Shown: in pieces, positions 1 to 52,497 of the stretch
How the letters are laid out: each line of letters opens with the position of its first letter
Numbering within the stretch: position 1 is the stretch's first letter
Notes under the pieces: model-generated
Told to the model about the DNA's origin: nothing
The model's database searches: none
Seen by the model: only the letters and a program-made list of their open reading frames with translations
Translations under genes and position numbers: made by a program
Assembly (NCBI GenBank): GCA_964597925.1
Contig: CAZQZT010000004.1
Location: 1 to 52,497, forward strand
Direction: 5' to 3'
Source of the DNA: an uncultured Candidatus Saccharibacteria bacterium
GTDB lineage: Bacteria > Patescibacteriota > Saccharimonadia > Saccharimonadales > JBBQAJ01
Length of the DNA: 52,497 bases

Positions 1-18
1 GGATAACTTTACTCTTTG

Positions 19-1329
19 TTAGTGGGCTGCGCCTGAAGTTTCTAGGTCTTGTTGCAGTATCCGTTTGGATGGTTTGTAGGCCAGGTTAAACAGTAGACCA
101 CCTGCTATGATGACAGAAGCACCTACTATAACAGGTGTTGCTATACCCATAACTGCTAAGTATCCGCTTAATACTGCCGGGATGGCTTGAGCTAGAGCTT
201 GAACCGAAGAATTTATGCCTAGTACTTCACCCTGTATTTCTGGCCCAACCGAATTACTCACTAGTGACGTACTGTTAGCTATGGTTTGACCCACAAAGAT
301 CGCAAACAAAGGAGTAACTAGTAGCAACTGAGCGGTGTTATGCGCCCATAAGTTTGCTAATAGCCCTATCCCCACTGCGATCAGGCTTACTCTAAGTACT
401 TGGTAGTTTTTGAACCGCTTGGCAACTGTTGGTGTTATAACCGCCTGAGTAAACGCAATCCAAATACCTAGATAGGCAAAGTAATCCCCTATATTGCTGG
501 CATTAAAGCCGAGCTTTTGAATCAGCAGAACCGTAAAAAACGTTTGGAAAAAAGAAAACCCAGCCCAAAACAAAAATACAGAAGAAAATATAACGCGCAG
601 TCCGGGATATGTAGCGGCTTTTGTAATGTTACGCAAGGACTGAGTGAGTCGTATTTTTACCTTTGTCATGTGTTTGTGAGTTTCTGGCAGTAGCAGCACC
701 ACAACCATCACATTAACAGTGCTAAGGATTGCCGTGAACCAAAAAGGAGTGGCTGGGTTAAACCAGTCAGGCGTACTAAACAAACCAAAAAAGCTAAGAT
801 TTGGGGTGGCTAGTTTAGCACCTATATATGGCCCCATAACAAAACCTATTCCAAAGGCAGCGCCAATTTTGGCAAAGTTTTTGGTACGGTCTTTTGGTGC
901 CGTTACGTCGGCAATCACGGCCTGAGCCACGCTCAAATTGCCACCAGTTATACCGTCTAGTGCTCTACTAAAAAACATCAATGGCAGGTTTTGAGTAAGT
1001 ATCCCGATGGCAAACAATACATAGCCTACGGCCGTACCGGCAATACTTATGCCTAAAACTAGCTTGCGACCGTATCTATCAGATAACTGACCGAGGATTG
1101 GAGTGGAGATGAACTGCATTAGTGGATAAATGGCCGTCAGCCAACCAAGTAAAATCAAACCGCCTTTAAAGGTCCAGCCGGCAGGGAGTAGATAGTACTC
1201 AGAACCGGGATTTGCCAGTAGCTGTGGGATTATCGGTAGCAGGATTCCCACGCCCAGAACGTCTAGAAATATTGTCAGCAGGACTGCTGGCATTGCTCTT
1301 TTGGCCATTTTTTGTTTGATTGTATCCAC
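19..1329 (-). CDS. MFS transporter, TetA/DHA1-like efflux pump
   Basis: About 12 hydrophobic segments; motif A GQLSDRYGRK; SRALDGITGG; GFVMGPYIG. Confidence 0.9.
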   Translation of the reverse strand: MDTIKQKMAKRAMPAVLLTIFLDVLGVGILLPIIPQLLANPGSEYYLLPAGWTFKGGLILLGWLTAIYPLMQFISTPILGQLSDRYGRKLVLGISIAGTAVGYVLFAIGILTQNLPLMFFSRALDGITGGNLSVAQAVIADVTAPKDRTKNFAKIGAAFGIGFVMGPYIGAKLATPNLSFFGLFSTPDWFNPATPFWFTAILSTVNVMVVVLLLPETHKHMTKVKIRLTQSLRNITKAATYPGLRVIFSSVFLFWAGFSFFQTFFTVLLIQKLGFNASNIGDYFAYLGIWIAFTQAVITPTVAKRFKNYQVLRVSLIAVGIGLLANLWAHNTAQLLLVTPLFAIFVGQTIANSTSLVSNSVGPEIQGEVLGINSSVQALAQAIPAVLSGYLAVMGIATPVIVGASVIIAGGLLFNLAYKPSKRILQQDLETSGAAH

Positions 1330-1352
1330 GTGTTTTTCTCTTTCTTGTTTAC

Positions 1353-1811
1353 TTATTCTGTTTGCTGACAGGCACCTGTTTTACCTGGTTGGCAGGAATA
1401 GTCATGCATGGTAGCTAGCGTATCAAGTAGTTGTGAACGCTGTTTTTCACTTAGGCGCTCAAACATGGGACCGTGATGTTCATTTAGAATTCTCAGTGCC
1501 TCTTCTGCCATACGTATGCCTTTAGCTGTTGGTATAGTTAGGTGCTCGCGTCGATTTTTTGGATTTATTTGTGTTTGTAGCAGAGACTTATCATGCATAA
1601 GTTTAATCTGCCGGCTTATGCTGGCTTCTGTTTGACCCAAACTATCTGCTACAACTTTCTGCTGAGTGGCAGGATTTGCCTGCAAACACATAAGTATTTT
1701 GAACTGTGAAAACCCAATCCCTAGCCGTTCCTGGAGGGCTTGGTCGGATTGCTTGGCCAGCACGCCAGAAAGATGCTGGAGCAGGTAACCGATATTGCTC
1801 GTAGGATTCAT
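1353..1811 (-). CDS. MarR family transcriptional regulator
   Basis: MarR pattern (GFSQFKILM...QTEASISRQIKLM...NRRE); start moved to ATG at 1811, preceded by GAGG; directly upstream of the MFS gene. Confidence 0.85.
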   Translation of the reverse strand: MNPTSNIGYLLQHLSGVLAKQSDQALQERLGIGFSQFKILMCLQANPATQQKVVADSLGQTEASISRQIKLMHDKSLLQTQINPKNRREHLTIPTAKGIRMAEEALRILNEHHGPMFERLSEKQRSQLLDTLATMHDYSCQPGKTGACQQTE

Positions 1812-1834
1812 TGCCACGCCTCGTTTATGCTCAC

Positions 1835-1869
1835 AGTCTACGTGATAAATACTTAACACGTCAAGTATT
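1835..1869 (-). promoter_or_regulatory. Sigma70 promoter with overlapping palindromic operator for marR-MFS
   Basis: Minus strand TTGACG-N18-TAGACT; inverted repeat AATACTT-N8-AAGTATT (1848-1869) covers the -35 box. Confidence 0.6.
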
Positions 1870-1890
1870 ATTCTTTGAGAGGGTAGGGGA

Positions 1891-2688
1891 CTAAACGATG
1901 TTTTGCTGTTTACAGACCGTGTATAGTGCCCACCAGTCATCAAGTGATAAATTCTGGGCACGAAGACTAGGCTTAATCTGCGCCAGTTCTAATATCTGCT
2001 GTATCTGTTCTTTATCTGTTCTCAGCCCCCCTGCTAAAGAGTTAAGCAAGGTTTTGCGCCGTGCCGAATAGCCAGCTTTTACTATTCTAAAGAAGGTTTT
2101 CTCGTCTACGTCCGCAAACATTGGTTTGCTACGGCGTTTCATAATCAGCACTCTGGAATCTACTTTTGGTGGTGGCGTAAATAGTTCTGCCTCAACCACG
2201 TCCCCCAGACTCACTTTCCAATAGAACTGTGCACTGACAGACAGTAATGACATCTGCCCTTGCTTGGCAGCAACCCTTTCAGCTACTTCTTTTTGTACCA
2301 GCAACACAACCGTACTAGCTTGATTGGTAGACTCTGAGAGCACTCGTATAAGATTGCTTGTCAGGTAATAAGGGATGTTTGCAATTACTTTGTAGTCTGG
2401 CGGTAAACTGGTTAGGTCAAAGCTCAAAATATCTTGCTGGACCACTTCCAGATTGTCTACTTTTACTCGCTCTGGAAGCCGTACCGCAAGCGCTTGGTCA
2501 AACTCTACTGCCACCACCTTTTTAGCCTGCTTTACTAGCAAGCTCGTAAGAGTACCGGTTCCGGCCCCAATCTCCAGCACCGTATCATCAGCACCAACCT
2601 CTCCCGCGTCACAAATATATTGCAAAGTGGTCACATCACTAAGCCAGTGCTGCCCCAATGATTTTTTAGTTTTTGGGATTTCGGTCAT
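1891..2688 (-). CDS. rsmA: 16S rRNA m6,2A dimethyltransferase
   Basis: KKSLGQHW, VLEIGAG, ANIPYY, PPPKVDS motifs; start set at ATG 2688. Confidence 0.95.
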   Translation of the reverse strand: MTEIPKTKKSLGQHWLSDVTTLQYICDAGEVGADDTVLEIGAGTGTLTSLLVKQAKKVVAVEFDQALAVRLPERVKVDNLEVVQQDILSFDLTSLPPDYKVIANIPYYLTSNLIRVLSESTNQASTVVLLVQKEVAERVAAKQGQMSLLSVSAQFYWKVSLGDVVEAELFTPPPKVDSRVLIMKRRSKPMFADVDEKTFFRIVKAGYSARRKTLLNSLAGGLRTDKEQIQQILELAQIKPSLRAQNLSLDDWWALYTVCKQQNIV

Positions 2689-2702
2689 AAAGCTAAATTC
2701 AA

Positions 2703-4010
2703 TTAGAACCAAGTTGTAACTTTATTATATGTCTGTCTAGTTTTGGGACTGTAGCATGATCCTAGGCATGATTTAAATTCCATTGCTGCCTGTGCGCTAC
2801 CGTAGCCAAGCATATAGCCATAACACCACTTCAGCTGGGTTACGGGATTTGTCTGCCAATCAGCACCATTTGCAGCCATTTTTATGGCGGGGGTTGACTG
2901 ACAAAGTCCGTAACCATACCCGCTTGATGGAGAATGAAGTTCTTCATAATAGGCAGGACACGCACCGGGACGTCCTTGCCATTTTGTCGGACACCATCCT
3001 GATTCACGACTAACGATATAGTCAACATACGGGTAGTCTCTCGCAACATTAACTCCTGCTAGAGTCATTACAGTACTTTTATCTTTGTCGACATTAAACG
3101 CCTTACCTCTAGCAACAATCTCCTTGACTGGTTCTAGTGTGCGGACTTCTTGTATAACTTTGCGCCCTATCTCTTTACCATTCTGAAGTTCCAACTGGTA
3201 AGTGACAATTTTTTTGCCTGCGCTTCCTTTCTGGCGTATGGCAATTGCTCCGAAACTTAAACTTGTGTCTTCGAGGGTTTCAATTTCTTTGGGTATTTCT
3301 TCTTCAACCGTGGCAATTTGGGTACCAAAACGAGTTACAAATATCTGTGAATTGGCATCAAGTGCTGTTTTGACGTCAGGCTGAACCGTATCGCCATTTG
3401 CAAGTATGACATTCTTTTCTTTGAGCAGTTCTCCAACAGTCTTAGCATGGGTTCGTACGACAACTGGAGTACCGTAGAGGTTTAAATTTACGGGTGTGGC
3501 ACGCTCTATAGTAATTTTGTCACCTATTATCTGGTCTTTGAGGATTTGGCTGGAGGTTTCTTGTTTCAGTTTATCTTCTGGATATACCTCTATGCCGACT
3601 TGGTTTGCTACACTCCTTGGTGTTGTGGCAGCACTTAGTGCCTGGATGCGTTTGTTACCATCAAAAATGGTGACGGGTCTTGCCCGATATACATTTATAC
3701 GAAAATTGTCGTCAACTATTTCAGTTTCTATTGAAGGCTCCACTACATCACCATCCTGAAGCGTAACCTCTGCACGAGCTAAGAAATCCTCCACACTTTT
3801 GGCTCTGGTAGGTACTGTTTGTTTTTTGCCATCCACAGTAAGCTGAACTACGTGCGCATCCGAAGGACCAATAGTCTGACTACCCAGCACCACGGAACCA
3901 ATCATAGTCAAAAAGCTCAAAAATATTAGAGTAACTACAGGCACAACAAACGGATGCTTGTGGTATTCTTTGGCTCTTACTCTGTGTTGAAACAATTTTT
4001 TCTTACGCAT
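2703..4010 (-). CDS. YabE/RpfB-like cell-wall protein (TM, DUF348 repeats, G5, lytic transglycosylase-like C-terminus)
   Basis: N-terminal TM; ubiquitin-like DUF348 repeats; G5 segment (G..G.K..TY); C-terminal ESGW...GYGLCQ...NPVTQLKW; located upstream of rsmA like yabE/rpfB. Confidence 0.85.
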   Translation of the reverse strand: MRKKKLFQHRVRAKEYHKHPFVVPVVTLIFLSFLTMIGSVVLGSQTIGPSDAHVVQLTVDGKKQTVPTRAKSVEDFLARAEVTLQDGDVVEPSIETEIVDDNFRINVYRARPVTIFDGNKRIQALSAATTPRSVANQVGIEVYPEDKLKQETSSQILKDQIIGDKITIERATPVNLNLYGTPVVVRTHAKTVGELLKEKNVILANGDTVQPDVKTALDANSQIFVTRFGTQIATVEEEIPKEIETLEDTSLSFGAIAIRQKGSAGKKIVTYQLELQNGKEIGRKVIQEVRTLEPVKEIVARGKAFNVDKDKSTVMTLAGVNVARDYPYVDYIVSRESGWCPTKWQGRPGACPAYYEELHSPSSGYGYGLCQSTPAIKMAANGADWQTNPVTQLKWCYGYMLGYGSAQAAMEFKSCLGSCYSPKTRQTYNKVTTWF

Positions 4011-4078
4011 AATTGGTTGAAGTACGCGAGCGACAGGGACTACCGATGCTCGCGTTTACCAGCTACTAGTTTAACAAA

Positions 4079-4540
4079 TCACCTCTTGCTTAGCCACTGC
4101 CTCAAAGCTTCTTTGCCATCTGCCCCCAATTTTACAGTTGGGCTGTTCATAGATTGCCAAGAATAATCTGCTATTTCAAATCGCTGAACGTGTATTTTGG
4201 GTTTTTCATCCAACTGCACCATATAGCAATCATAGTCAAAGCTAAGTCCGTATTCATGGTAAGTTTCTGTGAACAGTAGTCTTGGCTGTTTGTTAGTGAT
4301 CGTTATACCTGTTTCTTCCCTTACTTCACGAATCAAACCGTCTAATGAATTTTCGCCTTTATGAAATCCACCACCCGTCAATACCCAATTGCCCGCGCCA
4401 ATCCAGCCCCGTAACGCTAAAAATTCATCTCCGCATATTAGCAATAGGCGGGTACGTCTAGAATTACGGAAATATATCCAAAGCACCGGCCAGCCAAACC
4501 AAAACACAATCGTTCCAATGAAAAGCATAATTTTCTTCAC
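4079..4540 (-). CDS. NUDIX hydrolase with N-terminal membrane anchor
   Basis: GGGFHKGENSLDGLIREVREETG Nudix box; hydrophobic N-terminus. Confidence 0.85.
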   Translation of the reverse strand: MKKIMLFIGTIVFWFGWPVLWIYFRNSRRTRLLLICGDEFLALRGWIGAGNWVLTGGGFHKGENSLDGLIREVREETGITITNKQPRLLFTETYHEYGLSFDYDCYMVQLDEKPKIHVQRFEIADYSWQSMNSPTVKLGADGKEALRQWLSKR

Positions 4541-6684
4541 TATAGCTTCTCCAATGGGGCAAAGGCGATGTTTAGCTTTTTGCTACCCTTGCCTTTGAAA
4601 TAAATGACTGCATTGTCACCCTCTATTTCCATAACTGTACCAACACCAAAAATCTGATGCTTCACGCCGTCGCCTTCGCTTAAATCTGGTGCATAATGCG
4701 GTTCGGCTGCCGTTTTGGTATTAGGTGCCGAGAAGTCTTGCGAATAGCTTTGCTCAAATCCAGTTGCCAGCTGCACCTCCCCATCAATTTCGCTCAAAAA
4801 CCGGCTGGGCGGATTGTGTTGCATGCCGCCGTATAGCATACGACTGCTGGCATAGAGCAAATACAGCTCTTCTTTGGCACGAGTCATGCCCACATAGCAA
4901 AGTCTGCGCTCTTCTTCCATTTCGGCTTGGTCATACAGCGCCCTAGAATGTGGGAAAATAGTTTCTTCTAGTCCAATCATAAAAACTACTGGAAACTCTA
5001 GGCCTTTGGCAGCATGTAGTGTCATAAGCGTAACGGCATTATTACCAAACTCAGCACTATCCAAGTCACTTATAAGGGCTACTTCTTCCAAGAAACCATC
5101 TAGTCCGACGTCTTGATAACTTTTTGCCACGCTCAGCAGTTCACGGACGTTTTCTTGGCGGGCTTCTCCTTGAGGAGTTTTGTCATCTAAAAATGCCATA
5201 TAATCTATTCGCCGAATCAAACTGTCTAATAATACGGGTAAAGGGGTTTTGTCCATGACTTCCCTGAAACTACGCAGTAAATCACCTAGTTCGGATAAAC
5301 CTTTTCGGGCTTTTGTAGTCAAATCAGGGTGGTCAGCGACTGATTCGAGGGCTGTTTGTAGATTTAAATCGTTGGCCGTTTGCCAAGCAAAGAAATTTGC
5401 TACTGACTTGCTGCCAATACCCCTAGTCGGCACATTTACGATTCGCTCAAAACTGACGGCGTCTGATGGTTGATAGATTAAGCGCAAATAAGCCATGATG
5501 TCTTTAATTTCTTTGCGGTCGTAAAACCGCTGTCCACCCACAATTCGATATGGTATAGCGTAGCGGATAAAGGCTTCTTCAATAGCTCGGCTTTGGGCAT
5601 TAGTACGGTACAGTACCGCAAAGTCGTTGAACTTTCGTGCCTTCAAATCAGTAGCGATTTTTACTCTACGTATTATGGCTTCACCCTCAGCCCTCTCGCT
5701 ATTTACTTGCATAATCTGGAGCGGTTTTCCATCTCCAAGGTCAGTCCACAGCTTTTTGTCAGAACGATGGTCATTTTTGGTAATCACAGCATGTGCTGCA
5801 TCTAAAATAGCTTTAGAACTACGATAATTTTGTTCCAGCTTTATGATCGTGGCTTTGGGGTAGTCTTTTTCGAAGTTTAAAATGTTCCGATAATCTGCAC
5901 CTCTAAACGAATACACACTTTGCCAGTCATCGCCCACCACAGCGATATTATGTTTATCATTAGTGAGTAGTTTGATGAGTTTATATTGAGCAGCATTGGT
6001 ATCCTGATACTCGTCTATCATAATGTAGCTAAATTGCTGGTGCCATTTATTCCTGATTTCTGCGTTAGTTTGCAGTAAATGAACAACCCTGCCAATTAGG
6101 TCATCGAAATCTAGAGCGTTGTTATCTTTGAGTATTTTTTGATACAACGGATATACCTGAACGGCTGCTTTATGCAGCGGCCCGCTACCCATACCTGCGT
6201 AGTCAGCTGGAGAAATTAGCTCATTTTTGGCACTGCTAATCAATCCTGAAATGGCTCTAGCCGGGAATGCCTTTTCATCTATCATGAGCTGTTTACTAGC
6301 TTGCTTTACCGCGCTTTGGCGGTCACCCTCATCAAATATAACGAAGTTACGTGGCACATGTACGTATTCACCATCCTGACGTAGTATCCGTACACAAATT
6401 CCATGGAACGTCCCCATAAAAGGCATAAAGCCCCTGTTATCGGCATTTTCTCCTGTCAGCTCAGCAACCCGAATCCTCATTTCTTTGGCAGCCTTATTAG
6501 TAAAAGTTACCGCAAGAATGTTATATGGTGTGGCTTTTGCACTAGCAATCAGGTGCGCTATTCTATGCGTCAAGGTCTTAGTCTTGCCACTACCCGCCCC
6601 TGCCAGTATTAACAAAGGACCTTCCGTAGTCTCTACGGCGCGCTGTTGTTCAGGATTGAGCCCCTGTAATAAGTCATTTTGCAC
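4540..6684 (-). CDS. pcrA: PcrA/UvrD ATP-dependent DNA helicase
   Basis: AGAGSGKT, DEYQDTN, LEQNYRS, TLHAAKGLEF, EERRLCYV motifs; GTG start. Confidence 0.95.
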   Translation of the reverse strand: MQNDLLQGLNPEQQRAVETTEGPLLILAGAGSGKTKTLTHRIAHLIASAKATPYNILAVTFTNKAAKEMRIRVAELTGENADNRGFMPFMGTFHGICVRILRQDGEYVHVPRNFVIFDEGDRQSAVKQASKQLMIDEKAFPARAISGLISSAKNELISPADYAGMGSGPLHKAAVQVYPLYQKILKDNNALDFDDLIGRVVHLLQTNAEIRNKWHQQFSYIMIDEYQDTNAAQYKLIKLLTNDKHNIAVVGDDWQSVYSFRGADYRNILNFEKDYPKATIIKLEQNYRSSKAILDAAHAVITKNDHRSDKKLWTDLGDGKPLQIMQVNSERAEGEAIIRRVKIATDLKARKFNDFAVLYRTNAQSRAIEEAFIRYAIPYRIVGGQRFYDRKEIKDIMAYLRLIYQPSDAVSFERIVNVPTRGIGSKSVANFFAWQTANDLNLQTALESVADHPDLTTKARKGLSELGDLLRSFREVMDKTPLPVLLDSLIRRIDYMAFLDDKTPQGEARQENVRELLSVAKSYQDVGLDGFLEEVALISDLDSAEFGNNAVTLMTLHAAKGLEFPVVFMIGLEETIFPHSRALYDQAEMEEERRLCYVGMTRAKEELYLLYASSRMLYGGMQHNPPSRFLSEIDGEVQLATGFEQSYSQDFSAPNTKTAAEPHYAPDLSEGDGVKHQIFGVGTVMEIEGDNAVIYFKGKGSKKLNIAFAPLEKL

Positions 6685-6743
6685 CCGCTAATTGTAGCAA
6701 AATAAAGAGGTTAATAACGTTGTTGTTTGGTATCGGCTTGTTT

Positions 6744-7394
6744 TTAGTTTTGGATCAAATCGTATGGAACATCAAAACCAACGTCTAGTACGCCAGCATC
6801 CATCGCTAGATAAACTCCAGCCACAATAACTATTAACATCACTAAGATTATGGTGGTACGCTGATTACGACGATGGGATACCTGAGCTTTTGGCACGAAA
6901 TATTTTTTTTCAGCTATTAGTTTTTGTACCTGCTCTTGTTTTGCCTTTTCGGCATCCGATAGTTCGTTTTTATTTTTCCGATCTATAGTTGCTTGATCAG
7001 TTACAGCATCAACAACCGCAGATTGTTCTGCCTGTTCTGCTTCTTGTTTTGGTTCTTGTTTTGTCTCTTCGGTTTCTAGATCTTCTTTTTCGGATGTCTG
7101 TGCAGTACTTTTTGCATCGTCGTCCCGGGTGACTTCATCCACTGAGGGCTGCTCTGCGTCTACATCTTCACTGACCGGTTTTATTATCTTTTCACTGTGC
7201 ATGGCCGGTTCTTGCTTAGATTCTTCAGCAATAACAGCCTTATTATTTTCTGGCTTTTCATTTTCTTTAACCATAGGGTCCTGAACCATGGGATGATGCG
7301 TAATTACAACTGGCCTGGCCGATATGTCAGGAGATGACTTTCCTGGCTTGGAAACATCCATGATTTTTTTATCTTGCGATTTACTGCTGACCAT
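6744..7394 (-). CDS. Hypothetical protein, charged low-complexity body with C-terminal TM
   Basis: 216-aa ORF in operon with tpiA (1-bp gap); single hydrophobic helix near the C-terminus. Confidence 0.7.
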   Translation of the reverse strand: MVSSKSQDKKIMDVSKPGKSSPDISARPVVITHHPMVQDPMVKENEKPENNKAVIAEESKQEPAMHSEKIIKPVSEDVDAEQPSVDEVTRDDDAKSTAQTSEKEDLETEETKQEPKQEAEQAEQSAVVDAVTDQATIDRKNKNELSDAEKAKQEQVQKLIAEKKYFVPKAQVSHRRNQRTTIILVMLIVIVAGVYLAMDAGVLDVGFDVPYDLIQN

Positions 7395-7395
7395 T

Positions 7396-8217
7396 TTATT
7401 CCCCCTTAGCCGTGGCTACAACGGACAGGTCTGCCTGATGATTTACTCTATATGCTGCCTCTGCAATACCCGTAAATTCCTGATAGTTCAAACTTGCACC
7501 TCCAACTAGTAGTCCATCGACACCATTTGTAGATAGTAATCCATGGGCCGTTGATGCACTGGAACTTCCGCCATAAAGTACTCTGACATTTTCTGCTACT
7601 TTTTTACCATATAAATGCCGTATGTTGTTGCGGATTGATTTTATGGCTTTGGCTATAATGTCTGGTGTGGGAATCTCATGGTGTGTAAAATCTTTGCCGT
7701 TGCTAAGCGCCCAAACTGGCTCATATGCTATGACAATAGTCTCTATTTCATCTTCTGTAAGGTTGCTCAAAGCTGTGCTAACTTGATCGTGAAGTACTTG
7801 CATGGTTTCGCCGTCTAGGCGTTCTTGTTTGGTTTCGCCTACGCACAAAATTGGTGTTATGCCATTTCTTACACTTGCCGCTACTTTATCGCGAACGGTG
7901 TCTAGGTTTTCACCAAATTTATAGCGCCTATCTGAATGTCCAACTATTACATAATCCACCAAACCGCGTAGCATATTAAAACTAACCTCACCAGTAAACT
8001 GACCTTCATCTACTTGGTAAGCATTTTGAGCTGCCAAACCAAATTTGCGATGGTCTAACTGCAAACATATAGGTTGCAGATTTACAAACCCGGGAGCCAA
8101 AACTATTTCTATGTCGCGGTGAAGGCGTATGCTCTCCGTCAAACGATGCACCAGTATACTTGCCTGATGCACGTTCAGGTTCATTTTCCAGTTCCCAACA
8201 ATCAACGTTTTTTTCAT
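7396..8217 (-). CDS. tpiA: Triosephosphate isomerase
   Basis: GNWKMN, GHSDRR, AYEPVWA, LYGGS, LVGGASL. Confidence 0.95.
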   Translation of the reverse strand: MKKTLIVGNWKMNLNVHQASILVHRLTESIRLHRDIEIVLAPGFVNLQPICLQLDHRKFGLAAQNAYQVDEGQFTGEVSFNMLRGLVDYVIVGHSDRRYKFGENLDTVRDKVAASVRNGITPILCVGETKQERLDGETMQVLHDQVSTALSNLTEDEIETIVIAYEPVWALSNGKDFTHHEIPTPDIIAKAIKSIRNNIRHLYGKKVAENVRVLYGGSSSASTAHGLLSTNGVDGLLVGGASLNYQEFTGIAEAAYRVNHQADLSVVATAKGE

Positions 8218-8247
8218 TGAACCCACTTCATAATAGTTATGTTTACT

Positions 8248-9540
8248 TTACTCCTTATCAAGCAAAGCCTCAACCCCAGGTAATTTTTTCCCACTCATCA
8301 GTTCCATACTGGCACCACCGCCTGTAGAAACATGGTTGAAGCAATCTGTCAGCTTTCTTACCTCTATATAGCCCACCGTGTCACCCCCGCCCAGCACGCT
8401 AAACGGCTTGTGGCCGTACTCTCCCAACATAGCATCTACGATTAGATTGGTACCGCGTGAAAACGGTCCAACTGGCCCATTTAAGCCCGGTACTTCTGTA
8501 ACTCCCATAGCCCCGTTCCAGATAACGGTACTGACTTGCTGCATAGCTCCGGCTATGAAAGCTCCAGAGAAAGGTCCAATATCTAATATCAGCTCATCTG
8601 CCATCACTTGTTCAGTCTGCCTAGGCGGTTGCTTGGGGTAACTCTCTGTTTGGGCAATTATATGTGCGTCCCAATCGACAATTCGAGTTTTAGCAGTTTT
8701 ATCTATAGAACTAGCAACCACTGCGTCTTGAGGCAGGTAAAAAATAAACTGCTGTTTTTTAGACTTGGCCCTAGCTCTCTCAATAATTTGCTTGGCCAAT
8801 AGTAAGGCGTCTGGCTCAACCAAGCTTTTTCCCACGCGAATGCCTTCAGCCAACAAAAAGGTGTTTGCCATGGCGCCTCCTACTGCCACAAAGTCAGCTA
8901 TGTCGATAAATCGGTTCAGTATTTCTAGCTTGTCACTAATTTTGGCTCCGCCAATTATTGCCATGAGCGGACGTTTGGGATTAGCCATAACATCAGTAAT
9001 TGTGTTGACTTCATTTTCAACTAGTAGGCCTGCTACTGCTGGCAAGTATTTGGGCAATTCAGAAACTGATACTGCTGGATGATGCACAACTCCAAAGGCA
9101 TCTTGCACAAAAACATCTACATAGCTGGCAAGTTTTTTGGCAAACTCTTTGTCATTAGATTCTTCCTGCGGGTGAAAACGAACGTTTTCTAGCATAACAA
9201 TTTGACCGACTGGCATATTATTGATATGTTTTTCTACTTCGTCGCCAATGCAATCATCTAGAAATACCACGGGCTTGTCCAGGAGTTTTCCAAGCCGATT
9301 AGCGCAAGGTTTTAGACTGTATTTCTTGTCAACCTTTCCGTCAGGCCGGCCCAGATGAGAGCATAATATAATTTTGGCGTCTTGTTTTAGGAGATACCGT
9401 ATGGTTGGTAGAGATTTTTTAATCCGATAATCATCTGTAATTTTAGACTCTGAATTAAGAGGCACATTATAGTCTACCCGCACCAGTACTCGCTTGCCTC
9501 TGAGGTCAATATCTCGGACTGTTTTTTTCAGAAAACTCAA
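8248..9540 (-). CDS. pgk: Phosphoglycerate kinase
   Basis: RVDYNVP, SHLGRP, LENVRF, IGGAKISDK, GGGDT, STGGGAS. Confidence 0.97.
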   Translation of the reverse strand: MSFLKKTVRDIDLRGKRVLVRVDYNVPLNSESKITDDYRIKKSLPTIRYLLKQDAKIILCSHLGRPDGKVDKKYSLKPCANRLGKLLDKPVVFLDDCIGDEVEKHINNMPVGQIVMLENVRFHPQEESNDKEFAKKLASYVDVFVQDAFGVVHHPAVSVSELPKYLPAVAGLLVENEVNTITDVMANPKRPLMAIIGGAKISDKLEILNRFIDIADFVAVGGAMANTFLLAEGIRVGKSLVEPDALLLAKQIIERARAKSKKQQFIFYLPQDAVVASSIDKTAKTRIVDWDAHIIAQTESYPKQPPRQTEQVMADELILDIGPFSGAFIAGAMQQVSTVIWNGAMGVTEVPGLNGPVGPFSRGTNLIVDAMLGEYGHKPFSVLGGGDTVGYIEVRKLTDCFNHVSTGGGASMELMSGKKLPGVEALLDKE

Positions 9541-9562
9541 AATTACCCCACCCTACTTATGC

Positions 9563-11005
9563 TTATTTTAACATGCGCACCTTTATAGTATCTGTCGTAC
9601 CAACCACGCCCGGATATTGCCCAGATGCCGTAACCACCATATCGCCTTTTTTCAGCACCTTTTTTTGCTGAAGCCAGTTTGCAAGTTTTGTAGCTGCAAA
9701 TTTATCGTCTGGACGAACATAGCTCTTGGTTCCATATACGATAACTAACTGTTGAGCCACTCTCGGATCAGACGTAACTGCTACGACCGGTTGTTTGGGG
9801 CGTTTGGAGACAAGCTGCAGTGCCGTAGCACCGGACTTTGTTTCGGCTACAATTGCTTTGGCGTTTACGCTCTCAGCTAAGCTAATAACCGCATCTGCTA
9901 TAGCTGACTGTTTTGTGGCAACTAGATCTTCCAAATCATCAAAAACAGCCTTAAGGGGATTGTTTTCTTGAGTGTAGATAATAATCCGCTTCATTGTTTT
10001 AACAGCTTCCACTGGGTATTTGCCATTAGCAGTTTCATCACTTAACATCACACAATCTGCACCTACAATAACCGCTGTTGCCACGTCTGATACTTCGGCT
10101 CTAGTCGGTTCTGGTGACTCAGTCATACTAAACAACATCTGCGTAGCCACAATCGTCGGCTTAGCGTATTTCATACCGAGCCCAATCAACCGGCGCTGCA
10201 CAATAGGCACCGACTCTGCAGGTGCTTCTACTGCCAAATCGCCACGAGCAATCATAATCACATCTGTTTCTTCGACTATCTCCTGCATATGGTCAACGGC
10301 CGCCTGGGTTTCAAATTTGACGATGATTTTGGCGTTCATGCCGAGGTTGTGCATCAGACGGCGCAGGCCGCGGATGTCCGAGGCGGTCTGAACAAAACTT
10401 TGCGCCACGTAGTCAATATCGTGCTCTGAGCCAAAAGCCAGGTCGGCTTTGTCTTTTTTGGTAATCACGTCGCCGCCAAAATCGGTGTCTGGCAGATTAA
10501 TCCCTTTGCGCTTGATGAGTATGCCGTCATTTTCAGCCCGGGCGTGCACCACTCCGTCTTTTACGCTAGTTACGGTGGTTTTTACCTTGCCGTCGTACAG
10601 GTACAGCCGCTCGCCGCGCTGAATTTTTTTGCTCAAGTCATACTGGGTCGGCAAATTGCCGCTAGCTGAGTAGTCAGCGTTATAAGCAAAGCTAAGGTGC
10701 TGGCCTGTTTGAACGTTTACAATGCCCTCGAAGTCGCCCAGGCGGATTTTGGGACCCTGCAGGTCTTGGATAATGGCGACTGGTTTGCCATACTCTTGCG
10801 CGGCTTTGCGAATCCATTTGATATGTTTGACGCGCTCCGCTTCCGTGCCATGGCCAAAATTGAGCCGTATGCCGTTGGCCCCGGCTTTTATAAGTTTCAG
10901 GACAGCTTCATAGCTATTAGTTGCCGGCCCAAGGGTAGCAATGATTTTAGTCCGCTTAAATTTAGCAACGGGCACGTTGGGTGCTGTGTAAGTTGTTTCC
11001 ACCAT
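9563..11005 (-). CDS. pyk: Pyruvate kinase
   Basis: TKIIATLGP, DLQGPKIR, ARGDL, ATQML, PTRAEVSDV, MLSDET. Confidence 0.97.
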   Translation of the reverse strand: MVETTYTAPNVPVAKFKRTKIIATLGPATNSYEAVLKLIKAGANGIRLNFGHGTEAERVKHIKWIRKAAQEYGKPVAIIQDLQGPKIRLGDFEGIVNVQTGQHLSFAYNADYSASGNLPTQYDLSKKIQRGERLYLYDGKVKTTVTSVKDGVVHARAENDGILIKRKGINLPDTDFGGDVITKKDKADLAFGSEHDIDYVAQSFVQTASDIRGLRRLMHNLGMNAKIIVKFETQAAVDHMQEIVEETDVIMIARGDLAVEAPAESVPIVQRRLIGLGMKYAKPTIVATQMLFSMTESPEPTRAEVSDVATAVIVGADCVMLSDETANGKYPVEAVKTMKRIIIYTQENNPLKAVFDDLEDLVATKQSAIADAVISLAESVNAKAIVAETKSGATALQLVSKRPKQPVVAVTSDPRVAQQLVIVYGTKSYVRPDDKFAATKLANWLQQKKVLKKGDMVVTASGQYPGVVGTTDTIKVRMLK

Positions 11006-11068
11006 TTATAACTATTTTAACCTGTTATGGTTATCGGTTACAAGTAGTAATCGGTTGAGTACTCTAGT

Positions 11069-11794
11069 TTAGAGTTCGATAACCGAATTGAGAATGATTT
11101 CCATAGTGTCAAACTGGGCTTCGGTCACAAGACTACTGGGGCTGTCGGTACTTGGGTCAAAACTGCCGCTGGCCGGAACGTTCAATTGAAACGACATACC
11201 GGCGTAGTTTGGCGTTTCGGTAAAGCGGCGTTGGGATTTTACTATTGCGCCTTCTGTATCAAGGCCAGAGTTGGTAGCTACCAGTACTTTATCGGCATTG
11301 TTAATTATAATCGTGCTAGGGGTGGATTCATAGGGTGTAAACGTTTCGTAGACCGTAAATCCGGTGGCATTTATTGGGCCGCCGCGTCCTGGGCCGCCGT
11401 ACGTCCAATCTGTCCTGACGTGCCCAAAGCTGGCATTGGCATTGGCGCTAAAACTCCCCCAATAAGCACCGGCGGGTTCGTACGCGGGGTTAATAACACC
11501 GTCATGGAGCGTCACGGTGCCCCAAATGGTTGGATAAACAAAACAATAGCCTATTTCTTCGTTGGTATAAACCGTGTATTCAGCCGGAGCCGTACAGTTT
11601 GCAGTAACCTGGCTTGCGGCCGCAGAACTTTCGTCTTTTTTTGAATTTTGTTGCGCCGATTCTTTGGGAGTTTTTATTAAACTTTTTTGTTTATATACAT
11701 ACCAGCCAACAAAGCCAAGAACGGCTACAATTATAATTATTAATATTGCTTCAACAGCTCCAAAACCTGCTTCATTATGTTTAAGTTTACTCAT
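11069..11794 (-). CDS. Type IV pilin-like (class III signal peptide) secreted protein
   Basis: N-terminus KHNEAG|FGAVEAILIIIIVAVLGFVGWYVY: G/F cleavage site, Glu at +5, hydrophobic helix; start set at ATG 11794. Confidence 0.7.
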   Translation of the reverse strand: MSKLKHNEAGFGAVEAILIIIIVAVLGFVGWYVYKQKSLIKTPKESAQQNSKKDESSAAASQVTANCTAPAEYTVYTNEEIGYCFVYPTIWGTVTLHDGVINPAYEPAGAYWGSFSANANASFGHVRTDWTYGGPGRGGPINATGFTVYETFTPYESTPSTIIINNADKVLVATNSGLDTEGAIVKSQRRFTETPNYAGMSFQLNVPASGSFDPSTDSPSSLVTEAQFDTMEIILNSVIEL

Positions 11795-11909
11795 ACTGCT
11801 AAGCATAAGCTTGCCAGTAATTATTTGCAATAAAATAGTGGCAAGTGGCATCTGTAAATAAGCGTGAGTGGTTTGGTGGCTCTAGGATGCATAGAGATAA
11901 GTTTCTAGA

Positions 11910-11917
11910 TGGTGACC
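11910..11917 (-). repeat. Copy of the last 8 nt of tRNA-Glu (possible att remnant)
   Basis: TGGTGACC, identical to 15238-15245, lies in the intergenic gap just beyond the 4-gene cluster. Confidence 0.4.
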
Positions 11918-12023
11918 CTACCCCTATCGATTTATAAGGGTGTAGGGTTTGCAAGTATTGTTGCCACTGACGCTCATAAAGTCGGTTCGTCGTGGCTTCA
12001 TTTTATTGCTAGTAAATGCTGAC

Positions 12024-12443
12024 TTATACTGGTGCAAAATCTATAAGATTTTGTCGATACTTCTCTATATGAGGCTCGATAGGTAACTTCTTTAGGTCTT
12101 CTTTGGTGAAATAGCCAATAGTAATATCTTGCTCTGGTGACTTAACAGCTTTGGTTGCCGTATCTACCGGATATACCAAAAAGATTAATGGACGTTCGGC
12201 TGGATGGTCATAAGTTGCCCATGCCTGCAAATGGTCTTTATCAATCTTCGTAACATCTACGCCTATTTCTTCTTGTAACTCGCGCCGTAAAGCGTCCTCT
12301 GGCTCCTCAAGATGTTCAACACCACCGCCCGGTAAATCCCAGTAAATGCTGTCTTCCTTAACTAACAGCAAGCCCTTGTTGGAGCCTTGAACAGCTGCTT
12401 TTGCCGATACTCTATAGGTGCAGGGTTTATATGTCGTTGCCAT
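12024..12443 (-). CDS. NUDIX hydrolase
   Basis: WDLPGGGVEHLEEPEDALRRELQEEIG Nudix box. Confidence 0.9.
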   Translation of the reverse strand: MATTYKPCTYRVSAKAAVQGSNKGLLLVKEDSIYWDLPGGGVEHLEEPEDALRRELQEEIGVDVTKIDKDHLQAWATYDHPAERPLIFLVYPVDTATKAVKSPEQDITIGYFTKEDLKKLPIEPHIEKYRQNLIDFAPV

Positions 12444-12489
12444 CTGATTATGTTACCAGTTATTGACCTGTGTCTCAAATCAAAGACGG

Positions 12490-13596
12490 CTACATCATAG
12501 ATAGAGCATGGTCAACGACTTGAGACGCACCGTATTTGCCGAGTGGGTATCGGTCGGCGACTGTTTCCCATACGGTCAGAGCACCTACTAGATTAGCCAC
12601 GCCCTCAGCTTTATATTCTGGCCGCAACAGCATATCAAAGTTGCGTTGCTCTACTCCGGTGCTCAATTTACTAAGGTTGTCTGTATTAGCTTCAAACTCC
12701 CGTAGGGCGTCAGCATACGAGGGGCATATTTCGTTGCCAATGCCAGCTTGTCGGTAGGCCATTAGTTGCGGTATATGACTACCGTTAAACGCCGGGATAT
12801 AGTGCGGCACTTTGCCCATTGCACAGGCTTCTAGCATTATTTCAATACCCGGTGCCAGCACAAGAGCACGAGCATCGCGGAGTAAATGGCCTAGGTCGGT
12901 TACGCCTGACTCGACGCGACCGCCAAAGTTTTCTACCGCACGTGCGGCCAAAGAGCCAAGCAGTTGCGGCGGGGTAATGGCCACAAAGTTAGCCGGGTCA
13001 ACATCAGTTGCTTTCATGGCTTCAGTGACAACATCCACACCCCAAGACAAATACTTTTCCTGATATTCTATGCCCAAATAGGGCGACCGCATACCGCCAG
13101 GATACAGCACGACAAGCTCACCGTTATTGTTTATTTCCGGGTCAATAGAGGAGGAGGGCAATATGGCATCTACCATATATAGCCGATCACTGACCATATC
13201 GCGTACCTTTTCAGGAGCATCAACAAAAAAGCGTTGGGCTAAAATCCGGTCTGCATTATGGTCAGGGAATCGCTCCCATAGTCCGCGCAACCAAAATAAA
13301 GAATCCACTAATAACAGAGGTGTTTCAGACTTCGTAATTGGAGTGCTGATATCTAGGCATGACAGCGTCACGCCAGTATTGAGGTCTTGAAGATCAAGCG
13401 GCTCACGATACTCATAGCCCTCAGCAATAATGCCTGAAGCAGCCGTGATTTTTTGGGCGGCCTCGTCGCCAAGCACTTTAACCGACATTCCCCGGTCTTC
13501 AAATTCGTTTGCAATAGCCAGCGCTTTGCCCAGTGGACCAAAGCCAAATGGTGCGGCAAGTAGGGTAGCGTCTGTTGGTTGATGTTCTATGCTCAT
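12490..13596 (-). CDS. GT-B glycosyltransferase resembling the cytosylglucuronic-acid (CGA) synthase family
   Basis: PFGFGPLGK, VDSLFWL, LAQ, PGGMRSP and APGIEIMLE occur in the order I recall for BlsD/MilC-like proteins; not confirmed by HMM. Confidence 0.55.
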   Translation of the reverse strand: MSIEHQPTDATLLAAPFGFGPLGKALAIANEFEDRGMSVKVLGDEAAQKITAASGIIAEGYEYREPLDLQDLNTGVTLSCLDISTPITKSETPLLLVDSLFWLRGLWERFPDHNADRILAQRFFVDAPEKVRDMVSDRLYMVDAILPSSSIDPEINNNGELVVLYPGGMRSPYLGIEYQEKYLSWGVDVVTEAMKATDVDPANFVAITPPQLLGSLAARAVENFGGRVESGVTDLGHLLRDARALVLAPGIEIMLEACAMGKVPHYIPAFNGSHIPQLMAYRQAGIGNEICPSYADALREFEANTDNLSKLSTGVEQRNFDMLLRPEYKAEGVANLVGALTVWETVADRYPLGKYGASQVVDHALSMM

Positions 13597-13615
13597 TTCT
13601 GTAATCTACCTTTCG

Positions 13616-14278
13616 TTATAGTGCGGGAGTGGTTATGGCCATTGTCTGAAGTGGTGCCTCATCAGAAATCCGCCAGGCCGCTAACGACCCTAGTGGAAAC
13701 TTGATAAAGTCATAATTCGGCCGGTCAAACTCACCGTCATTCACAAGTAAGTGGTTCATCATATTAAGGGTTGAAGTCGTGCCCACTATCGCCAAGGAAT
13801 TGTCCGGCTCACATCCTTCGATGCTTGATACCAGACCCCGGCGTATACGGTCTGCAAATTCCTCCATCGGTTCACTACCCGGAACACGCGGGCGGCTACT
13901 TAGATCGCCTTTGTTAGTACGCCAGGCAATGAGTGACGCGGCAACTTCGGGGTAACGTATGGCAAGTTCTTCTTCGGGCAAGCCACCGGCAACACCTAAG
14001 CGCACACCTACCAAGTCCGGCACTTCTACTATTGCCCTGGCTGCAACCATTCCAACATGCCGAGCTGTCGCTTCGCTGCGACCTTCGGGCTGATGCACAA
14101 TTTGTAATCCTTCAGCACCGCCACGCATACGCAACAAGAAGCCGCCTACGGTGCGGGCTTGTTGTTCGCCAGTAGGAGTAAGGCGCTGATCGCCGCCGCC
14201 GTGAACTTTTGCCAAGTTTTTATACGCCTCAGCGTGGCGTAAGAGGTATACGTCTAAGTTGTCGGTTAGTCTAATCAT
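13616..14278 (-). CDS. Histidine phosphatase superfamily protein
   Basis: LLRHAE...N...D..LT..G..QA motif; the second His position reads VGTT instead of VSHG. Confidence 0.8.
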   Translation of the reverse strand: MIRLTDNLDVYLLRHAEAYKNLAKVHGGGDQRLTPTGEQQARTVGGFLLRMRGGAEGLQIVHQPEGRSEATARHVGMVAARAIVEVPDLVGVRLGVAGGLPEEELAIRYPEVAASLIAWRTNKGDLSSRPRVPGSEPMEEFADRIRRGLVSSIEGCEPDNSLAIVGTTSTLNMMNHLLVNDGEFDRPNYDFIKFPLGSLAAWRISDEAPLQTMAITTPAL

Positions 14279-14288
14279 TTCTACTTCC

Positions 14289-15098
14289 TTATATTGCTAG
14301 TCTTTCTCTCTGTTTGGCTAACTGCGGCGTTTGCGTCCAGGTCCAAGGGTCTGGTCGTTCCAAACCTAAATCATAGGCCAAGCGGTTATACAAAATACCC
14401 TGATCGTCGGCGGTCGTTTCGTATGTTTCTAACAAGCGGTTTGCCCACTTATCGCCCATATTGGCTTGCACCGTCCATGACATAATGGCTAGATCGAGTT
14501 TGCCATTACCGACATGCAAGCCGCCAAGGTCTACGATGCCAGTCAAGGCAGCGCGACCACTTAGTAGTACGTTAGGCATACATAAATCACCGTGAGTCAG
14601 TACTTTTTTATCACCGCCGGAACCGCCATCAACAATGTCTTGTAGCTCACGGTATGTTCGGCCCGCGAAGTCTGGGTGCAACTCCCTGTGTTTTGTTTTT
14701 GATGTTTCCAATCGCTTCAAGTTGTCGGCAATACCTTGTTCCGTAGTCCAGCGTGGGGCGGCAAACGGAAAGCCGCGCGTATCTGTTTCACGCATGGCTC
14801 CTATGGCCGTTGTGACCCCGAAAAGAATGGCCGTTGGCTCTAGCAGGCCGATGTACTTATGACTAGGTGTACCCTCTAATGTCTTAGTAACTAGCATACT
14901 AATGCCGGGTAGACGTACAGCCCGCGCTTGTCGTGGTGACGGTAGCCGGTCACGCACCCATCTGGTGCGGGCAGCTTCATCGGATTGACGCGGGCCATCT
15001 TCGCCAGGCCGCAACTTAATGTGCCAGCCTGTGCGGTCTGGCAACTCTATAGCTAATGTGGCATACATGCCGTGACCTTTTGCCCGTTTTATGTTCAT
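14289..15098 (-). CDS. Aminoglycoside 3'-phosphotransferase-like kinase (divergent)
   Basis: LTHGDLCMPNVLL, GIVDLGGLHVG...DLA, and a C-terminal WANRLLETY...YNRL segment parallel to APH(3'). Confidence 0.75.
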   Translation of the reverse strand: MNIKRAKGHGMYATLAIELPDRTGWHIKLRPGEDGPRQSDEAARTRWVRDRLPSPRQARAVRLPGISMLVTKTLEGTPSHKYIGLLEPTAILFGVTTAIGAMRETDTRGFPFAAPRWTTEQGIADNLKRLETSKTKHRELHPDFAGRTYRELQDIVDGGSGGDKKVLTHGDLCMPNVLLSGRAALTGIVDLGGLHVGNGKLDLAIMSWTVQANMGDKWANRLLETYETTADDQGILYNRLAYDLGLERPDPWTWTQTPQLAKQRERLAI

Positions 15099-15175
15099 AT
15101 ATAAGAAAATACCACACTTTCCCTCTGATAGCTATACTGACCGTAGCAAGGAGAATCGAATTATTTAACAGATAC

Positions 15176-15213
15176 AAAAAAGCACCTAGCTTCCTTTGCC
15201 GGAAATTAGGCAC
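15176..15213 (-). terminator. Intrinsic terminator of tRNA-Glu
   Basis: Minus-strand hairpin GTGCCTAATTTCC/GGAAGCTAGGTGC followed by T6. Confidence 0.6.
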
Positions 15214-15237
15214 TAATTCATATCTGTAATTCTTACT

Positions 15238-15312
15238 TGGTGACCTCACGGAGAATCGAACTCCGATTTCCAGGATGAAAACCTGGCGTCCTAACCGTTA
15301 GACGATGTGGCC
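15238..15312 (-). tRNA. tRNA-Glu(UUC)
   Basis: Cloverleaf; anticodon arm CCAGG-TTTTCAT-CCTGG; T-loop TTCGATT; encoded CCA; A5:A68 mismatch in the acceptor stem. Confidence 0.93.
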
Positions 15313-15374
15313 AATATTTAGGCCGCAAATTTTATACCTAAATTGCGACCGAGTTATTGTAGCATAACAGGGGT

Positions 15375-15411
15375 AAAAAAGAAATCCCCCGCATTACTTG
15401 CAGAGGATTTC
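15375..15411 (-). terminator. Intrinsic terminator downstream of the LPNTG surface protein gene
   Basis: Minus strand GAAATCCTCTGCA/TGCGGGGGATTTC then T-tract. Confidence 0.65.
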
Positions 15412-15499
15412 AGAGATTTTGTTTGGAGCGGTCAGTCACGACCTTTACTGCTTCTACCCTAACACAATTTTATTAATTACGCTAGCAGTTTTCCACAGT

Positions 15500-17122
15500 T
15501 TAGCTGTAGCGTCGACCAAGAATGAACTTGTGAACCAAGGCGCCAGCAATGGTAGCAGCCGCAAAGAGACCAACTACATCGCCAGGGCCAGTGTTTGGCA
15601 AAGCTGTTGTTGTAGTAGTCTCGATACATTCAGGACTGTCTTTTGGCAAGTTCTCTTTGCCAACAATTGGACATTTTTCGTCTTCTTTTGGAATCGTTAG
15701 GTTAGTTTTACATGTATCGCTTGTGTCAGATACCGTCTTGCCATCTACTACGAAATCAACCGTAACGGTTATTGTGTATGTACCGGGACCAGGGAACGTA
15801 TTGTCAATCTGACCATTCACTTGGTTACTGATAGCATCCACTTTGTAGCCAGAGCCCGTAAAGCTGTAGCGGTACTGTTTAACTACTGCACCATTCTTAG
15901 CAGTTGCATTAGTGGTGAAGCGGTATGTTTTGCCACTTACGAATGCTTTCTGTATCCCATCACAGTTATAGATAGGAGTTTCTGGTTTGTCGGGTTCGCA
16001 ATCGCTAATTACAACTTTTGCATCATTACTCTGTTCTGGAACATTATCTGCTCGCCCGAAAGCTGTGTTTTTGATTTCACAGACCTCTTTCGGGGCTGTA
16101 ATCTTGGTTTGGAAACGAATGACCCCATTACCATTGACGGCATAGTTGCCAACATTTACTCCACCACTACTGAGTGCGGTGTCTTGGAAGGTTTCACCGT
16201 TTTGGTGGTTAGCATCAATCCACGTTATAGAGCCTGGTACCAGTGTTAACCCTGTTGGTATTTGGTCACGAATAGTAATATTACGTGCAGTCTCACTGCC
16301 AGTATTTTTGTAGTCTATTCTCCATGAAATCGTTTCACCTCGTTTCGCAGTAACACTCTCGCTACTATCAGTAAGCTTCGGTGCTGCAACTTTAGAAACT
16401 CGTTTGTTAATTTCTAGATCTGGAGAGCTAATTTTAACTTTAACGTACACGTACGCAGAATATTCGAAACATCCGGGAACGTTGCCGTTCATAGCATCAT
16501 AGCCAATTTGTGTGCCGGCATTTGAGACAATTGCGTCAGAGAGAGCTAGGCCATTTTGGTTTACTTGATTATATAGTTTTGCAGAGCCTGGAACGTAAGC
16601 AACGCTAAATGCTTTGCTATCGTTTACCAATGTTGCGGTATCCCAAACTTTACTAGGAGTTGCATTGTCTGCAGTTATATCCGCAAGCACATCAACACCG
16701 TTTGCTGTGCCGCTGGCAATCTCTACGCTTACACGAGTGTTCTTAGCTACGCCAACACCATTATTGGTACTCTGGTTGGCGTTGTTGTGTACAAATGTAC
16801 GAACCCAGTACTCTTTGCCAGCAGTTGCTGTCTTAGTTTCGGAAAAGTTTGCCTGTACTGGACTTTGACCAGCAACTACTTCAGCTACGCGCACGAAGTT
16901 TCGCTCATCACCATATGTTGGGGTGTTGATGAAACTATTAAATACAGGACCGGTTAATGAACCTTTACGATCATCTGGATTGTTCCAGTCAAATGTTGGA
17001 CGGTTAGGGCCAAAACCAGCGCTAACTGCTACTGGCAGTGCGATCGCCAAGCCAACGGCTATTGCGGCGACGTATCGCTTAGGAGCGTTCCGTAGTTTGT
17101 TGAATAAATTTTTCATACTCAT
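15500..17122 (-). CDS. Cell-surface protein with DUF11 domain and LPXTG sorting signal
   Basis: Signal peptide; INKRVS...KRGETISWRIDYKNTG...ITIRDQIP (DUF11); C-terminal LPNTG + TM + GRRYS; SD AAGGAG before ATG 17122. Confidence 0.8.
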   Translation of the reverse strand: MSMKNLFNKLRNAPKRYVAAIAVGLAIALPVAVSAGFGPNRPTFDWNNPDDRKGSLTGPVFNSFINTPTYGDERNFVRVAEVVAGQSPVQANFSETKTATAGKEYWVRTFVHNNANQSTNNGVGVAKNTRVSVEIASGTANGVDVLADITADNATPSKVWDTATLVNDSKAFSVAYVPGSAKLYNQVNQNGLALSDAIVSNAGTQIGYDAMNGNVPGCFEYSAYVYVKVKISSPDLEINKRVSKVAAPKLTDSSESVTAKRGETISWRIDYKNTGSETARNITIRDQIPTGLTLVPGSITWIDANHQNGETFQDTALSSGGVNVGNYAVNGNGVIRFQTKITAPKEVCEIKNTAFGRADNVPEQSNDAKVVISDCEPDKPETPIYNCDGIQKAFVSGKTYRFTTNATAKNGAVVKQYRYSFTGSGYKVDAISNQVNGQIDNTFPGPGTYTITVTVDFVVDGKTVSDTSDTCKTNLTIPKEDEKCPIVGKENLPKDSPECIETTTTTALPNTGPGDVVGLFAAATIAGALVHKFILGRRYS

Positions 17123-17138
17123 CTTATTCTCCTTAGCT

Positions 17139-18293
17139 TTATTCGCATGCAGAACCACAAGGGCCTGCTACGGTTGTTGTTGTACCGTTACCCGCGATTG
17201 TTGTTGTCGTTGTTGAAGGACCAGTCTGGTCAGTAGGAGCTGTGGTGCTCGTTGTAGGGTAATCAGGACCTGGCTCTGGAGCCTCTACATCGTCCTCACC
17301 GCCAGGAACCGGAGACCAAGGACGCTTATCTGGTAGTGTTGTTGTAGTAGTACCCCTACGACCGGTTGTGGTTGTTTCGCCTTTACCAGCTGTGGAAGTA
17401 GTTTCTTCGCACTCTTCATTTGGTACAAACGTTTCTGGACGTTGGTCACCATTTTTTGGATTGCCATCAGCACCAATGCCGGTGTTGAATCCGATTATTG
17501 GCGTTGGGCAGTCCTCGTCTTTGCCCTTAAGCAAGGCCCCAAACATAAATGCTTCCGCGTCTTTAAATTGATTGTGCTTGGCAACCATTTCGGGTATGCG
17601 ATCAACACCTACGAATGCGTTGTCGTCGTAGCTAACATCAACGTCAGTCTTGCCAGTCTTCAGTCCTTCAGCATTGAGATTTGTCAGTACTGCTGAAAGG
17701 TTTTCAGCTAGGACAGTAAACTCATCATTGCGCTCAAGATGTGCTTCTACTTCTGTACGCTTCAGATCTGTTCCTAGTAAGTATTCGGCTTTTTCATCAA
17801 GTTCTTCTGGCTTAAGATCGGCGTACGGCTTCAGCCATTTTCCGGCTTCTGTATTAGCTAGGCGTTTGCCCTTATATATGACATTACCGAGTGTATAGGC
17901 AGTTGCTACGCTAAAAGGCGCATCTTCACACAGGCTAGCTTTAACTTCGGCTTCAGTATTATCACTTTCAAAAGGAGCGCGCATGGAGTTAGTCCATAGG
18001 CGTCCTTCCTGGTTGGCTCCGATGTCTGACTTAACAAGAGTAAAAGTATTGTTATCAAATTCGAGTTTATAAGTTTCACCAGTTCCGGCTTTGTCAACGA
18101 TCTCGACACAACTAGGATTATCTTGACCTGATACATCTAGCCATTCAGTTGGATTACTATCAGCAGATGCCGGTGTCTCTCCTCCTCGTGTAGCAAAAAG
18201 TGCGCCGCCGCCTACTAGAGCAGCGACTGCTAAAACACCGCCAAGTGCTCGTTTATTAACTTCACCTATGTCGCCATGTATTAATTCAGACAT
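17139..18293 (-). CDS. Hypothetical membrane-anchored exported protein with Thr/Pro-rich tail
   Basis: N-terminal TM; TTTT/P/G low-complexity C-terminus; 384-aa ORF with its own promoter. Confidence 0.65.
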   Translation of the reverse strand: MSELIHGDIGEVNKRALGGVLAVAALVGGGALFATRGGETPASADSNPTEWLDVSGQDNPSCVEIVDKAGTGETYKLEFDNNTFTLVKSDIGANQEGRLWTNSMRAPFESDNTEAEVKASLCEDAPFSVATAYTLGNVIYKGKRLANTEAGKWLKPYADLKPEELDEKAEYLLGTDLKRTEVEAHLERNDEFTVLAENLSAVLTNLNAEGLKTGKTDVDVSYDDNAFVGVDRIPEMVAKHNQFKDAEAFMFGALLKGKDEDCPTPIIGFNTGIGADGNPKNGDQRPETFVPNEECEETTSTAGKGETTTTGRRGTTTTTLPDKRPWSPVPGGEDDVEAPEPGPDYPTTSTTAPTDQTGPSTTTTTIAGNGTTTTVAGPCGSACE

Positions 18294-18371
18294 TTATTCC
18301 TCCCATAGAAGATTAATTACTCCATCTCGCCGTGCCCACCCCGTCTCAAGGAGTTTTCACGTATTAACAGC

Positions 18372-18400
18372 ATTCTACAATATGTATAAGCAATTGTCAA
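18372..18400 (-). promoter_or_regulatory. Sigma70 promoter
   Basis: TTGACA-N17-TAGAAT with TG extended -10, upstream of the 18293 and 17122 genes. Confidence 0.75.
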
Positions 18401-18437
18401 TACTTTTCGCAATGTTTATGATTTTGACGCAATATTC

Positions 18438-20642
18438 TTATGCTTTAGGAGGAGTCTTGTCTGAGTTTTCTGGTGACAGTTTGGCTTTTTCAAAGCTAAA
18501 GCCAAAGGTACTGCCTTTGCCTTCTTCGCTTTTAAATATAACTGCACCGCCTTGGGCTATAATGACCTTTTTGGCCATGAAGAGGCCTAGACCGGTGCCG
18601 TCTGGTCGAGCTTTTTTGGCATTTCTGGCACGGTAGAATTTGGTAAACAAATGATGCTGTTCGCTCTTTGGCACACCGATACCATCGTCATGCACGATGT
18701 ATTCTACCGTCTTACCAGATTCCCTTAATTCTACTGTTATATGTCCACCAGTAAGCGTGTAATAGATGGCGTTGTCCATAAAATTCATGATAACCTGCCT
18801 TATTTTTGTCTCGTCCAGCATTAGGGTTGGAAATGATTCTGGCTTATCGAAGGTAAGTGTCAAGCCTCTGGACTTAGCCGTGTCCTGGAGCTGACTAACT
18901 TCACCCTTGATTACATCTGCTAAGTTGCTGGCAATAGGTTCTATTATAAATTTGCCCGTACGCAAACGTGAAACGTTTAAGAGGTCGGCTATAAGGTATA
19001 CCATACGCTGACTACTCACAAATGCCTGATTTAGCAGTTTATTTTGCATTTCATTCAGATCACCTGCGTCACCCTCCAGAACCATGCTCAAATAGCCCTT
19101 TACACTAGTTAGCGGTGTCCGAAGTTGGTGAGAAGCCATACTGATAAACTCATCCTTGGTTTCATCCAAAGTTTTCAATTTTTCATTAGTAACCCGTAGT
19201 TGTTTTGTAGCGTCATCAACTTTGTCCCGTAAAGTTATGTTAAATTTCTCAATTTCCTCAAACCTAAGAGCATTCTGTATTGCGATCACTAACTCGTTGG
19301 CGATGATTTCAATAATCCTTATATCCTGCCTATTATAAGGATTGCCACTTTTCTTTGAACCCAACAAAAGATATCCGATACCTTCTTTGCCAGACTCTAT
19401 ATTACTGGTCAGGCGTGCGATTATAGCAATATCGTTTTTTCTCAATGCGCTGATGAATTCTTTGTTATTAAGAGTTAACTCATCTGTAACGACAACCCTA
19501 GTTGGTAATTTGCTTAAATTTTCACTAAACTTTCGTACATCGTCTTCGCTGATCGCCTTATTTTGGCCTCCAATATTACGACTATTAGAGTACGAAGTTC
19601 TACGAATTGTAAAACTACAATAAGACACCTTTAAGTGTTCCTGGACTACCTGGGCACAACCTTTTAATAACGGCTCTAGGTCAATAGTACTTACAAGCAT
19701 ACTGTTAAATTTATCCAGAAATTGTTGAGGGTCATACGCATCACGAAAAAATAATATATTAGTAACTCTATCAAAGAATCTTCTCAGCGAACTGAATGTA
19801 ACTGCGAGCATGATAGCGAGTCCGAGGTAAATAAAGTCATAAGCTAAACTATCAACCTGTCCTTGGAGGAACAGTTTATCAACGAGAACAAAAGCAAGCA
19901 CTGCATACAACAAACTAAATATTCCAATAGAAAACAAATATCCTAAGGCTCGAGCTATGATCAAGCGGATATCAAAGAGTCGATGTTTGATTATTGTGTA
20001 ACCAATGTCGGCGACAAGAATCAGCGTAAATACAGGGCCAAAGCGAGAACTAGACCAATTGTTAATAATAAGCGGTAATAACACATTTGCACTAACAGCC
20101 AGCACACAGTACGCAGCAATGCCAAACGAAATCAATTTTACTTGTTGTTTCTCTTTTGCACCGACAGCCATCTGGTTTTGACGGATTAGGATATACGCCA
20201 TCAGAAATAACATGTATATTACAAATAGAAGAAATAGTGGATACAGGAATGCAACCGTAATCGCTTCTTCTCCCTCAACAGAACTTACCGCGCTAATAAA
20301 ATATTGAGAGAACACCACCGGTACTAGTAAAACCGTAAACAGTTTACCTGCCCTTATCAACTTACTTGATTTAAATACTTTTGTGTCAGTAAAATTTGCA
20401 ATGAAGTTAATAATCCCAAAAGCTGATAGTACCCCAGCTAGAAAAGTTAGCCTGGTATATAGCAGACTATTTGCAAGTGAATTATCAGATAGGTAGTTGA
20501 AGATTGTCCAGGATACTAATGCTAATGCTACGAATGCGAAATTTTGATTGTCGTGTTGCTTCGGATTTCGGGCATACACAACCAGACCTAGTAAAAACAT
20601 AGCCGATGAACACGTGATAACTATCATGAAATCTATAGACAT
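18438..20642 (-). CDS. Sensor histidine kinase with N-terminal 7TM-type membrane domain and GAF-like region
   Basis: Multi-TM N-terminus; H-box SHQLRTPL, N-box NFMDNAIYYT, DDGIG, GTGLGL. Confidence 0.92.
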   Translation of the reverse strand: MSIDFMIVITCSSAMFLLGLVVYARNPKQHDNQNFAFVALALVSWTIFNYLSDNSLANSLLYTRLTFLAGVLSAFGIINFIANFTDTKVFKSSKLIRAGKLFTVLLVPVVFSQYFISAVSSVEGEEAITVAFLYPLFLLFVIYMLFLMAYILIRQNQMAVGAKEKQQVKLISFGIAAYCVLAVSANVLLPLIINNWSSSRFGPVFTLILVADIGYTIIKHRLFDIRLIIARALGYLFSIGIFSLLYAVLAFVLVDKLFLQGQVDSLAYDFIYLGLAIMLAVTFSSLRRFFDRVTNILFFRDAYDPQQFLDKFNSMLVSTIDLEPLLKGCAQVVQEHLKVSYCSFTIRRTSYSNSRNIGGQNKAISEDDVRKFSENLSKLPTRVVVTDELTLNNKEFISALRKNDIAIIARLTSNIESGKEGIGYLLLGSKKSGNPYNRQDIRIIEIIANELVIAIQNALRFEEIEKFNITLRDKVDDATKQLRVTNEKLKTLDETKDEFISMASHQLRTPLTSVKGYLSMVLEGDAGDLNEMQNKLLNQAFVSSQRMVYLIADLLNVSRLRTGKFIIEPIASNLADVIKGEVSQLQDTAKSRGLTLTFDKPESFPTLMLDETKIRQVIMNFMDNAIYYTLTGGHITVELRESGKTVEYIVHDDGIGVPKSEQHHLFTKFYRARNAKKARPDGTGLGLFMAKKVIIAQGGAVIFKSEEGKGSTFGFSFEKAKLSPENSDKTPPKA

Positions 20643-20759
20643 ATCGATGTAGTCCGGTGATTCAGCCTCATTTAAGCATTTGCGTAATCACTTCCATAAT
20701 AGCAGATTTAACTCCTATAGTATCTAGTTGTTAGCTCTATACTGATATAGTATTTGTAA

Positions 20760-21647
20760 ATGATACCGACATATCCTGATCTTGCACGTATAGATATTAA
20801 GCACGCTCGAAAAATCCGTGCCTTCACTTCACAATTTAGGCCATATTCTGATTTTAATTTTGTGAGTATGTTTTGTTGGGACATAGCTAACAATGTGGAA
20901 ATTTCAATGCTCAATAATAACCTCGTTATTATCTTGCCCGATTATGTTAATGCAACACCAGTCGTTTCGATACTTGGCAAAAATAAAATGGATAGTTCGC
21001 TCGACACTCTCCTTGGAGACAATGCTCAACTGAAGCTGATCCCCAAAATTGTAGTGTCTAATATCAAACATCCTAAAAAATTTTCTATAGTCGAAGATAG
21101 GGACAACCATGACTACATATATTCATCTCAAAAACTTTATTATCTGAGTGGTGGTGCGCTTAAGAAAAAGCGCTATAAACTTAACAGTTTTAAAAAGGCA
21201 TACGAAGGCACAATAGTAACTAAGATGCACCGAAAACTCGATGCTAAACTAGCTGACTCGATGCTTAATCTATTTGGTCTCTGGGAAAAGGAGTCATCTC
21301 AATCTGATGAAGAGATAGCGCTTGAAAAAACCGCATTTAAGAACTTTATCAAGCATGTGACTCACTTCGATATCTTTATACTAACTGTTTACATTAACAA
21401 TATACTAGTGGCTTTTTCGATTATGGAGATTGTTGGCAAAAAATACGGGATAGTTCACTTCGAGAAGGCACTAAAAATTCACGAGCACCTATCAGTATTT
21501 GTAGCGAGTGAATCGGCGAAAGTTATGTTGTACCACGATGTTAACTACATCAACTGGGAGCAGGACTTGGGCATAGAGGGGCTAAGAAAGTCAAAAATTA
21601 GCTTTAAGCCAGATAAATTTCTTAAGAAGTACGTTATTAAAAAGTAA
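20760..21647 (+). CDS. DUF2156 / MprF-LPG synthase C-terminal-like GNAT protein
   Basis: SDFNF, HDYIY, VHFEKA, YINWEQDLGIEGLRKSK..F.P...LKKY. Confidence 0.85.
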   Translation: MIPTYPDLARIDIKHARKIRAFTSQFRPYSDFNFVSMFCWDIANNVEISMLNNNLVIILPDYVNATPVVSILGKNKMDSSLDTLLGDNAQLKLIPKIVVSNIKHPKKFSIVEDRDNHDYIYSSQKLYYLSGGALKKKRYKLNSFKKAYEGTIVTKMHRKLDAKLADSMLNLFGLWEKESSQSDEEIALEKTAFKNFIKHVTHFDIFILTVYINNILVAFSIMEIVGKKYGIVHFEKALKIHEHLSVFVASESAKVMLYHDVNYINWEQDLGIEGLRKSKISFKPDKFLKKYVIKK

Positions 21648-22428
21648 CGAGTGGCAACTTAATGCCCATGCTATTAAAGATTGATTCTGTTTGGCTACTG
21701 TATGGAATGAAAACCGGCAGGGTTTCTACACCTTGCTCTGCTTCAGGCGTTTCCATTTCTTCCTCGCCCATGAGTAATTCATATTCAACCCCATTTTGAC
21801 GAAAAGAACTGCGTTGACGACCGTTCAATGTTGCGAAGACTCCAACTATATTTTCGGTTTGTTGCTCTTCTAAGTAAGCTTGAACAATCGCAAGATAGAC
21901 TATCATAGCAGTGCCAAACCCCTTAAACTTTTCAGCTCTTTCTCCAATAATAAAATTGGTCTCAACAGATACACAATTGTCCACGTCTACACCTTGTGAC
22001 TGATAATACTGATAGAACTGTTCTTTAGAAAAATTTCCTTTTTCTATGAGCGCATCAATGATATAAAATCCTGTTTCTGGAACGTTTTCTTTAGTCGTTG
22101 GCCGATTAATCGTAGCGCCGTGGACTACCGATTGTGCACCAGGTCGAGTATCTACAAGCGCCATGAACTCCGTGGTTATTTCTTCTTCCGCTGTTACCTC
22201 TTTTACCTCAGGAAAAAAAGTTGCCTCATGATTGCGAATAATATTTGCAAATTTGTGCTCTGGTTTAACCACGACAGATACGATACCCGGCTCCATAACT
22301 TGTGTTTTGACTACCGCAACAAGCTCGTCTTGTAGCTCACCCAACTTTTCTAGTGATAAATCATAATTTGGTAGTACCGGTTCAGTGCCTTCATGGCCAC
22401 TAGGCTTCATTTCAGATTGTAACGTCAT
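21637..22428 (-). CDS. Hypothetical protein, possibly GNAT/LuxI-FeeM-like acyltransferase fold
   Basis: 263-aa ORF, last gene of the decarboxylase operon; fold guess rests only on spaced motifs (IRNHE..FF, FMALVD, SVETNF, VFATLN). Confidence 0.45.
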   Translation of the reverse strand: MTLQSEMKPSGHEGTEPVLPNYDLSLEKLGELQDELVAVVKTQVMEPGIVSVVVKPEHKFANIIRNHEATFFPEVKEVTAEEEITTEFMALVDTRPGAQSVVHGATINRPTTKENVPETGFYIIDALIEKGNFSKEQFYQYYQSQGVDVDNCVSVETNFIIGERAEKFKGFGTAMIVYLAIVQAYLEEQQTENIVGVFATLNGRQRSSFRQNGVEYELLMGEEEMETPEAEQGVETLPVFIPYSSQTESIFNSMGIKLPLVTF

Positions 22429-22441
22429 GGCAACTCGCTTG

Positions 22442-23158
22442 CTATTCTTGTTTAATTTTCTTCTTTGCCCAATTTATTACCCCTACTGACGCTGCTATGC
22501 CTACAACGATTGGCACCATTATCTTAGGGTTAGTTGGGTCAGTTAGGCCTTCGCTAATAATAACACCTTGGATCGCACAAGCACCTGCAAGTAATCCTGT
22601 AGCCTTCAGCGCGTGTTTTCTGTTCTCCTCTGGTTTCATCGAAGGATTCTCCCGTTTTTTGGCGTACATTAACGCTGGTACACCGGCATAGTTAGTTATT
22701 ACAGCTTCGGCTAACGGGGAAACTCTTTTATCTTTTGGAACAATTTTATCTACCGCTTTATCTAAAACTTTTAGCGTTTTACTCGTATCTCGTTCAAGCA
22801 CGTCACCCATTGCAAGTGCGCCACCGCCTTCTACTAACAGTGTTGTTCCAACAAGTACGCCAACGCTTAACGGTACGTTTCCAGTTGATTTAAGAGTAGC
22901 GGCAAAAGCACCATAGCGTATTGGACCATTGGTTAAGGGATTAACCTCGACTGCAATAGCTATACGACCCAATGCTCGTCTGCCGACACTTAGTGCTCGT
23001 TGAACTTTGCTTTGTTCAGCTCCCGCATATACTACTTCTTCTTTAGGCGGCTCAATAGATAATTCGGCTTGTTGATCAATAGGAGCTTGATCTTCGTCTA
23101 TAGGTAGGTTAAGTAATACATCCGGACCTGTTATTTCAATATGTGCAGCGTCTGTCAT
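22442..23158 (-). CDS. Hypothetical membrane protein
   Basis: Several hydrophobic segments; 5-bp and 13-bp gaps to its neighbours. Confidence 0.65.
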   Translation of the reverse strand: MTDAAHIEITGPDVLLNLPIDEDQAPIDQQAELSIEPPKEEVVYAGAEQSKVQRALSVGRRALGRIAIAVEVNPLTNGPIRYGAFAATLKSTGNVPLSVGVLVGTTLLVEGGGALAMGDVLERDTSKTLKVLDKAVDKIVPKDKRVSPLAEAVITNYAGVPALMYAKKRENPSMKPEENRKHALKATGLLAGACAIQGVIISEGLTDPTNPKIMVPIVVGIAASVGVINWAKKKIKQE

Positions 23159-23163
23159 TGTTT

Positions 23164-23673
23164 CTAATCCTGTACCTTATGCGCACCGTTTTCCCAGTCA
23201 CTAGCTTGATATACGGCAACCACCATAGCGCAGACAGGCTGATGTTTGCACGTCTTTCCAACGACTTTTGTCTTAATTTTTCCAAAATCGACATTACGCG
23301 TGGCCATGAGTGCTGTTAGGCTTTGTTCGATATCATTTTTTACGGCCTTTTCACTCTCTCCTTGATGTTCAACAAATAATCCCTTGCCCGTTGCCTTATC
23401 TTGAACCCATCCAATTCCAGCCCAAGCTTCTGCATTGGGCTGTACTTCACGTTGTTCGGCCATGACCACATATAGTCTATCACCCCATTCCCCGGGCATT
23501 GTACTAGGCGAAATTCCCTCTTTACCTTGATCGACAATAGTGGTTTTAGGTGGGATAACTGAGCTCAATCGAATTAAATTATAGTTTGCAATACCTGCAT
23601 GATTTAAGGCTGCATCAAAAGCAGACAATTTAGTTGGACCGGTACCGATTCCAGCTGTAACGTGTATATTCAT
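23164..23673 (-). CDS. Pyruvoyl-dependent arginine decarboxylase
   Basis: G.G.TKLSAFDAAL..AGIANYNLIRLSSVIP with Ser-Ser self-cleavage site; GLFVEH. Confidence 0.88.
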   Translation of the reverse strand: MNIHVTAGIGTGPTKLSAFDAALNHAGIANYNLIRLSSVIPPKTTIVDQGKEGISPSTMPGEWGDRLYVVMAEQREVQPNAEAWAGIGWVQDKATGKGLFVEHQGESEKAVKNDIEQSLTALMATRNVDFGKIKTKVVGKTCKHQPVCAMVVAVYQASDWENGAHKVQD

Positions 23674-23838
23674 ATCTCTCCAGCTTAAAGCGTATTAATT
23701 TAAAAATGACGCCTCAGATGCATTACTACAAATGTAATAATGAAAATGGGACGTCAACTAAATCTTCTAAAGTACGATATGAATTATAGAAAAAAAGAGT
23801 TATAATGTCAATAATATAATATAGTCACAAAATTGCAA

Positions 23839-24231
23839 ATGAGTAAAATTGCCGTTATAGAAGACGATAATCTGATCCGCGAAATGTACAAGTTGAAACT
23901 TGAACGTTCTGGGTATGAGGTTTGTCTTGCTGAAAATGGAGAAATAGGCTGGCAGATTGTTTCTGATGAGCGTCCGGACTTGATACTACTTGATTTGATG
24001 CTGCCCGAGATGAACGGTGACGTATTATTACAAAAATTGCGTGAAACAAAATGGGGAGCCGACATCCGTGTTGTAGTCTTAACTAATATCAGCAAAGATG
24101 AAGCACCAAGTTCATTGAGACTACTGAATGTTGAACGATATATCGTTAAAGCTCACCACACCCCTTCTCAGGTACTTGAAATAGTGAATGAAATATTAGG
24201 CAAAAAAGCAAGCCCTACCAGTCATAAATGA
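23839..24231 (+). CDS. Single-domain response regulator (receiver only)
   Basis: IEDD, LLDLMLP, LTN, IVKA. Confidence 0.92.
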   Translation: MSKIAVIEDDNLIREMYKLKLERSGYEVCLAENGEIGWQIVSDERPDLILLDLMLPEMNGDVLLQKLRETKWGADIRVVVLTNISKDEAPSSLRLLNVERYIVKAHHTPSQVLEIVNEILGKKASPTSHK

Positions 24232-24426
24232 TAATTTGATACGATACCACTTTCAAGCAATGCTACTTGTGCCGAATCCTGCAAAAAACCCGTTAGGCTT
24301 CGGCTATATTTTATAATATCTGAATCGATTATCTTTACTCGTTCATTTATTAACCCAATTATGATGTTTACCACCATAATCAGTTGCTGTGTATGCTATT
24401 TGAAGTTGTTAGCATAGAATGTACCT

Positions 24427-24807
24427 ATGGCTAAAATAGTATTGGTTGAAGATGATGTAATGTTGGCGGAAATATACCAAACACGACTGAAACTAGCTGG
24501 TCATGTTTGCCTAGTTGCAAATGACGGTATGACTGGTTTGTCGCTGATAGAGCATGAACTGCCAGAACTCGCCCTGCTAGATCTGATGCTTCCAAACATG
24601 TCTGGTGATAATATCTTGAGACATATGCGCGAAACTGAATGGGGTAAAAATATGAAAGCTATATTTCTTACCAACATCAGCGAATCAGAGGCGCCGGAAA
24701 ACCTGAAGGAACTCAACTTTGAACGCTACATCGTAAAAGCTAACCCTTCAAACAGCGAATTAGAGGATATTATTGCCGAAACGCTAGCGCAAGCGCCCCA
24801 AACGTAA
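24427..24807 (+). CDS. Single-domain response regulator (receiver only)
   Basis: VEDD, LLDLMLP, LTN, IVKA. Confidence 0.92.
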   Translation: MAKIVLVEDDVMLAEIYQTRLKLAGHVCLVANDGMTGLSLIEHELPELALLDLMLPNMSGDNILRHMRETEWGKNMKAIFLTNISESEAPENLKELNFERYIVKANPSNSELEDIIAETLAQAPQT

Positions 24808-24833
24808 TAGGATTAGACTAGAAAGTAACCAAT

Positions 24834-25202
24834 ATGATTAAAGTAGCAATAATCGAAGACGACCAAGCAATATCACAAATGTACCGCATTAAATTCGAGG
24901 CGGATGGGTACGATGTAGAAACAGCCGAGAATGGCAGACTTGGACTTGAGCTTATCGAGAAAATGCGCCCGGTCATAATATTACTAGACCTGATGATGCC
25001 AGAAATGACCGGTCATGAAATGCTTCAAAAAATGCGTAAAACAGATTGGGGCAAAGACATACTAGTTATCATCCTTACCAATATGGGTGAACAGGAAGCA
25101 CCCTCTATGCTCAAAGAGCTGGGCGTAAAACGCTTTATTTTAAAAGCTGAGATGACCCCTCGCCAGGTTGTCGAAATGGTCAAGTCTGAGTTGGCTTCCT
25201 AA
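24834..25202 (+). CDS. Single-domain response regulator (receiver only)
   Basis: IEDD, LLDLMMP, LTN, ILKA. Confidence 0.92.
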   Translation: MIKVAIIEDDQAISQMYRIKFEADGYDVETAENGRLGLELIEKMRPVIILLDLMMPEMTGHEMLQKMRKTDWGKDILVIILTNMGEQEAPSMLKELGVKRFILKAEMTPRQVVEMVKSELAS

Positions 25203-25219
25203 ACTGTTACAATAGCTTT

Positions 25220-26608
25220 ATGAAAATTGCTATTTTGGGGTTCGCTAGTCAAGGCCAAAGTTCCTACAATTACTGGAACACGGACAACGAAATTACCATT
25301 TGCGACAGAGATGAGTCTATAAAGGTTCCGGCAGGTAGTAGCAGTCAACTAGGCAAAGATTATTTAAAAGATTTGGATCGTTTTGAACGAGTAATTCGTA
25401 CACCTTTTCTCCACCCGCGGGATATTTTGGCTGCAAATCCTGAAAGTCCACAAATTTTGGATAAGGTTTGGTCTAATACCAATGAATTTCTCAAAGTCTG
25501 CCCTACTAAGAATATCATTGGCGTTACTGGAACGAAGGGAAAGGGTACAACTAGCACTCTTATAACAAAGATGCTGGAGGCCGCTGGCGAAAAAGTTCAT
25601 CTTGGCGGAAATATTGGCACCCCACCTCTTGATTTGCTAGTTGCCTCTAGTTATTCGCAAACTAATTCAGAAACAGACAAGTTGGCTGGAACTTACGGAG
25701 CGGGCGTAATGGCAACAGCGAATCAATCAGGCATACAACCCACTGACTGGGTAGTTTTAGAACTAGCCAACTTTCAACTTATTGATTTAAAACTTTCACC
25801 ACACATTGGGGTGTGTCTAATGGTAGAACCAGAACACCTAGATTGGCATGAAGATTATGACGAATATGTAAATGCTAAACAACAACTTTTCATCAATCAG
25901 ACAACTGACGACTTGGCGATTTATTATGCCAATAACGAAGATTCTCTCAGCGTGGCGGATGCATCCGAAGGCCGTCTCGTACCATACTTAAAAGCACCGG
26001 GCGCGGTTATAGAAAATGACATCGTCTGTATTGGCGGTAAAGAAATTTGTAAGACAAGTGAGCTGAAGCTATTGGGCAAACACAACTGGCAAAACGTCTG
26101 TGCTGCAGTCACGGCGGTGTGGCAAGTTACTCAAAACATTGAAGCTATTGCATCAGCTTTGACTACATTTTCTGGACTTGAACATCGTCTGGAGCTGATT
26201 CGAGAACTGGATGGTGTGAAATACTACGACGACTCATTTGGAACCACACCAAGTACCGCTCAGGTGGCTATTGAGGCATTTAGCGAACCGAAAGTAATTA
26301 TTTTAGGTGGCTCAAACAAAGGTGCAACATATGAGCATCTAGCAAAAACGGTTGCAAATAGTAATGTTAGGGCCGTTATATGCGTGGGCGTAACTGGTCC
26401 AGCTATCGCTGAAGCCTTAAAACACGCTAGTTATACAAATATATTCGAAGCTGGAAATACAATGCCAGAAATAATAGCTATTGCTAAAGCTCAAGCTAAA
26501 TCTGGAGATATTGTGCTTCTATCTACCGGTTGTGCTAGTTTTGATTTGTTTAAAAACTACAAGGATCGTGGTGAGCAGTTCAGGTCTGCTGTGCAAGAAC
26601 TTTCTTAA
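25220..26608 (+). CDS. murD: UDP-MurNAc-L-Ala:D-Glu ligase
   Basis: GVTGTKGKGTT, GGNIG, HLDWH, GLEHRLE, DDSFGT, ASFDLF.NY.DRG. Confidence 0.95.
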   Translation: MKIAILGFASQGQSSYNYWNTDNEITICDRDESIKVPAGSSSQLGKDYLKDLDRFERVIRTPFLHPRDILAANPESPQILDKVWSNTNEFLKVCPTKNIIGVTGTKGKGTTSTLITKMLEAAGEKVHLGGNIGTPPLDLLVASSYSQTNSETDKLAGTYGAGVMATANQSGIQPTDWVVLELANFQLIDLKLSPHIGVCLMVEPEHLDWHEDYDEYVNAKQQLFINQTTDDLAIYYANNEDSLSVADASEGRLVPYLKAPGAVIENDIVCIGGKEICKTSELKLLGKHNWQNVCAAVTAVWQVTQNIEAIASALTTFSGLEHRLELIRELDGVKYYDDSFGTTPSTAQVAIEAFSEPKVIILGGSNKGATYEHLAKTVANSNVRAVICVGVTGPAIAEALKHASYTNIFEAGNTMPEIIAIAKAQAKSGDIVLLSTGCASFDLFKNYKDRGEQFRSAVQELS

Positions 26609-27230
26609 GCTGTTCTATGACTGGCTGTTCGGGCTGAAGCACCGTGGCACGTCCTCTTGTTTCTTTGTTTATAATATCTTCAATCCAATGATAATGCGTA
26701 CAGCCTAGCACGATCACATCTGCCCCTTGTTCACACACTGCGTCTATTCGTTCATTTATATTCTGTCTGTCTAATTGATTATCTTCTATCATTTTTGCCC
26801 AGTCACTACAGTCCGGCTCCAAAACTTCAACTCCTTGGGCATAAGTTTCTTTTAGCGATCTGTACCTTTTACTAGCTAGGGTGGTTGGCGTGGCACAAAC
26901 AGCAATTATTTTTGATTTTGTTAATTCACAGGCGGGTTTCACCATTGGCTCCGTGGCAATTAGTGGAACGTCAATAATCTGGCGTAACTCTTCTATCAGC
27001 GTAGTAGATATAGTATTACAAGCAATGACAATAACTTCGCAGCCTTCATCCACCAAAGCTTCTAGGATCGGTACTACTAGTTTCTTTAACTGCTGTGGTG
27101 TTTTTGTTCCATAAGGTATGTTTTCATGATCTACCATATACAGTACCTCTGAGTCGGGTAATGCAATTTGTATAGCCTGAGTAACCGAAAGACCACCTAC
27201 ACCTGAATCAAAGACCCCAATTTTAGTCAT
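26580..27230 (-). CDS. murI: Glutamate racemase
   Basis: FDSGVGG, PYG.K, IACNT, LGCTHY; 3' end overlaps the convergent murD. Confidence 0.93.
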   Translation of the reverse strand: MTKIGVFDSGVGGLSVTQAIQIALPDSEVLYMVDHENIPYGTKTPQQLKKLVVPILEALVDEGCEVIVIACNTISTTLIEELRQIIDVPLIATEPMVKPACELTKSKIIAVCATPTTLASKRYRSLKETYAQGVEVLEPDCSDWAKMIEDNQLDRQNINERIDAVCEQGADVIVLGCTHYHWIEDIINKETRGRATVLQPEQPVIEQLKKVLAQQT

Positions 27231-28035
27231 CTACTATTGTTTCTCTCGCGGCCCGTATGACATTATCAAAAAGCGCACACACTGTTAGAGGACCAACTCC
27301 GCCCTTCTCTGGTGTGATTGTTATATCTGGCATTTCCCGTACTTCTGCAGCCACATCACCTACCAGGCCGTTTGTGTCTGTGGCTACCCCAGCGTCTACT
27401 AACACTACCTTTGGTTTGACCATATTTTTGGTGACAAGCCCCGCTATACCCGTAGCACTTACAATCACATCTGCCTGAAGCGTCAAGTCTGCCAAGTTTG
27501 TTGTATGTGTGTCTGCTACCGAAAACTCCAAGCCAGATGCCTTCCATCGTTGCGCCAATGGTTTGCCCACCAAACGCCCATGGCCAATTATCAGCAGATT
27601 TTTATTTCTAAGGTCTATGTTGTACCCAGCCAGCAACCAATCAATTGCCAGTGGTGTAGCTGGCTCCAACACTGCATGTATACCTAGGCCATCTACGTCT
27701 TTTTCTGGTGTAACATCGTTTAAAATCTCATCTGTTTGACTAACGTCCGATAGAGGAATCTGGACTATAATTCCATGTACTTCTGGGTCTTGGTTGAGGT
27801 TTTGGATAATTTCTTTGGCTTTGCCTTGGTCTACTGAAATCACTTCGACGTCTACTAAAATATCCGTGCCATAACTCTGTTTTAACTTCATATAGCTGTC
27901 TACCACTGGGTCGGGATTAGTTCTAACTATTGTCAGTTTAGGGACAATACCATGCTCTTGGCGCAAAGCCCGCACTTGCTTGGCTTGGCGTTCTTGTATG
28001 TACTCTGCCAGTTCGGCACCATTCAGTATCTTCAC
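27223..28035 (-). CDS. folD: Methylenetetrahydrofolate dehydrogenase/cyclohydrolase
   Basis: GIIVQIP, KDVDG, G.LVGKP, GGVGPLTV; GTG start. Confidence 0.95.
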   Translation of the reverse strand: MKILNGAELAEYIQERQAKQVRALRQEHGIVPKLTIVRTNPDPVVDSYMKLKQSYGTDILVDVEVISVDQGKAKEIIQNLNQDPEVHGIIVQIPLSDVSQTDEILNDVTPEKDVDGLGIHAVLEPATPLAIDWLLAGYNIDLRNKNLLIIGHGRLVGKPLAQRWKASGLEFSVADTHTTNLADLTLQADVIVSATGIAGLVTKNMVKPKVVLVDAGVATDTNGLVGDVAAEVREMPDITITPEKGGVGPLTVCALFDNVIRAARETIVDD

Positions 28036-28070
28036 TAAACCAGTATAACAGAGGCAGATTACATCTGTTT

Positions 28071-28116
28071 AAACATATGCGGGATTGGAGGGCCACAGTA
28101 ATCGCTATCGCAACTA
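28071..28116. repeat. tRNA-Lys 3'-end junction J0 (arm, TGGAGGGCC core, 22-bp arm)
   Basis: AAACATATGCGGGAT-TGGAGGGCC-ACAGTAATCGCTATCGCAACTA. Confidence 0.75.
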
Positions 28117-28152
28117 TTTTTCAGCTAGTTCATATCAGAAGTGCTGAATGAA

Positions 28153-28587
28153 TTATTGACCGTTGTGCATCATATGCATCATATCATTATCTGAATAGTT
28201 CCAGTTCTGTTGCCATTGCTTCATTTCCGCAATCTCTTTTTGTTGAGCTGTAATTATATCCTTGCTAAGTTGTTTTATTTCGTCGTGTTTAGCACGGGTG
28301 TCAGAAAGTTTAGCCATATCAATTGCACCTTGATGGTGGACTATCATCATTTCGATAAATGCTTTGTCATAATCGTCACCGTTCAATCCTTCAAGTTGTT
28401 TGTTCATGTCGGCCATAGACATTGTACTGTGGTCAGTTGAAGCTGGCTGTACGTTGTTAGTGTCTATGCCCATTATTTTCATGATTCCGGTGTGGTTGTT
28501 ATTAACAGATTGGCCTGCAACGAATCCTGCAATAACTAATCCTGCTAACAATCCGATTACTCCGTATAACAAAGATTCTTTTTTCAT
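28153..28587 (-). CDS. DUF305 (CopM-like, Met/His-rich) exported protein
   Basis: N-terminal TM; DKAFIEMMIVHHQGAIDMAK...AQQKEIAEM. Confidence 0.9.
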   Translation of the reverse strand: MKKESLLYGVIGLLAGLVIAGFVAGQSVNNNHTGIMKIMGIDTNNVQPASTDHSTMSMADMNKQLEGLNGDDYDKAFIEMMIVHHQGAIDMAKLSDTRAKHDEIKQLSKDIITAQQKEIAEMKQWQQNWNYSDNDMMHMMHNGQ

Positions 28588-28630
28588 ATCTCTATTATAA
28601 CAAAAAACAGAGACTTTAAGTCTCTGTTTT

Positions 28631-28675
28631 AAGCATGAGCGTACTGGAGGGCCATCGTAGATGCTGTAGCAACTA
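28631..28675. repeat. tRNA-Lys 3'-end junction J1
   Basis: AAGCATGAGCGTAC-TGGAGGGCC-ATCGTAGATGCTGTAGCAACTA. Confidence 0.8.
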
Positions 28676-28689
28676 AAATAAAATTTAAA

Positions 28690-29013
28690 CTAGCGATTAT
28701 TAAGACGGGCGGCGATTGCGAATTGCATAAAGTAAGTTTCTAATGTTGGGTCAACTTTATCTGTTGTAACCGACTCTGCAAATAACTCTCTGGCATAAAG
28801 TAACTCTCTTAGGCCGGGTTTGTTTTCATTGGCCCATAATTGTGCCGTTTCATCTATCAAATCCAGGCCCCGATATAACGCAGCTTGGGATCTTTTATGC
28901 TTACCCTGGCGTTTTGCACTTAGGGCCCGACCAACTTCTGAGCCAATATTCCCCATTTGATTAAACACATCCATTTCAGCCCACGACTTAGTATCGAATA
29001 AGTGATCAGTCAT
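28690..29013 (-). CDS. Small helical hypothetical protein, partner of the DUF5674 gene
   Basis: NQMGNIGSEVGRA...RGLDLID...REL..ARE; start overlaps the DUF5674 stop (ATGACTGA). Confidence 0.75.
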   Translation of the reverse strand: MTDHLFDTKSWAEMDVFNQMGNIGSEVGRALSAKRQGKHKRSQAALYRGLDLIDETAQLWANENKPGLRELLYARELFAESVTTDKVDPTLETYFMQFAIAARLNNR

Positions 29014-29347
29014 GAACAATCCCTTGCACTAGCGCGATTATTTGTTGTTTTTTATGTGGATCTAAAACATCTTTTGATGCATTTCCTTGACTGGGTCGTA
29101 TATTGATCATGGAATCGAATTCTATAAAATCATCTGTTCCATAATCTTCTGGGTGCAGATTAATTCCCCAAAGATCATTTTGATTTGAGCCATTTTCCAT
29201 TAGATATGCTTCGCCATCTGCATGCATTCCCATATCAACAATCATGATCTTTTTAACTACATCGACGTCAGCCTTTACTAGACTGCCGTACATCTTTTTT
29301 GCCATTTCTGTCAATTCCGAAATGCTGATGGCGCTAATAACTTTCAT
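29006..29347 (-). CDS. DUF5674 family protein
   Basis: VKADVDV...MHAD.E..L...GS.Q.DLWGIN...IEFDSMINIRPSQGN.S. Confidence 0.8.
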   Translation of the reverse strand: MKVISAISISELTEMAKKMYGSLVKADVDVVKKIMIVDMGMHADGEAYLMENGSNQNDLWGINLHPEDYGTDDFIEFDSMINIRPSQGNASKDVLDPHKKQQIIALVQGIVHD

Positions 29348-29388
29348 CCGGGTATTATAACAAAAAATGATGCATTTTATCTCTATAT

Positions 29389-29463
29389 AAGCATAAGCCT
29401 ATTGGAGGGCCCCTCCTTTGCAATAGCTTCGGTGGGCAGGCATCGTAGACGTTATCGCAACTA
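29389..29463. repeat. tRNA-Lys 3'-end junction J2 (30 bp extra between core and arm)
   Basis: AAGCATAAGCCTAT-TGGAGGGCC-N30-ATCGTAGACGTTATCGCAACTA. Confidence 0.8.
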
Positions 29464-29546
29464 TATTTCAATACCCAATACCTGGTCAACAAAAAATTTT
29501 GTGCGTGTTGACTGTTTAATTTTTATTCATGATATTACAAAGACCC

Positions 29547-29583
29547 TTGACATATCTGTATACATAGCATACAATGTATACAT
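29547..29583 (+). promoter_or_regulatory. Promoter/operator of the TA pair
   Basis: TTGACA-N17-TACAAT, ATG 6 nt later; two TGTATACA palindromes overlap it. Confidence 0.8.
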
Positions 29584-29830
29584 GAGTAGAATTCAGTATA
29601 CAATTAGAAATATTCCTGCACCCGTAGATAAAGTTATTAAAAAACGAGCAAAACAGTCTGGTAAGTCATTCAATCAGACAGTTGTGGACATTTTGGCAAT
29701 GCAAACTTTTGGCTCGACAGATTTACATATAGAAGAGAGCTTTGATTGGTTATATAACAATAATACTCTCGATGACTCTTTTGATGAGGCAATAAAAGAT
29801 ATATCAAAAATAGATAAGAAGATTTGGTGA
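29582..29830 (+). CDS. Ribbon-helix-helix antitoxin (FitA/VapB-like)
   Basis: QYTIRNIP..VD..IKKRAK..GKSFNQ.VVDIL; directly upstream of a PIN gene. Confidence 0.8.
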   Translation: MSRIQYTIRNIPAPVDKVIKKRAKQSGKSFNQTVVDILAMQTFGSTDLHIEESFDWLYNNNTLDDSFDEAIKDISKIDKKIW

Positions 29831-29834
29831 TAAT

Positions 29835-30224
29835 ATGTCCTTTATTTTGGATACCAGCGCTTACTCGGCCTTCAATCGAGGTGATAAACGTTTAAGGGCG
29901 TGGTTTACACCTGACAGAGACATTATCGTACCAATCATAGTGTTAGGTGAATTACGTTCGGGCTTTGCTGTCGGTAATAGATTTGAGGAAAACGAGAAGC
30001 TTCTACAGAGATTTCTTGATAGCCCAAATGTCACGGTACAGACCATAACGGATAAAACTACAGTAATATATTCACAGATTTATCTTAAACTTCGCGCTAT
30101 AGGCAGGCCAATTGGTACAAATGATATGTGGATAGCAGCGATAGCTCTTGAATTAGATAACGAACTCCTGACTTTGGATGAAGATTTTGCGAATGTACCA
30201 GATTTAATGATAGGTAAAATATAG
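29835..30224 (+). CDS. vapC: VapC family PIN-domain toxin
   Basis: ILDTSAY, LGEL, NDMWIAAIA, LLTLDEDF. Confidence 0.9.
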   Translation: MSFILDTSAYSAFNRGDKRLRAWFTPDRDIIVPIIVLGELRSGFAVGNRFEENEKLLQRFLDSPNVTVQTITDKTTVIYSQIYLKLRAIGRPIGTNDMWIAAIALELDNELLTLDEDFANVPDLMIGKI

Positions 30225-30257
30225 AAACAATAATTTAAAGCTAAAGAATGAGTGCAT

Positions 30258-30334
30258 TGGAGGGCCAGGAGGGACTTGAACCCTCGACACCCTGCTTAAG
30301 AGGCAGGTGCTCTAACCAGCTGAGCTACTGGCCC
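30258..30334 (-). tRNA. tRNA-Lys(CUU)
   Basis: Fully paired cloverleaf; anticodon arm CCTGC-CTCTTAA-GCAGG; T-loop TTCAAGT; encoded CCA. Confidence 0.96.
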
Positions 30335-30582
30335 GGAAATATATTGATCTGAAAAGGTGCGTGTGCTTATGAGTAGTGTCTCAGCTGTTAGAGTACAGGT
30401 GCTGTTAATTGATTCTAACAGCAAGCTGCGCCAGCTAAACCACTGACCCGGAATTACCTATTCAAAACAGAGGTAAATTGTACCAGATTTACTCTCTTAG
30501 GTAAATACACCACGATTCTTATTTTATTATTGGTTATTTAGGCCTCTAATGACGACAGAAACTAATAACAGAGGGAGGTTTT

Positions 30583-31098
30583 ATGCTCTTTGCGCAAGCC
30601 GATTTATACTCGACTAATTCTTATCAAGTTGAACCCAAAGGTACATCCGGCGGTATTTGGGCCCCTTTTGTTGCTATTTGGTTTATATGGCTGATCGTTT
30701 TCATCGTTGCAATTGTGGCGCAGTGGAGGATTTTTGAGAAAGCCGGACAACCTGGCTGGAAATCATTAATTCCAATCTATAATTTCTGGACATTATGTGA
30801 AATAGTAGGGAAGCCTGGGTGGTGGTCATTGTCATTCCTGCTTGTGGTAATTCCGTTTGTAGGCTGGATTGCTCCTCTTATCGTTGGCATATTTGTCATG
30901 CTAGAACTAGGCAAAGCATTCAATAAGGACGTGACGTGGACAGTTTTTCTGCTCATAATCTTCTCACTTATTGGAATGTTAATCCTTGGCTTTGGAGATG
31001 ACAAGTTCGACAAGAGTAAGCTCTCTTCTCCTGAAATAAGCACAGCAGGTGCTGGACCAGGCGGTGGCAGTAAAAAACCGACTCCTCCGAGCAGCTAG
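30583..31098 (+). CDS. DUF5684 membrane protein
   Basis: WRIFEKAGQPGWKSLIPIYN...GKPGWW; SD GGGAGG. Confidence 0.85.
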   Translation: MLFAQADLYSTNSYQVEPKGTSGGIWAPFVAIWFIWLIVFIVAIVAQWRIFEKAGQPGWKSLIPIYNFWTLCEIVGKPGWWSLSFLLVVIPFVGWIAPLIVGIFVMLELGKAFNKDVTWTVFLLIIFSLIGMLILGFGDDKFDKSKLSSPEISTAGAGPGGGSKKPTPPSS

Positions 31099-31115
31099 TT
31101 ACAAAACGCTGTTTT

Positions 31116-31149
31116 AAACAATGCCTGGCTTCCATGTCGGGCATTGTTT
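31116..31149 (+). terminator. Hairpin/terminator after the DUF5684 gene
   Basis: AAACAATGCC / GGCATTGTTT perfect 10-bp stem. Confidence 0.6.
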
Positions 31150-31201
31150 AATGAGGCAAGCGAGTAACTTCGCCCCAGTTCTTGTATGCTACGATACAGT
31201 A

Positions 31202-31353
31202 ATGAAAATACTCAATGGCAGCGATCTTGCAGGCTTTATCAAAGGGCGTCAAGCACAACAAGTACGAGCTCTTCGTCAGGCATAAGTGTTGCGCCAAAGC
31301 TTGCTATTATACGAACCAATCCAGATCCGGTCGTAGACAGCTACATGAAGCTC
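31202..31353 (+). pseudogene. folD: Truncated, frameshifted 5' fragment of a second folD
   Basis: MKILNGSDLAGFIKGRQAQQVRALRQA* then, in another frame, VAPKLAIIRTNPDPVVDSYMKL; matches the N-terminus of folD at 28035. Confidence 0.85.
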
Positions 31354-31435
31354 ACTAGAGGCTCGCCTCATGAATCTCACGATATCCCGCTCCAACATAT
31401 TGTCACCGAGAAATCCGTTCATAATTTCTAGAGTG

Positions 31436-31924
31436 CTAATACATGTTTACTTTTTCACGCTTGGCATAAACAGCAAATTTATAAACGAAGCCATTTTGCT
31501 CTTGCAAAGCATCTTCACCAAATGGCATAAATGTACCTGCAAATCGGGGGAAAAACTTATCACAGCCAAAGTCTGCCTGAATTTCTGTTAGGTATATTTC
31601 TTCAGCATATGGCAATGCCTGCTCGAATACTGAAGCACCACCAATCACCCACAAATCACGTTCAAATGCTTTCAAAAACGCCCCTAAGTCACTAACAACC
31701 TCTGCACCATTTACGGCTGCTGCATTTCGGCTTGCAACATAATTTTTGCGATTTGATAGCGCATGACCAATAACTCCGTAGGTATTGCTACCCATAAGAA
31801 CTTCACCGCCCCATTTACTAGTTTGTTCTTGGAAGTACTTTTCGTCATCAGGCATAAACCAGGGCTGTATACCGCCTTTTGAAATTCCCCTTTTAGTATC
31901 TAATGCTGCTATAAGCCTTATCAT
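31436..31924 (-). CDS. folA: Dihydrofolate reductase
   Basis: IAA.D..RGI, PW..P.D, LMGSNTY, IGGASVF, D.FFP. Confidence 0.92.
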   Translation of the reverse strand: MIRLIAALDTKRGISKGGIQPWFMPDDEKYFQEQTSKWGGEVLMGSNTYGVIGHALSNRKNYVASRNAAAVNGAEVVSDLGAFLKAFERDLWVIGGASVFEQALPYAEEIYLTEIQADFGCDKFFPRFAGTFMPFGEDALQEQNGFVYKFAVYAKREKVNMY

Positions 31925-33203
31925 CTGCCTGTATTATGACGGTTCTGAGGCTACTGAGCAAATAGAAAGAGCCCGTTATAACTACTATGTCATCACTGCT
32001 TGAGTTGGCCAGTTCATACGCTTTTATATAATCATGCTCAGTCTTTACGTTCTTAAAGCCAAGTCTTGAAGCTTCCAGTGCTAACAATTCTGGTTCTATG
32101 GATACGATCGGCAAATCTTGAAATGTATCAAAAGAAGTGATTATTAAGTTGCTACAAATTGGCTCGAGCAAAGGCAACACTGTTTCGTATTCCTTGCCTT
32201 TTTTTAAAGCTAGGACAACTGTTGCTTTTTGGTTTGGATACAGCGCCTGAAAGCTCGCTACAAACGCAGTCATTTTTTGCTCGTTGTGCGCACCATCCAT
32301 AACCAAAGTTTTGCCGTCAATCGCCCGAATATCCATACGCCCCGGTATCTTTACTTGCATGCTTGTCACTAATTGTTCGGGCTCCAGAACGGGCAAATTA
32401 TCTCGCTGTACTATATAATCATAAACTTTTTTTGCTAGTAGCCAGTTACGTTGTTGATACTGTGGTAGTTTTACAATTTCAGTTTTAGGTACTCCCCTGC
32501 TCAGATCATCATAATCACTTAACACGTTAAGTATTGCATGTAGTGCTGTTACTTCAGCTTCAAAAACTCGCATCACAACAGATGATTGCTGGTAGCTAAA
32601 AACCTGATTCTGGAGATGTATAATTCCAGCTTTTTGCCTTGCTATCTCTGCTAGGGTATCCCCTAGTACGTGCATATGATCTAATCCTATATCTGTTAGC
32701 ACGCACACTTTGTTGCTATTCCCTGCTACATTTGTGGCATCAAAACTACCCCCCAGACCCGTTTCTATAACCGCATAGTCCACCTCAGTTTTGGCAAAAT
32801 ACCAGTACACAAAAGCAATTAGAAGCTCGAAATATGTTGGTTTCGGCTCAACTTGCGAAATCAGTTCCAGGAATTCTGAGAGGGCTTTGCAAAACACCGG
32901 CTCTGGCAGTGGCTCTAGGTTTATCTGCACCCGCTCTATCACAGAATCCAAATGCGGCGATACCGTTAAGCCAACCTCGACCCCAGCTTCCTTTAGCAAA
33001 GCAGTCACATAATATGCTGTGGATGTTTTGCCAGACGTACCCGCCACGTGGATAATCTTGAGCTTAGTTTCTGGATTGCCCAAAACAGCCAACATAGGCT
33101 TCATCCGCGCAAGCGTGAGGTCTTTTCCAAGCAACTCGCTGACATGCGGAATATAGTTTGCCAGTACTTTCTGGGCTTCCTCTAGTGTACGAATCTGTGT
33201 CAT
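31893..33203 (-). CDS. folC: Folylpolyglutamate synthase / dihydrofolate synthase
   Basis: HVAGTSGKTS, SPHL, ETGLGG, KAGII, DGAHN, TGSFYL. Confidence 0.9.
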   Translation of the reverse strand: MTQIRTLEEAQKVLANYIPHVSELLGKDLTLARMKPMLAVLGNPETKLKIIHVAGTSGKTSTAYYVTALLKEAGVEVGLTVSPHLDSVIERVQINLEPLPEPVFCKALSEFLELISQVEPKPTYFELLIAFVYWYFAKTEVDYAVIETGLGGSFDATNVAGNSNKVCVLTDIGLDHMHVLGDTLAEIARQKAGIIHLQNQVFSYQQSSVVMRVFEAEVTALHAILNVLSDYDDLSRGVPKTEIVKLPQYQQRNWLLAKKVYDYIVQRDNLPVLEPEQLVTSMQVKIPGRMDIRAIDGKTLVMDGAHNEQKMTAFVASFQALYPNQKATVVLALKKGKEYETVLPLLEPICSNLIITSFDTFQDLPIVSIEPELLALEASRLGFKNVKTEHDYIKAYELANSSSDDIVVITGSFYLLSSLRTVIIQADDKAYSSIRY

Positions 33204-33310
33204 AGCTACATATTCTACATATAAATCTTAAAACTATAGACATCTTACGACTTTTTCTCATAATAAATTATGTATATAGGGTTCGAACTTCGATATGTAT
33301 TATGACCTGC

Positions 33311-33585
33311 ATGCCTTGGAAAGATATTGAGAAACAACCCGCAGCAATTCATCGTCACTATTATTCCAACCGCCAGCAATAGATTAACGATTTAAAAGAG
33401 GCGTCTCCATTTAAAGACTTTAAAAATCATATCCTTTTTATGTGATGGATACACATAAATTAGTGCGTAGTAGTAGTAGTGTTAAGAGGCTTTCTGAAGA
33501 GATTGAACAATGTGAGGTAGTTTGTTCAAATTGCCACCGTACAAGAACCTATAAACGAATTTTAGAATCATCCTCTATACTATAG
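33311..33585 (+). pseudogene. Decayed small HNH endonuclease
   Basis: MPWKDIEKQ...RHYYSNRQQ* / INDLKEASP / YPFYVMD...EEIEQCEVVCSNCHRTRTY; internal stop and frameshift. Confidence 0.7.
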
Positions 33586-33590
33586 GCTAA

Positions 33591-33667
33591 GCTCGCGTAG
33601 CTCAGCGGATTAGAGCACTGGTCTTCGGAACCAGGTGTCGTAGGTTCGAATCCTACCGCGGGCACCA
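33591..33667 (+). tRNA. tRNA-Arg(UCG)
   Basis: Cloverleaf; anticodon arm CTGGT-CTTCGGA-ACCAG; GGTTCGAATCC; encoded CCA. Confidence 0.95.
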
Positions 33668-33678
33668 TAAGAAAATAT

Positions 33679-34305
33679 ATGCAGATAACTGTTTTTGGAG
33701 CAAATGGGAAAGTTGGGAGCAAGGTTGTTGCTGGACTGTTAGCACGAGGATATCGTGTCAGGGCTTTTGTTCGTGACGTATCGACACTTGAGTCCAGGAC
33801 AAACTTGACAATAGTTCAAGGTGATGTACGAAATAAACAAGATGTTACCAACGCTTTAAAAAATAGTACCGTTGTGATATGTGCGCTAGGAAGTTGGAGC
33901 ACTAAATCCAAAGATATTTTGTCTGCTGGGATGACGAATATAATTCCTGCAATGCAAGCACAGAATATTGAGCGTATTGTTTCACTTACCGGAGCAGAAG
34001 CTAGAGACAAAACTGACCAGCCAAAATTAATTAACAAATTAAGTCATTTTATGTCGCTAGTTTTTTTACGAAAAATCTTGCAAGATGGCGAACGACACAT
34101 AGCATTGCTTAGGGGTTCTGATTTAAATTGGAGCGTCTTACGTTCTCCTTTAATGAAAACTAAAGGAAAACGAGGTTTCATGCTAAAAATCACTCCCATC
34201 AAGCCTTGGGTAACCATCAGCCGTGATGATGTGGCAGAAGCTATGATTGAACTTGCGCTAAATAATCAATTTACTAAATCAGCACCCTACATTTGTAGAG
34301 GCTAA
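33679..34305 (+). CDS. NAD(P)H-binding atypical SDR (flavin reductase / BVR-B-like)
   Basis: VFGANGKVG Rossmann motif, LNWSVLR, ISRDDVA. Confidence 0.88.
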   Translation: MQITVFGANGKVGSKVVAGLLARGYRVRAFVRDVSTLESRTNLTIVQGDVRNKQDVTNALKNSTVVICALGSWSTKSKDILSAGMTNIIPAMQAQNIERIVSLTGAEARDKTDQPKLINKLSHFMSLVFLRKILQDGERHIALLRGSDLNWSVLRSPLMKTKGKRGFMLKITPIKPWVTISRDDVAEAMIELALNNQFTKSAPYICRG

Positions 34306-34323
34306 TTCTGGTATCATTAATTA

Positions 34324-34830
34324 ATGAGCAAAATATCAGTGAATGAAGCATATCAAAAGGGCTACATCTATACACTCAGTGAACCTTCTGGTAAAAACTT
34401 CGAATCTGATTTCAAGCCACAGCTCACACCAGAACAAATGTTAAAGCTTGGGATTTTTGGCGGATTTTATTTTACCTGCATCCCGGCTGAATTCCCAGCT
34501 AGCTGGTTTGATGGGGTAGAATTTACCAAAACAGGGCACGCCGATGCTAGTTTAAATTTTTTCAAAGTAAACGCTAGTCAGCCACTGGAAGTCTGGCAGA
34601 AAAAGGGCTGGATATATTTCGAGGACCCTAAGGGTTGGTTTTTATGGTACTGCCGGTACTACCTGGGAAGAAGAATTCCTGAAGAAGATGCTCGCCAGAT
34701 AAAACGCTGGAGAGCTATAACAAGGCACATCAGCCAGATACAAAAGGTGTGTCAGCCAGGTGATTTATCTTGCAGACCTCGGCAACGCCAAGCATTACTA
34801 CACTGGGCATACGATTCACGCAAGCTATAA
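34324..34830 (+). CDS. Conserved hypothetical protein
   Basis: Trp/Arg-rich 168-aa ORF (LTP.QML.LG.FGG...DP.GWF.WYCRYY.GRR...RQI.RW...RQ.LLHWAYD); own -10 box. Confidence 0.75.
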   Translation: MSKISVNEAYQKGYIYTLSEPSGKNFESDFKPQLTPEQMLKLGIFGGFYFTCIPAEFPASWFDGVEFTKTGHADASLNFFKVNASQPLEVWQKKGWIYFEDPKGWFLWYCRYYLGRRIPEEDARQIKRWRAITRHISQIQKVCQPGDLSCRPRQRQALLHWAYDSRKL

Positions 34831-35676
34831 ATATGCCTGTATCAGAACCATAGTAATACAAAAACCGGCAAACCAATTGAGCCAAATAAAACGTCTCCAC
34901 CCCGCATTGGCAGATTCGGCTGTTTTGTCAGTTATGGCTCTGAATGGATAAATATTTACGACATATGCCAGGCATATAAACGCACACACTAGCCCTGCCC
35001 CTCCACGAGTTGCCAACAACAGCGCACTAGCCGTGTACAGCCCTCCCGCCAGCCGTGTGGTTATTCGAGCGCCTAACACGGTTCCAATCGAACTAATCTT
35101 GCCCGCTCTATCTGCGGGGATGTCTTGTACCGCACCAAAAGCATGGCTAGCCATACCCCATAAAAAGAAAGCAAAAACATATGGCAAAAAGCTTGTTTGC
35201 CAGCCCGCCAGCACTAGTCCGTACACCAGTGGTCCAACGAAATGACTGCTTGAAGTTATAGAGTCAATGAATGGTCGCTCTTTGAAGCGTAACTTTGGAA
35301 GACTGTATGCCAATACCATGAACACAACTGCACCAAGCGTAAGCTTTGCAGACAAACCACCCCACGTAAACATAACAGCGAGAACTGGGATGTTAGTGAT
35401 AAATACCCCTCGTAATATGGTCTTGTGTTGAGCTTTTGCGAGCACAGCCCCTTCTATGCCACCTTTACGTGGATTCAGTATGTCCGATTCATAATCAAAT
35501 ACATCGTTTACGCCATACATCATCAGGTTGTACGGAATTAGGAAATATATAGTGCCCACCAAAAACTGCCACGAAGCCTGGTGTGAGACTAAAATATAGC
35601 CGGCCCCAAACGGATAAGCAGTATTCAGCCATGAAATTGGCCTAGACGATAACAAAATATAACGCAAGTTTTTCAT
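34825..35676 (-). CDS. crtEb: UbiA-family lycopene elongase (C50 carotenoid)
   Basis: SSRPISWLNTAYPF, NDVFDYESD..NPRKGG.EG, AFGAVQDI..DR; last gene of the crt operon. Confidence 0.85.
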   Translation of the reverse strand: MKNLRYILLSSRPISWLNTAYPFGAGYILVSHQASWQFLVGTIYFLIPYNLMMYGVNDVFDYESDILNPRKGGIEGAVLAKAQHKTILRGVFITNIPVLAVMFTWGGLSAKLTLGAVVFMVLAYSLPKLRFKERPFIDSITSSSHFVGPLVYGLVLAGWQTSFLPYVFAFFLWGMASHAFGAVQDIPADRAGKISSIGTVLGARITTRLAGGLYTASALLLATRGGAGLVCAFICLAYVVNIYPFRAITDKTAESANAGWRRFIWLNWFAGFCITMVLIQAYL

Positions 35677-35960
35677 GGCGATTTATTGCGCTCCCAAAGC
35701 ACGGGTACTATCAAGCCAGCTACGACCGTATAAGCAAAATCTTCTAACGGCACCCTCCCTATATAGAAACCCAAAATATAACGTAAATCATAGCTAACAA
35801 GATTTAGCGCTATAATGATACTATCAAATATGGCAGTCAAAACCACTAGCACGACAATGGTTTTTATAATTGGCTTAGCAGAAAGTTCTACCCTGGACAG
35901 CTTTACCACCAACACAGTCACAACTAAAAAAATAATATTCAGCAGAGCATACCTATACAC
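35673..35960 (-). CDS. C50 carotenoid cyclase subunit (CrtYf/CrtYh-like)
   Basis: LTAIFDSII...G.VPLEDFAY; GTG start overlaps the upstream stop. Confidence 0.8.
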   Translation of the reverse strand: MYRYALLNIIFLVVTVLVVKLSRVELSAKPIIKTIVVLVVLTAIFDSIIIALNLVSYDLRYILGFYIGRVPLEDFAYTVVAGLIVPVLWERNKSP

Positions 35961-36267
35961 TTCGTTCCTCCAAAGCCCGCCATACAAGCAGGGCAGTGTA
36001 AGTAAGCAATATTAGGAAAAATAACTCCTCGAATGGAAAATCTTTCCCAACCATTAAACCTGTACTATATACTCCGCCCCCATCAGAAAAAATTCCAAGA
36101 ACGATGCCCAAAATATCCCAGAGTACAAAAACTCCAATAGCTGGAAGCAGTGTCCTGAATGTGCGTCGTCGGTCTTTAAAAAAAGCTAGTTTGTATCTAT
36201 AGTCAAATAGTCCCATGCCCAAAATCGCCAGCAAAAGTCCGGTTATATATACGAGATGTTGCCACAT
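35953..36267 (-). CDS. C50 carotenoid cyclase subunit (CrtYe/CrtYg-like)
   Basis: DYRYKLAFF...FVLWD..G...G.F...PFEELFFL. Confidence 0.8.
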   Translation of the reverse strand: MWQHLVYITGLLLAILGMGLFDYRYKLAFFKDRRRTFRTLLPAIGVFVLWDILGIVLGIFSDGGGVYSTGLMVGKDFPFEELFFLILLTYTALLVWRALEERSV

Positions 36268-37790
36268 TATCCTATTGCTCCTTTTATCGGACCTCTGGTT
36301 TTGTCACCCGTGATTTGTTTGTACACCAACTCTGCACTGATCAAACACATGGGCACGCCTATACCCGGCTGAACGTTCGCGCCTACGTAGTACAAGTTTT
36401 TGGTCTTTTTGCTTCGGGTACGAGGACGCAACATGGCGCTTTGTCGTAGTTCGTGTCCAAGACCAAGTGCCGTACCTTTCCATGAATTGTAGTCATTGTA
36501 AAAATCCGCCGGTCCATATAGTTCCTTGGTTACTATACGTTCAGCAAAGTCTATGACACCAGACTGCTCAGCTATCTGCTGGATGTACAGTTCGGCATAT
36601 TCCTCTAACTTATCGGCATGCAGATTTGGATTTGCCGGTAGCGGAACTAGTACAAATACATTTTCGTGACCTTTTGGTGCTACCGAACTATCTGTTTGGC
36701 TAGACTTACAGACGTATATAGAGGCTGGGGTTGGCCACTCTTTGGCTTCGGCTATTTTCGCAAAATTTTCTTTCCAATCCTTAACAAAGAACAAGTTGTG
36801 ATGCTTGAGCTGAGGCAATGAACCTTTAACTCCTAAATACATCAACAAAGCTGAAGGTCCAGCTTGGCGTTTTTTCCAATATGAGCTTGGATAGTCTTGA
36901 GCATGTGTGGGTAATAATTTTGTCTGCGTAAAATGCATGTCGGCATTTGAAATAACTATGTCTGATAAAATTTGTGATCCATCATTCATACGTAAACCCG
37001 TGGCTTCTTTATCTTGAATCTCTATGGCCTTGACCGCTTTGTTCAAGTAAAATTTAACACCGAGATTTTTACCTATGCGTACCATACTCTCCGTTACCGA
37101 ATACATACCACCCTGGGGATAATAAACTCCCTGGCGAAAATCCAAATAACTCATAAGATGATAGATAGCCGGCACTTTAAATGGAGAAGATCCTAGAAAT
37201 ACAGATGGGTATTCCAAAATTTGCCTAAGGCCGGGGTCTTTAAAATGTTTGCCTGTAAGTTTGTTCATGGTTTGTTGAGCGTTTTTTAACATAGCTGGGC
37301 CATGACGCAACAAACCTGGTCTCATAAAATTACGTGGTGATTCAAATGTTGTGTACAAAAAGTTTTCTAGTGCCAGTTTATAGATTTTTTCTGCACTATC
37401 TAAGTAGTTAATAAGGGCCTCACCTGCGCCAGTTTCGCGTCTTTCAAACATTTCTGCATCTGCTTTCTCGTCCCCCGTTATCACGAGCGGATTTTTTTCG
37501 CTTTCTAAAAACACTTGGTACGCGGGCTCTAGCTTAGTCAGCTTCAGCTGGGATTTGGTAGACGAACCTAGTATTTCAAAAAAATGATCGAAGACCTCTG
37601 GCATCAAATACCACGAAGGACCAGTGTCAAAACGAAAACCGTCTTTTGCTAGCATGCCCATTCGGCCACCGAGCTGGCTCCTAGCTTCGTATACACTTAC
37701 TTCGTACCCAGCTTTTGCTAACAAATTCGCAACAGCTAGGCCACCTACTCCTGCCCCAACTATTGCAACTGTTGTTTTATTTTTTGTCAC
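36267..37790 (-). CDS. crtI: Phytoene desaturase
   Basis: GAGVGG, GFRFDTGPSWYLMP, YYPQGG, YYVGA..QPG.GVP; GTG start at 37790. Confidence 0.93.
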   Translation of the reverse strand: MTKNKTTVAIVGAGVGGLAVANLLAKAGYEVSVYEARSQLGGRMGMLAKDGFRFDTGPSWYLMPEVFDHFFEILGSSTKSQLKLTKLEPAYQVFLESEKNPLVITGDEKADAEMFERRETGAGEALINYLDSAEKIYKLALENFLYTTFESPRNFMRPGLLRHGPAMLKNAQQTMNKLTGKHFKDPGLRQILEYPSVFLGSSPFKVPAIYHLMSYLDFRQGVYYPQGGMYSVTESMVRIGKNLGVKFYLNKAVKAIEIQDKEATGLRMNDGSQILSDIVISNADMHFTQTKLLPTHAQDYPSSYWKKRQAGPSALLMYLGVKGSLPQLKHHNLFFVKDWKENFAKIAEAKEWPTPASIYVCKSSQTDSSVAPKGHENVFVLVPLPANPNLHADKLEEYAELYIQQIAEQSGVIDFAERIVTKELYGPADFYNDYNSWKGTALGLGHELRQSAMLRPRTRSKKTKNLYYVGANVQPGIGVPMCLISAELVYKQITGDKTRGPIKGAIG

Positions 37791-38622
37791 TTTTTGTTCT
37801 TCGTAATTTATTTGTAACCAGGTTCTTGCCAAGCAAATTTAATTTTATTGCGTTATTTACGCGAATTCGTTTTTTTTTGATCCCAGCAACTGACGATTTA
37901 TCTAGTTTTCCTAGTAAGCGCCAGTAGTATTCGTATGCTGAAATAACAGCCGGCCTGGCACCCGATGGCAATTTATTAATTGCTGGTAATGCATCTGTAA
38001 AATCTTTCTTAATGTCTAGCACTATGATTTCCTTGTCCTTATCATCAAAATTCTCGTAACTACAGTCCGGAAAATAAAAACGATTCAACTCTTCGAAGTC
38101 AAATACTATGTCTCGTAAAAAATTTACTTTTTGAAATGCAGACCCCAAGGCACGAGCACCTGGTTCTAGGCTTTTAAATTCTGCCATAGTATTCACAAAT
38201 ACCTTCAAACACATAAGTCCGACTACCTCAGCCGAACCATCTATGTATTTATCATACAAAACTTTATCGAATTGTTGTGATTTGGTATCTAGTTTCATGC
38301 TGTAAAAAAACGGTTCTATGAGTGTTTTATCAATACTGCGCTTATTTGCTGTCAGCTGAAATGCATGAACTATCAAATTAGAACTAAAGTTTCTTTTAAT
38401 TGCATCGTATACTTCACACTCAAGCATCTCAATCTGTGAAATGGCATCTTGGCCGGAGTAAGTGTCAACAATTTCATCAGCAATGCGCACCAAGCCATAT
38501 ATGTTATATATATCACCACGTATTTCTGGTGTAAAAAGTCTAGTAGCCAACCCGAAGGAGTTTGAATAATAATTCGTAACTAATCTAGCTGTTTTTTGAG
38601 AAACAATATTATAAGTATCCAC
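37777..38622 (-). CDS. crtB: Phytoene synthase
   Basis: YS.SF.LA, VRIADEIVD, GSAEVVGLMCL, LG.AFQKVNFLRD. Confidence 0.93.
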   Translation of the reverse strand: MDTYNIVSQKTARLVTNYYSNSFGLATRLFTPEIRGDIYNIYGLVRIADEIVDTYSGQDAISQIEMLECEVYDAIKRNFSSNLIVHAFQLTANKRSIDKTLIEPFFYSMKLDTKSQQFDKVLYDKYIDGSAEVVGLMCLKVFVNTMAEFKSLEPGARALGSAFQKVNFLRDIVFDFEELNRFYFPDCSYENFDDKDKEIIVLDIKKDFTDALPAINKLPSGARPAVISAYEYYWRLLGKLDKSSVAGIKKKRIRVNNAIKLNLLGKNLVTNKLRRTKSDKK

Positions 38623-39701
38623 TAACTATTTCTCCATGCGGATTTTGAAATGAGTGCTTTGAATTGAGCTTTTGCATTTTCGCTGACATCAAGACTATCT
38701 ACGGCTATCTCTGCCTTTTTCGCATAGTTTTGAATTAATTGTTCAAGATCTGATTTTGCACCGCAAGATTCCATAATTTTCTGTGCTTTTTTTGCCATTT
38801 CTTTGTCGCAATCAGGATTTCCCACTATAGCGTTTAACTGAACTTTTTGTTCGTGGCTAGCCAGCTGGAGGGTCCTCTGCAGCAAATACGTCTGTTTTCC
38901 TTCTCTTATATCCCCCAGGACCGTTTTACCGGTTTGCTCGGGAACACCAAATACACCTAACAAATCGTCTGCCAGCTGAAAAGCAATACCAAGTGCTGTT
39001 CCGATGACATTTAAGGTACTTGTAGTTGTGTCATCTGCATCGGCAAGCATAGCCCCCAAAAGCAACGGCGTAGTACATGAATAAAATGCCGTTTTATTTT
39101 CGGCTATTTTAAGACAGTCGCTATGTTCAGAATCATAAAGTACAGCTTCAGTATCTAGTAGTTCTCCGCCAACTACGGCAAATACAGCATCTCCAATTAG
39201 TTTTATAGCCTGCAACTGCTTATCGGCCTCTATGTCACTTCTAAGGATTTGCTGGTAGGCCTCGGATAGCATCAAATCACCTGCCAGTATTGCTGCACTA
39301 TTAGAAAAGTGATCTAAATCATACTTCGTTGAGTCGAGACGGGAGTAACGTTTCCTGTACATGCCCATAATATTATCTGTGCCATGCCGCGAATAGTCTC
39401 GGTCAATAATGTCATCGTGTATGAGCATAGCTGAATGAAGTAGCTCAAGCGCCACTCCAACCGGTACTACCTTTTTATAATCCATCCCGCCCAGTGACTC
39501 ATATGCCAAAAAAAACAAATATGGTCGCATGCGTTTGCCGCTAGCCTTATGCAAGTCATGGAGTGACTGCCACAAAAACCCATAATCAGCGTGCATGTAT
39601 GCAGACCTGGTCCGCTGCAGTTTAAAATAGTTGTGTAAAAATATATTTACATCTTTACGAACTGAGTCGCTATTGTGAATTTTTTGGTCTCTCGAGTGCA
39701 T
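38622..39701 (-). CDS. crtE: Polyprenyl (GGPP) synthase
   Basis: GKRMRP, LIHDDIID, KTA, FQLADD...GK....DI.EGK. Confidence 0.88.
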   Translation of the reverse strand: MHSRDQKIHNSDSVRKDVNIFLHNYFKLQRTRSAYMHADYGFLWQSLHDLHKASGKRMRPYLFFLAYESLGGMDYKKVVPVGVALELLHSAMLIHDDIIDRDYSRHGTDNIMGMYRKRYSRLDSTKYDLDHFSNSAAILAGDLMLSEAYQQILRSDIEADKQLQAIKLIGDAVFAVVGGELLDTEAVLYDSEHSDCLKIAENKTAFYSCTTPLLLGAMLADADDTTTSTLNVIGTALGIAFQLADDLLGVFGVPEQTGKTVLGDIREGKQTYLLQRTLQLASHEQKVQLNAIVGNPDCDKEMAKKAQKIMESCGAKSDLEQLIQNYAKKAEIAVDSLDVSENAKAQFKALISKSAWRNS

Positions 39702-39813
39702 AAAACTAATGTGGCCCTATAAATAATGAAACTAACCATAGGATTATAACCTGTAATATGCAGAAAAATCATATTTACATAAAATCATATTATTATGGCC
39801 CTAAAGTCAATTA

Positions 39814-40374
39814 TCAATTACCAGTTTTATCTCGTGAATGCTTAGAGCTTTTACTTGGTAGTGTTTTTGGTTCGTGCAGTGATAAAGTTTTTTGCAACAC
39901 TTCAAGTACGCTCTGCGCATGCTCTTTGCTCATCCCGACTCTAGAAACCGCTAAAGGCTGATTGTTTGGTCCGGCTGTTTGCATAAAATTCATAATAACA
40001 CCGTAATTGTTAACCATTACATGAACCATATCAGTATAAACAATTCTGGTATCTCCGGCCATAACTACTACGCCGTTTTGTGCATGACCATATATATTAT
40101 TTATGGTATTTTGAACTGGAAGTTCATCTTGATCAAAACCGGCAAGCTCCCAAAGTTTTGTTGCTACGTCTTCCCTCGCAGCAAAATGACTTATAAGTAA
40201 TAGTAGGATGTCTTCGCCTGGACGTTCGGCACCCTCTTCCATAGCATTCAAGTCATCCGGGTCGATTTCAACTGCGCCCGAAACTTCGGCCAATGTTTCT
40301 TGGCGCTTTTCACGTAATTTCCTTAGTTGTGTCCCAAGAGATTCAAATGGGTGCTGTTTGTTTGCCTGACTCAT
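39814..40374 (-). CDS. XRE-type HTH protein with C-terminal beta domain
   Basis: LG.QLRKLRE...TLAEVS...E.G..RP; start set at ATG 40374. Confidence 0.8.
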   Translation of the reverse strand: MSQANKQHPFESLGTQLRKLREKRQETLAEVSGAVEIDPDDLNAMEEGAERPGEDILLLLISHFAAREDVATKLWELAGFDQDELPVQNTINNIYGHAQNGVVVMAGDTRIVYTDMVHVMVNNYGVIMNFMQTAGPNNQPLAVSRVGMSKEHAQSVLEVLQKTLSLHEPKTLPSKSSKHSRDKTGN

Positions 40375-40465
40375 GCCTATTAATGGTACGCCGGTCAATT
40401 GCCACATGCAAGCATTAGAAGCTATGGACTCACAACTAATAGCTATGTACTCTAAGGGTATGTTT

Positions 40466-41488
40466 ATGCAAGATAACGTTCCACTTCAGGCTTACTCTAC
40501 TATGAGACTTGGCGGTAAAGCTGCTTACTTAAGTGAAGTCAACGAGAAAACTGAATTAGCCGAACTAGTTAGTTGGGCCAAACAAAGACAGCTGCCAATA
40601 ATTATGATCGGCGATGGTAGCAACATAATCTGGCGAGATGAAGGATTCCCCGGACTTGTGCTTGTAAACCGGTTGTTTGGTTTTGAAAACACAAGTCCAG
40701 ACGAAAACACTATGTATCTTACAGTTGGAGCTGGCGAAAACTGGGATAGTGTAGTGGAACGCAGTGTAGATATGGGTTATAGCGGCATTGCTGAACTAAG
40801 CCTAATTCCTGGAACAGCTGGTGCCACACCAATACAAAACGTAGGCGCATATGGCAGAGAGATAAGCGACACACTAATTACTCTGGAAGCATACGACTTA
40901 AGAGAAAATCGGCTTGTAACAATACCTGCCTCGGATTGTGCATTTAGTTATAGAAGTAGTCGGTTTAAGACAACTGACAAAAAAAGGTATTTGATAACAT
41001 CTATAACCATGCTCCTGACTAAATATCCTCCGCAACCACCCTTTTATGATTCGGTAAAGCAGTATTTTACTGAGAATAACATCGTAAAACCAACTGCACA
41101 CGATATTAGACAAGCAGTGCTTGCTATACGTTCCGCTAAATTACCAGACGTAAAAACCGTAGCCAATACTGGTTCATTCTTTGGAAATCCATTCGTGAGT
41201 TCAGAGCAGTTTACTCAGATGTTAGCTGACCATCCAAATATAAAATATTGGCACAATGACGATAATAAAACCAAAATATCGGCTGCATGGCTGATAGAAC
41301 AGGCTGGTTTTAAAGATGCCCATGATGATGAGACGGGCATAGGAACATGGCCAATTCAACCACTTATACTCGTAAATGAAAAAGCTGGCAGTACTGCCGA
41401 CCTACTTAAATTCAAACAAAAGATCGTAGATAGCGTACAGGCAAAATTTGGCATTACTCTAGAGCAAGAACCAGAATTGTTGCCGTAA
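40466..41488 (+). CDS. murB: UDP-N-acetylenolpyruvoylglucosamine reductase
   Basis: IGDGSN, IPGTAGATPIQNVGAYG, GSFF.NP, LE.EP; start approximate (40460 or 40466). Confidence 0.95.
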   Translation: MQDNVPLQAYSTMRLGGKAAYLSEVNEKTELAELVSWAKQRQLPIIMIGDGSNIIWRDEGFPGLVLVNRLFGFENTSPDENTMYLTVGAGENWDSVVERSVDMGYSGIAELSLIPGTAGATPIQNVGAYGREISDTLITLEAYDLRENRLVTIPASDCAFSYRSSRFKTTDKKRYLITSITMLLTKYPPQPPFYDSVKQYFTENNIVKPTAHDIRQAVLAIRSAKLPDVKTVANTGSFFGNPFVSSEQFTQMLADHPNIKYWHNDDNKTKISAAWLIEQAGFKDAHDDETGIGTWPIQPLILVNEKAGSTADLLKFKQKIVDSVQAKFGITLEQEPELLP

Positions 41489-41499
41489 AGTTCAGTGAA

Positions 41500-42759
41500 C
41501 TATGAAGGCAGTGGAAAATCGTAAGTAAATTTGGTTATAGCTTTATGCATGCTTTTTAAATATGCCGCGTTATCGTGGTGAGATATTGCATCTTCTATCC
41601 ACGATGCTATTTGTATCATCTCTTTGTCATTCATGCCACGTGTTGTTAGTGCCGGCGTACCAAGACGAATACCGCTTGGGTCATAAGGCGATCTCGGGTC
41701 AAATGGAACAGTGTTTTTATTTACAGTAATACCTGCTAGCCCAAGTGCTTCTTCTCCCTCTTTACCGCTTACACCCTTATTATTCAAATCTATAACCACG
41801 AGATGATTGTCAGTTCCGCCCGTCACTAGGTTAAAGCCTCTATCTGATAGTTCTTTTGCTAAAATTTGAGCGTTTAATGCAACACGCTTACCATATTGCT
41901 TAAACTCTGGAGTTGATGCTTCCCTGAGGGCAACGGCAATTGCAGCGGTCTGTTGATTGTGAGGACCCCCTTGCAATCCTGGTATCACAGCCCTGTCGAT
42001 TAGCGACGGAAGATTTTCATGAGTGCGCTCTGGTTTTTTTAGCGGATTGGATGTATTGCCGTTGCACAAAATAAGTGCGCCCCTGGGTCCACGAAGTGTT
42101 TTGTGCGTAGTGGTCATGACTACGTCAACAATGCCTACGGGCGATTCATTCACTCCAGCAACTATCAACCCGCTAATGTGCGAGATGTCGGCCACCAACC
42201 ATGCGCCTACACTATCTGCAATATCACGGAACTTTTGCCAATCTACGTTTCGCGGATAAGCAGTTGTTCCACACATTATGAGTTTTGGTTTTTCAGCTTT
42301 TGCTAGATTTGCAATTGCCTCGTAATCAAGAAAACCATCTTTATCGGTGGTGTATTGAACTGCATCGTAATAAGTGCCAGAGAAATTTACTTTTAGGCCA
42401 TGTGTCATATGCCCACCGTAAAAAAGGCTCATACCCATGATCTTATCCCCTGGGTCTACCAGTGCATAGTAGATTGCTTGGTTGGCAGGAGAGCCAGAAT
42501 GCGCCTGTACGTTAGCATGCGTTACCCCAAAAAGCTTCTTTGCCCTATCTCTTGCAATGTTTTCAATTTTGTCAACAACCTCGCATCCACCGTAATACCT
42601 CATACCGGGATAGCCCTCAGAATATTTATCGGTCAAACGCGAACCAGAAGCTGCCAACACATCAGAAGAGGTGTGGTTTTCACTCGGAATCATTTCTAGG
42701 CCTTCGGCCTGACGCTTCACTTCTGCCTTAATTAGATCTTCAATTTCAGTATCTTCCAT
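41500..42759 (-). CDS. glyA: Serine hydroxymethyltransferase
   Basis: KYSEGYPG.RYYGG, GGH.THG, TTTHKTLRGPRG, SGIRLGT; SD AGGAG. Confidence 0.97.
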   Translation of the reverse strand: MEDTEIEDLIKAEVKRQAEGLEMIPSENHTSSDVLAASGSRLTDKYSEGYPGMRYYGGCEVVDKIENIARDRAKKLFGVTHANVQAHSGSPANQAIYYALVDPGDKIMGMSLFYGGHMTHGLKVNFSGTYYDAVQYTTDKDGFLDYEAIANLAKAEKPKLIMCGTTAYPRNVDWQKFRDIADSVGAWLVADISHISGLIVAGVNESPVGIVDVVMTTTHKTLRGPRGALILCNGNTSNPLKKPERTHENLPSLIDRAVIPGLQGGPHNQQTAAIAVALREASTPEFKQYGKRVALNAQILAKELSDRGFNLVTGGTDNHLVVIDLNNKGVSGKEGEEALGLAGITVNKNTVPFDPRSPYDPSGIRLGTPALTTRGMNDKEMIQIASWIEDAISHHDNAAYLKSMHKAITKFTYDFPLPS

Positions 42760-42771
42760 GTCAAACTCCTA

Positions 42772-42811
42772 AATTACTCATTAAATATGTGATTGGCCTA
42801 AATGAGTAATT
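42772..42811 (-). promoter_or_regulatory. Inverted repeat immediately upstream of the glyA SD
   Basis: AATTACTCATT-N18-AATGAGTAATT, perfect 11-bp arms. Confidence 0.5.
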
Positions 42812-43031
42812 GCACTAAATCACAGATCTATTGTATCAGTAGCGTCATGTGATTGGAAGATGTTACCGATGCGTGTGTTTGAGTGCAGTTTGAGGGGAAG
42901 ATTAAGCACTGAAGTGGAGGCGTACTTTCGGTACGCCGTAATGATGATTGGAGGTTTTGGCCCAAAATATGCCAAACACGCGTGTTGTCCATATTGCAAT
43001 TTATACCCCAATTGATATAATATTTTGGTCT

Positions 43032-44552
43032 ATGCACACAACTAACGAAAAAATTGGACAACTTATTCACCAGATACGGCAAGAGAGAGGCCTTACTCAG
43101 GCGGCTTTTGCTCGCAAGCTTGGCACTAGCCAAAGTGCCGTCAACCGCATAGAACATGGCAATCAAAACCTAAGTCTCGAAACCCTAGGACGAATTAGCG
43201 ATGTTTTAAATAAGCCTCTTATCAGCCTTAATACTGGTGCAGTGAATTTGCGCGTTGAGGGTGGGCATGAACTAAGAGGTACTGTAGAGACAAAAACGTC
43301 AAAAAATGCTGCCGTTTGTTTACTCATGGCATCTTTATTAAACAAAGGCACGACGCGCCTAAAACATATGCCGCGCATCGAGGAAGTAAACCGTTTAGTA
43401 GAAGTGCTTTTAAGTATAGGCGTACACGTCCGCTGGCTAGCTGGTAATGATTTGGAGATTAAGCCACCTGCGGTTTTAGATTTAAGCAGAATTGACGCTG
43501 GGGCCGCTAGAAAAACCCGCAGTGTGCTAATGATGCTAGGTCCCCTAATGCACATGTTTAAAGAGTTCAAAATTCCGTACGCAGGCGGGTGTAAACTTGG
43601 AACTAGAACGGTCCAGCCTCATCTATATGCTTTAGAAGAATTGGGGGTGGATATAGTGGCGAAAACTGGCTACTACCACGTAAACGTAAAGAAAAAGCCT
43701 GCCAAACAAATTGTGCTTTATGAATCAGGTGACACTACAACTGAAAACATTTTGATGGCTGCAGCTAGGTTTGATGAAGAAATTGTAATCAAAATGGCTA
43801 GCGCTAATTATATGGTGCAGGATTTGTGCAACTTTCTTAAGAAACTGGGCGTAAAAATTGAAGGCATTGGTACGAGTACACTAACCGTTCGAGGTAAAAA
43901 TGAAATCAAGAAAAATGTAACTTATTATCCTAGCGAAGACCCCATAGAAGCAATGACATTTATCGCCGCGGCGATTACGACAAATTCCAAAATCACTGTA
44001 GCCCGTGCGCCAATAGAATTTCTTGAGCTAGAACTACTTAAGCTCAAGAAAATGAATATGAAATTCGATATAACGCCGTATTACAAAGCAGAAAATGGCT
44101 TTACTAACTTGGCGGATATCACTGTTCATAAACACGACGGGAAACTAGTGGCGTTAGAAGAAAAAATTTACGCTAGACCATTCCCAGGACTGAACATAGA
44201 TAATCTGCCTTATTTTGTGCCGATTTGTGCAGTTGCCAAAGGCCGAACACTTATTCACGACTGGGTATATGAAGAGCGCGCCCTTTACTACACAGAGTTG
44301 CGGAAACTGAATGCCAACGTGACATTGGCAGACCCACATCGCGCATATATAGATGGTCCTACTAAATTCAGTGCCGGTGATGTAGTATGCCCGCCCGCAC
44401 TTCGACCGGCGGTATTGTTACTCATAGGCATGCTGGCTGCTCCCGGCATATCAATCCTCAGAAACGTTTACTCTATAAATAGAGGTTATGAAGATTTGGC
44501 TGAACGGCTCAATAGTCTTGGTGCTCAAATCACCATCATGCACGAGCTCTAG
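43032..44552 (+). CDS. murA: XRE-HTH fused UDP-GlcNAc 1-carboxyvinyltransferase
   Basis: N-terminal IRQERGLTQ..FA..LG.SQSAV.RIE.G; MurA motifs SKNA, AGGCKLG.R, TTTENI, RGYE.L..RL..LGA. Confidence 0.9.
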   Translation: MHTTNEKIGQLIHQIRQERGLTQAAFARKLGTSQSAVNRIEHGNQNLSLETLGRISDVLNKPLISLNTGAVNLRVEGGHELRGTVETKTSKNAAVCLLMASLLNKGTTRLKHMPRIEEVNRLVEVLLSIGVHVRWLAGNDLEIKPPAVLDLSRIDAGAARKTRSVLMMLGPLMHMFKEFKIPYAGGCKLGTRTVQPHLYALEELGVDIVAKTGYYHVNVKKKPAKQIVLYESGDTTTENILMAAARFDEEIVIKMASANYMVQDLCNFLKKLGVKIEGIGTSTLTVRGKNEIKKNVTYYPSEDPIEAMTFIAAAITTNSKITVARAPIEFLELELLKLKKMNMKFDITPYYKAENGFTNLADITVHKHDGKLVALEEKIYARPFPGLNIDNLPYFVPICAVAKGRTLIHDWVYEERALYYTELRKLNANVTLADPHRAYIDGPTKFSAGDVVCPPALRPAVLLLIGMLAAPGISILRNVYSINRGYEDLAERLNSLGAQITIMHEL

Positions 44553-44613
44553 TCTATAAGACATCGGCAGTAGCCACTGCTTGCCACAACCTCGTACTAC
44601 AACTTTAATACTT

Positions 44614-44736
44614 CTAGCGACCTAGGGTGTCTAATATATTGGATTGAAATCCAGTACGTAACCACACAATAAAGCCGAGTGCTACTAGGATAAGCGTAAC
44701 CAATATGACTGTTCGGTGCCATTCTTTTAGATTCAT
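44614..44736 (-). CDS. 40-aa single-TM small protein coupled to sortase
   Basis: MNLKEWHRTVILVTLILVALGFIVWLRTGFQSNILDTLGR*; ATGA overlap with the sortase stop; absent from the ORF track. Confidence 0.5.
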   Translation of the reverse strand: MNLKEWHRTVILVTLILVALGFIVWLRTGFQSNILDTLGR

Positions 44737-45317
44737 AATACATTCTCCAATACAGCCTGAATCACCAGGCGGTCTTTAGCTGTTAATAATGGCGTGCAGG
44801 TATACAAAGTTAATATTGATTCGTTGGTTGGGGCTTCCACGGAAGCTTTATTGGGCGAAACTTGGCTTATATTAAAAACCTTGTATTCGTAGGCTTTGCC
44901 ATGCCAGTAAACTATTATTTGATCGCCTGATTTTACTTTGTCCAAGTTATAGAAAACAGCAGCCCCAGCATAGGTGAACCTATGACCAACCAAAACGGTG
45001 TTACTGCCTTGGTCCGGTGAGCTTGTTTGTGGCCTGCGCCATATGCCCTTGTTGGCTGTATATATACTAGCTCCCTCAAATATAGGTTCCGAAAGATTCA
45101 GTGACGGTATGTATAATATTTCTCCATCTGGAATTTTGACAGTCGCAAGCGGTACGCTAGTTACGGTCGGACTAGAAATAACTGGTGCGCTGTGTCGCAC
45201 CCACCACTGTATGCTAGGGAATATCGGCAGCACCATTATGTACAAAGCCAGCAAGATTAATAGTCCTGCTAGGCAGTAGTTTACGCGTCTTAGTGTGAAT
45301 AATTTATGCATAACCAT
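44733..45317 (-). CDS. Sortase
   Basis: N-terminal TM; LVGHR, LTLYTCTP, RLVIQA (His/Cys/Arg triad); start approximate. Confidence 0.92.
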   Translation of the reverse strand: MVMHKLFTLRRVNYCLAGLLILLALYIMVLPIFPSIQWWVRHSAPVISSPTVTSVPLATVKIPDGEILYIPSLNLSEPIFEGASIYTANKGIWRRPQTSSPDQGSNTVLVGHRFTYAGAAVFYNLDKVKSGDQIIVYWHGKAYEYKVFNISQVSPNKASVEAPTNESILTLYTCTPLLTAKDRLVIQAVLENVL

Positions 45318-45339
45318 ATATATTGTATACACCTTTTCC

Positions 45340-45509
45340 AAGAACCTGATCTAATCCCCCCGTTGATAAGTAAAACCGAAGCAGCAACCATGATTTTTTC
45401 TGTCTTTTCTTATGCCAAAATATAACCGTAGGTACATTTTGAATTAAAAAAGATAGAAAAAGTGGTTGACCTTCTGTTTTAGCCGATGGGGGGATTAGGT
45501 CAGGCTCTT
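45340..45509. other. 170-bp imperfect fold-back (rod-like hairpin) element
   Basis: 22-bp terminal arms AAGAACCTGATCTAATCCCCCC / GGGGGGATTAGGTCAGGCTCTT plus three further nested complementary blocks. Confidence 0.7.
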
Positions 45510-45724
45510 AGAGTAAATAACCAGGTTGTGCACAATTGTGAGAATAATCACCCAATTAGATGTTGCATAATTGTAAATTAAGTAGCATAATGAAGGAAAA
45601 GAAAAAGAGTTTGGTGAAACGATATCGGGGGCGAAGATACATTTCCTATATGTGGTCGCTTGGGATATGTGGAGCCAATAGCGAATCCAACCATATCACT
45701 CTTATAATAATAAGGAGCATTGGT

Positions 45725-48700
45725 ATGAACAGAATTCGCAAAAGTTCAAGCAGACTGAAGAACTTTCTTCTTATATTAGTAATTGTCACAGGCCAAGTTG
45801 CCACTGCAACGGGGCCATTTTTATCTCTACAGAAAGCCAGCGCTGCCCCAATTTGCGTTAACGATTCTGCTGGTGCAAATGACGAACCTGGGCAAAAAGA
45901 CCTAACAAAATTATGTGTTGATTACGCCGGTGCACCTACTAATGTGTCTACCACTTGGAACTGGGACGAACTTGGTACTTCAGGCTCAAACACACTTGAT
46001 GCTTGTAATTTATTTGATACAGATGGCGACGGTAACATAAATAATGCAGTCTGTGTAACAACTACTGGCAATCCAGCCACATTACAATCCGTAACAACTT
46101 ATTCGTGTGGTGACACCAAAATTGACCGATGTACTAGCACTGCGACAATAATTTCAAGTACAGGAACTTCTTGTACTGTAACTCAACAACCCACCGATCC
46201 ATTCCCAACTGGTGATAGTTTTAATGAAGATACTCAGGGTGCCTGCAACATACTTTTATCTACAGTAGGAGGATCATCTGCCAAACTCATTGATGTTTGT
46301 TCATATCCATCGGCTCAACCCAACTCAGACCCATCTGATTGTGTTATAGCTAGAAATGACTTTGGTAAAGTTGAACTTAAAAAAGACCTAGTCCCAAATA
46401 GCGACACTGGCAAATTTAACCTGACCGTAAATGGCCCAGAAGCAAGTGATACAACTACAGTAAATAACGTTGGGGACAGCGGGACAACGGGTGAATTAGT
46501 AGTCAAAAAAGGAAGTGTAGTTGTTAGTGAAACAGCTGGAACTTCAACATCACTGGCAAACTACAATACGACTATTGAGTGTAGAGATTTAAATGGTACT
46601 GGTACGCCACCACTTACCACAACTAGCGTAAACCTTACCGACGCAACAACTAGACAGGCTACCTTTACGTTAGTTGAAGATGCTGATGTGATTTGTGTAA
46701 TTACTAACACACGTCAACAAGCATCTCTAATTTTGCAAAAGACTGTAATGAATGATAATGGTGGAACGTTAACACAATCTAGTTTCCCAGTTGCAATAGG
46801 TGGGGCTACCGCTCAATGGGGTTCTAATACCGTTAGCCCCGGTACATATACTGTCAGCGAAACCCAACAATCAGGATATCAGGCCTCCGTATGGAGTGGA
46901 GATTGTGATGCTAACGGAAACGTTACATTGACCGATAACCAAACAAAGACTTGCTCAATTACAAACAACGATCAGCCTGGACAAATACGCGTTATAAAAA
47001 GCGTTACTAATGACAATGGTGGTAACGCAGTAGCGAGCGATTTCCAACTAAATATTAACGGAGTTGCTAAAAACCAAAACCAGTATTACAGCTCCAATGC
47101 CGGTACATATACCGTAAGTGAAAATGCTGTTACAGGTTACGCGCAGACTAGTATTGCTTGTAGAAATGACGCTAACCAACAAGTCGTTGCTCACCCCGTC
47201 ACACTTGCCCTAGCTCAATCCGTCACATGTACTGTCACTAATGACGACAACGCTCCGCAGCTAAAAGTGGTCAAAAACGTTACAAATGATAACGGCGGCA
47301 CTGCCCTTCCTGCCAGTTTCCAACTAACTGTAAATGGTAACAATGTTAGCCAGAACACTTCACTCGCAGGGATAAACTCAAACACAAGTTATGCCGTAAG
47401 TGAAGTTGCTAAAACTGGTTATGCTGGCACTGCCGTAACTTGCGTAGATGACACCACACAAGTAATTGTTTCAAACTCTCAATCATCAAGTGGCAACGTA
47501 AGTCTAAACGAAGGACAACAAGTAACTTGTACTGTATATAACGATGATATTGCTCCCAAACTGACTGTTATTAAAACTGTTATTAATAATGAAGGTGGCA
47601 CGCTTACTGTCAGTAGCTTCCCGCTTTATGTTGGTACAGTTCAAGTAGTAAGCGGTGTGCAGAATAACTTTAATGCGGGTATGTATGTAGTAAGCGAAAC
47701 CAACCAGCCTGGGTATACCGCAGGTAGCTGGGGAACTGACTGTGATCTTGGCGGGAACATAACACTAGCTATTGGTGGTGTATACACATGCACAATCACA
47801 AATAACGACCAACCTGCAACAATAATTGTTGATAAAGTAGTCGTTAATGACGATGGTGGAACGGCAAGTGCAAGTGATTGGACACTAAAAGTTAATCAAA
47901 CCACCGTTACTGATGAAGCGACCAATACTTTTAATGGCAATACTCTGTATACAATAAGTGAACAAAATGGACCGTCTGGTTATACTCAAACAAGTCTGAC
48001 TTGCCAAGACATAACTGATTCCCAAAATCTAGTAAATGTTACACATCCTTTCACTGCTCAACTGGGTCACACTTACCGTTGTACAATTACAAATAATGAT
48101 CAGCCTGCAAATCTAACATTGGTAAAAACCGTTACAAAAGATAATGGTGGCACAGCTACGCAAAACCTTTGGACCCTAACCGCAAATGGACCCGAAACAC
48201 TAAGCGGACAAGACGCAACCGAAAGCTCAACAACTGGTGTAAGTGGTCAAGTAAATGCTGGCACATATAACCTTTCTGAATCAGGTGGGCCATCTGGCTA
48301 TACTCCAAGTGCTTGGAACTGTACTGGTACAGGATTCCAGCAAACTGTTAGTTCAGTTGCCCTGTCACTAAATGCTAACGTAACTTGTACGATCAATAAC
48401 AACGATCAGCCTGCAACATTAGTGTTAGTAAAAAACTTACCCAACGATAATGGTGGCACAGCATCACAAAATGACTTCCCTGTGTTTATTACAGGACAAG
48501 CAGCTTCTTGGGGTAATAACACTGTAAGCGCAGGCAGTTACGTAGTTAGTGAAACTACACTTCCTGGCTACACGCCTTCAGCATGGAGTGTAAATTGTGA
48601 TGCCAACGGAAATGTTTCATTACTACCTGGAGAAACCAAGACCTGCACCATTACAAATGATGACGTTGCACCTAGCCTAACCCTGAACAAGATTGTCAGT

Positions 48701-50743
48701 AACACTCATGGTGGTTCGGCCACTGAAAGTGCCTGGATATTGACGGCAACTGGCCCAACAACTCTATCTGGAGCTGGTGCCACCGGTAGTACTGACGTAG
48801 TAAGTGTTAGTGGCTTCTCTGCTGGTACATATACTCTAAGTGAAAGCACCGGCCCTGCAGGTTACTCTGCCAGCGCTTGGACTTGTACCGATAACGTAAC
48901 AGTTAATTCCAACCGTCAGATTACGCTTGCTAACGGTCAAACGACTGTCTGTAGTATTACCAACAGTGATGTAGCACCTACGCTGACAGTTACAAAAGTT
49001 GTACTAAATCCTTACGGTACGCCATTGGCCGCTTCGGCATTCCCATTATTTGTTGATAGTACGTCAGTCACTAGTGGGGCTGCAAACACACAGTTCAATG
49101 CTGGTACGCATACTATTTCTGAGACACAACAAACTGGCTATACATTAACTGGTTTAGGCGGTGACTGTACTCAGTCAGAAGGCATAATAAGCGTGCTGCT
49201 TCGTCTAGCTGGTGCTTCTACATGTACGCTTACTAACACTGCCATACAACCAAAATTAATTGTCATAAAGCACGTTGTCAACGATAACGGTGGCACAAAA
49301 ACTGCTGCTGACTTCACTATGACAGTTCGTAATAACTCACAATCTGTAAACGATTTTGCAGGTGCAGAATCCCCAGGTACAAATATCGGCCTAAATGAAG
49401 GCAGCTACACAGTCGATGAATTAGCAGATGCTGGTTATGTAAAATCATTTAGCGATGACTGTACTGGGATAATATCTATAGGTCGGACAAAGACTTGCAC
49501 CATTACAAATGATGACGTTGCACCTGTATTGACACTTAATAAAATCGTGGTTAGCACTAATGAAGATCATCAAGCATCCAATTGGACTTTGACAGCGACA
49601 CCAACTACAGGTATAGCAATAAGTGGAAATGGTAGCGTTACACAGCAAGCAGTGGCTAACATGACCTATACTCTAAGTGAGCTAAATAAATCTGATGGTA
49701 CTTTTGATGCTAGTGCCTGGACTTGTACAGATAATGTTACTGTTACAGACAGCCAAATAGTATTGAGCGAAGGCGCAAATGTAACCTGTACCATAACCAA
49801 CACTGAGCGAGCTACAGTAGTTGTTACCAAGTACAATGACTTTAATAGAGACGGCAATAAGGACGAAACCGAACCTACCTTAGAAGGTTGGGAAATGTTA
49901 CTTAACAATGGTAACGTAGGCCCTGTCCCTCGAACAACCGGTACAGATGGCACTACAACTTTCACCAATGTAGCACCGAATAGCAGTTACGGATTAAGTG
50001 AAACTCAACAACCAGAAAATGGCTGGAACTTGTCTAATATAGTCTGTGAGAACGTAGAGGGTGATATAAACAACGCTGGAGATACATACAATTTCTATAT
50101 TATTCCCGGGCAAACTGTAAAATGTTACGTCGGTAATTATCGTGAACCAGTACTTCTACTTAGCAAGACCAATAACCGCCCTGCTCCAACATCTGTTGGC
50201 GACACCGTAACTTACACACTAGTTGTTACCGTCCCTGAAGATAGTGGCGCAGTGTTTGATACATCTGTACAAGATCTACCGCCAGAAGGTTTCAACTATG
50301 TTCCTGGAACCTGGACAGCTACCTCATCTGTGCGTGGCAATATTATAGTCAACGGACCGACTACGGAACCTACTTATGGATCTCCAGGTACATGGAAACT
50401 AGGTACTTTGCTACCTGGCGAGGTTGTAACACTGTCCTATAAGACTTTGATAGCGAGTACTGCATCTGCTGGAACCTACCCAGACATAGCATTCGCATCC
50501 GGTTGCGAGTCACCAACCGAACGTGACTGTAAATTACTTGCTAACGTCCAAAATGAAGGTGATACACCGTTTGTTGCTACACAGGTAACCGTAAGAGCAC
50601 CTCAAGTGCTTGGGGCTACTACAACTGTATTGGTCAATACTGGTGCGTCAGAGATATGGCGCAATATGATGGTTGGTACTTTGCTACTTGGATTGGCACT
50701 GGCCACAATTGATCGTCGTAATAAGAAAGGATACCGACTATGA
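45725..50743 (+). CDS. Giant surface adhesin: Cys-rich N-domain, 12 CnaB/prealbumin-like repeats, SdrD-B-like domain, DUF11, sorting signal
   Basis: SD AAGGAG before ATG 45725; signal peptide; repeats K.V.NDNGGT...VSE...C...TCTITNDD; C-terminal VNTG + TM + RRNKK. Confidence 0.85.
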   Translation: MNRIRKSSSRLKNFLLILVIVTGQVATATGPFLSLQKASAAPICVNDSAGANDEPGQKDLTKLCVDYAGAPTNVSTTWNWDELGTSGSNTLDACNLFDTDGDGNINNAVCVTTTGNPATLQSVTTYSCGDTKIDRCTSTATIISSTGTSCTVTQQPTDPFPTGDSFNEDTQGACNILLSTVGGSSAKLIDVCSYPSAQPNSDPSDCVIARNDFGKVELKKDLVPNSDTGKFNLTVNGPEASDTTTVNNVGDSGTTGELVVKKGSVVVSETAGTSTSLANYNTTIECRDLNGTGTPPLTTTSVNLTDATTRQATFTLVEDADVICVITNTRQQASLILQKTVMNDNGGTLTQSSFPVAIGGATAQWGSNTVSPGTYTVSETQQSGYQASVWSGDCDANGNVTLTDNQTKTCSITNNDQPGQIRVIKSVTNDNGGNAVASDFQLNINGVAKNQNQYYSSNAGTYTVSENAVTGYAQTSIACRNDANQQVVAHPVTLALAQSVTCTVTNDDNAPQLKVVKNVTNDNGGTALPASFQLTVNGNNVSQNTSLAGINSNTSYAVSEVAKTGYAGTAVTCVDDTTQVIVSNSQSSSGNVSLNEGQQVTCTVYNDDIAPKLTVIKTVINNEGGTLTVSSFPLYVGTVQVVSGVQNNFNAGMYVVSETNQPGYTAGSWGTDCDLGGNITLAIGGVYTCTITNNDQPATIIVDKVVVNDDGGTASASDWTLKVNQTTVTDEATNTFNGNTLYTISEQNGPSGYTQTSLTCQDITDSQNLVNVTHPFTAQLGHTYRCTITNNDQPANLTLVKTVTKDNGGTATQNLWTLTANGPETLSGQDATESSTTGVSGQVNAGTYNLSESGGPSGYTPSAWNCTGTGFQQTVSSVALSLNANVTCTINNNDQPATLVLVKNLPNDNGGTASQNDFPVFITGQAASWGNNTVSAGSYVVSETTLPGYTPSAWSVNCDANGNVSLLPGETKTCTITNDDVAPSLTLNKIVSNTHGGSATESAWILTATGPTTLSGAGATGSTDVVSVSGFSAGTYTLSESTGPAGYSASAWTCTDNVTVNSNRQITLANGQTTVCSITNSDVAPTLTVTKVVLNPYGTPLAASAFPLFVDSTSVTSGAANTQFNAGTHTISETQQTGYTLTGLGGDCTQSEGIISVLLRLAGASTCTLTNTAIQPKLIVIKHVVNDNGGTKTAADFTMTVRNNSQSVNDFAGAESPGTNIGLNEGSYTVDELADAGYVKSFSDDCTGIISIGRTKTCTITNDDVAPVLTLNKIVVSTNEDHQASNWTLTATPTTGIAISGNGSVTQQAVANMTYTLSELNKSDGTFDASAWTCTDNVTVTDSQIVLSEGANVTCTITNTERATVVVTKYNDFNRDGNKDETEPTLEGWEMLLNNGNVGPVPRTTGTDGTTTFTNVAPNSSYGLSETQQPENGWNLSNIVCENVEGDINNAGDTYNFYIIPGQTVKCYVGNYREPVLLLSKTNNRPAPTSVGDTVTYTLVVTVPEDSGAVFDTSVQDLPPEGFNYVPGTWTATSSVRGNIIVNGPTTEPTYGSPGTWKLGTLLPGEVVTLSYKTLIASTASAGTYPDIAFASGCESPTERDCKLLANVQNEGDTPFVATQVTVRAPQVLGATTTVLVNTGASEIWRNMMVGTLLLGLALATIDRRNKKGYRL

Positions 50744-51426
50744 AACGCCTAATTACAACCCTACTCCTAACCTTTGGTTTCGTCTTTGCCCAAGTTGGTA
50801 GCGTAACCGCAGCGCCCAAACAGTTATGGAAACTAGACATGTTTGACCCAGCTGCATCGACTACAAGCCGTATAATAAATATCGAATACAAGGTCTTCTC
50901 GACAATTTCAGGCGACACTTTTTCTGTTGAACTATTCGAAAATGATGCTCCTAAGGAAACTCAAAGCGTAACGCACGCTTATGGTAACTCCGGAAAATTC
51001 AGCGTGAACATGCCTACAACTGGAACATATGCATACAAGATCAAAGCTACAAATATCGGTGATCTAAACCCCACTACACAAACACGGGAAGAAACCAAAA
51101 CTGTGCAGGTTGTTGATGGTCCTGCTCCTAGCGTAACTACAGTATTCGTAAATAACGCTGCTGGTGGCGGTCAGGGTGGCGGTGGCGCACAAGTTGTTGC
51201 TCCTGTTGCAGCTGGTCAAGTTCAAGGTGCTACTACCAATGCTGGGGAAAATGCTGCAGACCAAGCCAACGACACAAAACCTGGTGACGTATTGGGGGCT
51301 AGCGCAAAAACTACTGACAATAATAGAAACCGAACCCGTAACTACACCATAGCTGGTCTAGCGGTGCTTTTGGCAGCTGGCACAGGCTATTGGTACTTTG
51401 TCTTCCGCAAGCGCAACGAAGCTTAA
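50740..51426 (+). CDS. Exported protein with C-terminal TM anchor, coupled to the adhesin
   Basis: ATGA overlap; signal peptide, beta-rich domain, Gly/Ala linker, VLGA, TM, RKR. Confidence 0.75.
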   Translation: MKRLITTLLLTFGFVFAQVGSVTAAPKQLWKLDMFDPAASTTSRIINIEYKVFSTISGDTFSVELFENDAPKETQSVTHAYGNSGKFSVNMPTTGTYAYKIKATNIGDLNPTTQTREETKTVQVVDGPAPSVTTVFVNNAAGGGQGGGGAQVVAPVAAGQVQGATTNAGENAADQANDTKPGDVLGASAKTTDNNRNRTRNYTIAGLAVLLAAGTGYWYFVFRKRNEA

Positions 51427-52451
51427 ACGGCCTTTTCTAGCTTTTCGTATCTTTGCATATCTAAACCTTCTAGCTCAGTGTCACTACAAAAAGCCACAGA
51501 CCGGCTGACCCTAATCAGCTTGCCTTCTTCGCCGATATTGGAAATCACCTCGTCTACTAATGATTCAAATAATTCCCTGTCAGGCAGTGGATCGAATTGA
51601 TCATACATAGAATATAGTGAATTTCTGTATATTGATTTGCTCAATTCGTCCCTGACCAGCAACACGCCGTCATGATTGAGCAAATAAACATGGTTAAAAT
51701 GTTTTGGAAGCATAAACCTTGCTTTTTCGGTCGTAAAGCCATCATTCATTTTGAGTGGTGGCAGACTAACAGAATCCGTAATCTCTGCTATGCGTCTGTT
51801 TATATAAACTTCATCTTCTCTGTGTTCGTGTTTGTTAAATTTCCCGCTTGTTGAGGCCACAAATTTACCATTTGATGTAAGTGTGTTTTTAGCTTCGATG
51901 AGTGCTCCATCGATATCTGTCAGATGGTATAGCATGTTGTTTGCTACGTATGCGTCAACCGTTTTATCACGAATGGGTACGTTGTTGGCATTAGCTCTGA
52001 TGAGCAATTTATGAACGTTAGTGTCTGTATAATCGTCATACAATATCAACGATTCTATCGATTCATTTGGTAAATCGGCAAAAACCAACCATGCTAACTG
52101 TTTTCGTCTTTCTGTGGCTGCAACAGAACTATCCCTAAGTACCATTTTTCTATACTGGTCGGAGTTTGGGTCACTTCCTATTAATTTTCCCCTAAATCCA
52201 CTCACGTTTAAATAATCTATAAAATGCGCGTCAGAAGTACCCATATCTAAAATAGTTGCATCCAATGAAAGTTCTAGCCCATAAAAACCCGTAACAATTT
52301 CTAATTCTTGGTCAAAAGGGTTTTCGCCTTCATTACACAGCTCTAAACTATACATAGCAAATCGAGCCAAAACATTTCTGGCATCACGATATTGAGACTG
52401 ATAATACTCCTGAGTGTTTCCCAGGGTTTCACCACCGATTTGCTGACTCAT
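51423..52451 (-). CDS. Class I SAM-dependent methyltransferase
   Basis: ILDMGTS, ANNMLYHL.D...L.E....L..NGKF. Confidence 0.8.
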   Translation of the reverse strand: MSQQIGGETLGNTQEYYQSQYRDARNVLARFAMYSLELCNEGENPFDQELEIVTGFYGLELSLDATILDMGTSDAHFIDYLNVSGFRGKLIGSDPNSDQYRKMVLRDSSVAATERRKQLAWLVFADLPNESIESLILYDDYTDTNVHKLLIRANANNVPIRDKTVDAYVANNMLYHLTDIDGALIEAKNTLTSNGKFVASTSGKFNKHEHREDEVYINRRIAEITDSVSLPPLKMNDGFTTEKARFMLPKHFNHVYLLNHDGVLLVRDELSKSIYRNSLYSMYDQFDPLPDRELFESLVDEVISNIGEEGKLIRVSRSVAFCSDTELEGLDMQRYEKLEKAV

Positions 52452-52457
52452 AATAAC

Positions 52458-52485
52458 ATTATACAACTATATCGTTTTATGTCAA
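52458..52485 (-). promoter_or_regulatory. Sigma70 promoter, leaderless configuration
   Basis: TTGACA-N16-TATAAT, then 6 nt to ATG 52451. Confidence 0.75.
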
Positions 52486-52497
52486 TACTCCTTACGC

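Follow-up and report, generated by a model that had tools for sequence, protein, structure and literature searches.

A patescibacterial gene block that probably makes an as yet unknown cationic agmatine lipid or signal

The window, i.e. the complete 52,497-nucleotide stretch of DNA analysed here, carries a compact group of eight genes between positions 18438 and 25202. All eight had been named in a preliminary description of the sequence, and open reading frames together with domain searches confirmed the coordinates of each. The features are as follows.

18438..20642, minus strand: polytopic sensor histidine kinase, 734 aa, with HisKA_7TM, HisKA and HATPase_c domains
20760..21647, plus strand: free-standing DUF2156 (LPG_synthase_C, PF09924) protein, 295 aa
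21637..22428, minus strand: X, 263 aa, LuxI/FeeM-like fold in the predicted structure
22442..23158, minus strand: MEM, hydrophobic membrane domain protein, 238 aa, recognised by hydropathy and by fusions to X
23164..23673, minus strand: PvlArgDC homologue (PF01862), a proenzyme
23783..23811, minus strand: candidate promoter TTGACA-17-TATAAT, pattern match only
23833..24231, plus strand: RR1, receiver-only (Response_reg); likely start at the ATG at 23839, giving 130 aa
24427..24807, plus strand: RR2, receiver-only (Response_reg, 2.8e-15)
24834..25202, plus strand: RR3, receiver-only (Response_reg, 2.3e-20)

The arrangement also agrees with the preliminary description. The gene of the kinase, which has a HisKA_7TM match, is divergent from the DUF2156 gene across a 117-bp spacer. 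PvlArgDC, MEM and X are separated by gaps of only 5 and 13 bp and thus fit a single operon, from which the three receiver-only regulators diverge, with about 160 bp between the first receiver and the decarboxylase gene. The X and DUF2156 genes are convergent and overlap by 11 bp. Upstream of the operon, the candidate promoter (23811-23783, minus strand) matches a sigma-70-type consensus in 12 of 12 positions; across the whole region, promoter-like matches are not commoner than in shuffled sequence. The host of the window encodes sortase-type, Gram-positive-like surface proteins.

The first product of the operon is assigned to the pyruvoyl-dependent arginine decarboxylases (PF01862, 97.4 bits, cut-off 22.7, E = 1.1e-27). 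In the alignment to M. jannaschii PvlArgDC, N32, S37/S38, D20 and E102 correspond to N47, S52/S53, D35 and E109, and all are invariant in 15 cassette-linked homologues. We take these to be the Ser-Ser self-processing site with its assisting Asn, the guanidinium-binding Asp (Asp35 in M. jannaschii, Asp20 here) and the catalytic Glu; self-cleavage is predicted between Ser37 and Ser38. The 15 homologues are 54-73% identical to the window protein across both the low-GC and the high-GC lineage and form a tight subfamily. As the equivalog cut-offs of NCBIfam are not reached (67 bits against 107 for TIGR00286, 57 against 207 for NF009064), arginine specificity is tentatively assigned. Both the low scores and the tightness of this separate subfamily would agree with a decarboxylase that acts on another basic amino acid, in which case the pathway logic would be the same but the acylated amine would not be agmatine. 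We regard this as improbable: the counterpart of the guanidinium-binding Asp35 is invariant, as are Glu102 and the Asn/Ser-Ser processing motif, and to our knowledge all PF01862 members characterised so far decarboxylate arginine.

X had been suspected of a LuxI/FeeM-like acyltransferase fold, and structure prediction followed by a fold search, as proposed in the preliminary description, supports this. The AlphaFold model of the window protein (pLDDT 82, pTM 0.81) gave eight Foldseek matches at E ≤ 1e-3, with the acyl-homoserine lactone (AHL) synthase BjaI as best match (E = 7.6e-6, TM 0.49/0.59); EsaI, LasI, TofI, MesI and RpaI were also matched, as was FeeM (2g0b, E = 4.5e-3). A second, independent AlphaFold model, of a fusion relative 39% identical to X, again gave AHL synthases as top PDB matches. 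No Pfam or NCBIfam model matched X, apart from a sub-threshold GNAT hint (Acetyltransf_8, E = 0.009), and a PDB sequence search with both X-family profiles returned no match. None of 20 X-family members matched Autoind_synth (PF00765) even at E ≤ 10, and PF13444 (N-acyl amino acid synthases/OlsB) matched neither X nor the 20 members, despite the similarity to FeeM in fold. X is therefore the founding member of a new family of the GNAT superfamily, which comprises 174 cluster representatives at 50% identity. Invariant in the family alignment are R65, E68, F72, D93, R95 and E156 (not equated with LuxI residues). The many invariant acidic residues (E68, E74, D93, D125, E156 and E229) would suit a cationic substrate, and X is considered a putative N-acyltransferase with agmatine as acceptor.

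MEM is without a family match in the domain searches. It comprises about 4-5 hydrophobic helices by hydropathy and, by phmmer (E down to 7e-37), has homologues in the N-terminal halves of at least 30 fusion proteins of the X family; in the predicted structure of a fusion, this part is all-helical. N77, T106, E110, G159, R180 and G204 are invariant in MEM alignments, and the domain carries conserved intramembrane Glu, Asn and Arg residues. Among the 42 long X-family representatives, 30 are MEM-X fusions and 7 are fusions of X to a classical GNAT domain, here termed G. MEM is accordingly the partner or anchor of X. The anchor-plus-transferase or two-transferase layout is reminiscent of OlsF and MprF.

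The likeness of the DUF2156 protein to the aminoacyl-tRNA-dependent domain of MprF, claimed beforehand, holds at the family level. PF09924 is matched with 70.5 bits (cut-off 27.5, E = 1.6e-19) over residues 108-293 of 295, i.e. to the C-terminal end, and among PDB sequences 2hqy is matched best (7e-14). Around residues 134-146 lies a stretch rich in Lys and Arg, LKKKRYKLNSFKK, the aligned counterparts of which in 2hqy and in the homologue of locus L002 are Arg-rich as well. The N-terminal flippase domain of MprF is not present in this free-standing protein, a putative aminoacyl-tRNA-dependent transferase. The high-GC operon encodes a full-length homologue with 21% identity (E = 1e-17). DUF2156 and X are neighbours in 12 low-GC loci, as well as in 4 loci or contigs of the high-GC group; 6 low-GC loci, a third of them, are without DUF2156. 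Free-standing DUF2156 enzymes that modify lipids are known, with substrates that are not predictable from sequence, and the tested enzymes discussed in the same source all aminoacylate a lipid, not muropeptides (PMC8913301).

Linkage of these genes in relatives was observed as well. About 15 diverged low-GC loci share the order receiver(s), PvlArgDC, MEM/X, (DUF2156) and polytopic kinase. PvlArgDC has X or an X fusion as its immediate neighbour in 13 distinct low-GC loci; on the high-GC side, this holds for 5 loci or contigs. The high-GC variant consists of DUF2156, X and PvlArgDC, three genes that overlap by 4 bases, followed by a membrane GGDEF-EAL protein, whose gene, in L002, starts on the final base of PvlArgDC. 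In all loci that extend far enough, a membrane sensor gene lies directly after the cassette (15 of 15 low-GC loci, where it is a kinase orthologue, and 4 of 4 high-GC loci); L031 is without the decarboxylase, yet a sensor gene follows X. With the fold found and the genes linked, neither of the outcomes that the preliminary description had named as speaking against it, i.e. lack of an acyltransferase fold in X or unlinked genes in relatives, was obtained. No published description of the gene block was found in the literature searched.

Part, and indeed much, of the linkage in low-GC loci reflects ordinary synteny that takes in murD, murI and folD, as the order folD-(murI)-murD-receivers-cassette-kinase is shared by most low-GC loci. 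This would be expected if the genes had no common pathway and the decarboxylase supplied agmatine or polyamines or consumed protons in pH homeostasis next to two unrelated acyltransferases; elsewhere, PvlArgDC enzymes serve polyamine synthesis or acid resistance, as in archaea and Chlamydia. Such a coincidence of neighbours is very improbable in light of the MEM-X and GNAT-X gene fusions and of the DUF2156-X-PvlArgDC operon, which is translationally coupled and stands in the unrelated context of a high-GC genome. Moreover, the block is kept where the flanks differ, as in L040, in which the murD/folD flank is replaced, and no agmatinase, antiporter or other polyamine gene was found among the window ORFs scanned against Pfam.

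The same neighbourhood bears on a second alternative. In most low-GC loci the block adjoins murD and murI/murL, which could point to cell-wall decoration, with agmatine or an amino acid placed on peptidoglycan precursors or teichoic-acid-like polymers and the kinase acting as an envelope-stress sensor, on the model of FemX-type tRNA-dependent branching or polyamine-linked peptidoglycan. The tandem-GNAT, tRNA-dependent architecture of DUF2156 is also found in Fem transferases, and the surface proteins of the host mentioned above would fit. Still, the cassette persists without the murD neighbourhood in L040 and in the high-GC loci, a GNAT acyltransferase alone cannot amidate an unactivated carboxylate with agmatine, and the lipid specificity of the tested DUF2156 members (PMC8913301) speaks against muropeptides as substrates. 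Cell-wall decoration thus appears quite unlikely.

The kinase scores 31.7 bits against HisKA_7TM (cut-off 28.6), 1.1e-16 against HisKA and 3.6e-24 against HATPase_c. About 8-9 hydrophobic segments in residues 1-290 are followed by a middle region without assignment and then by HisKA and HATPase_c. The H-box SHQLRTP and the DxGxG and GxGLG boxes are readable in the translation, as are the Asp, Thr and Lys positions of the receivers. The orthologues that are covered over their full length score E = 1e-158 to 1e-267, and the sensor region is conserved, with W45, Q167, P190 and L222-F223-D224 invariant in the alignment. RR1 (Response_reg, 1.6e-19; 130 aa in public gene calls) has orthologues in 9 loci. 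RR3 is the most widely conserved receiver: all low-GC loci that extend to this side, L040 included, have an orthologue (E = 1e-51 to 1e-61). RR2 is an extra copy observed only in the lineage of the window; other loci have one or two receivers, not three. Neither Pfam nor NCBIfam revealed a DNA-binding or enzymatic output domain in the three regulators (122-132 aa, receiver only). The two-component control proposed previously therefore stands as far as its components are concerned (HisKA, HATPase_c and three Response_reg domains), whereas transcriptional control of the operon is left unsupported. Between the sensor domains of kinase and GGDEF-EAL protein there is no homology (hhalign probability 0.08; BLASTP negative), and thus no conserved receptor is evident.

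In summary, a cationic agmatine lipid or signal of unknown kind is the probable product of the gene block. The reading that we tentatively prefer, at somewhat less than even chances, is membrane-associated synthesis of a cationic amphiphile of the N-acyl-agmatine type, coupled to a dedicated sensor. The pyruvoyl enzyme would self-process at Ser37/Ser38 and decarboxylate arginine to agmatine in the cytoplasm. X, which the MEM domain would anchor to the inner side of the membrane, would then acylate the primary amine of agmatine, with acyl-CoA or acyl carrier protein as thioester donor. The resulting N-acyl-agmatine would be an aminolipid resembling ornithine lipids but without the carboxylate, and would therefore bear a net positive charge. 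Where present, the DUF2156 enzyme might esterify an amino acid from aminoacyl-tRNA onto a hydroxyl of N-acyl-agmatine or of another membrane lipid; in some relatives, the G domain may take its place. The amphiphile would remain in or cross the membrane and alter envelope charge or composition. The kinase and the CheY-like receivers could link its production to a membrane or envelope cue, a role assumed in the high-GC variant by the membrane GGDEF-EAL protein, and the regulators would act via protein-protein output instead of direct DNA binding.

This synthesis of an agmatine amphiphile is supported by the fold of X, the MEM-X and GNAT-X fusions, the adjacency of PvlArgDC and X, and the invariant catalytic residues, and further by the 4-base overlaps in the high-GC loci, the lipid-acting DUF2156 enzymes and the survival of the block in L040. 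Conversely, Patescibacteria are reported to be without lipid synthesis (PMC11665869), so that the acyl source for X is a point against it, as are the missing LuxI or N-acyl-amino-acid-synthase Pfam match of X and the absence of DUF2156 from 6 low-GC loci. The literature searched contained no report of an agmatine lipid.

A close rival holds that the product is diffusible. An acyl- or aminoacyl-agmatine would be sensed by the adjacent polytopic sensor, the kinase or, in the high-GC lineage, the GGDEF-EAL protein, and passed on to the receivers in a quorum- or host-sensing loop, the layout being comparable to LuxM/LuxN, CqsA/CqsS or LqsA/LqsS/LqsR. The autoinducer synthases as nearest folds of X are suggestive of such a circuit, and so are the sensor genes after the cassette (after X in L031) and the abutting genes of L002; in the Legionella Lqs system, stand-alone receivers are partners. 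Against it, the two sensor domains are not homologous, known LuxI enzymes are not membrane-tethered, unlike X, and DUF2156 enzymes modify lipids. Overall, a signal circuit is possible but doubtful. Bolder still is the notion of a new class of bacterial messenger: the N-acyl- or aminoacyl-agmatine made by the cassette would leave the membrane and be read by dedicated polytopic sensors. Near-identical enzyme sets (PvlArgDC 54% identical) occur in ultra-small Patescibacteria and in high-GC, Actinobacteria-like genomes, which makes a shared chemical language of epibiont and host conceivable, and the hosts known for cultivated Patescibacteria belong to the Actinobacteria; we nevertheless rate this proposal as unlikely.

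Little is known of envelope construction, remodelling and sensing in Patescibacteria, or of the way in which they recognise hosts (PMC11665869), and the gene block is one of few compact, conserved and enzymatically interpretable loci that bear on this question. It defines a new acyltransferase family (X) and a new membrane domain (MEM), and it predicts a specific, easily detected chemistry, namely agmatine-containing amphiphiles; expression may be easier with the high-GC operon version. If true, a cationic agmatine lipid would be a new class of aminolipid and an agmatine-based signal a new class of autoinducer, while the messenger proposal would give the candidate phyla radiation its first described system of cell-cell signalling.

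Comparison with known systems places the block between several of them. The decarboxylase shares its family, the Ser-Ser site and the Asn/Asp/Glu residues with M. jannaschii PvlArgDC and with AaxB of the chlamydial AaxABC acid-resistance system, but belongs to a distinct subfamily below the equivalog cut-offs and, in contrast to AaxABC, is paired with acyltransferases and not with an arginine/agmatine antiporter or polyamine enzymes. LuxI-type AHL synthases, the best structural matches of X, acylate the amine of a cationic-tailed substrate from an acyl thioester, as X might do, and a synthase beside a polytopic membrane sensor kinase is also seen in LuxM/LuxN. X differs from LuxI in lacking a PF00765 match, in being about 60 aa longer and in being tethered or fused to a membrane domain; it is also paired with an amine-supplying decarboxylase, there is no LuxR-type regulator, and the locus gives no obvious hint of S-adenosylmethionine use. 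FeeM, other N-acyl amino acid synthases and OlsB N-acylate an amino compound to yield an amphiphile, as proposed for X, and OlsF is bifunctional, with a further acyltransferase domain fused to its N-acyltransferase, much like the G-X fusions. However, X has no PF13444 match, its acceptor would be a decarboxylated amino acid and its product would be without a carboxylate, and the partner domains MEM, G and DUF2156 are unrelated to acyltransferases of the OlsA type.

Legionella Lqs and Vibrio Cqs combine genes for an autoinducer synthase and a sensor kinase with multiple transmembrane segments, and the Lqs receiver is without a DNA-binding domain. The likeness is one of layout only, as LqsA and CqsA are PLP-dependent, make alpha-hydroxyketones and have no homology to the biosynthetic genes described here. 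MprF, the aminoacyl-phosphatidylglycerol synthases and fungal ErdS/ErgS share DUF2156 with the window protein at the Pfam level, although the latter is without the flippase domain of MprF and is absent from a third of the low-GC loci. MprF is under two-component systems such as GraRS, whereas the regulators here are without DNA-binding domains. Still, the logic of MprF, a membrane domain combined with a GNAT-type transferase, is shared by MEM-X, and links between a sensor kinase and cationic modification of the envelope are known elsewhere.

By open reading frames and domain matches, every gene that the preliminary description had placed in the locus was recovered at its position, as follows.

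Genes of the locus at 18438-25202
18438-20642, minus strand: sensor histidine kinase (HisKA_7TM, HisKA and HATPase_c matches)
20760-21647, plus strand: free-standing DUF2156/LPG_synthase_C protein (E 1.6e-19), divergent from the kinase
21637-22428, minus strand: X, a protein of 263 aa
22442-23158, minus strand: MEM, a hydrophobic protein of 238 aa
23164-23673, minus strand: PvlArgDC homologue
after the PvlArgDC side, plus strand: three receiver-domain-only proteins

Spacers of just 5 and 13 bp separate the PvlArgDC, MEM and X genes, and a perfect TTGACA-17-TATAAT, a pattern match only, lies upstream of the decarboxylase gene. Rfam identified no riboswitch in the locus, and the RNA runs cover it with three tiny contigs only. 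Downstream of the kinase, at 15500-18293(-), a Thr-rich secreted protein is encoded together with a DUF11/CLIPPER surface protein that ends with an LPNTG sorting signal; several relatives likewise encode DUF11-type proteins downstream of their kinase.

Residues Asn32, Ser37/Ser38, Asp20 and Glu102 of PvlArgDC align with M. jannaschii Asn47, Ser52/Ser53, Asp35 and Glu109, and are invariant in 15/15 cassette-linked homologues. As the PvlArgDC score falls below the NCBIfam equivalog cut-offs, arginine is assigned as the substrate by a well-founded inference. A Chlamydia-type acid-resistance reading was set aside, no antiporter-like gene being present among the window ORFs scanned against Pfam. 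The solved structure nearest to the window DUF2156 protein is 2hqy, and the window protein has a Lys/Arg-rich segment that may be the one expected between its two halves. According to PMC8913301, free-standing members of this family are active aminoacyl-tRNA transferases, the tested family members that it discusses aminoacylate lipids, and specificity is unreadable from sequence.

X has no meaningful match in Pfam, NCBIfam, PADLOC or the PDB sequences, only a GNAT hint below threshold, and an anti-phage defence role is unsupported. The 20 closest relatives likewise matched no curated family even at E <= 10, and X-family profiles found no match among PDB sequences. An AlphaFold model built from 20 homologues is confident (pLDDT 82, pTM 0.81), and its top PDB matches are AHL synthases throughout, i.e. 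BjaI (E 7.6e-6), EsaI, LasI, TofI, MesI and RpaI; the N-acyl amino acid synthase FeeM ranks after these. AHL synthases were again the top matches when a 39%-identical relative, a fusion of the MEM-X type, was modelled separately. The LuxI/FeeM-like acyltransferase fold proposed for X is thus supported by two predicted structures; judged by its sequence, X is a member of neither the LuxI nor the FeeM family. The X family is real but rare: of the 1.84 billion cluster representatives covered by an exhaustive profile search, 174 matched. No family member was returned by two scans of 185,579 GTDB species-representative genomes: six pattern matches are attributed to chance, and the pattern does recover the window and two metagenomic loci with X relatives, L038 and L040.

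The X family has 42 representatives that are 400 aa or longer. In 30 of these, the N-terminal domain is a homologue of window MEM (phmmer E down to 7e-37). In a further seven, this position is taken by a domain of ~280 aa with a classical GNAT motif (here G), and the remaining five have an unassigned N-terminal part. In another locus, L027, separate genes for MEM, G and X follow one another directly. Together, the fusions and this gene series argue that MEM and X work together and that a second transferase is often paired with X. The hydrophobic helices of MEM hold the invariant polar residues N77, T106, E110 and R180, and its Lys-rich C-terminus runs straight into X in the fusions, from which we infer that X sits at the cytoplasmic face. 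Among the 50 PDB matches listed, none was to the membrane half of the fusion model, and a word-indexed search with MEM found one relative only. G occurs as its own gene or fused to X (L027 757-1602, L028 9128-10747, L033 1151-2770). Where seen, it is confined to loci without DUF2156, which suggests that it stands in for the latter.

Gene neighbourhoods were annotated in 24 metagenomic loci and in contigs from exact protein look-up. Low-GC loci (GC 0.31-0.50) share the order receiver(s), PvlArgDC, MEM/G-X, DUF2156 (mostly convergent with X) and kinase. PvlArgDC adjoins X in 13/13 distinct low-GC loci reaching that side, and the kinase comes next in all 15 reaching the other. Twelve low-GC loci have DUF2156 and six lack it, three of the latter carrying G instead. 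In most low-GC loci, folD-(murI or murL)-murD lies beside the receivers, so ordinary synteny accounts for part of the linkage. This caveat is answered by L040, where the five-gene block is intact although the flank is replaced by a beta-lactamase-like gene, ABC1 and groES/EL. High-GC loci (GC 0.62-0.67) have a context unlike that of the low-GC loci: the genes for DUF2156, X and PvlArgDC overlap by 4 bases within a single operon, and a gene for a membrane GGDEF-EAL protein comes directly after it. Window and high-GC proteins are 54% (PvlArgDC), 38% (X) and 21% (DUF2156) identical. With NIF3, a zinc-ribbon protein and His_Phos_1 as neighbours, the high-GC loci resemble actinobacteria in gene order. 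The genes are, in short, linked in relatives, both with other flanks and in the high-GC variant; that they share no common pathway is considered a minor alternative.

The window sequence recurs in freshwater sediment metagenomes, and one relative carrying the block lies on a contig encoding a GroEL that is on record as 'Patescibacteria group bacterium' and occurs on a 766-kb contig. L038 (HUA13104.1, HUA13110.1) bears the public label 'Candidatus Sulfotelmatobacter sp.' (Acidobacteriota). Its GC is 0.43, however, and it shares synteny both with the window and with a contig submitted under Patescibacteria, so this MAG is probably mis-binned or mislabelled. At 5889-7175, L038 (Ga0335073_10000323) encodes a MurL epimerase (MurL_N and MurL_epimerase_C) where the window has the glutamate racemase MurI; inside the same synteny, one D-Glu route for the wall precursor has apparently been exchanged for another.

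Pyruvoyl decarboxylases require an alpha-amino acid in free form and turn it into a primary amine, and GNAT enzymes of the LuxI/FeeM type use a thioester to acylate an amine. The simplest route making use of both would accordingly lead from arginine via agmatine to N-acyl-agmatine. The decarboxylase would convert arginine into agmatine, MEM-X would acylate agmatine at the membrane, and DUF2156 or G would add a second group, aminoacyl or acyl. An amine other than agmatine is a minor variant. As to the product, a retained cationic aminolipid or envelope modification is tentatively ranked first, on account of the tethering to the membrane, the lipid modification typical of the DUF2156 family and a domain logic like that of OlsF/MprF; wall decoration is given minor weight. 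Lipid synthesis is reported to be missing from Patescibacteria (PMC11665869), which makes the acyl donor a difficulty for this route.

The second-ranked reading, a close rival, is that the product is released and acts as a signal, which the adjacent sensor would read. In its favour, the modelled fold of X is of the autoinducer-synthase type, and a sensor gene comes next after the cassette in both lineages. Kinase residues 1-290 hold ~8-9 hydrophobic segments, and this sensor region is conserved across low-GC loci; compared by BLASTP and hhalign with the sensor part of the GGDEF-EAL protein from the high-GC loci, it showed no homology. All receivers are devoid of an output domain, leaving direct transcriptional control of the operon by the kinase/receiver system unsupported. 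Relatives have one or two receivers, and the middle one of the window, RR2, is seen only in its own lineage.

Elsewhere in the window, a c-di-GMP-II riboswitch (RF01786, 45618-45700(+), 55.1 bits against a gathering score of 53.5) immediately precedes a giant gene for a SpaA-repeat pilin/adhesin at 45740-50743(+), encoding ~1,670 aa with ten SpaA_2 repeats. With a sortase gene adjoining (44733-45341(-)), this arrangement suggests surface adhesion under c-di-GMP control in a small genome. A complete-looking carotenoid cluster, unexpected in a Patescibacteria-like genome, spans 34825-39701(-) and runs from polyprenyl synthase through phytoene synthase, CrtI-like desaturase and two small lycopene-cyclase subunits to UbiA prenyltransferase, as actinobacterial C50-carotenoid clusters do. 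At 1891-4010(-), an RpfB-like protein (DUF348 repeats and a G5 domain) adjoins KsgA (RrnaAD), as in mycobacteria, which is one more actinobacterial-looking trait. Moreover, a MurA-type enolpyruvyl transferase (EPSP_synthase family) with an N-terminal HTH_3 DNA-binding domain is encoded at 42948-44552(+), and a small RHH-like protein followed by a PIN-domain protein (29402-30224(+), Pfam labels from an identical public contig) is likely a VapBC/FitAB-type toxin-antitoxin pair.

Literature searches found nothing relevant on PvlArgDC with DUF2156 or on these genes in Saccharibacteria/Patescibacteria, and no description of bacterial acyl-agmatines. The X family is new, as are the MEM domain and the combination in one cassette of a pyruvoyl decarboxylase, a LuxI/FeeM-like transferase tethered to the membrane and a sensor dedicated to them; the cassette is well suited to experiment. 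Its parts belong to known superfamilies, and in domain logic it resembles OlsF/MprF.

Follow-up and report, generated by a model that had tools for sequence, protein, structure and literature searches.

The interval downstream of the tRNA-Lys(CUU) gene in an uncultured Candidatus Saccharibacteria bacterium (GCA_964597925.1, contig CAZQZT010000004.1, positions 1 to 52,497; this whole stretch of 52,497 nucleotides is hereafter called the window) raises the question of how three small gene units came to be stacked head-to-tail behind a tRNA gene, each of them ending in a conserved 22-mer and a copy of the last nine bases of the tRNA. The preliminary description suggested that these units are sub-kilobase cassettes captured serially by a trans-acting recombinase at a roughly 45-bp arm-core-arm site, behaving like an integron but without attC or intI. 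To investigate this hypothesis, we first examined whether the repeats are real, and then compared the locus with related genomes and metagenome contigs.

The repeat architecture was confirmed. ARAGORN placed tRNA-Lys(ctt) on the minus strand, with the 3' end ...CTGGCCC-T-CCA, and Rfam found the tRNA (72 bits) and nothing else. TGGAGGGCC, the reverse complement of its last 9 nt, occurs exactly four times in the window, all within 2.2 kb and all on the plus strand, whereas 0.22 copies are expected, and 0 of 100 shuffles gave 4 or more. The three displaced copies are accompanied by the 22-mer, in which 14 of 22 positions were counted by eye as invariant. At the third junction, the 22-mer is separated from the perfect core by a 30-nt filler, which in tRNA sense starts with a degenerate core, GCCTGCCCA, and may be the stump of a deleted unit. 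The 14-15-mers preceding each core also form a repeat family (88% and 79% identity), of which the outermost is the most diverged. Pfam confirmed the gene content, and the features are listed in the table below. A junction profile built only from other genomes scored the three sites of the window at E = 1.8e-12, 5.9e-11 and 6.6e-6, and nothing else in the window scored below E = 2. Although the preliminary description gave each unit its own promoter, this rests on consensus matches only, namely TTGACA-17-TACAAT before VapB and TGTTATAAT-type extended -10 boxes before the other two.

Table. Features of the tRNA-Lys cassette array and its flanks (positions in the window).
Feature	Coordinates	Strand	Length	Remarks
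folD	27223-28035	-	270 aa	Chromosomal gene that bounds the array; Pfam THF_DHG_CYH and THF_DHG_CYH_C
Flank after the last core	28036-28085	-		Cassette-type leader (ATCCCGCATATGTTTAAAC, an imperfect hairpin, then a TG-TATACT -10 box) running into the GTG start of folD
Cassette 3 (distal)	28086-28644	-	559 bp	Leader also contains TTGTTATAAT
Core of cassette 3	28086-28094		9 nt	TGGAGGGCC on the + strand
22-mer of cassette 3	28095-28116		22 nt	
DUF305	28153-28587	-		Pfam
Leader hairpin of cassette 3	28604-28630			13-bp perfect hairpin plus T-run
Cassette 2	28645-29402	-	758 bp	
Core of cassette 2	28645-28653		9 nt	TGGAGGGCC on the + strand
22-mer of cassette 2	28654-28675		22 nt	
Partner of DUF5674	28690-29019	-	109 aa	Unassigned
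DUF5674	29006-29347	-		Pfam
Cassette 1 (next to the tRNA)	29403-30257	-	855 bp	Genes antisense to the tRNA; lowest GC of the region (0.35)
Core of cassette 1	29403-29411		9 nt	TGGAGGGCC on the + strand
Filler of cassette 1	29412-29441	-	30 nt	Between the 22-mer and the perfect core
22-mer of cassette 1	29442-29463		22 nt	Third copy of the repeat family spans 29433-29463
Promoter-like TTGACA-17-TACAAT	29547-29575			Before VapB
FitA-like RHH antitoxin	29582-29830	+		Pfam
PIN/VapC toxin	29835-30224	+		Pfam
tRNA-Lys(CUU)	30258-30334	-		Intact gene
Core within tRNA-Lys	30258-30266		9 nt	GGCCCTCCA in tRNA sense; primary attachment core, the attI analogue
DUF5684 membrane protein	30583-31098	+		Conserved syntenic neighbour upstream of tRNA-Lys, also in the related loci L014 and L051 and in metagenome loci; not part of the mobile units
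folD fragment	31203-31355	+		Decayed 5' fragment, with a stop after codon 27 and a frameshift

The same junction, AGTTGCRAYA-N7-ACGRT followed by GGCCCTCCA, was found downstream of tRNA-Lys in 6 of 28 folD-anchored Saccharimonadales species representatives whose tRNA-Lys ends in GGCCCTCCA and in 0 of 7 species with another 3' end, as well as in at least 120 metagenome contigs. The profile finds the site only downstream of tRNA-Lys, in the window and in about 180 related loci, and never at other promoters; the motif is absent from all other intergenic regions of the window and of about 0.9 Mb of folD-anchored loci. In total, 208 units were obtained, with a median length of 673 bp and up to 15 units per array, although the metagenome loci were selected by the motif and their conservation statistics are therefore biased upward. 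In all 63 loci that hold tRNA-Lys, the gene is on the same strand as the junctions and upstream of the first one. The cargo is very diverse: 283 ORFs fall into 229 clusters, which include toxin-antitoxin pairs (VapBC, Phd-YoeB), Fic, HSP20, MazG-like proteins, methyltransferases and small membrane proteins, and 79% of units are co-directional with the tRNA.

The gene order is not fixed among relatives, and arrays of 1 to at least 15 units hold almost entirely different cargo. The DUF5674-pair cassette sits at different array positions in three genomes, being bounded by the same junctions in L014 and L051, and its proteins are 75-82% identical between genomes, compared with 66% for folD and 38-66% for the neighbouring core genes as a whole. 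Two near-identical strains, L155 and L161, are 99.2-99.75% identical on both sides but carry one versus three unrelated cassettes between the tRNA core and a shared junction. In two otherwise unrelated arrays, a cassette (unit 5 of locus L102 and unit 1 of locus L169) is 99.4% identical over 634 bp, exactly core to core, with unrelated DNA on both sides; on the tRNA side only 9-10 bp are shared, which is too little for RecA-type homologous recombination. Cassette GC is 0.35-0.40, against 0.42-0.47 in the flanks. However, all 13 contigs of this species, identified by an exact folD, carry the identical three cassettes, so that mobility is shown for the family and not for this array, and no short metagenome contig had circular ends or terminal repeats that would represent a circular cassette.

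No recombinase was detected in the arrays or near them. Among window ORFs of 110 aa or more, no recombinase or transposase family was found. Clustering of the flanking ORFs and a tyrosine-recombinase pattern search were negative, and phmmer searches with XerD, IntI1 and gamma-delta resolvase found no recombinase in any of the 208 units or within 5-10 kb of an array, although three queries could miss a divergent family; with IntI1 and XerD against 3,325 ORFs from all loci (1.69 Mb) there were 0 hits at E<=1. The XerD query was validated against PDB 1a0p and also found IntI4. Just outside the window, 22 kb from the tRNA, lies an IS1595-family transposase, the ends of which do not resemble the cassette ends. 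Scans of viral contigs with the half-sites and the general junction pattern gave nothing relevant, the single hit being a chance match in a giant-virus MAG.

These results support the interpretation given in the preliminary description, with some corrections. Across the family, only the 22-mer side plus the core (about 31-35 bp) is well conserved, whereas the other arm carries 0.6 bits or less per position over 243 junctions, and the term arm-core-arm thus overstates the symmetry. The imperfect palindrome of the 22-mer shows no covariation: for its 18 nt, observed Watson-Crick pairing equals that expected and mutual information is about 0 over 227 junctions. The TTATGyTTAAAC arm resembles a XerD arm by eye, but it is weakly conserved and the 6 nt between it and the core vary, so the crossover cannot lie there, and the resemblance remains a speculation about the enzyme only.

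We therefore suggest, with fair but not full confidence, that the interval is a three-unit array of a widespread, apparently undescribed family of small mobile gene cassettes in Saccharimonadia. A cassette consists of a short leader, often with its own terminator hairpin and an extended -10 promoter, one or two small genes, usually co-directional with the tRNA, and a conserved 3' recombination site of about 31 nt. Cassettes would be inserted and lost by conservative site-specific recombination between the cassette site and either the tRNA-Lys 3' end or another cassette's site, with strand exchange inferred to take place inside the shared 9-10 bp, which keeps the tRNA intact and stacks the cassettes behind it, new ones probably entering next to the tRNA. 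The presence of only one conserved site per cassette (left arm plus core) fits a single-site circular substrate, although the circular intermediate is inferred. Considering that the enzyme is not encoded in the arrays, it would act in trans and is most likely a tyrosine recombinase, but it has not been identified and the central actor is hypothetical.

Other explanations are less likely but deserve consideration. Full-size, integrase-bearing islands or prophages might have integrated one after another at tRNA-Lys and then been reduced by internal deletions to stumps that keep their two att ends and a gene or two. tRNA 3' ends are standard integrase targets and leave displaced fragments, some units reach 2-4 kb, and cores become somewhat more degenerate with distance from the tRNA, although this trend is weak and rests on small numbers. 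However, no integrase or fragment of one was detected in any of the 208 units, the size distribution is tight around 0.4-1 kb, the units are intact promoter-to-gene modules with a conserved 3' site, one of them has moved as an exact core-to-core unit, and no viral contig carries the site, which makes this history improbable. It is equally doubtful that the units are MITE-like and mobilised in trans by a highly target-specific DDE transposase, the 9-mer being a target-site duplication. A 9-bp direct repeat flanking every unit is formally what a duplication at one fixed target would give, the unit ends in the window show a weak inverted similarity (AT.CG...ATGCT, by eye), and the IS1595-family transposase lies nearby, but only one end is conserved whereas transposases need both, no transposase recurs near arrays, and variant cores such as GGACCTCCA sit inside otherwise regular arrays, which a fresh duplication of the tRNA end would not produce.

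It is also conceivable, though unlikely, that there is no dedicated enzyme, that the junctions are conserved terminator or regulatory modules, and that shuffling is ordinary homologous recombination between these roughly 30-50-bp repeats and the tRNA after natural transformation. Saccharibacteria are naturally competent (PMC10187176), the arms next to the core are homogeneous within a genome and offer 30-40 bp of homology, and 40% of leaders carry hairpin plus T-run terminators. Part of the strain-level turnover could indeed come from homologous recombination in the flanking tRNA and shared cassettes. This does not explain, however, why every unit ends with the exact tRNA 3' terminus, and it disagrees with the 9-10 bp shared at the tRNA-proximal junction, the absence of the motif from other intergenic regions, the lack of structural covariation in the 22-mer and the lack of an Rfam match. 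Although the source is a metagenome-assembled sequence, chance or chimeric assembly is refuted by the shuffles, by the identical organisation in 13 independently assembled contigs from several runs and by the related metagenome loci.

The claim of the preliminary description that no system like it is known is too strong as a concept, although we found no description of this particular system in the literature that could be searched. Like sedentary chromosomal integrons and CALINs (clusters of attC sites lacking an integrase), the arrays consist of head-to-tail sub-kb cassettes with one recombination site at the 3' end, one primary insertion site at the head, strong orientation bias, very diverse and mostly unknown cargo with frequent toxin-antitoxin cassettes, and array-specific homogeneity of the cassette sites, as with VCRs; as in CALINs, no integrase was found next to the array. 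They are not integrons, since attC and intI are absent: the primary site is the 3' end of a tRNA gene rather than an attI next to intI, and the cassette site is about 31 nt rather than a 57-141-bp imperfect palindrome folding as a hairpin, its GTTGCGA and GCAACTA not fitting GTTRRRY or RYYYAAC by eye. In addition, many cassettes bring their own terminator and promoter, and the host phylum is Saccharibacteria (CPR).

As in tRNA-integrated islands of the Islander type, an intact tRNA gene and a displaced 3' fragment bound the element, but the units encode no tyrosine integrase of their own that we could detect. CIMEs, as in Streptococcus thermophilus, appear comparable in being integrase-less units bounded by att sites, accreting at the same tRNA 3' end and presumably depending on an enzyme supplied in trans. 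The present units are 0.1-4 kb rather than several to many kb, the identity block is only 9-10 bp, arrays reach at least 15 units, and no integrase-bearing parent element was found in the genome loci, metagenome loci or viral contigs examined, whole genomes not being searchable. In the tycheposon-shaped genomic islands of Prochlorococcus (bioRxiv 10.1101/2020.12.28.424599), a streamlined genome likewise has its flexible genes concentrated next to particular tRNA genes, with new arrivals pushing older ones outward and partial tRNA copies scattered through the island, but tycheposons carry their own tyrosine recombinase, often with replication modules, and run to several kb or more, whereas here each unit is a one- or two-gene cassette with a conserved 22-mer. 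Acinetobacter pdif modules and Xer-dependent IMEX elements are probably also analogues, as small integrase-less modules, often toxin-antitoxin or single accessory genes, presumably moved by a housekeeping recombinase encoded elsewhere; pdif sites, however, seem to be 28-bp XerC/XerD dyads in alternating orientation on plasmids, while the present sites are chromosomal direct repeats with no dif-like dyad, and the invariant block is the tRNA terminus itself.

It is about as likely as not that the family represents an independently evolved, integron-analogous gene-capture platform native to Saccharibacteria, with the tRNA-Lys 3' terminus as the universal docking site, the roughly 31-nt cassette-borne site as the attC counterpart, and a distant chromosomally encoded recombinase, either a housekeeping Xer-type enzyme or a new family, shuffling hundreds of different sub-kb cassettes among these ultra-small, naturally competent episymbionts. 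Saccharibacteria and other CPR bacteria have tiny genomes, few recognisable mobile elements and an obligate episymbiotic lifestyle, and how they gain and lose accessory genes is poorly understood. On this reading, the platform would be phylum-wide, previously undescribed and a main route by which the reduced genomes acquire accessory genes, including toxin-antitoxin pairs, Fic, stress, envelope and small unknown proteins. The flexible gene pool would have a defined address that can be mined from metagenomes with one short profile, a second, non-homologous example of the integron design would bear on why that design evolves, and the unidentified recombinase, with its compact site ending in a tRNA terminus, could serve as a genetic tool for CPR bacteria, which have only recently become tractable.

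It is worth mentioning that TAAGCATAAG is not enriched in the window as a general motif (7 matches against 5.9 expected). An inverted pseudo-junction at 31370-31400, seen by eye as a possible inversion site, was not supported by the profile. The decayed folD fragment lies at the position that folD occupies in relatives and marks an inversion of about 28036-31430.

ARAGORN predicts a tRNA-Lys(ctt) gene whose last nine bases are GGCCC-T-CCA. The reverse complement of these bases, TGGAGGGCC, occurs exactly four times in the 52,497-base window, always on one strand, whereas 0.22 occurrences are expected, and none of 100 shuffles reached four. The three displaced copies each carry the 22-mer reported in the preliminary description, although at the third copy the 22-mer lies 30 nt from the perfect core; the filler in between begins, in tRNA sense, with a degenerate second core, GCCTGCCCA, and may be the stump of a deleted unit. 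The 14-15-mers on the other side of each core are related to one another, with identities of 88% and 79%. The core-to-core spacings are 855, 758, and 559 bp, and the units hold, in order, a FitA-like RHH plus PIN (VapBC) pair, DUF5674 plus a 109-aa partner, and DUF305. Read in tRNA sense, every unit runs from a leader through the gene or genes to a TAGTTGCGATAGCATCTACGAT-like 22-mer and then GGCCCTCCA. The positions of these and the other features are listed in the table.

Positions of the features discussed in the text; handles beginning with L denote loci outside the window.
Sequence	Position	Strand	Feature
Window	30258..30334	-	tRNA-Lys(ctt)
Window	28086		TGGAGGGCC, displaced copy
Window	28645		TGGAGGGCC, displaced copy
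Window	29403		TGGAGGGCC, displaced copy
Window	30258		TGGAGGGCC, copy at the tRNA-Lys
Window	29412-29441		Filler between 22-mer and perfect core of the VapBC cassette
Window	31203-31355	+	Decayed 5' fragment of folD
Window	27886-27950 / 31286-31350		Inverted repeat associated with the folD fragment
Window	about 28036-31430		Inverted segment
Window	34825-39701		Carotenoid-type biosynthesis cluster
Window	42948-44552		ORF with HTH_3 and EPSP-synthase-fold domains
Window	44733-50743		Sortase gene and adjacent 1,727-aa protein
L046	8881-9217		Tandem "empty" units
L063	226-610		Tandem "empty" units
L021	9657-9859		Tandem "empty" units
L155	3586-4593		Cassette sites with nearly uniform arm
L161	111-3007		Cassette sites with nearly uniform arm
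L008	7240-7999		Unit with displaced tRNA-Lys fragment
L186	11806-12690 (equivalent to 52545-53429, just past the window end)		IS1595-family DDE transposase

Consensus scans gave a strong promoter before the VapB-like gene (TTGACA-17-TACAAT), a perfect 13-bp hairpin with a T-run followed by TTGTTATAAT before DUF305, and a TG-extended -10 box before folD. The GC content of the cassettes is 0.35-0.40, compared with 0.42-0.47 in the flanks. Rfam recognized only the tRNA, and no recombinase or transposase family was found among the ORFs of 110 aa or more in the window. The 13 contigs from several sequencing runs that carry the identical FolD all have the same three cassettes. The array is therefore not an assembly artefact, but this population gives no evidence of movement.

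To investigate relatives, we scanned a genome collection with FolD and obtained 58 Saccharimonadales loci at 43-70% identity; the source species itself was not among the representatives. tRNA-Lys lies near folD in most of these loci, in either orientation. Displaced copies of the 9-mer, always co-directional with and 3' of the tRNA, occur in several of them, and the 22-mer is recognizably conserved there. A profile of the junction then found 6 displaced junctions in locus L014, 7 in L051, 2 each in L021 and L010, 1 in L030, and weak ones in L028, with none elsewhere in these loci or in the window. This corresponds to 6 of the 28 species whose tRNA-Lys ends in GGCCCTCCA and 0 of the 7 with another terminus. 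The units in these arrays hold Phd-YoeB, Fic, HSP20, a MazG-like protein, DUF1905, an HTH regulator with a membrane protein, a TehB-like methyltransferase, and several small membrane or unknown proteins. The DUF5674-pair cassette of the window reappears, bounded by the same junctions, as unit 4 of 6 in L014 and as the last unit in L051. Its proteins are 75-82% identical to those of the window, whereas FolD is 66% identical and the DUF5684 neighbor 38-62%.

The position of folD in the window differs from that in relatives, in which the usual order is murI-folD-(DUF2752)-DUF5684 <-> tRNA-Lys -> cassettes ... DHFR-FolC. In the window, the site where folD lies in relatives is occupied by a decayed 5' fragment of the gene, with a stop after codon 27, a frameshift, and 72% nucleotide identity to the intact gene. 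The segment comprising the array, the tRNA, DUF5684, and the fragment is therefore inverted in this genome, and the intact folD now follows the last core behind a cassette-type leader.

The loci of the wider survey hold 242 profile hits. Over all loci there are 208 units with a median of 673 bp and a range of 110-4131 bp, most of them being 400-1000 bp. In all 63 loci that contain a tRNA-Lys gene, it is on the same strand and upstream of the first junction, with no exception. Both the CUU and UUU isoacceptors are used, and both end in GGCCCTCCA. The largest array seen is on one 20-kb contig (Ga0097691_1001156), split between loci L181 and L174, which carries at least 15 junctions in about 13 kb; its head is only a 3' remnant of tRNA-Lys, 20 nt after a tRNA-Trp gene. 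The 283 cargo ORFs fall into 229 clusters, and the longest ORF is co-directional with the tRNA in 162 units and opposite in 42. The largest units carry ABC transporters, oxidoreductases, and regulators, but never a recombinase. Of 151 non-redundant sense units, 61 have a hairpin plus T-run in the leader, and 27 have a TGnTAnAwT box, compared with 2 in ORF-interior controls. It is worth noting that loci L046, L063, and L021 contain tandem 137-194-bp units with only a terminator hairpin and 17-21 nt of the tRNA-Lys 3' end (T-stem plus acceptor); these are "empty" units with a longer tRNA identity block, and those of L063 also contain a GTTGCGAC box.

Across 243 unique displaced junctions, the consensus is a..ttAGTTGCaAtAgcgtc.ACGaT GGCCCTCCA a. 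Information is high on the 22-mer side and in the core but low (0.6 bits or less) on the other side. The preliminary description had proposed an arm-core-arm site, and this result modifies that picture, because each cassette has essentially one conserved site, at its 3' end. Core variants concentrate at positions 2-3 (GGACCTCCA 12 times and GGTCCTCCA 6 times), while CCTCCA is nearly constant, which suggests, but does not prove, that exchange happens in the CCTCCA part. The 18-nt imperfect palindrome seen in the window is not maintained by compensatory changes, since observed pairing equals expected and mutual information is about 0. A folded attC-like or RNA structure is therefore not supported, and a double-stranded protein-binding site is the simpler reading. 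The arms next to the core are nearly uniform within a genome, as attC sites are in sedentary chromosomal integrons. In L155 and L161, for example, all cassette sites within one genome share almost the same arm (GCAACAGCATGCACGAT), which differs from the arm in other genomes, suggesting co-evolution with a genome-specific enzyme, or homogenization.

The argument for mobility rests on two comparisons. L155 and L161, which come from different samples of one project series, are 99.2% identical through tRNA-Lys and 99.75% identical over 2.4 kb from a shared cassette onward. However, between the tRNA core and the junction before that cassette, L155 has one unit (325 bp), whereas L161 has three unrelated ones (618, 497, and 1081 bp). 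In addition, one cassette found in two loci is 99.4% identical over 634 bp, exactly from core to core, although it sits directly after the tRNA in L169 and after at least four other cassettes in L102, and the DNA on both sides is unrelated. At the tRNA side, the only shared sequence is the 9-10-bp core, which is too short for ordinary homologous recombination. The variable part is tRNA-proximal and the shared part distal, and perfect cores fall from 84% at position 1 to 72% at positions 2-3 and lower beyond, albeit on small numbers; both points fit entry next to the tRNA. In locus L008, the displaced tRNA-Lys fragment (cctcct-GGCCCTCCA) matches the T-stem of the tRNA-Lys of other species rather than that of its own genome (ccaggt), which hints that the unit came from another lineage.

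No enzyme was found for this process. Clustering of the flanking ORFs gave only syntenic housekeeping genes (folD, murD, and DUF5684), and phmmer searches with XerD, IntI1, and gamma-delta resolvase found nothing at E<=1 in 3,325 ORFs from 1.69 Mb. Extension beyond the ends of the window, as in L186, which continues past the window end, revealed an IS1595-family transposase (zinc ribbon plus DDE_Tnp_IS1595) 22 kb from the tRNA, followed further on by a Replic_Relax gene. Although this is the nearest mobility gene to the array, its ends do not resemble the cassette ends. No viral contig carries the site. A trans-acting recombinase is therefore an inference. We favor a tyrosine recombinase because of the conservative, tRNA-preserving exchange within a short identity block, but this class assignment is about as likely to be wrong as right.

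Other explanations of the arrays fit less well. Decay of integrase-bearing islands is contradicted by the size distribution, the intact modular units, and the exact core-to-core transfer. A MITE-like transposon with a 9-bp target duplication is formally compatible with the direct repeats but is disfavored because only one end is conserved. Pure homologous recombination between repeated terminator-like modules explains neither the tRNA terminus at every unit end nor the 9-bp junction at the tRNA, and chance and artefact are excluded. The repeats noted in the preliminary description are confirmed, and its interpretation, that small cassettes were captured serially at the tRNA-Lys end by a trans-acting recombinase in an integron-like manner, is supported, although the recombinase itself remains inferred. 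We hold the site-specific cassette explanation with fairly good, but not full, confidence.

Functionally, the system works like an integron, with a primary site, cassettes carrying one 3' site each, orientation bias, toxin-antitoxin and unknown cargo, and array-specific site homogeneity. However, it lacks both defining features of an integron, since there is no intI and no attC. It shares the tRNA-terminus logic of integrative islands and the integrase-less state typical of CIMEs, but the units are an order of magnitude smaller and no parent element is seen. Tycheposon islands are the nearest ecological analogue, although those elements carry their own recombinases. pdif modules are analogous in being small and enzyme-less but typically use dif-like dyads. 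Site-specific cassette arrays and tRNA-targeted integrative elements are known, and it is about as likely as not that the present arrays are an independent, undescribed gene-capture system with its own enzyme. No description of cassette arrays at tRNA-Lys in Saccharibacteria or CPR was found in the literature searched, the coverage of which was incomplete, so that prior description cannot be excluded.

The window also contains other genes outside the array. A carotenoid-type biosynthesis cluster, which is unexpected in a reduced Saccharibacteria genome, comprises a UbiA prenyltransferase, two lycopene-cyclase halves, phytoene desaturase, phytoene/squalene synthase, and polyprenyl synthetase. 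One ORF joins an N-terminal HTH_3 domain to an EPSP-synthase-fold (MurA-like) enzyme, and the independent gene call in L186 makes it a 527-aa product. The protein encoded next to the sortase gene has about 10 SpaA-type prealbumin-fold repeats and is probably a pilus or adhesin of the episymbiont.

Follow-up and report, generated by a model that had tools for sequence, protein, structure and literature searches.

A Saccharimonadia (CPR) bacterium with a likely operon for cyclic C50 carotenoid synthesis

The window considered here, a stretch of 52,497 nucleotides analysed at its full length, carries six intact open reading frames on the minus strand at 39701..34825, with coordinates exactly as first noted in an earlier sequence-only reading. 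The six genes and the two features located upstream of them are as follows.

39814..40407, minus strand: HTH_31/DUF3467 protein (Pfam matches), the conserved same-strand upstream neighbour
39789..39817, minus strand: promoter-like site TTGATA-17-AATAAT with 10/12 matches, in the 112-bp spacer ahead of crtE; a weak lead only
38622-39701, minus strand: CrtE/IdsA-like short-chain trans-prenyl diphosphate synthase, presumed GGPP synthase (359 aa; PF00348, 170 bits)
37777-38622, minus strand: phytoene synthase CrtB (281 aa; PF00494 SQS_PSY, 104.5 bits)
36267-37832, minus strand: phytoene desaturase CrtI (521 aa; TIGR02734 crtI_fam, 530.9 bits against a cut-off of 238.1)
35953-36267, minus strand: CrtYe-like C50 carotenoid cyclase subunit 1 (104 aa; TIGR03462, 45.0 bits against 39.4)
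35673-35960, minus strand: CrtYf-like C50 carotenoid cyclase subunit 2 (95 aa; PF18916, 34.8 bits; TIGR03462, 43.2 bits against 39.4)
34825-35676, minus strand: CrtEb-like UbiA-family lycopene elongase (283 aa; NF009608, 404.5 bits against 217; PF01040 UbiA)

It can be observed that catalytic motifs are preserved along the whole series. The prenyl synthase carries the FARM motif DDIID(96) and the SARM motif DDLLG(245); its top NCBIfam matches are actinobacterial-type polyprenyl/GGPP synthases, and despite both motifs it lies far below every NCBIfam equivalog cut-off, whether for GGPP, FPP or GFPP synthases. In CrtB the motifs are DEIVD(49) and DIVFD(171), while CrtI contains the FAD motif GAGVGG(26) and scores 537 bits against NF058655, under the cut-off of 640. 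Both cyclase subunits display the motif PxE(E/D), as PFEE(78) in CrtYe and PLED(71) in CrtYf, and both Asp-rich motifs are found in CrtEb, namely NDVFDYESD(57) and DIPAD(185). Positions that are at least 97% invariant across 47-69 actinobacterial CrtEb, CrtI, CrtB and CrtE sequences were retained to a great extent: 99% in CrtEb (78/79), 91% in CrtI, 96% in CrtB and 88% in CrtE. The initial claim of six genes with intact catalytic motifs is therefore borne out by intact reading frames, by the family thresholds that were passed and by the invariant residues that were kept.

Every junction between neighbouring genes overlaps (1-56 nt), in agreement with the earlier description of the genes as all overlapping or abutting. 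The overlap is 1 nt for crtE/crtB, 56 nt for crtB/crtI if CrtI starts at TTG 37832 or 14 nt with the alternative start GTG 37790, 1 nt for crtI/crtYe (TAATG) and 4 nt for crtYf/crtEb (ATGA). Regarding crtYf, the mechanical reading frame 35673-35987 (104 aa) opens at TTG 35987; the gene caller chose GTG 35960, with GGAGGA upstream, and from this start crtYe and crtYf overlap by 8 nt. Translation of the six genes is coupled via the overlapping start and stop codons, and the genes are probably transcribed from upstream of crtE. The scan of the region for promoters and terminators gave nothing above shuffled expectation, with 14 promoter-type sites found and 15.4 expected. The HTH_31/DUF3467 gene is conserved upstream of the prenyl synthase in five other loci (L001, L002, L236, L237 and L238); its product may be a regulator, and it is also kept in relatives without carotenoid genes.

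The window comes from the tiny genome of a host-dependent member of the Saccharimonadia, within the CPR. The top named matches of GlyA are all Saccharimonadales or Saccharibacteria (76-88% identity), the order glyA-murB-HTH-crt is common to the window and two Patescibacteria/Saccharibacteria MAGs, and Saccharibacteria contigs of 640-777 kb show synteny with the flanks. Backbone synteny was also found with loci L001, L002, L236 and L238, and no rRNA gene or ribosomal-protein marker was present in the window. The CPR-type genome that had been proposed is upheld by the GlyA matches and flank synteny, and the alternative of a non-CPR bin was not what was found. The contig, 65 kb long, continues for 12.3 kb beyond the window. 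The part read there, about 9 kb, contains an IS1595 transposase, a relaxase-like gene and a P-type ATPase among other genes. The GC content of the operon is 41.6%, compared with 42.9% for the whole window. In every Saccharibacteria locus the GC of the operon equals that of the host genome (0.42-0.49), with values of 0.55-0.72 in Actinomycetota. Operon composition is thus fully ameliorated, and since it matches the host, a recent import from a high-GC genome is excluded, as the AT-richness of the operon had originally been taken to mean. These observations also bear on the proposal that mis-binning or chimerism has put an actinobacterial fragment here, or that the operon is a decaying relic. 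The gene set is typical of Actinomycetota, and two comparison MAG contigs do look mis-binned (L029 'Chloroflexi' and L080 'Peptococcaceae'). However, the operon is flanked on its contig by Saccharimonadales housekeeping genes in synteny with long Saccharibacteria contigs, GC is 42% rather than the 55-72% of Actinomycetota, identical sequence was assembled independently from several sequencing runs, and a relic is contradicted by six of six intact reading frames with 88-99% of invariant residues kept. Such a fragment or relic retains practically no probability and is already refuted.

The features that characterise cyclic C50 clusters can be recognised at the locus. Two separate lycopene-cyclase-domain subunits of about 100 aa adjoin each other and the elongase, the latter is a UbiA-family protein with two Asp-rich motifs, and the lycopene supply genes share the transcription unit in the order E-B-I-Ye-Yf-Eb. 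Among about 100 actinobacterial loci examined, each one that spans the cluster has the same gene order, so the C50 gene set and order named at the outset stand, and colinear six-gene clusters also occur in type-1 Saccharibacteria species genomes. Among the compared loci are those of Dietzia, Glutamicibacter, Corynebacterium, Curtobacterium, Cellulomonas and Kocuria, which we take to be genera of C50 producers. In Corynebacterium glutamicum, for which C50 genetics are available (PMC3598387), the decaprenoxanthin cluster is crtE-(cg0722)-crtB-crtI-crtYe-crtYf-crtEb, and the window holds the same six families in the same order. The sarcinaxanthin cluster of Micrococcus luteus is crtE-B-I-E2-Yg-Yh, and the Dietzia C.p.450 system consists of lbt genes. 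Identity to actinobacterial proteins reaches 51-58% for CrtEb (Micrococcales), 42-50% for CrtI, 37-44% for CrtB and 30-42% for CrtE. A split cyclase beside a UbiA elongase and overlapping genes are common to both groups, whereas the window contains no MarR-type CrtR, mmpL-like gene or glycosyltransferase, its host is a CPR bacterium of 42% GC with no known IPP pathway, unlike the hosts of actinobacterial clusters, and its prenyl synthase serves at the same time as a conserved resident gene. In P0121 and P0122, CrtYf and CrtEb are naturally fused into one protein, which links cyclase and elongase in function.

Judged from the genes and their order, the locus of this Saccharimonadia bacterium is likely to be a working biosynthetic operon, and the predicted product is most likely a cyclic C50 carotenoid with rings of the epsilon, gamma or beta type. 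In the proposed pathway, the resident prenyl-diphosphate synthase would supply GGPP, two molecules of which would be joined to phytoene by CrtB and then converted to lycopene by CrtI. Subsequently, the UbiA-type CrtEb would add a C5 unit from DMAPP to each end, and a membrane heterodimer of CrtYe and CrtYf would close the rings, giving a carotenoid of the decaprenoxanthin, sarcinaxanthin or C.p.450 kind. The physiological role may be that of a membrane-embedded antioxidant, photoprotectant or rigidifier. A different product, an acyclic C50 carotenoid of the bacterioruberin type, follows from a study of Lake Baikal Patescibacteria in which homologous genes were read as lyeJ and crtD (PMC9948471). 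There, matches to lyeJ, crtD and cruF were reported in Patescibacteria including one Saccharibacteria MAG; CrtEb is moreover homologous to haloarchaeal LyeJ (about 30-34% identity), and CrtI scores 261 bits on the CrtD model. The haloarchaeal/Arthrobacter cluster crtD-lyeJ-cruF likewise combines a UbiA elongase with an adjacent CrtI-family desaturase and yields a C50 product, but it has the bisanhydrobacterioruberin hydratase CruF beside the elongase and no cyclase subunits. In the window the reverse is the case: two cyclase subunits lie between crtI and crtEb and overlap both, and the CruF-type hydratase family has no match in any reading frame of at least 100 aa. Furthermore, CrtI scores higher on the crtI family model (531 bits) than on the CrtD model (261 bits), and the cluster as a whole follows the gene order of cyclic-C50 clusters. 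A bacterioruberin-type product is accordingly highly improbable.

The relationship to the actinobacterial genes was analysed by neighbour-joining trees. Saccharibacteria formed a clan with bootstrap values (of 100) of 99 for CrtEb, 100 for CrtI, 99 for CrtB and 85 for CrtE. In the tree of the concatenate, the Saccharibacteria clan and the Actinomycetota clan were each recovered in 200/200 replicates, and both together in 143/200. The Saccharibacteria clan is sister to all sampled Actinomycetota rather than nested inside them, and it lies outside all characterised actinobacterial cyclases, although with Kimura-corrected distances and neighbour-joining a fast Saccharibacteria branch could fall outside the actinobacterial clade artefactually. 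Given this sister position, the relationship is old. Of the old, host-derived acquisition proposed earlier, the age stands; derivation from a host is unproven, as the CrtEb, CrtI, CrtB and CrtE trees place the copies beside the actinobacterial ones. The crtB to crtEb block and the colinear Actinomycetota operon would descend from a common ancestor, in a split predating the diversification of the sampled actinobacterial copies. Strict transfer from an actinobacterial host lineage to the epibiont, with the sister position an artefact of accelerated CPR evolution, is a serious possibility, though a doubtful one. For every gene, the nearest relatives outside the CPR are Actinomycetota, which have an identical gene order and are grouped with type-1 Saccharibacteria in the 143 replicates mentioned; Actinobacteria are known hosts of Saccharibacteria (PMC9296517), and since CPR lineages in general lack carotenoid synthesis, gain is more parsimonious. 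Nevertheless, all 200 replicates recover the Actinomycetota as a monophyletic group that leaves out the Saccharibacteria copies. CrtEb has diverged as deeply within Saccharibacteria (mean identity 60%, minimum 51%) as among the sampled Actinomycetota (mean 65%, minimum 49%), and the next outgroups to the pair are contig L159 and then the second Saccharibacteria type, not Actinomycetota. The intermediate CrtEb of that contig (P0128) is encoded on 96 kb of 54% GC with chemotaxis genes.

It should be noted that the gene called crtE is a resident gene. The crt-less loci L236, L237 and L238 each have a prenyl synthase orthologue at this position, and in the tree these orthologues nest next to the window copy; the closest relatives (GlyA 86%) keep the synthase at this site without crtB to crtEb. 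Because the synthase is kept in crt-less relatives and groups with theirs, the unit of acquisition was probably five genes and not six; the six-gene unit of the sequence-only reading holds as a description of contiguous genes and probably fails for crtE as part of an acquired block. In Saccharimonadales a conserved housekeeping prenyl synthase has the crtB to crtEb block directly on its downstream side; the closest sequenced relatives of the window have lost the block or never gained it. The carotenoid trait is patchy within Saccharimonadales and not uniformly inherited.

A second type of carotenoid locus exists in Saccharibacteria, for example in JAXLZU010000001 (L105/L160). The enzyme families and bacterial class are the same as in the window, and the pathway is presumably also for a cyclic C50 product. 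The layout is divergent, with crtB, crtE and crtI on one strand and crtYe, crtYf and crtEb on the other, and CrtEb and a family-2 glycosyltransferase form a fusion protein of 677 aa. Compared with the window, CrtEb is only 39-45% and CrtI only 30-35% identical; the second type forms a separate clade, and its fusion architecture is also found in Chloroflexota and Dormibacterota. Regarding the lack of crtX remarked on earlier, none is present in the window, but a crtX-like glycosyltransferase does occur in Saccharibacteria as this fusion.

The supply of precursors was assessed by searching the window for idi, crtX, MEP/MVA and rhodopsin families, with no match in any reading frame of at least 100 aa; the absence of idi noted at first is confirmed within that scope. 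No isoprenoid genes were found in the roughly 9 kb read beyond the window. Two NUDIX proteins (4079-4540 and 12024-12443), tested as type-1 IDI, are not IDI. Analyses of Saccharimonadia genomes report no IPP pathway (PMC6031116, PMC9166423), and since none was found in the window or the further 9 kb of contig read either, the C5 precursors are most likely scavenged. Without a known source of IPP/DMAPP, each molecule would require the scavenging of ten C5 units. More speculatively, and with rather less than even likelihood, the pigment may be built wholly from host isoprenoid diphosphates, and the cyclic C50 carotenoid may also account for the missing retinal source of the rhodopsins and heliorhodopsins common in the class. 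An unlikely further proposal is that the relevant output is retinal rather than the pigment, which an unknown oxygenase would cleave to serve the type-1 rhodopsins and heliorhodopsins common in Saccharimonadia. Rhodopsin-bearing Saccharimonadia lack blh (PMC9296517), and 80 heliorhodopsins are on record for the class (PMC9166423). Aurantimicrobium, with crtEb/Ye/Yf and no blh, makes retinal, for which cleavage of a C50 carotenoid has been proposed (PMC7734400), and operons of Aurantimicrobium and Rhodoluna are among the relatives found here. Against this, rhodopsin and heliorhodopsin are absent from the window and from the further 9 kb read, and a carotenoid oxygenase was likewise not seen. 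When 31 Saccharibacteria loci were screened by hydropathy for a 7-TM rhodopsin-like or heliorhodopsin frame beside the operon, the only frames returned were CrtEb and unrelated transporters.

CPR bacteria are regarded as making hardly any lipids themselves. A pathway for a membrane pigment of ten isoprene units is nevertheless kept by Saccharibacteria under purifying selection, with no recognised isoprene source, and it is present in at least two architectures in some 25-30 species-level genomes. Such genes were noticed in passing in two papers, where they were read as bacterioruberin genes or as ubiquinone ubiA, and existing annotations misread them accordingly, as ubiA or as lyeJ/crtD. The Saccharibacteria copies represent a deep-branching sister group to those actinobacterial C50 enzymes that have biotechnological use. 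Since the product would be coloured and Raman-active, the long-standing question of what CPR cells take from their hosts becomes testable. If the pigment is indeed built wholly from host isoprenoid diphosphates, carotenoid synthesis in the epibiont would both depend on the passage of phosphorylated metabolites out of the host into the epibiont and give a direct readout of it.

It can be observed that the six genes proposed by the sequence-only reading are present where it placed them, as minus-strand open reading frames with Pfam and NCBIfam matches.

38622-39701, minus strand: polyprenyl synthase ("crtE"), PF00348
37777-38622, minus strand: CrtB, SQS_PSY, PF00494
36267-37832, minus strand: CrtI family protein, TIGR02734, 530.9 bits against a cut-off of 238
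35953-36267, minus strand: first lycopene-cyclase-domain protein, TIGR03462, 45.0 bits against 39.4
35673-35987, minus strand: second lycopene-cyclase-domain protein, TIGR03462, 43.2 bits against 39.4
34825-35676, minus strand: CrtEb, UbiA prenyltransferase, NF009608, 404.5 bits against 217

The overlapping or abutting arrangement was also recovered, with overlap at all junctions: 1 to 8 nt at four of them (TAG/GTG, TAATG, GTG..TAG, ATGA) and 14 or 56 nt between crtB and crtI, depending on the choice of CrtI start. The second cyclase subunit probably has 95 aa, because GGAGGA precedes the GTG at 35960, the start also chosen by the gene caller. The catalytic motifs, claimed to be intact, were found in the window proteins. 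Of the positions with 97% or greater invariance across 47-69 actinobacterial sequences, 99% were retained in CrtEb, 91% in CrtI, 96% in CrtB, and 88% in CrtE, which is far above expectation for chance open reading frames.

The assignment to a CPR-type genome holds, since the contig's housekeeping genes are of Saccharibacteria type. The named top matches of the serine hydroxymethyltransferase (GlyA) all belong to Candidatus Saccharimonadales or Saccharibacteria (76-88% identity), and the glyA-murB-HTH-prenyl synthase stretch shows synteny with 640-kb and 777-kb contigs from Patescibacteria and Saccharibacteria. Independent assemblies of several sequencing runs yielded this sequence as a contig of approximately 65 kb; the population is contained in the samples of runs SRR8670877, SRR8670881, and SRR9952633. 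The RNA content found in the window consists of three tRNAs and one riboswitch, with no phylogenetic marker RNA. A mis-binned actinobacterial contig or a decaying relic operon is ruled out by the flanks, the GC content, the repeated independent assembly, and the residue conservation.

In the nearest sequenced relatives of the window (loci L236, L237, and L238; GlyA 86%, MurA 90-91% identity), crtB, crtI, both cyclase genes, and crtEb are absent. They share the backbone of the window, which comprises HTH-MurA, GlyA, MurB, an HTH_31 protein, the polyprenyl synthase, two variable genes, and then FolC and DHFR, fused into one gene in L238. Since these crt-less relatives keep a prenyl synthase that nests in the tree beside the window "CrtE" within the Saccharibacteria clade, "crtE" is a resident gene. 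Its product is plausibly the sole short-chain prenyl synthase of the cell, needed for undecaprenyl phosphate. What is accessory is the crtB..crtEb block of 3.8 kb, joined to the 3' end of the prenyl synthase gene. This resident gene evolves unusually fast: between the window (38622-39701) and L236 (13002-14072) or L238 (12986-14038), its product is 50-58% identical, versus 86% for GlyA, 90% for MurA, and 66-74% for neighbouring genes.

The crtB..crtEb block is polymorphic among close relatives. It occupies the same site in two Saccharibacteria or Patescibacteria loci (L001 and L002) that are more distant from the window (MurB 56-57%, GlyA 52-53%), with crt proteins closer to the window than these housekeeping proteins (CrtEb 71-73%, CrtI 67-70%). 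This pattern fits loss of the block in the crt-less lineages and, equally, its exchange within the class Saccharimonadia. Complete or nearly complete genomes with the operon include JARXKN010000001 (640 kb) and JAXLZU010000001 (797 kb), and ERZ27284378 k139_508325 (777 kb) is a relative devoid of the crt genes.

A search of GTDB, with one genome for each species, by a profile of CrtEb homologues recovered, among the matches listed, up to 600 candidates and 80 loci per scan, mostly Micrococcales and other Actinomycetota (families Microbacteriaceae, Micrococcaceae, and Actinomycetaceae; genera Aeromicrobium, Janibacter, Georgenia, Cellulomonas, Demequina, Brevibacterium, Corynebacterium, and Dietzia), together with at least a dozen Saccharibacteria MAGs. 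The gene order had been described as actinobacterial, and indeed the six genes are colinear with the window in every cluster-spanning locus, a second Saccharibacteria architecture apart. Identity between window and actinobacterial proteins is 51-58% for CrtEb, 42-50% for CrtI, 37-44% for CrtB, and 30-42% for CrtE. In every Saccharibacteria locus, the GC content of the operon equals that of its surroundings (0.42-0.49, versus 0.55-0.72 in actinobacterial loci), which agrees with the earlier argument against a recent high-GC transfer.

In neighbour-joining trees, which are distance-based and could misplace a fast-evolving clade, the Saccharibacteria copies form a single clan that includes one 47%-GC, probably mis-binned "Chloroflexi" contig (bootstrap per 100: CrtEb 99, CrtI 100, CrtB 99, CrtE 85). 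In the concatenate of CrtB, CrtI, and CrtEb (51 taxa, 1030 columns, 200 replicates), the Saccharibacteria clan and the actinobacterial clan each received 200/200, and both together 143/200. Whether the root was set by LyeJ of haloarchaea, taken from clusters annotated as crtD-lyeJ-cruF, or by Chloroflexota and Dormibacterota, the Saccharibacteria clan is sister to all sampled Actinomycetota and not nested inside them, and its internal divergence is as deep as that of the actinobacterial sample. Given this sister position and equal depth, the link to Actinomycetota is specific and old. Of the proposed old, host-derived acquisition, the age and the actinobacterial link stand, but an actinobacterial host as donor goes beyond what the trees show. 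The donor may have been a stem or unsampled actinobacterial lineage or a third party, or transfer may have run in reverse, from Saccharibacteria to Actinomycetota. The "Chloroflexi" MAG contig (L029, SEAL01000015) nests inside the Saccharibacteria clan, and a "Peptococcaceae" MAG contig (L080, CALKAR010000234) falls in the actinobacterial clan as a neighbour of Corynebacterium; each appears to be either mis-binned or the trace of a further transfer.

The second architecture, carried by 14 or more species genomes of Saccharibacteria or Patescibacteria, is divergent, with crtB, crtE, and crtI on one strand and two cyclase genes and a CrtEb fusion on the other. Its sequences form their own clade (200/200). 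Two kinds of fusion are found among the homologues.

L105 5965-7998, plus strand: CrtEb-GT2 fusion of ~677 aa in a second-architecture locus; also in L160-L172 and L174
P0121 (388 aa), P0122 (429 aa), and P0080 (393 aa): lycopene-cyclase-domain and CrtEb fusion proteins, Pfam PF18916 and PF01040

The fusion of elongase and family-2 glycosyltransferase is common to the second architecture, Chloroflexota, and Dormibacterota. The window lacks crtX, as had been noted, but this does not extend to the class, since through this fusion a CrtX-like function does exist elsewhere in Saccharimonadia. The natural CrtYf-CrtEb fusions indicate that cyclase and elongase are functionally tied.

Other loci of the window and its neighbours also deserve description. 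The c-di-GMP-II riboswitch (RF01786) is matched over its full length, model positions 1-84, at 45618-45700 on the plus strand, with 55.1 bits where the gathering score is 53.5. It ends 24 nt before the called start of the gene at 45725-50743, which encodes a SpaA-repeat surface protein of sortase type with 1672 aa; a sortase gene lies nearby (44733-45341, minus strand). Neither GGDEF nor EAL genes turned up in the window. If the surface protein is a giant adhesin or pilin under c-di-GMP control, such a system in an epibiont merits attention. Less than 4 kb past the right end of the window, in locus L241 (11806-16408) on the source contig, are a transposase of the IS1595 family and a relaxase-like gene (Replic_Relax), a hint of mobile DNA close to the adhesin locus. 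MurA (EPSP_synthase family; 42948-44552, plus strand) has an XRE-type HTH_3 domain at its N-terminus within a single open reading frame, a fusion kept in all four related Saccharimonadales loci examined (the window, L236 8362-9954, L237 42-1562, and L238 8382-9902). Signalling genes include a histidine kinase bearing a 7TM region at its N-terminus (18438-20642, minus strand) and three consecutive stand-alone response-regulator receivers of 132, 126, and 122 aa, devoid of output domains (23833-25202, plus strand). A VapBC-type toxin-antitoxin pair (29402-30224, plus strand), of ribbon-helix-helix (FitA-like) and PIN-domain proteins, adjoins tRNA-Lys. An LPG_synthase_C protein is encoded at 20760-21647 (plus strand), and an LPG_synthase_TM protein lies directly downstream of crtEb, convergently, in L001 (11041-11985, minus strand) and L002; these domains are lipid-modifying, in an organism thought to scavenge lipids.

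The literature search found no publication linking CPR with crtEb, crtYe, or decaprenoxanthin. A Lake Baikal study took lyeJ, crtD, and cruF matches in Patescibacteria as bacterioruberin synthesis (PMC9948471); a bacterioruberin reading fails here, with cyclases present and CruF absent from the window. The gains that a built-environment study gives for a Saccharimonas MAG are "crtB, crtE, crtYf" and "ubiquinone (ubiA)" (PMC11484240), which is very probably this operon under a wrong name for the elongase. Since these two papers touch the genes and two recent Saccharimonadia genome surveys leave carotenoids unmentioned, the Saccharibacteria version of an already known kind of cluster is new and under-described.

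By analogy with the clusters of C. glutamicum, M. luteus, and Dietzia, whose chemistry is established and in part described (PMC3598387, PMC7734400), CrtB would convert GGPP to phytoene and CrtI phytoene to lycopene; CrtEb would then add two C5 units to give an acyclic C50 intermediate, whose rings would be closed by a CrtYe/Yf heterodimer to yield a cyclic C50 carotenoid. Precursor supply, raised earlier as a puzzle, proves to be a real and general one. No window open reading frame of at least 100 aa matched the MEP, MVA, or IDI families, the two NUDIX proteins are not IDI, and no isoprenoid precursor gene lies in the ~9 kb of the source contig read past the window. Published analyses of Saccharimonadia are likewise without an IPP pathway: a complete rhizosphere Saccharibacteria genome was reported to lack it, and scavenging was proposed (PMC6031116), and a freshwater CPR survey found only the C10-C20 steps in the class (PMC9166423). 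Retinal supply for rhodopsins is an attractive role for the operon, considering that rhodopsin-bearing Saccharimonadia lack blh (PMC9296517), that heliorhodopsins occur widely within the class (PMC9166423), and that retinal is made by Aurantimicrobium, whose gene set is the same (PMC7734400). Near the 31 loci screened, however, no rhodopsin was found. As for the C50 pigment itself, by analogy with other bacteria it may serve these cells as an antioxidant, a light screen, or a membrane stiffener.
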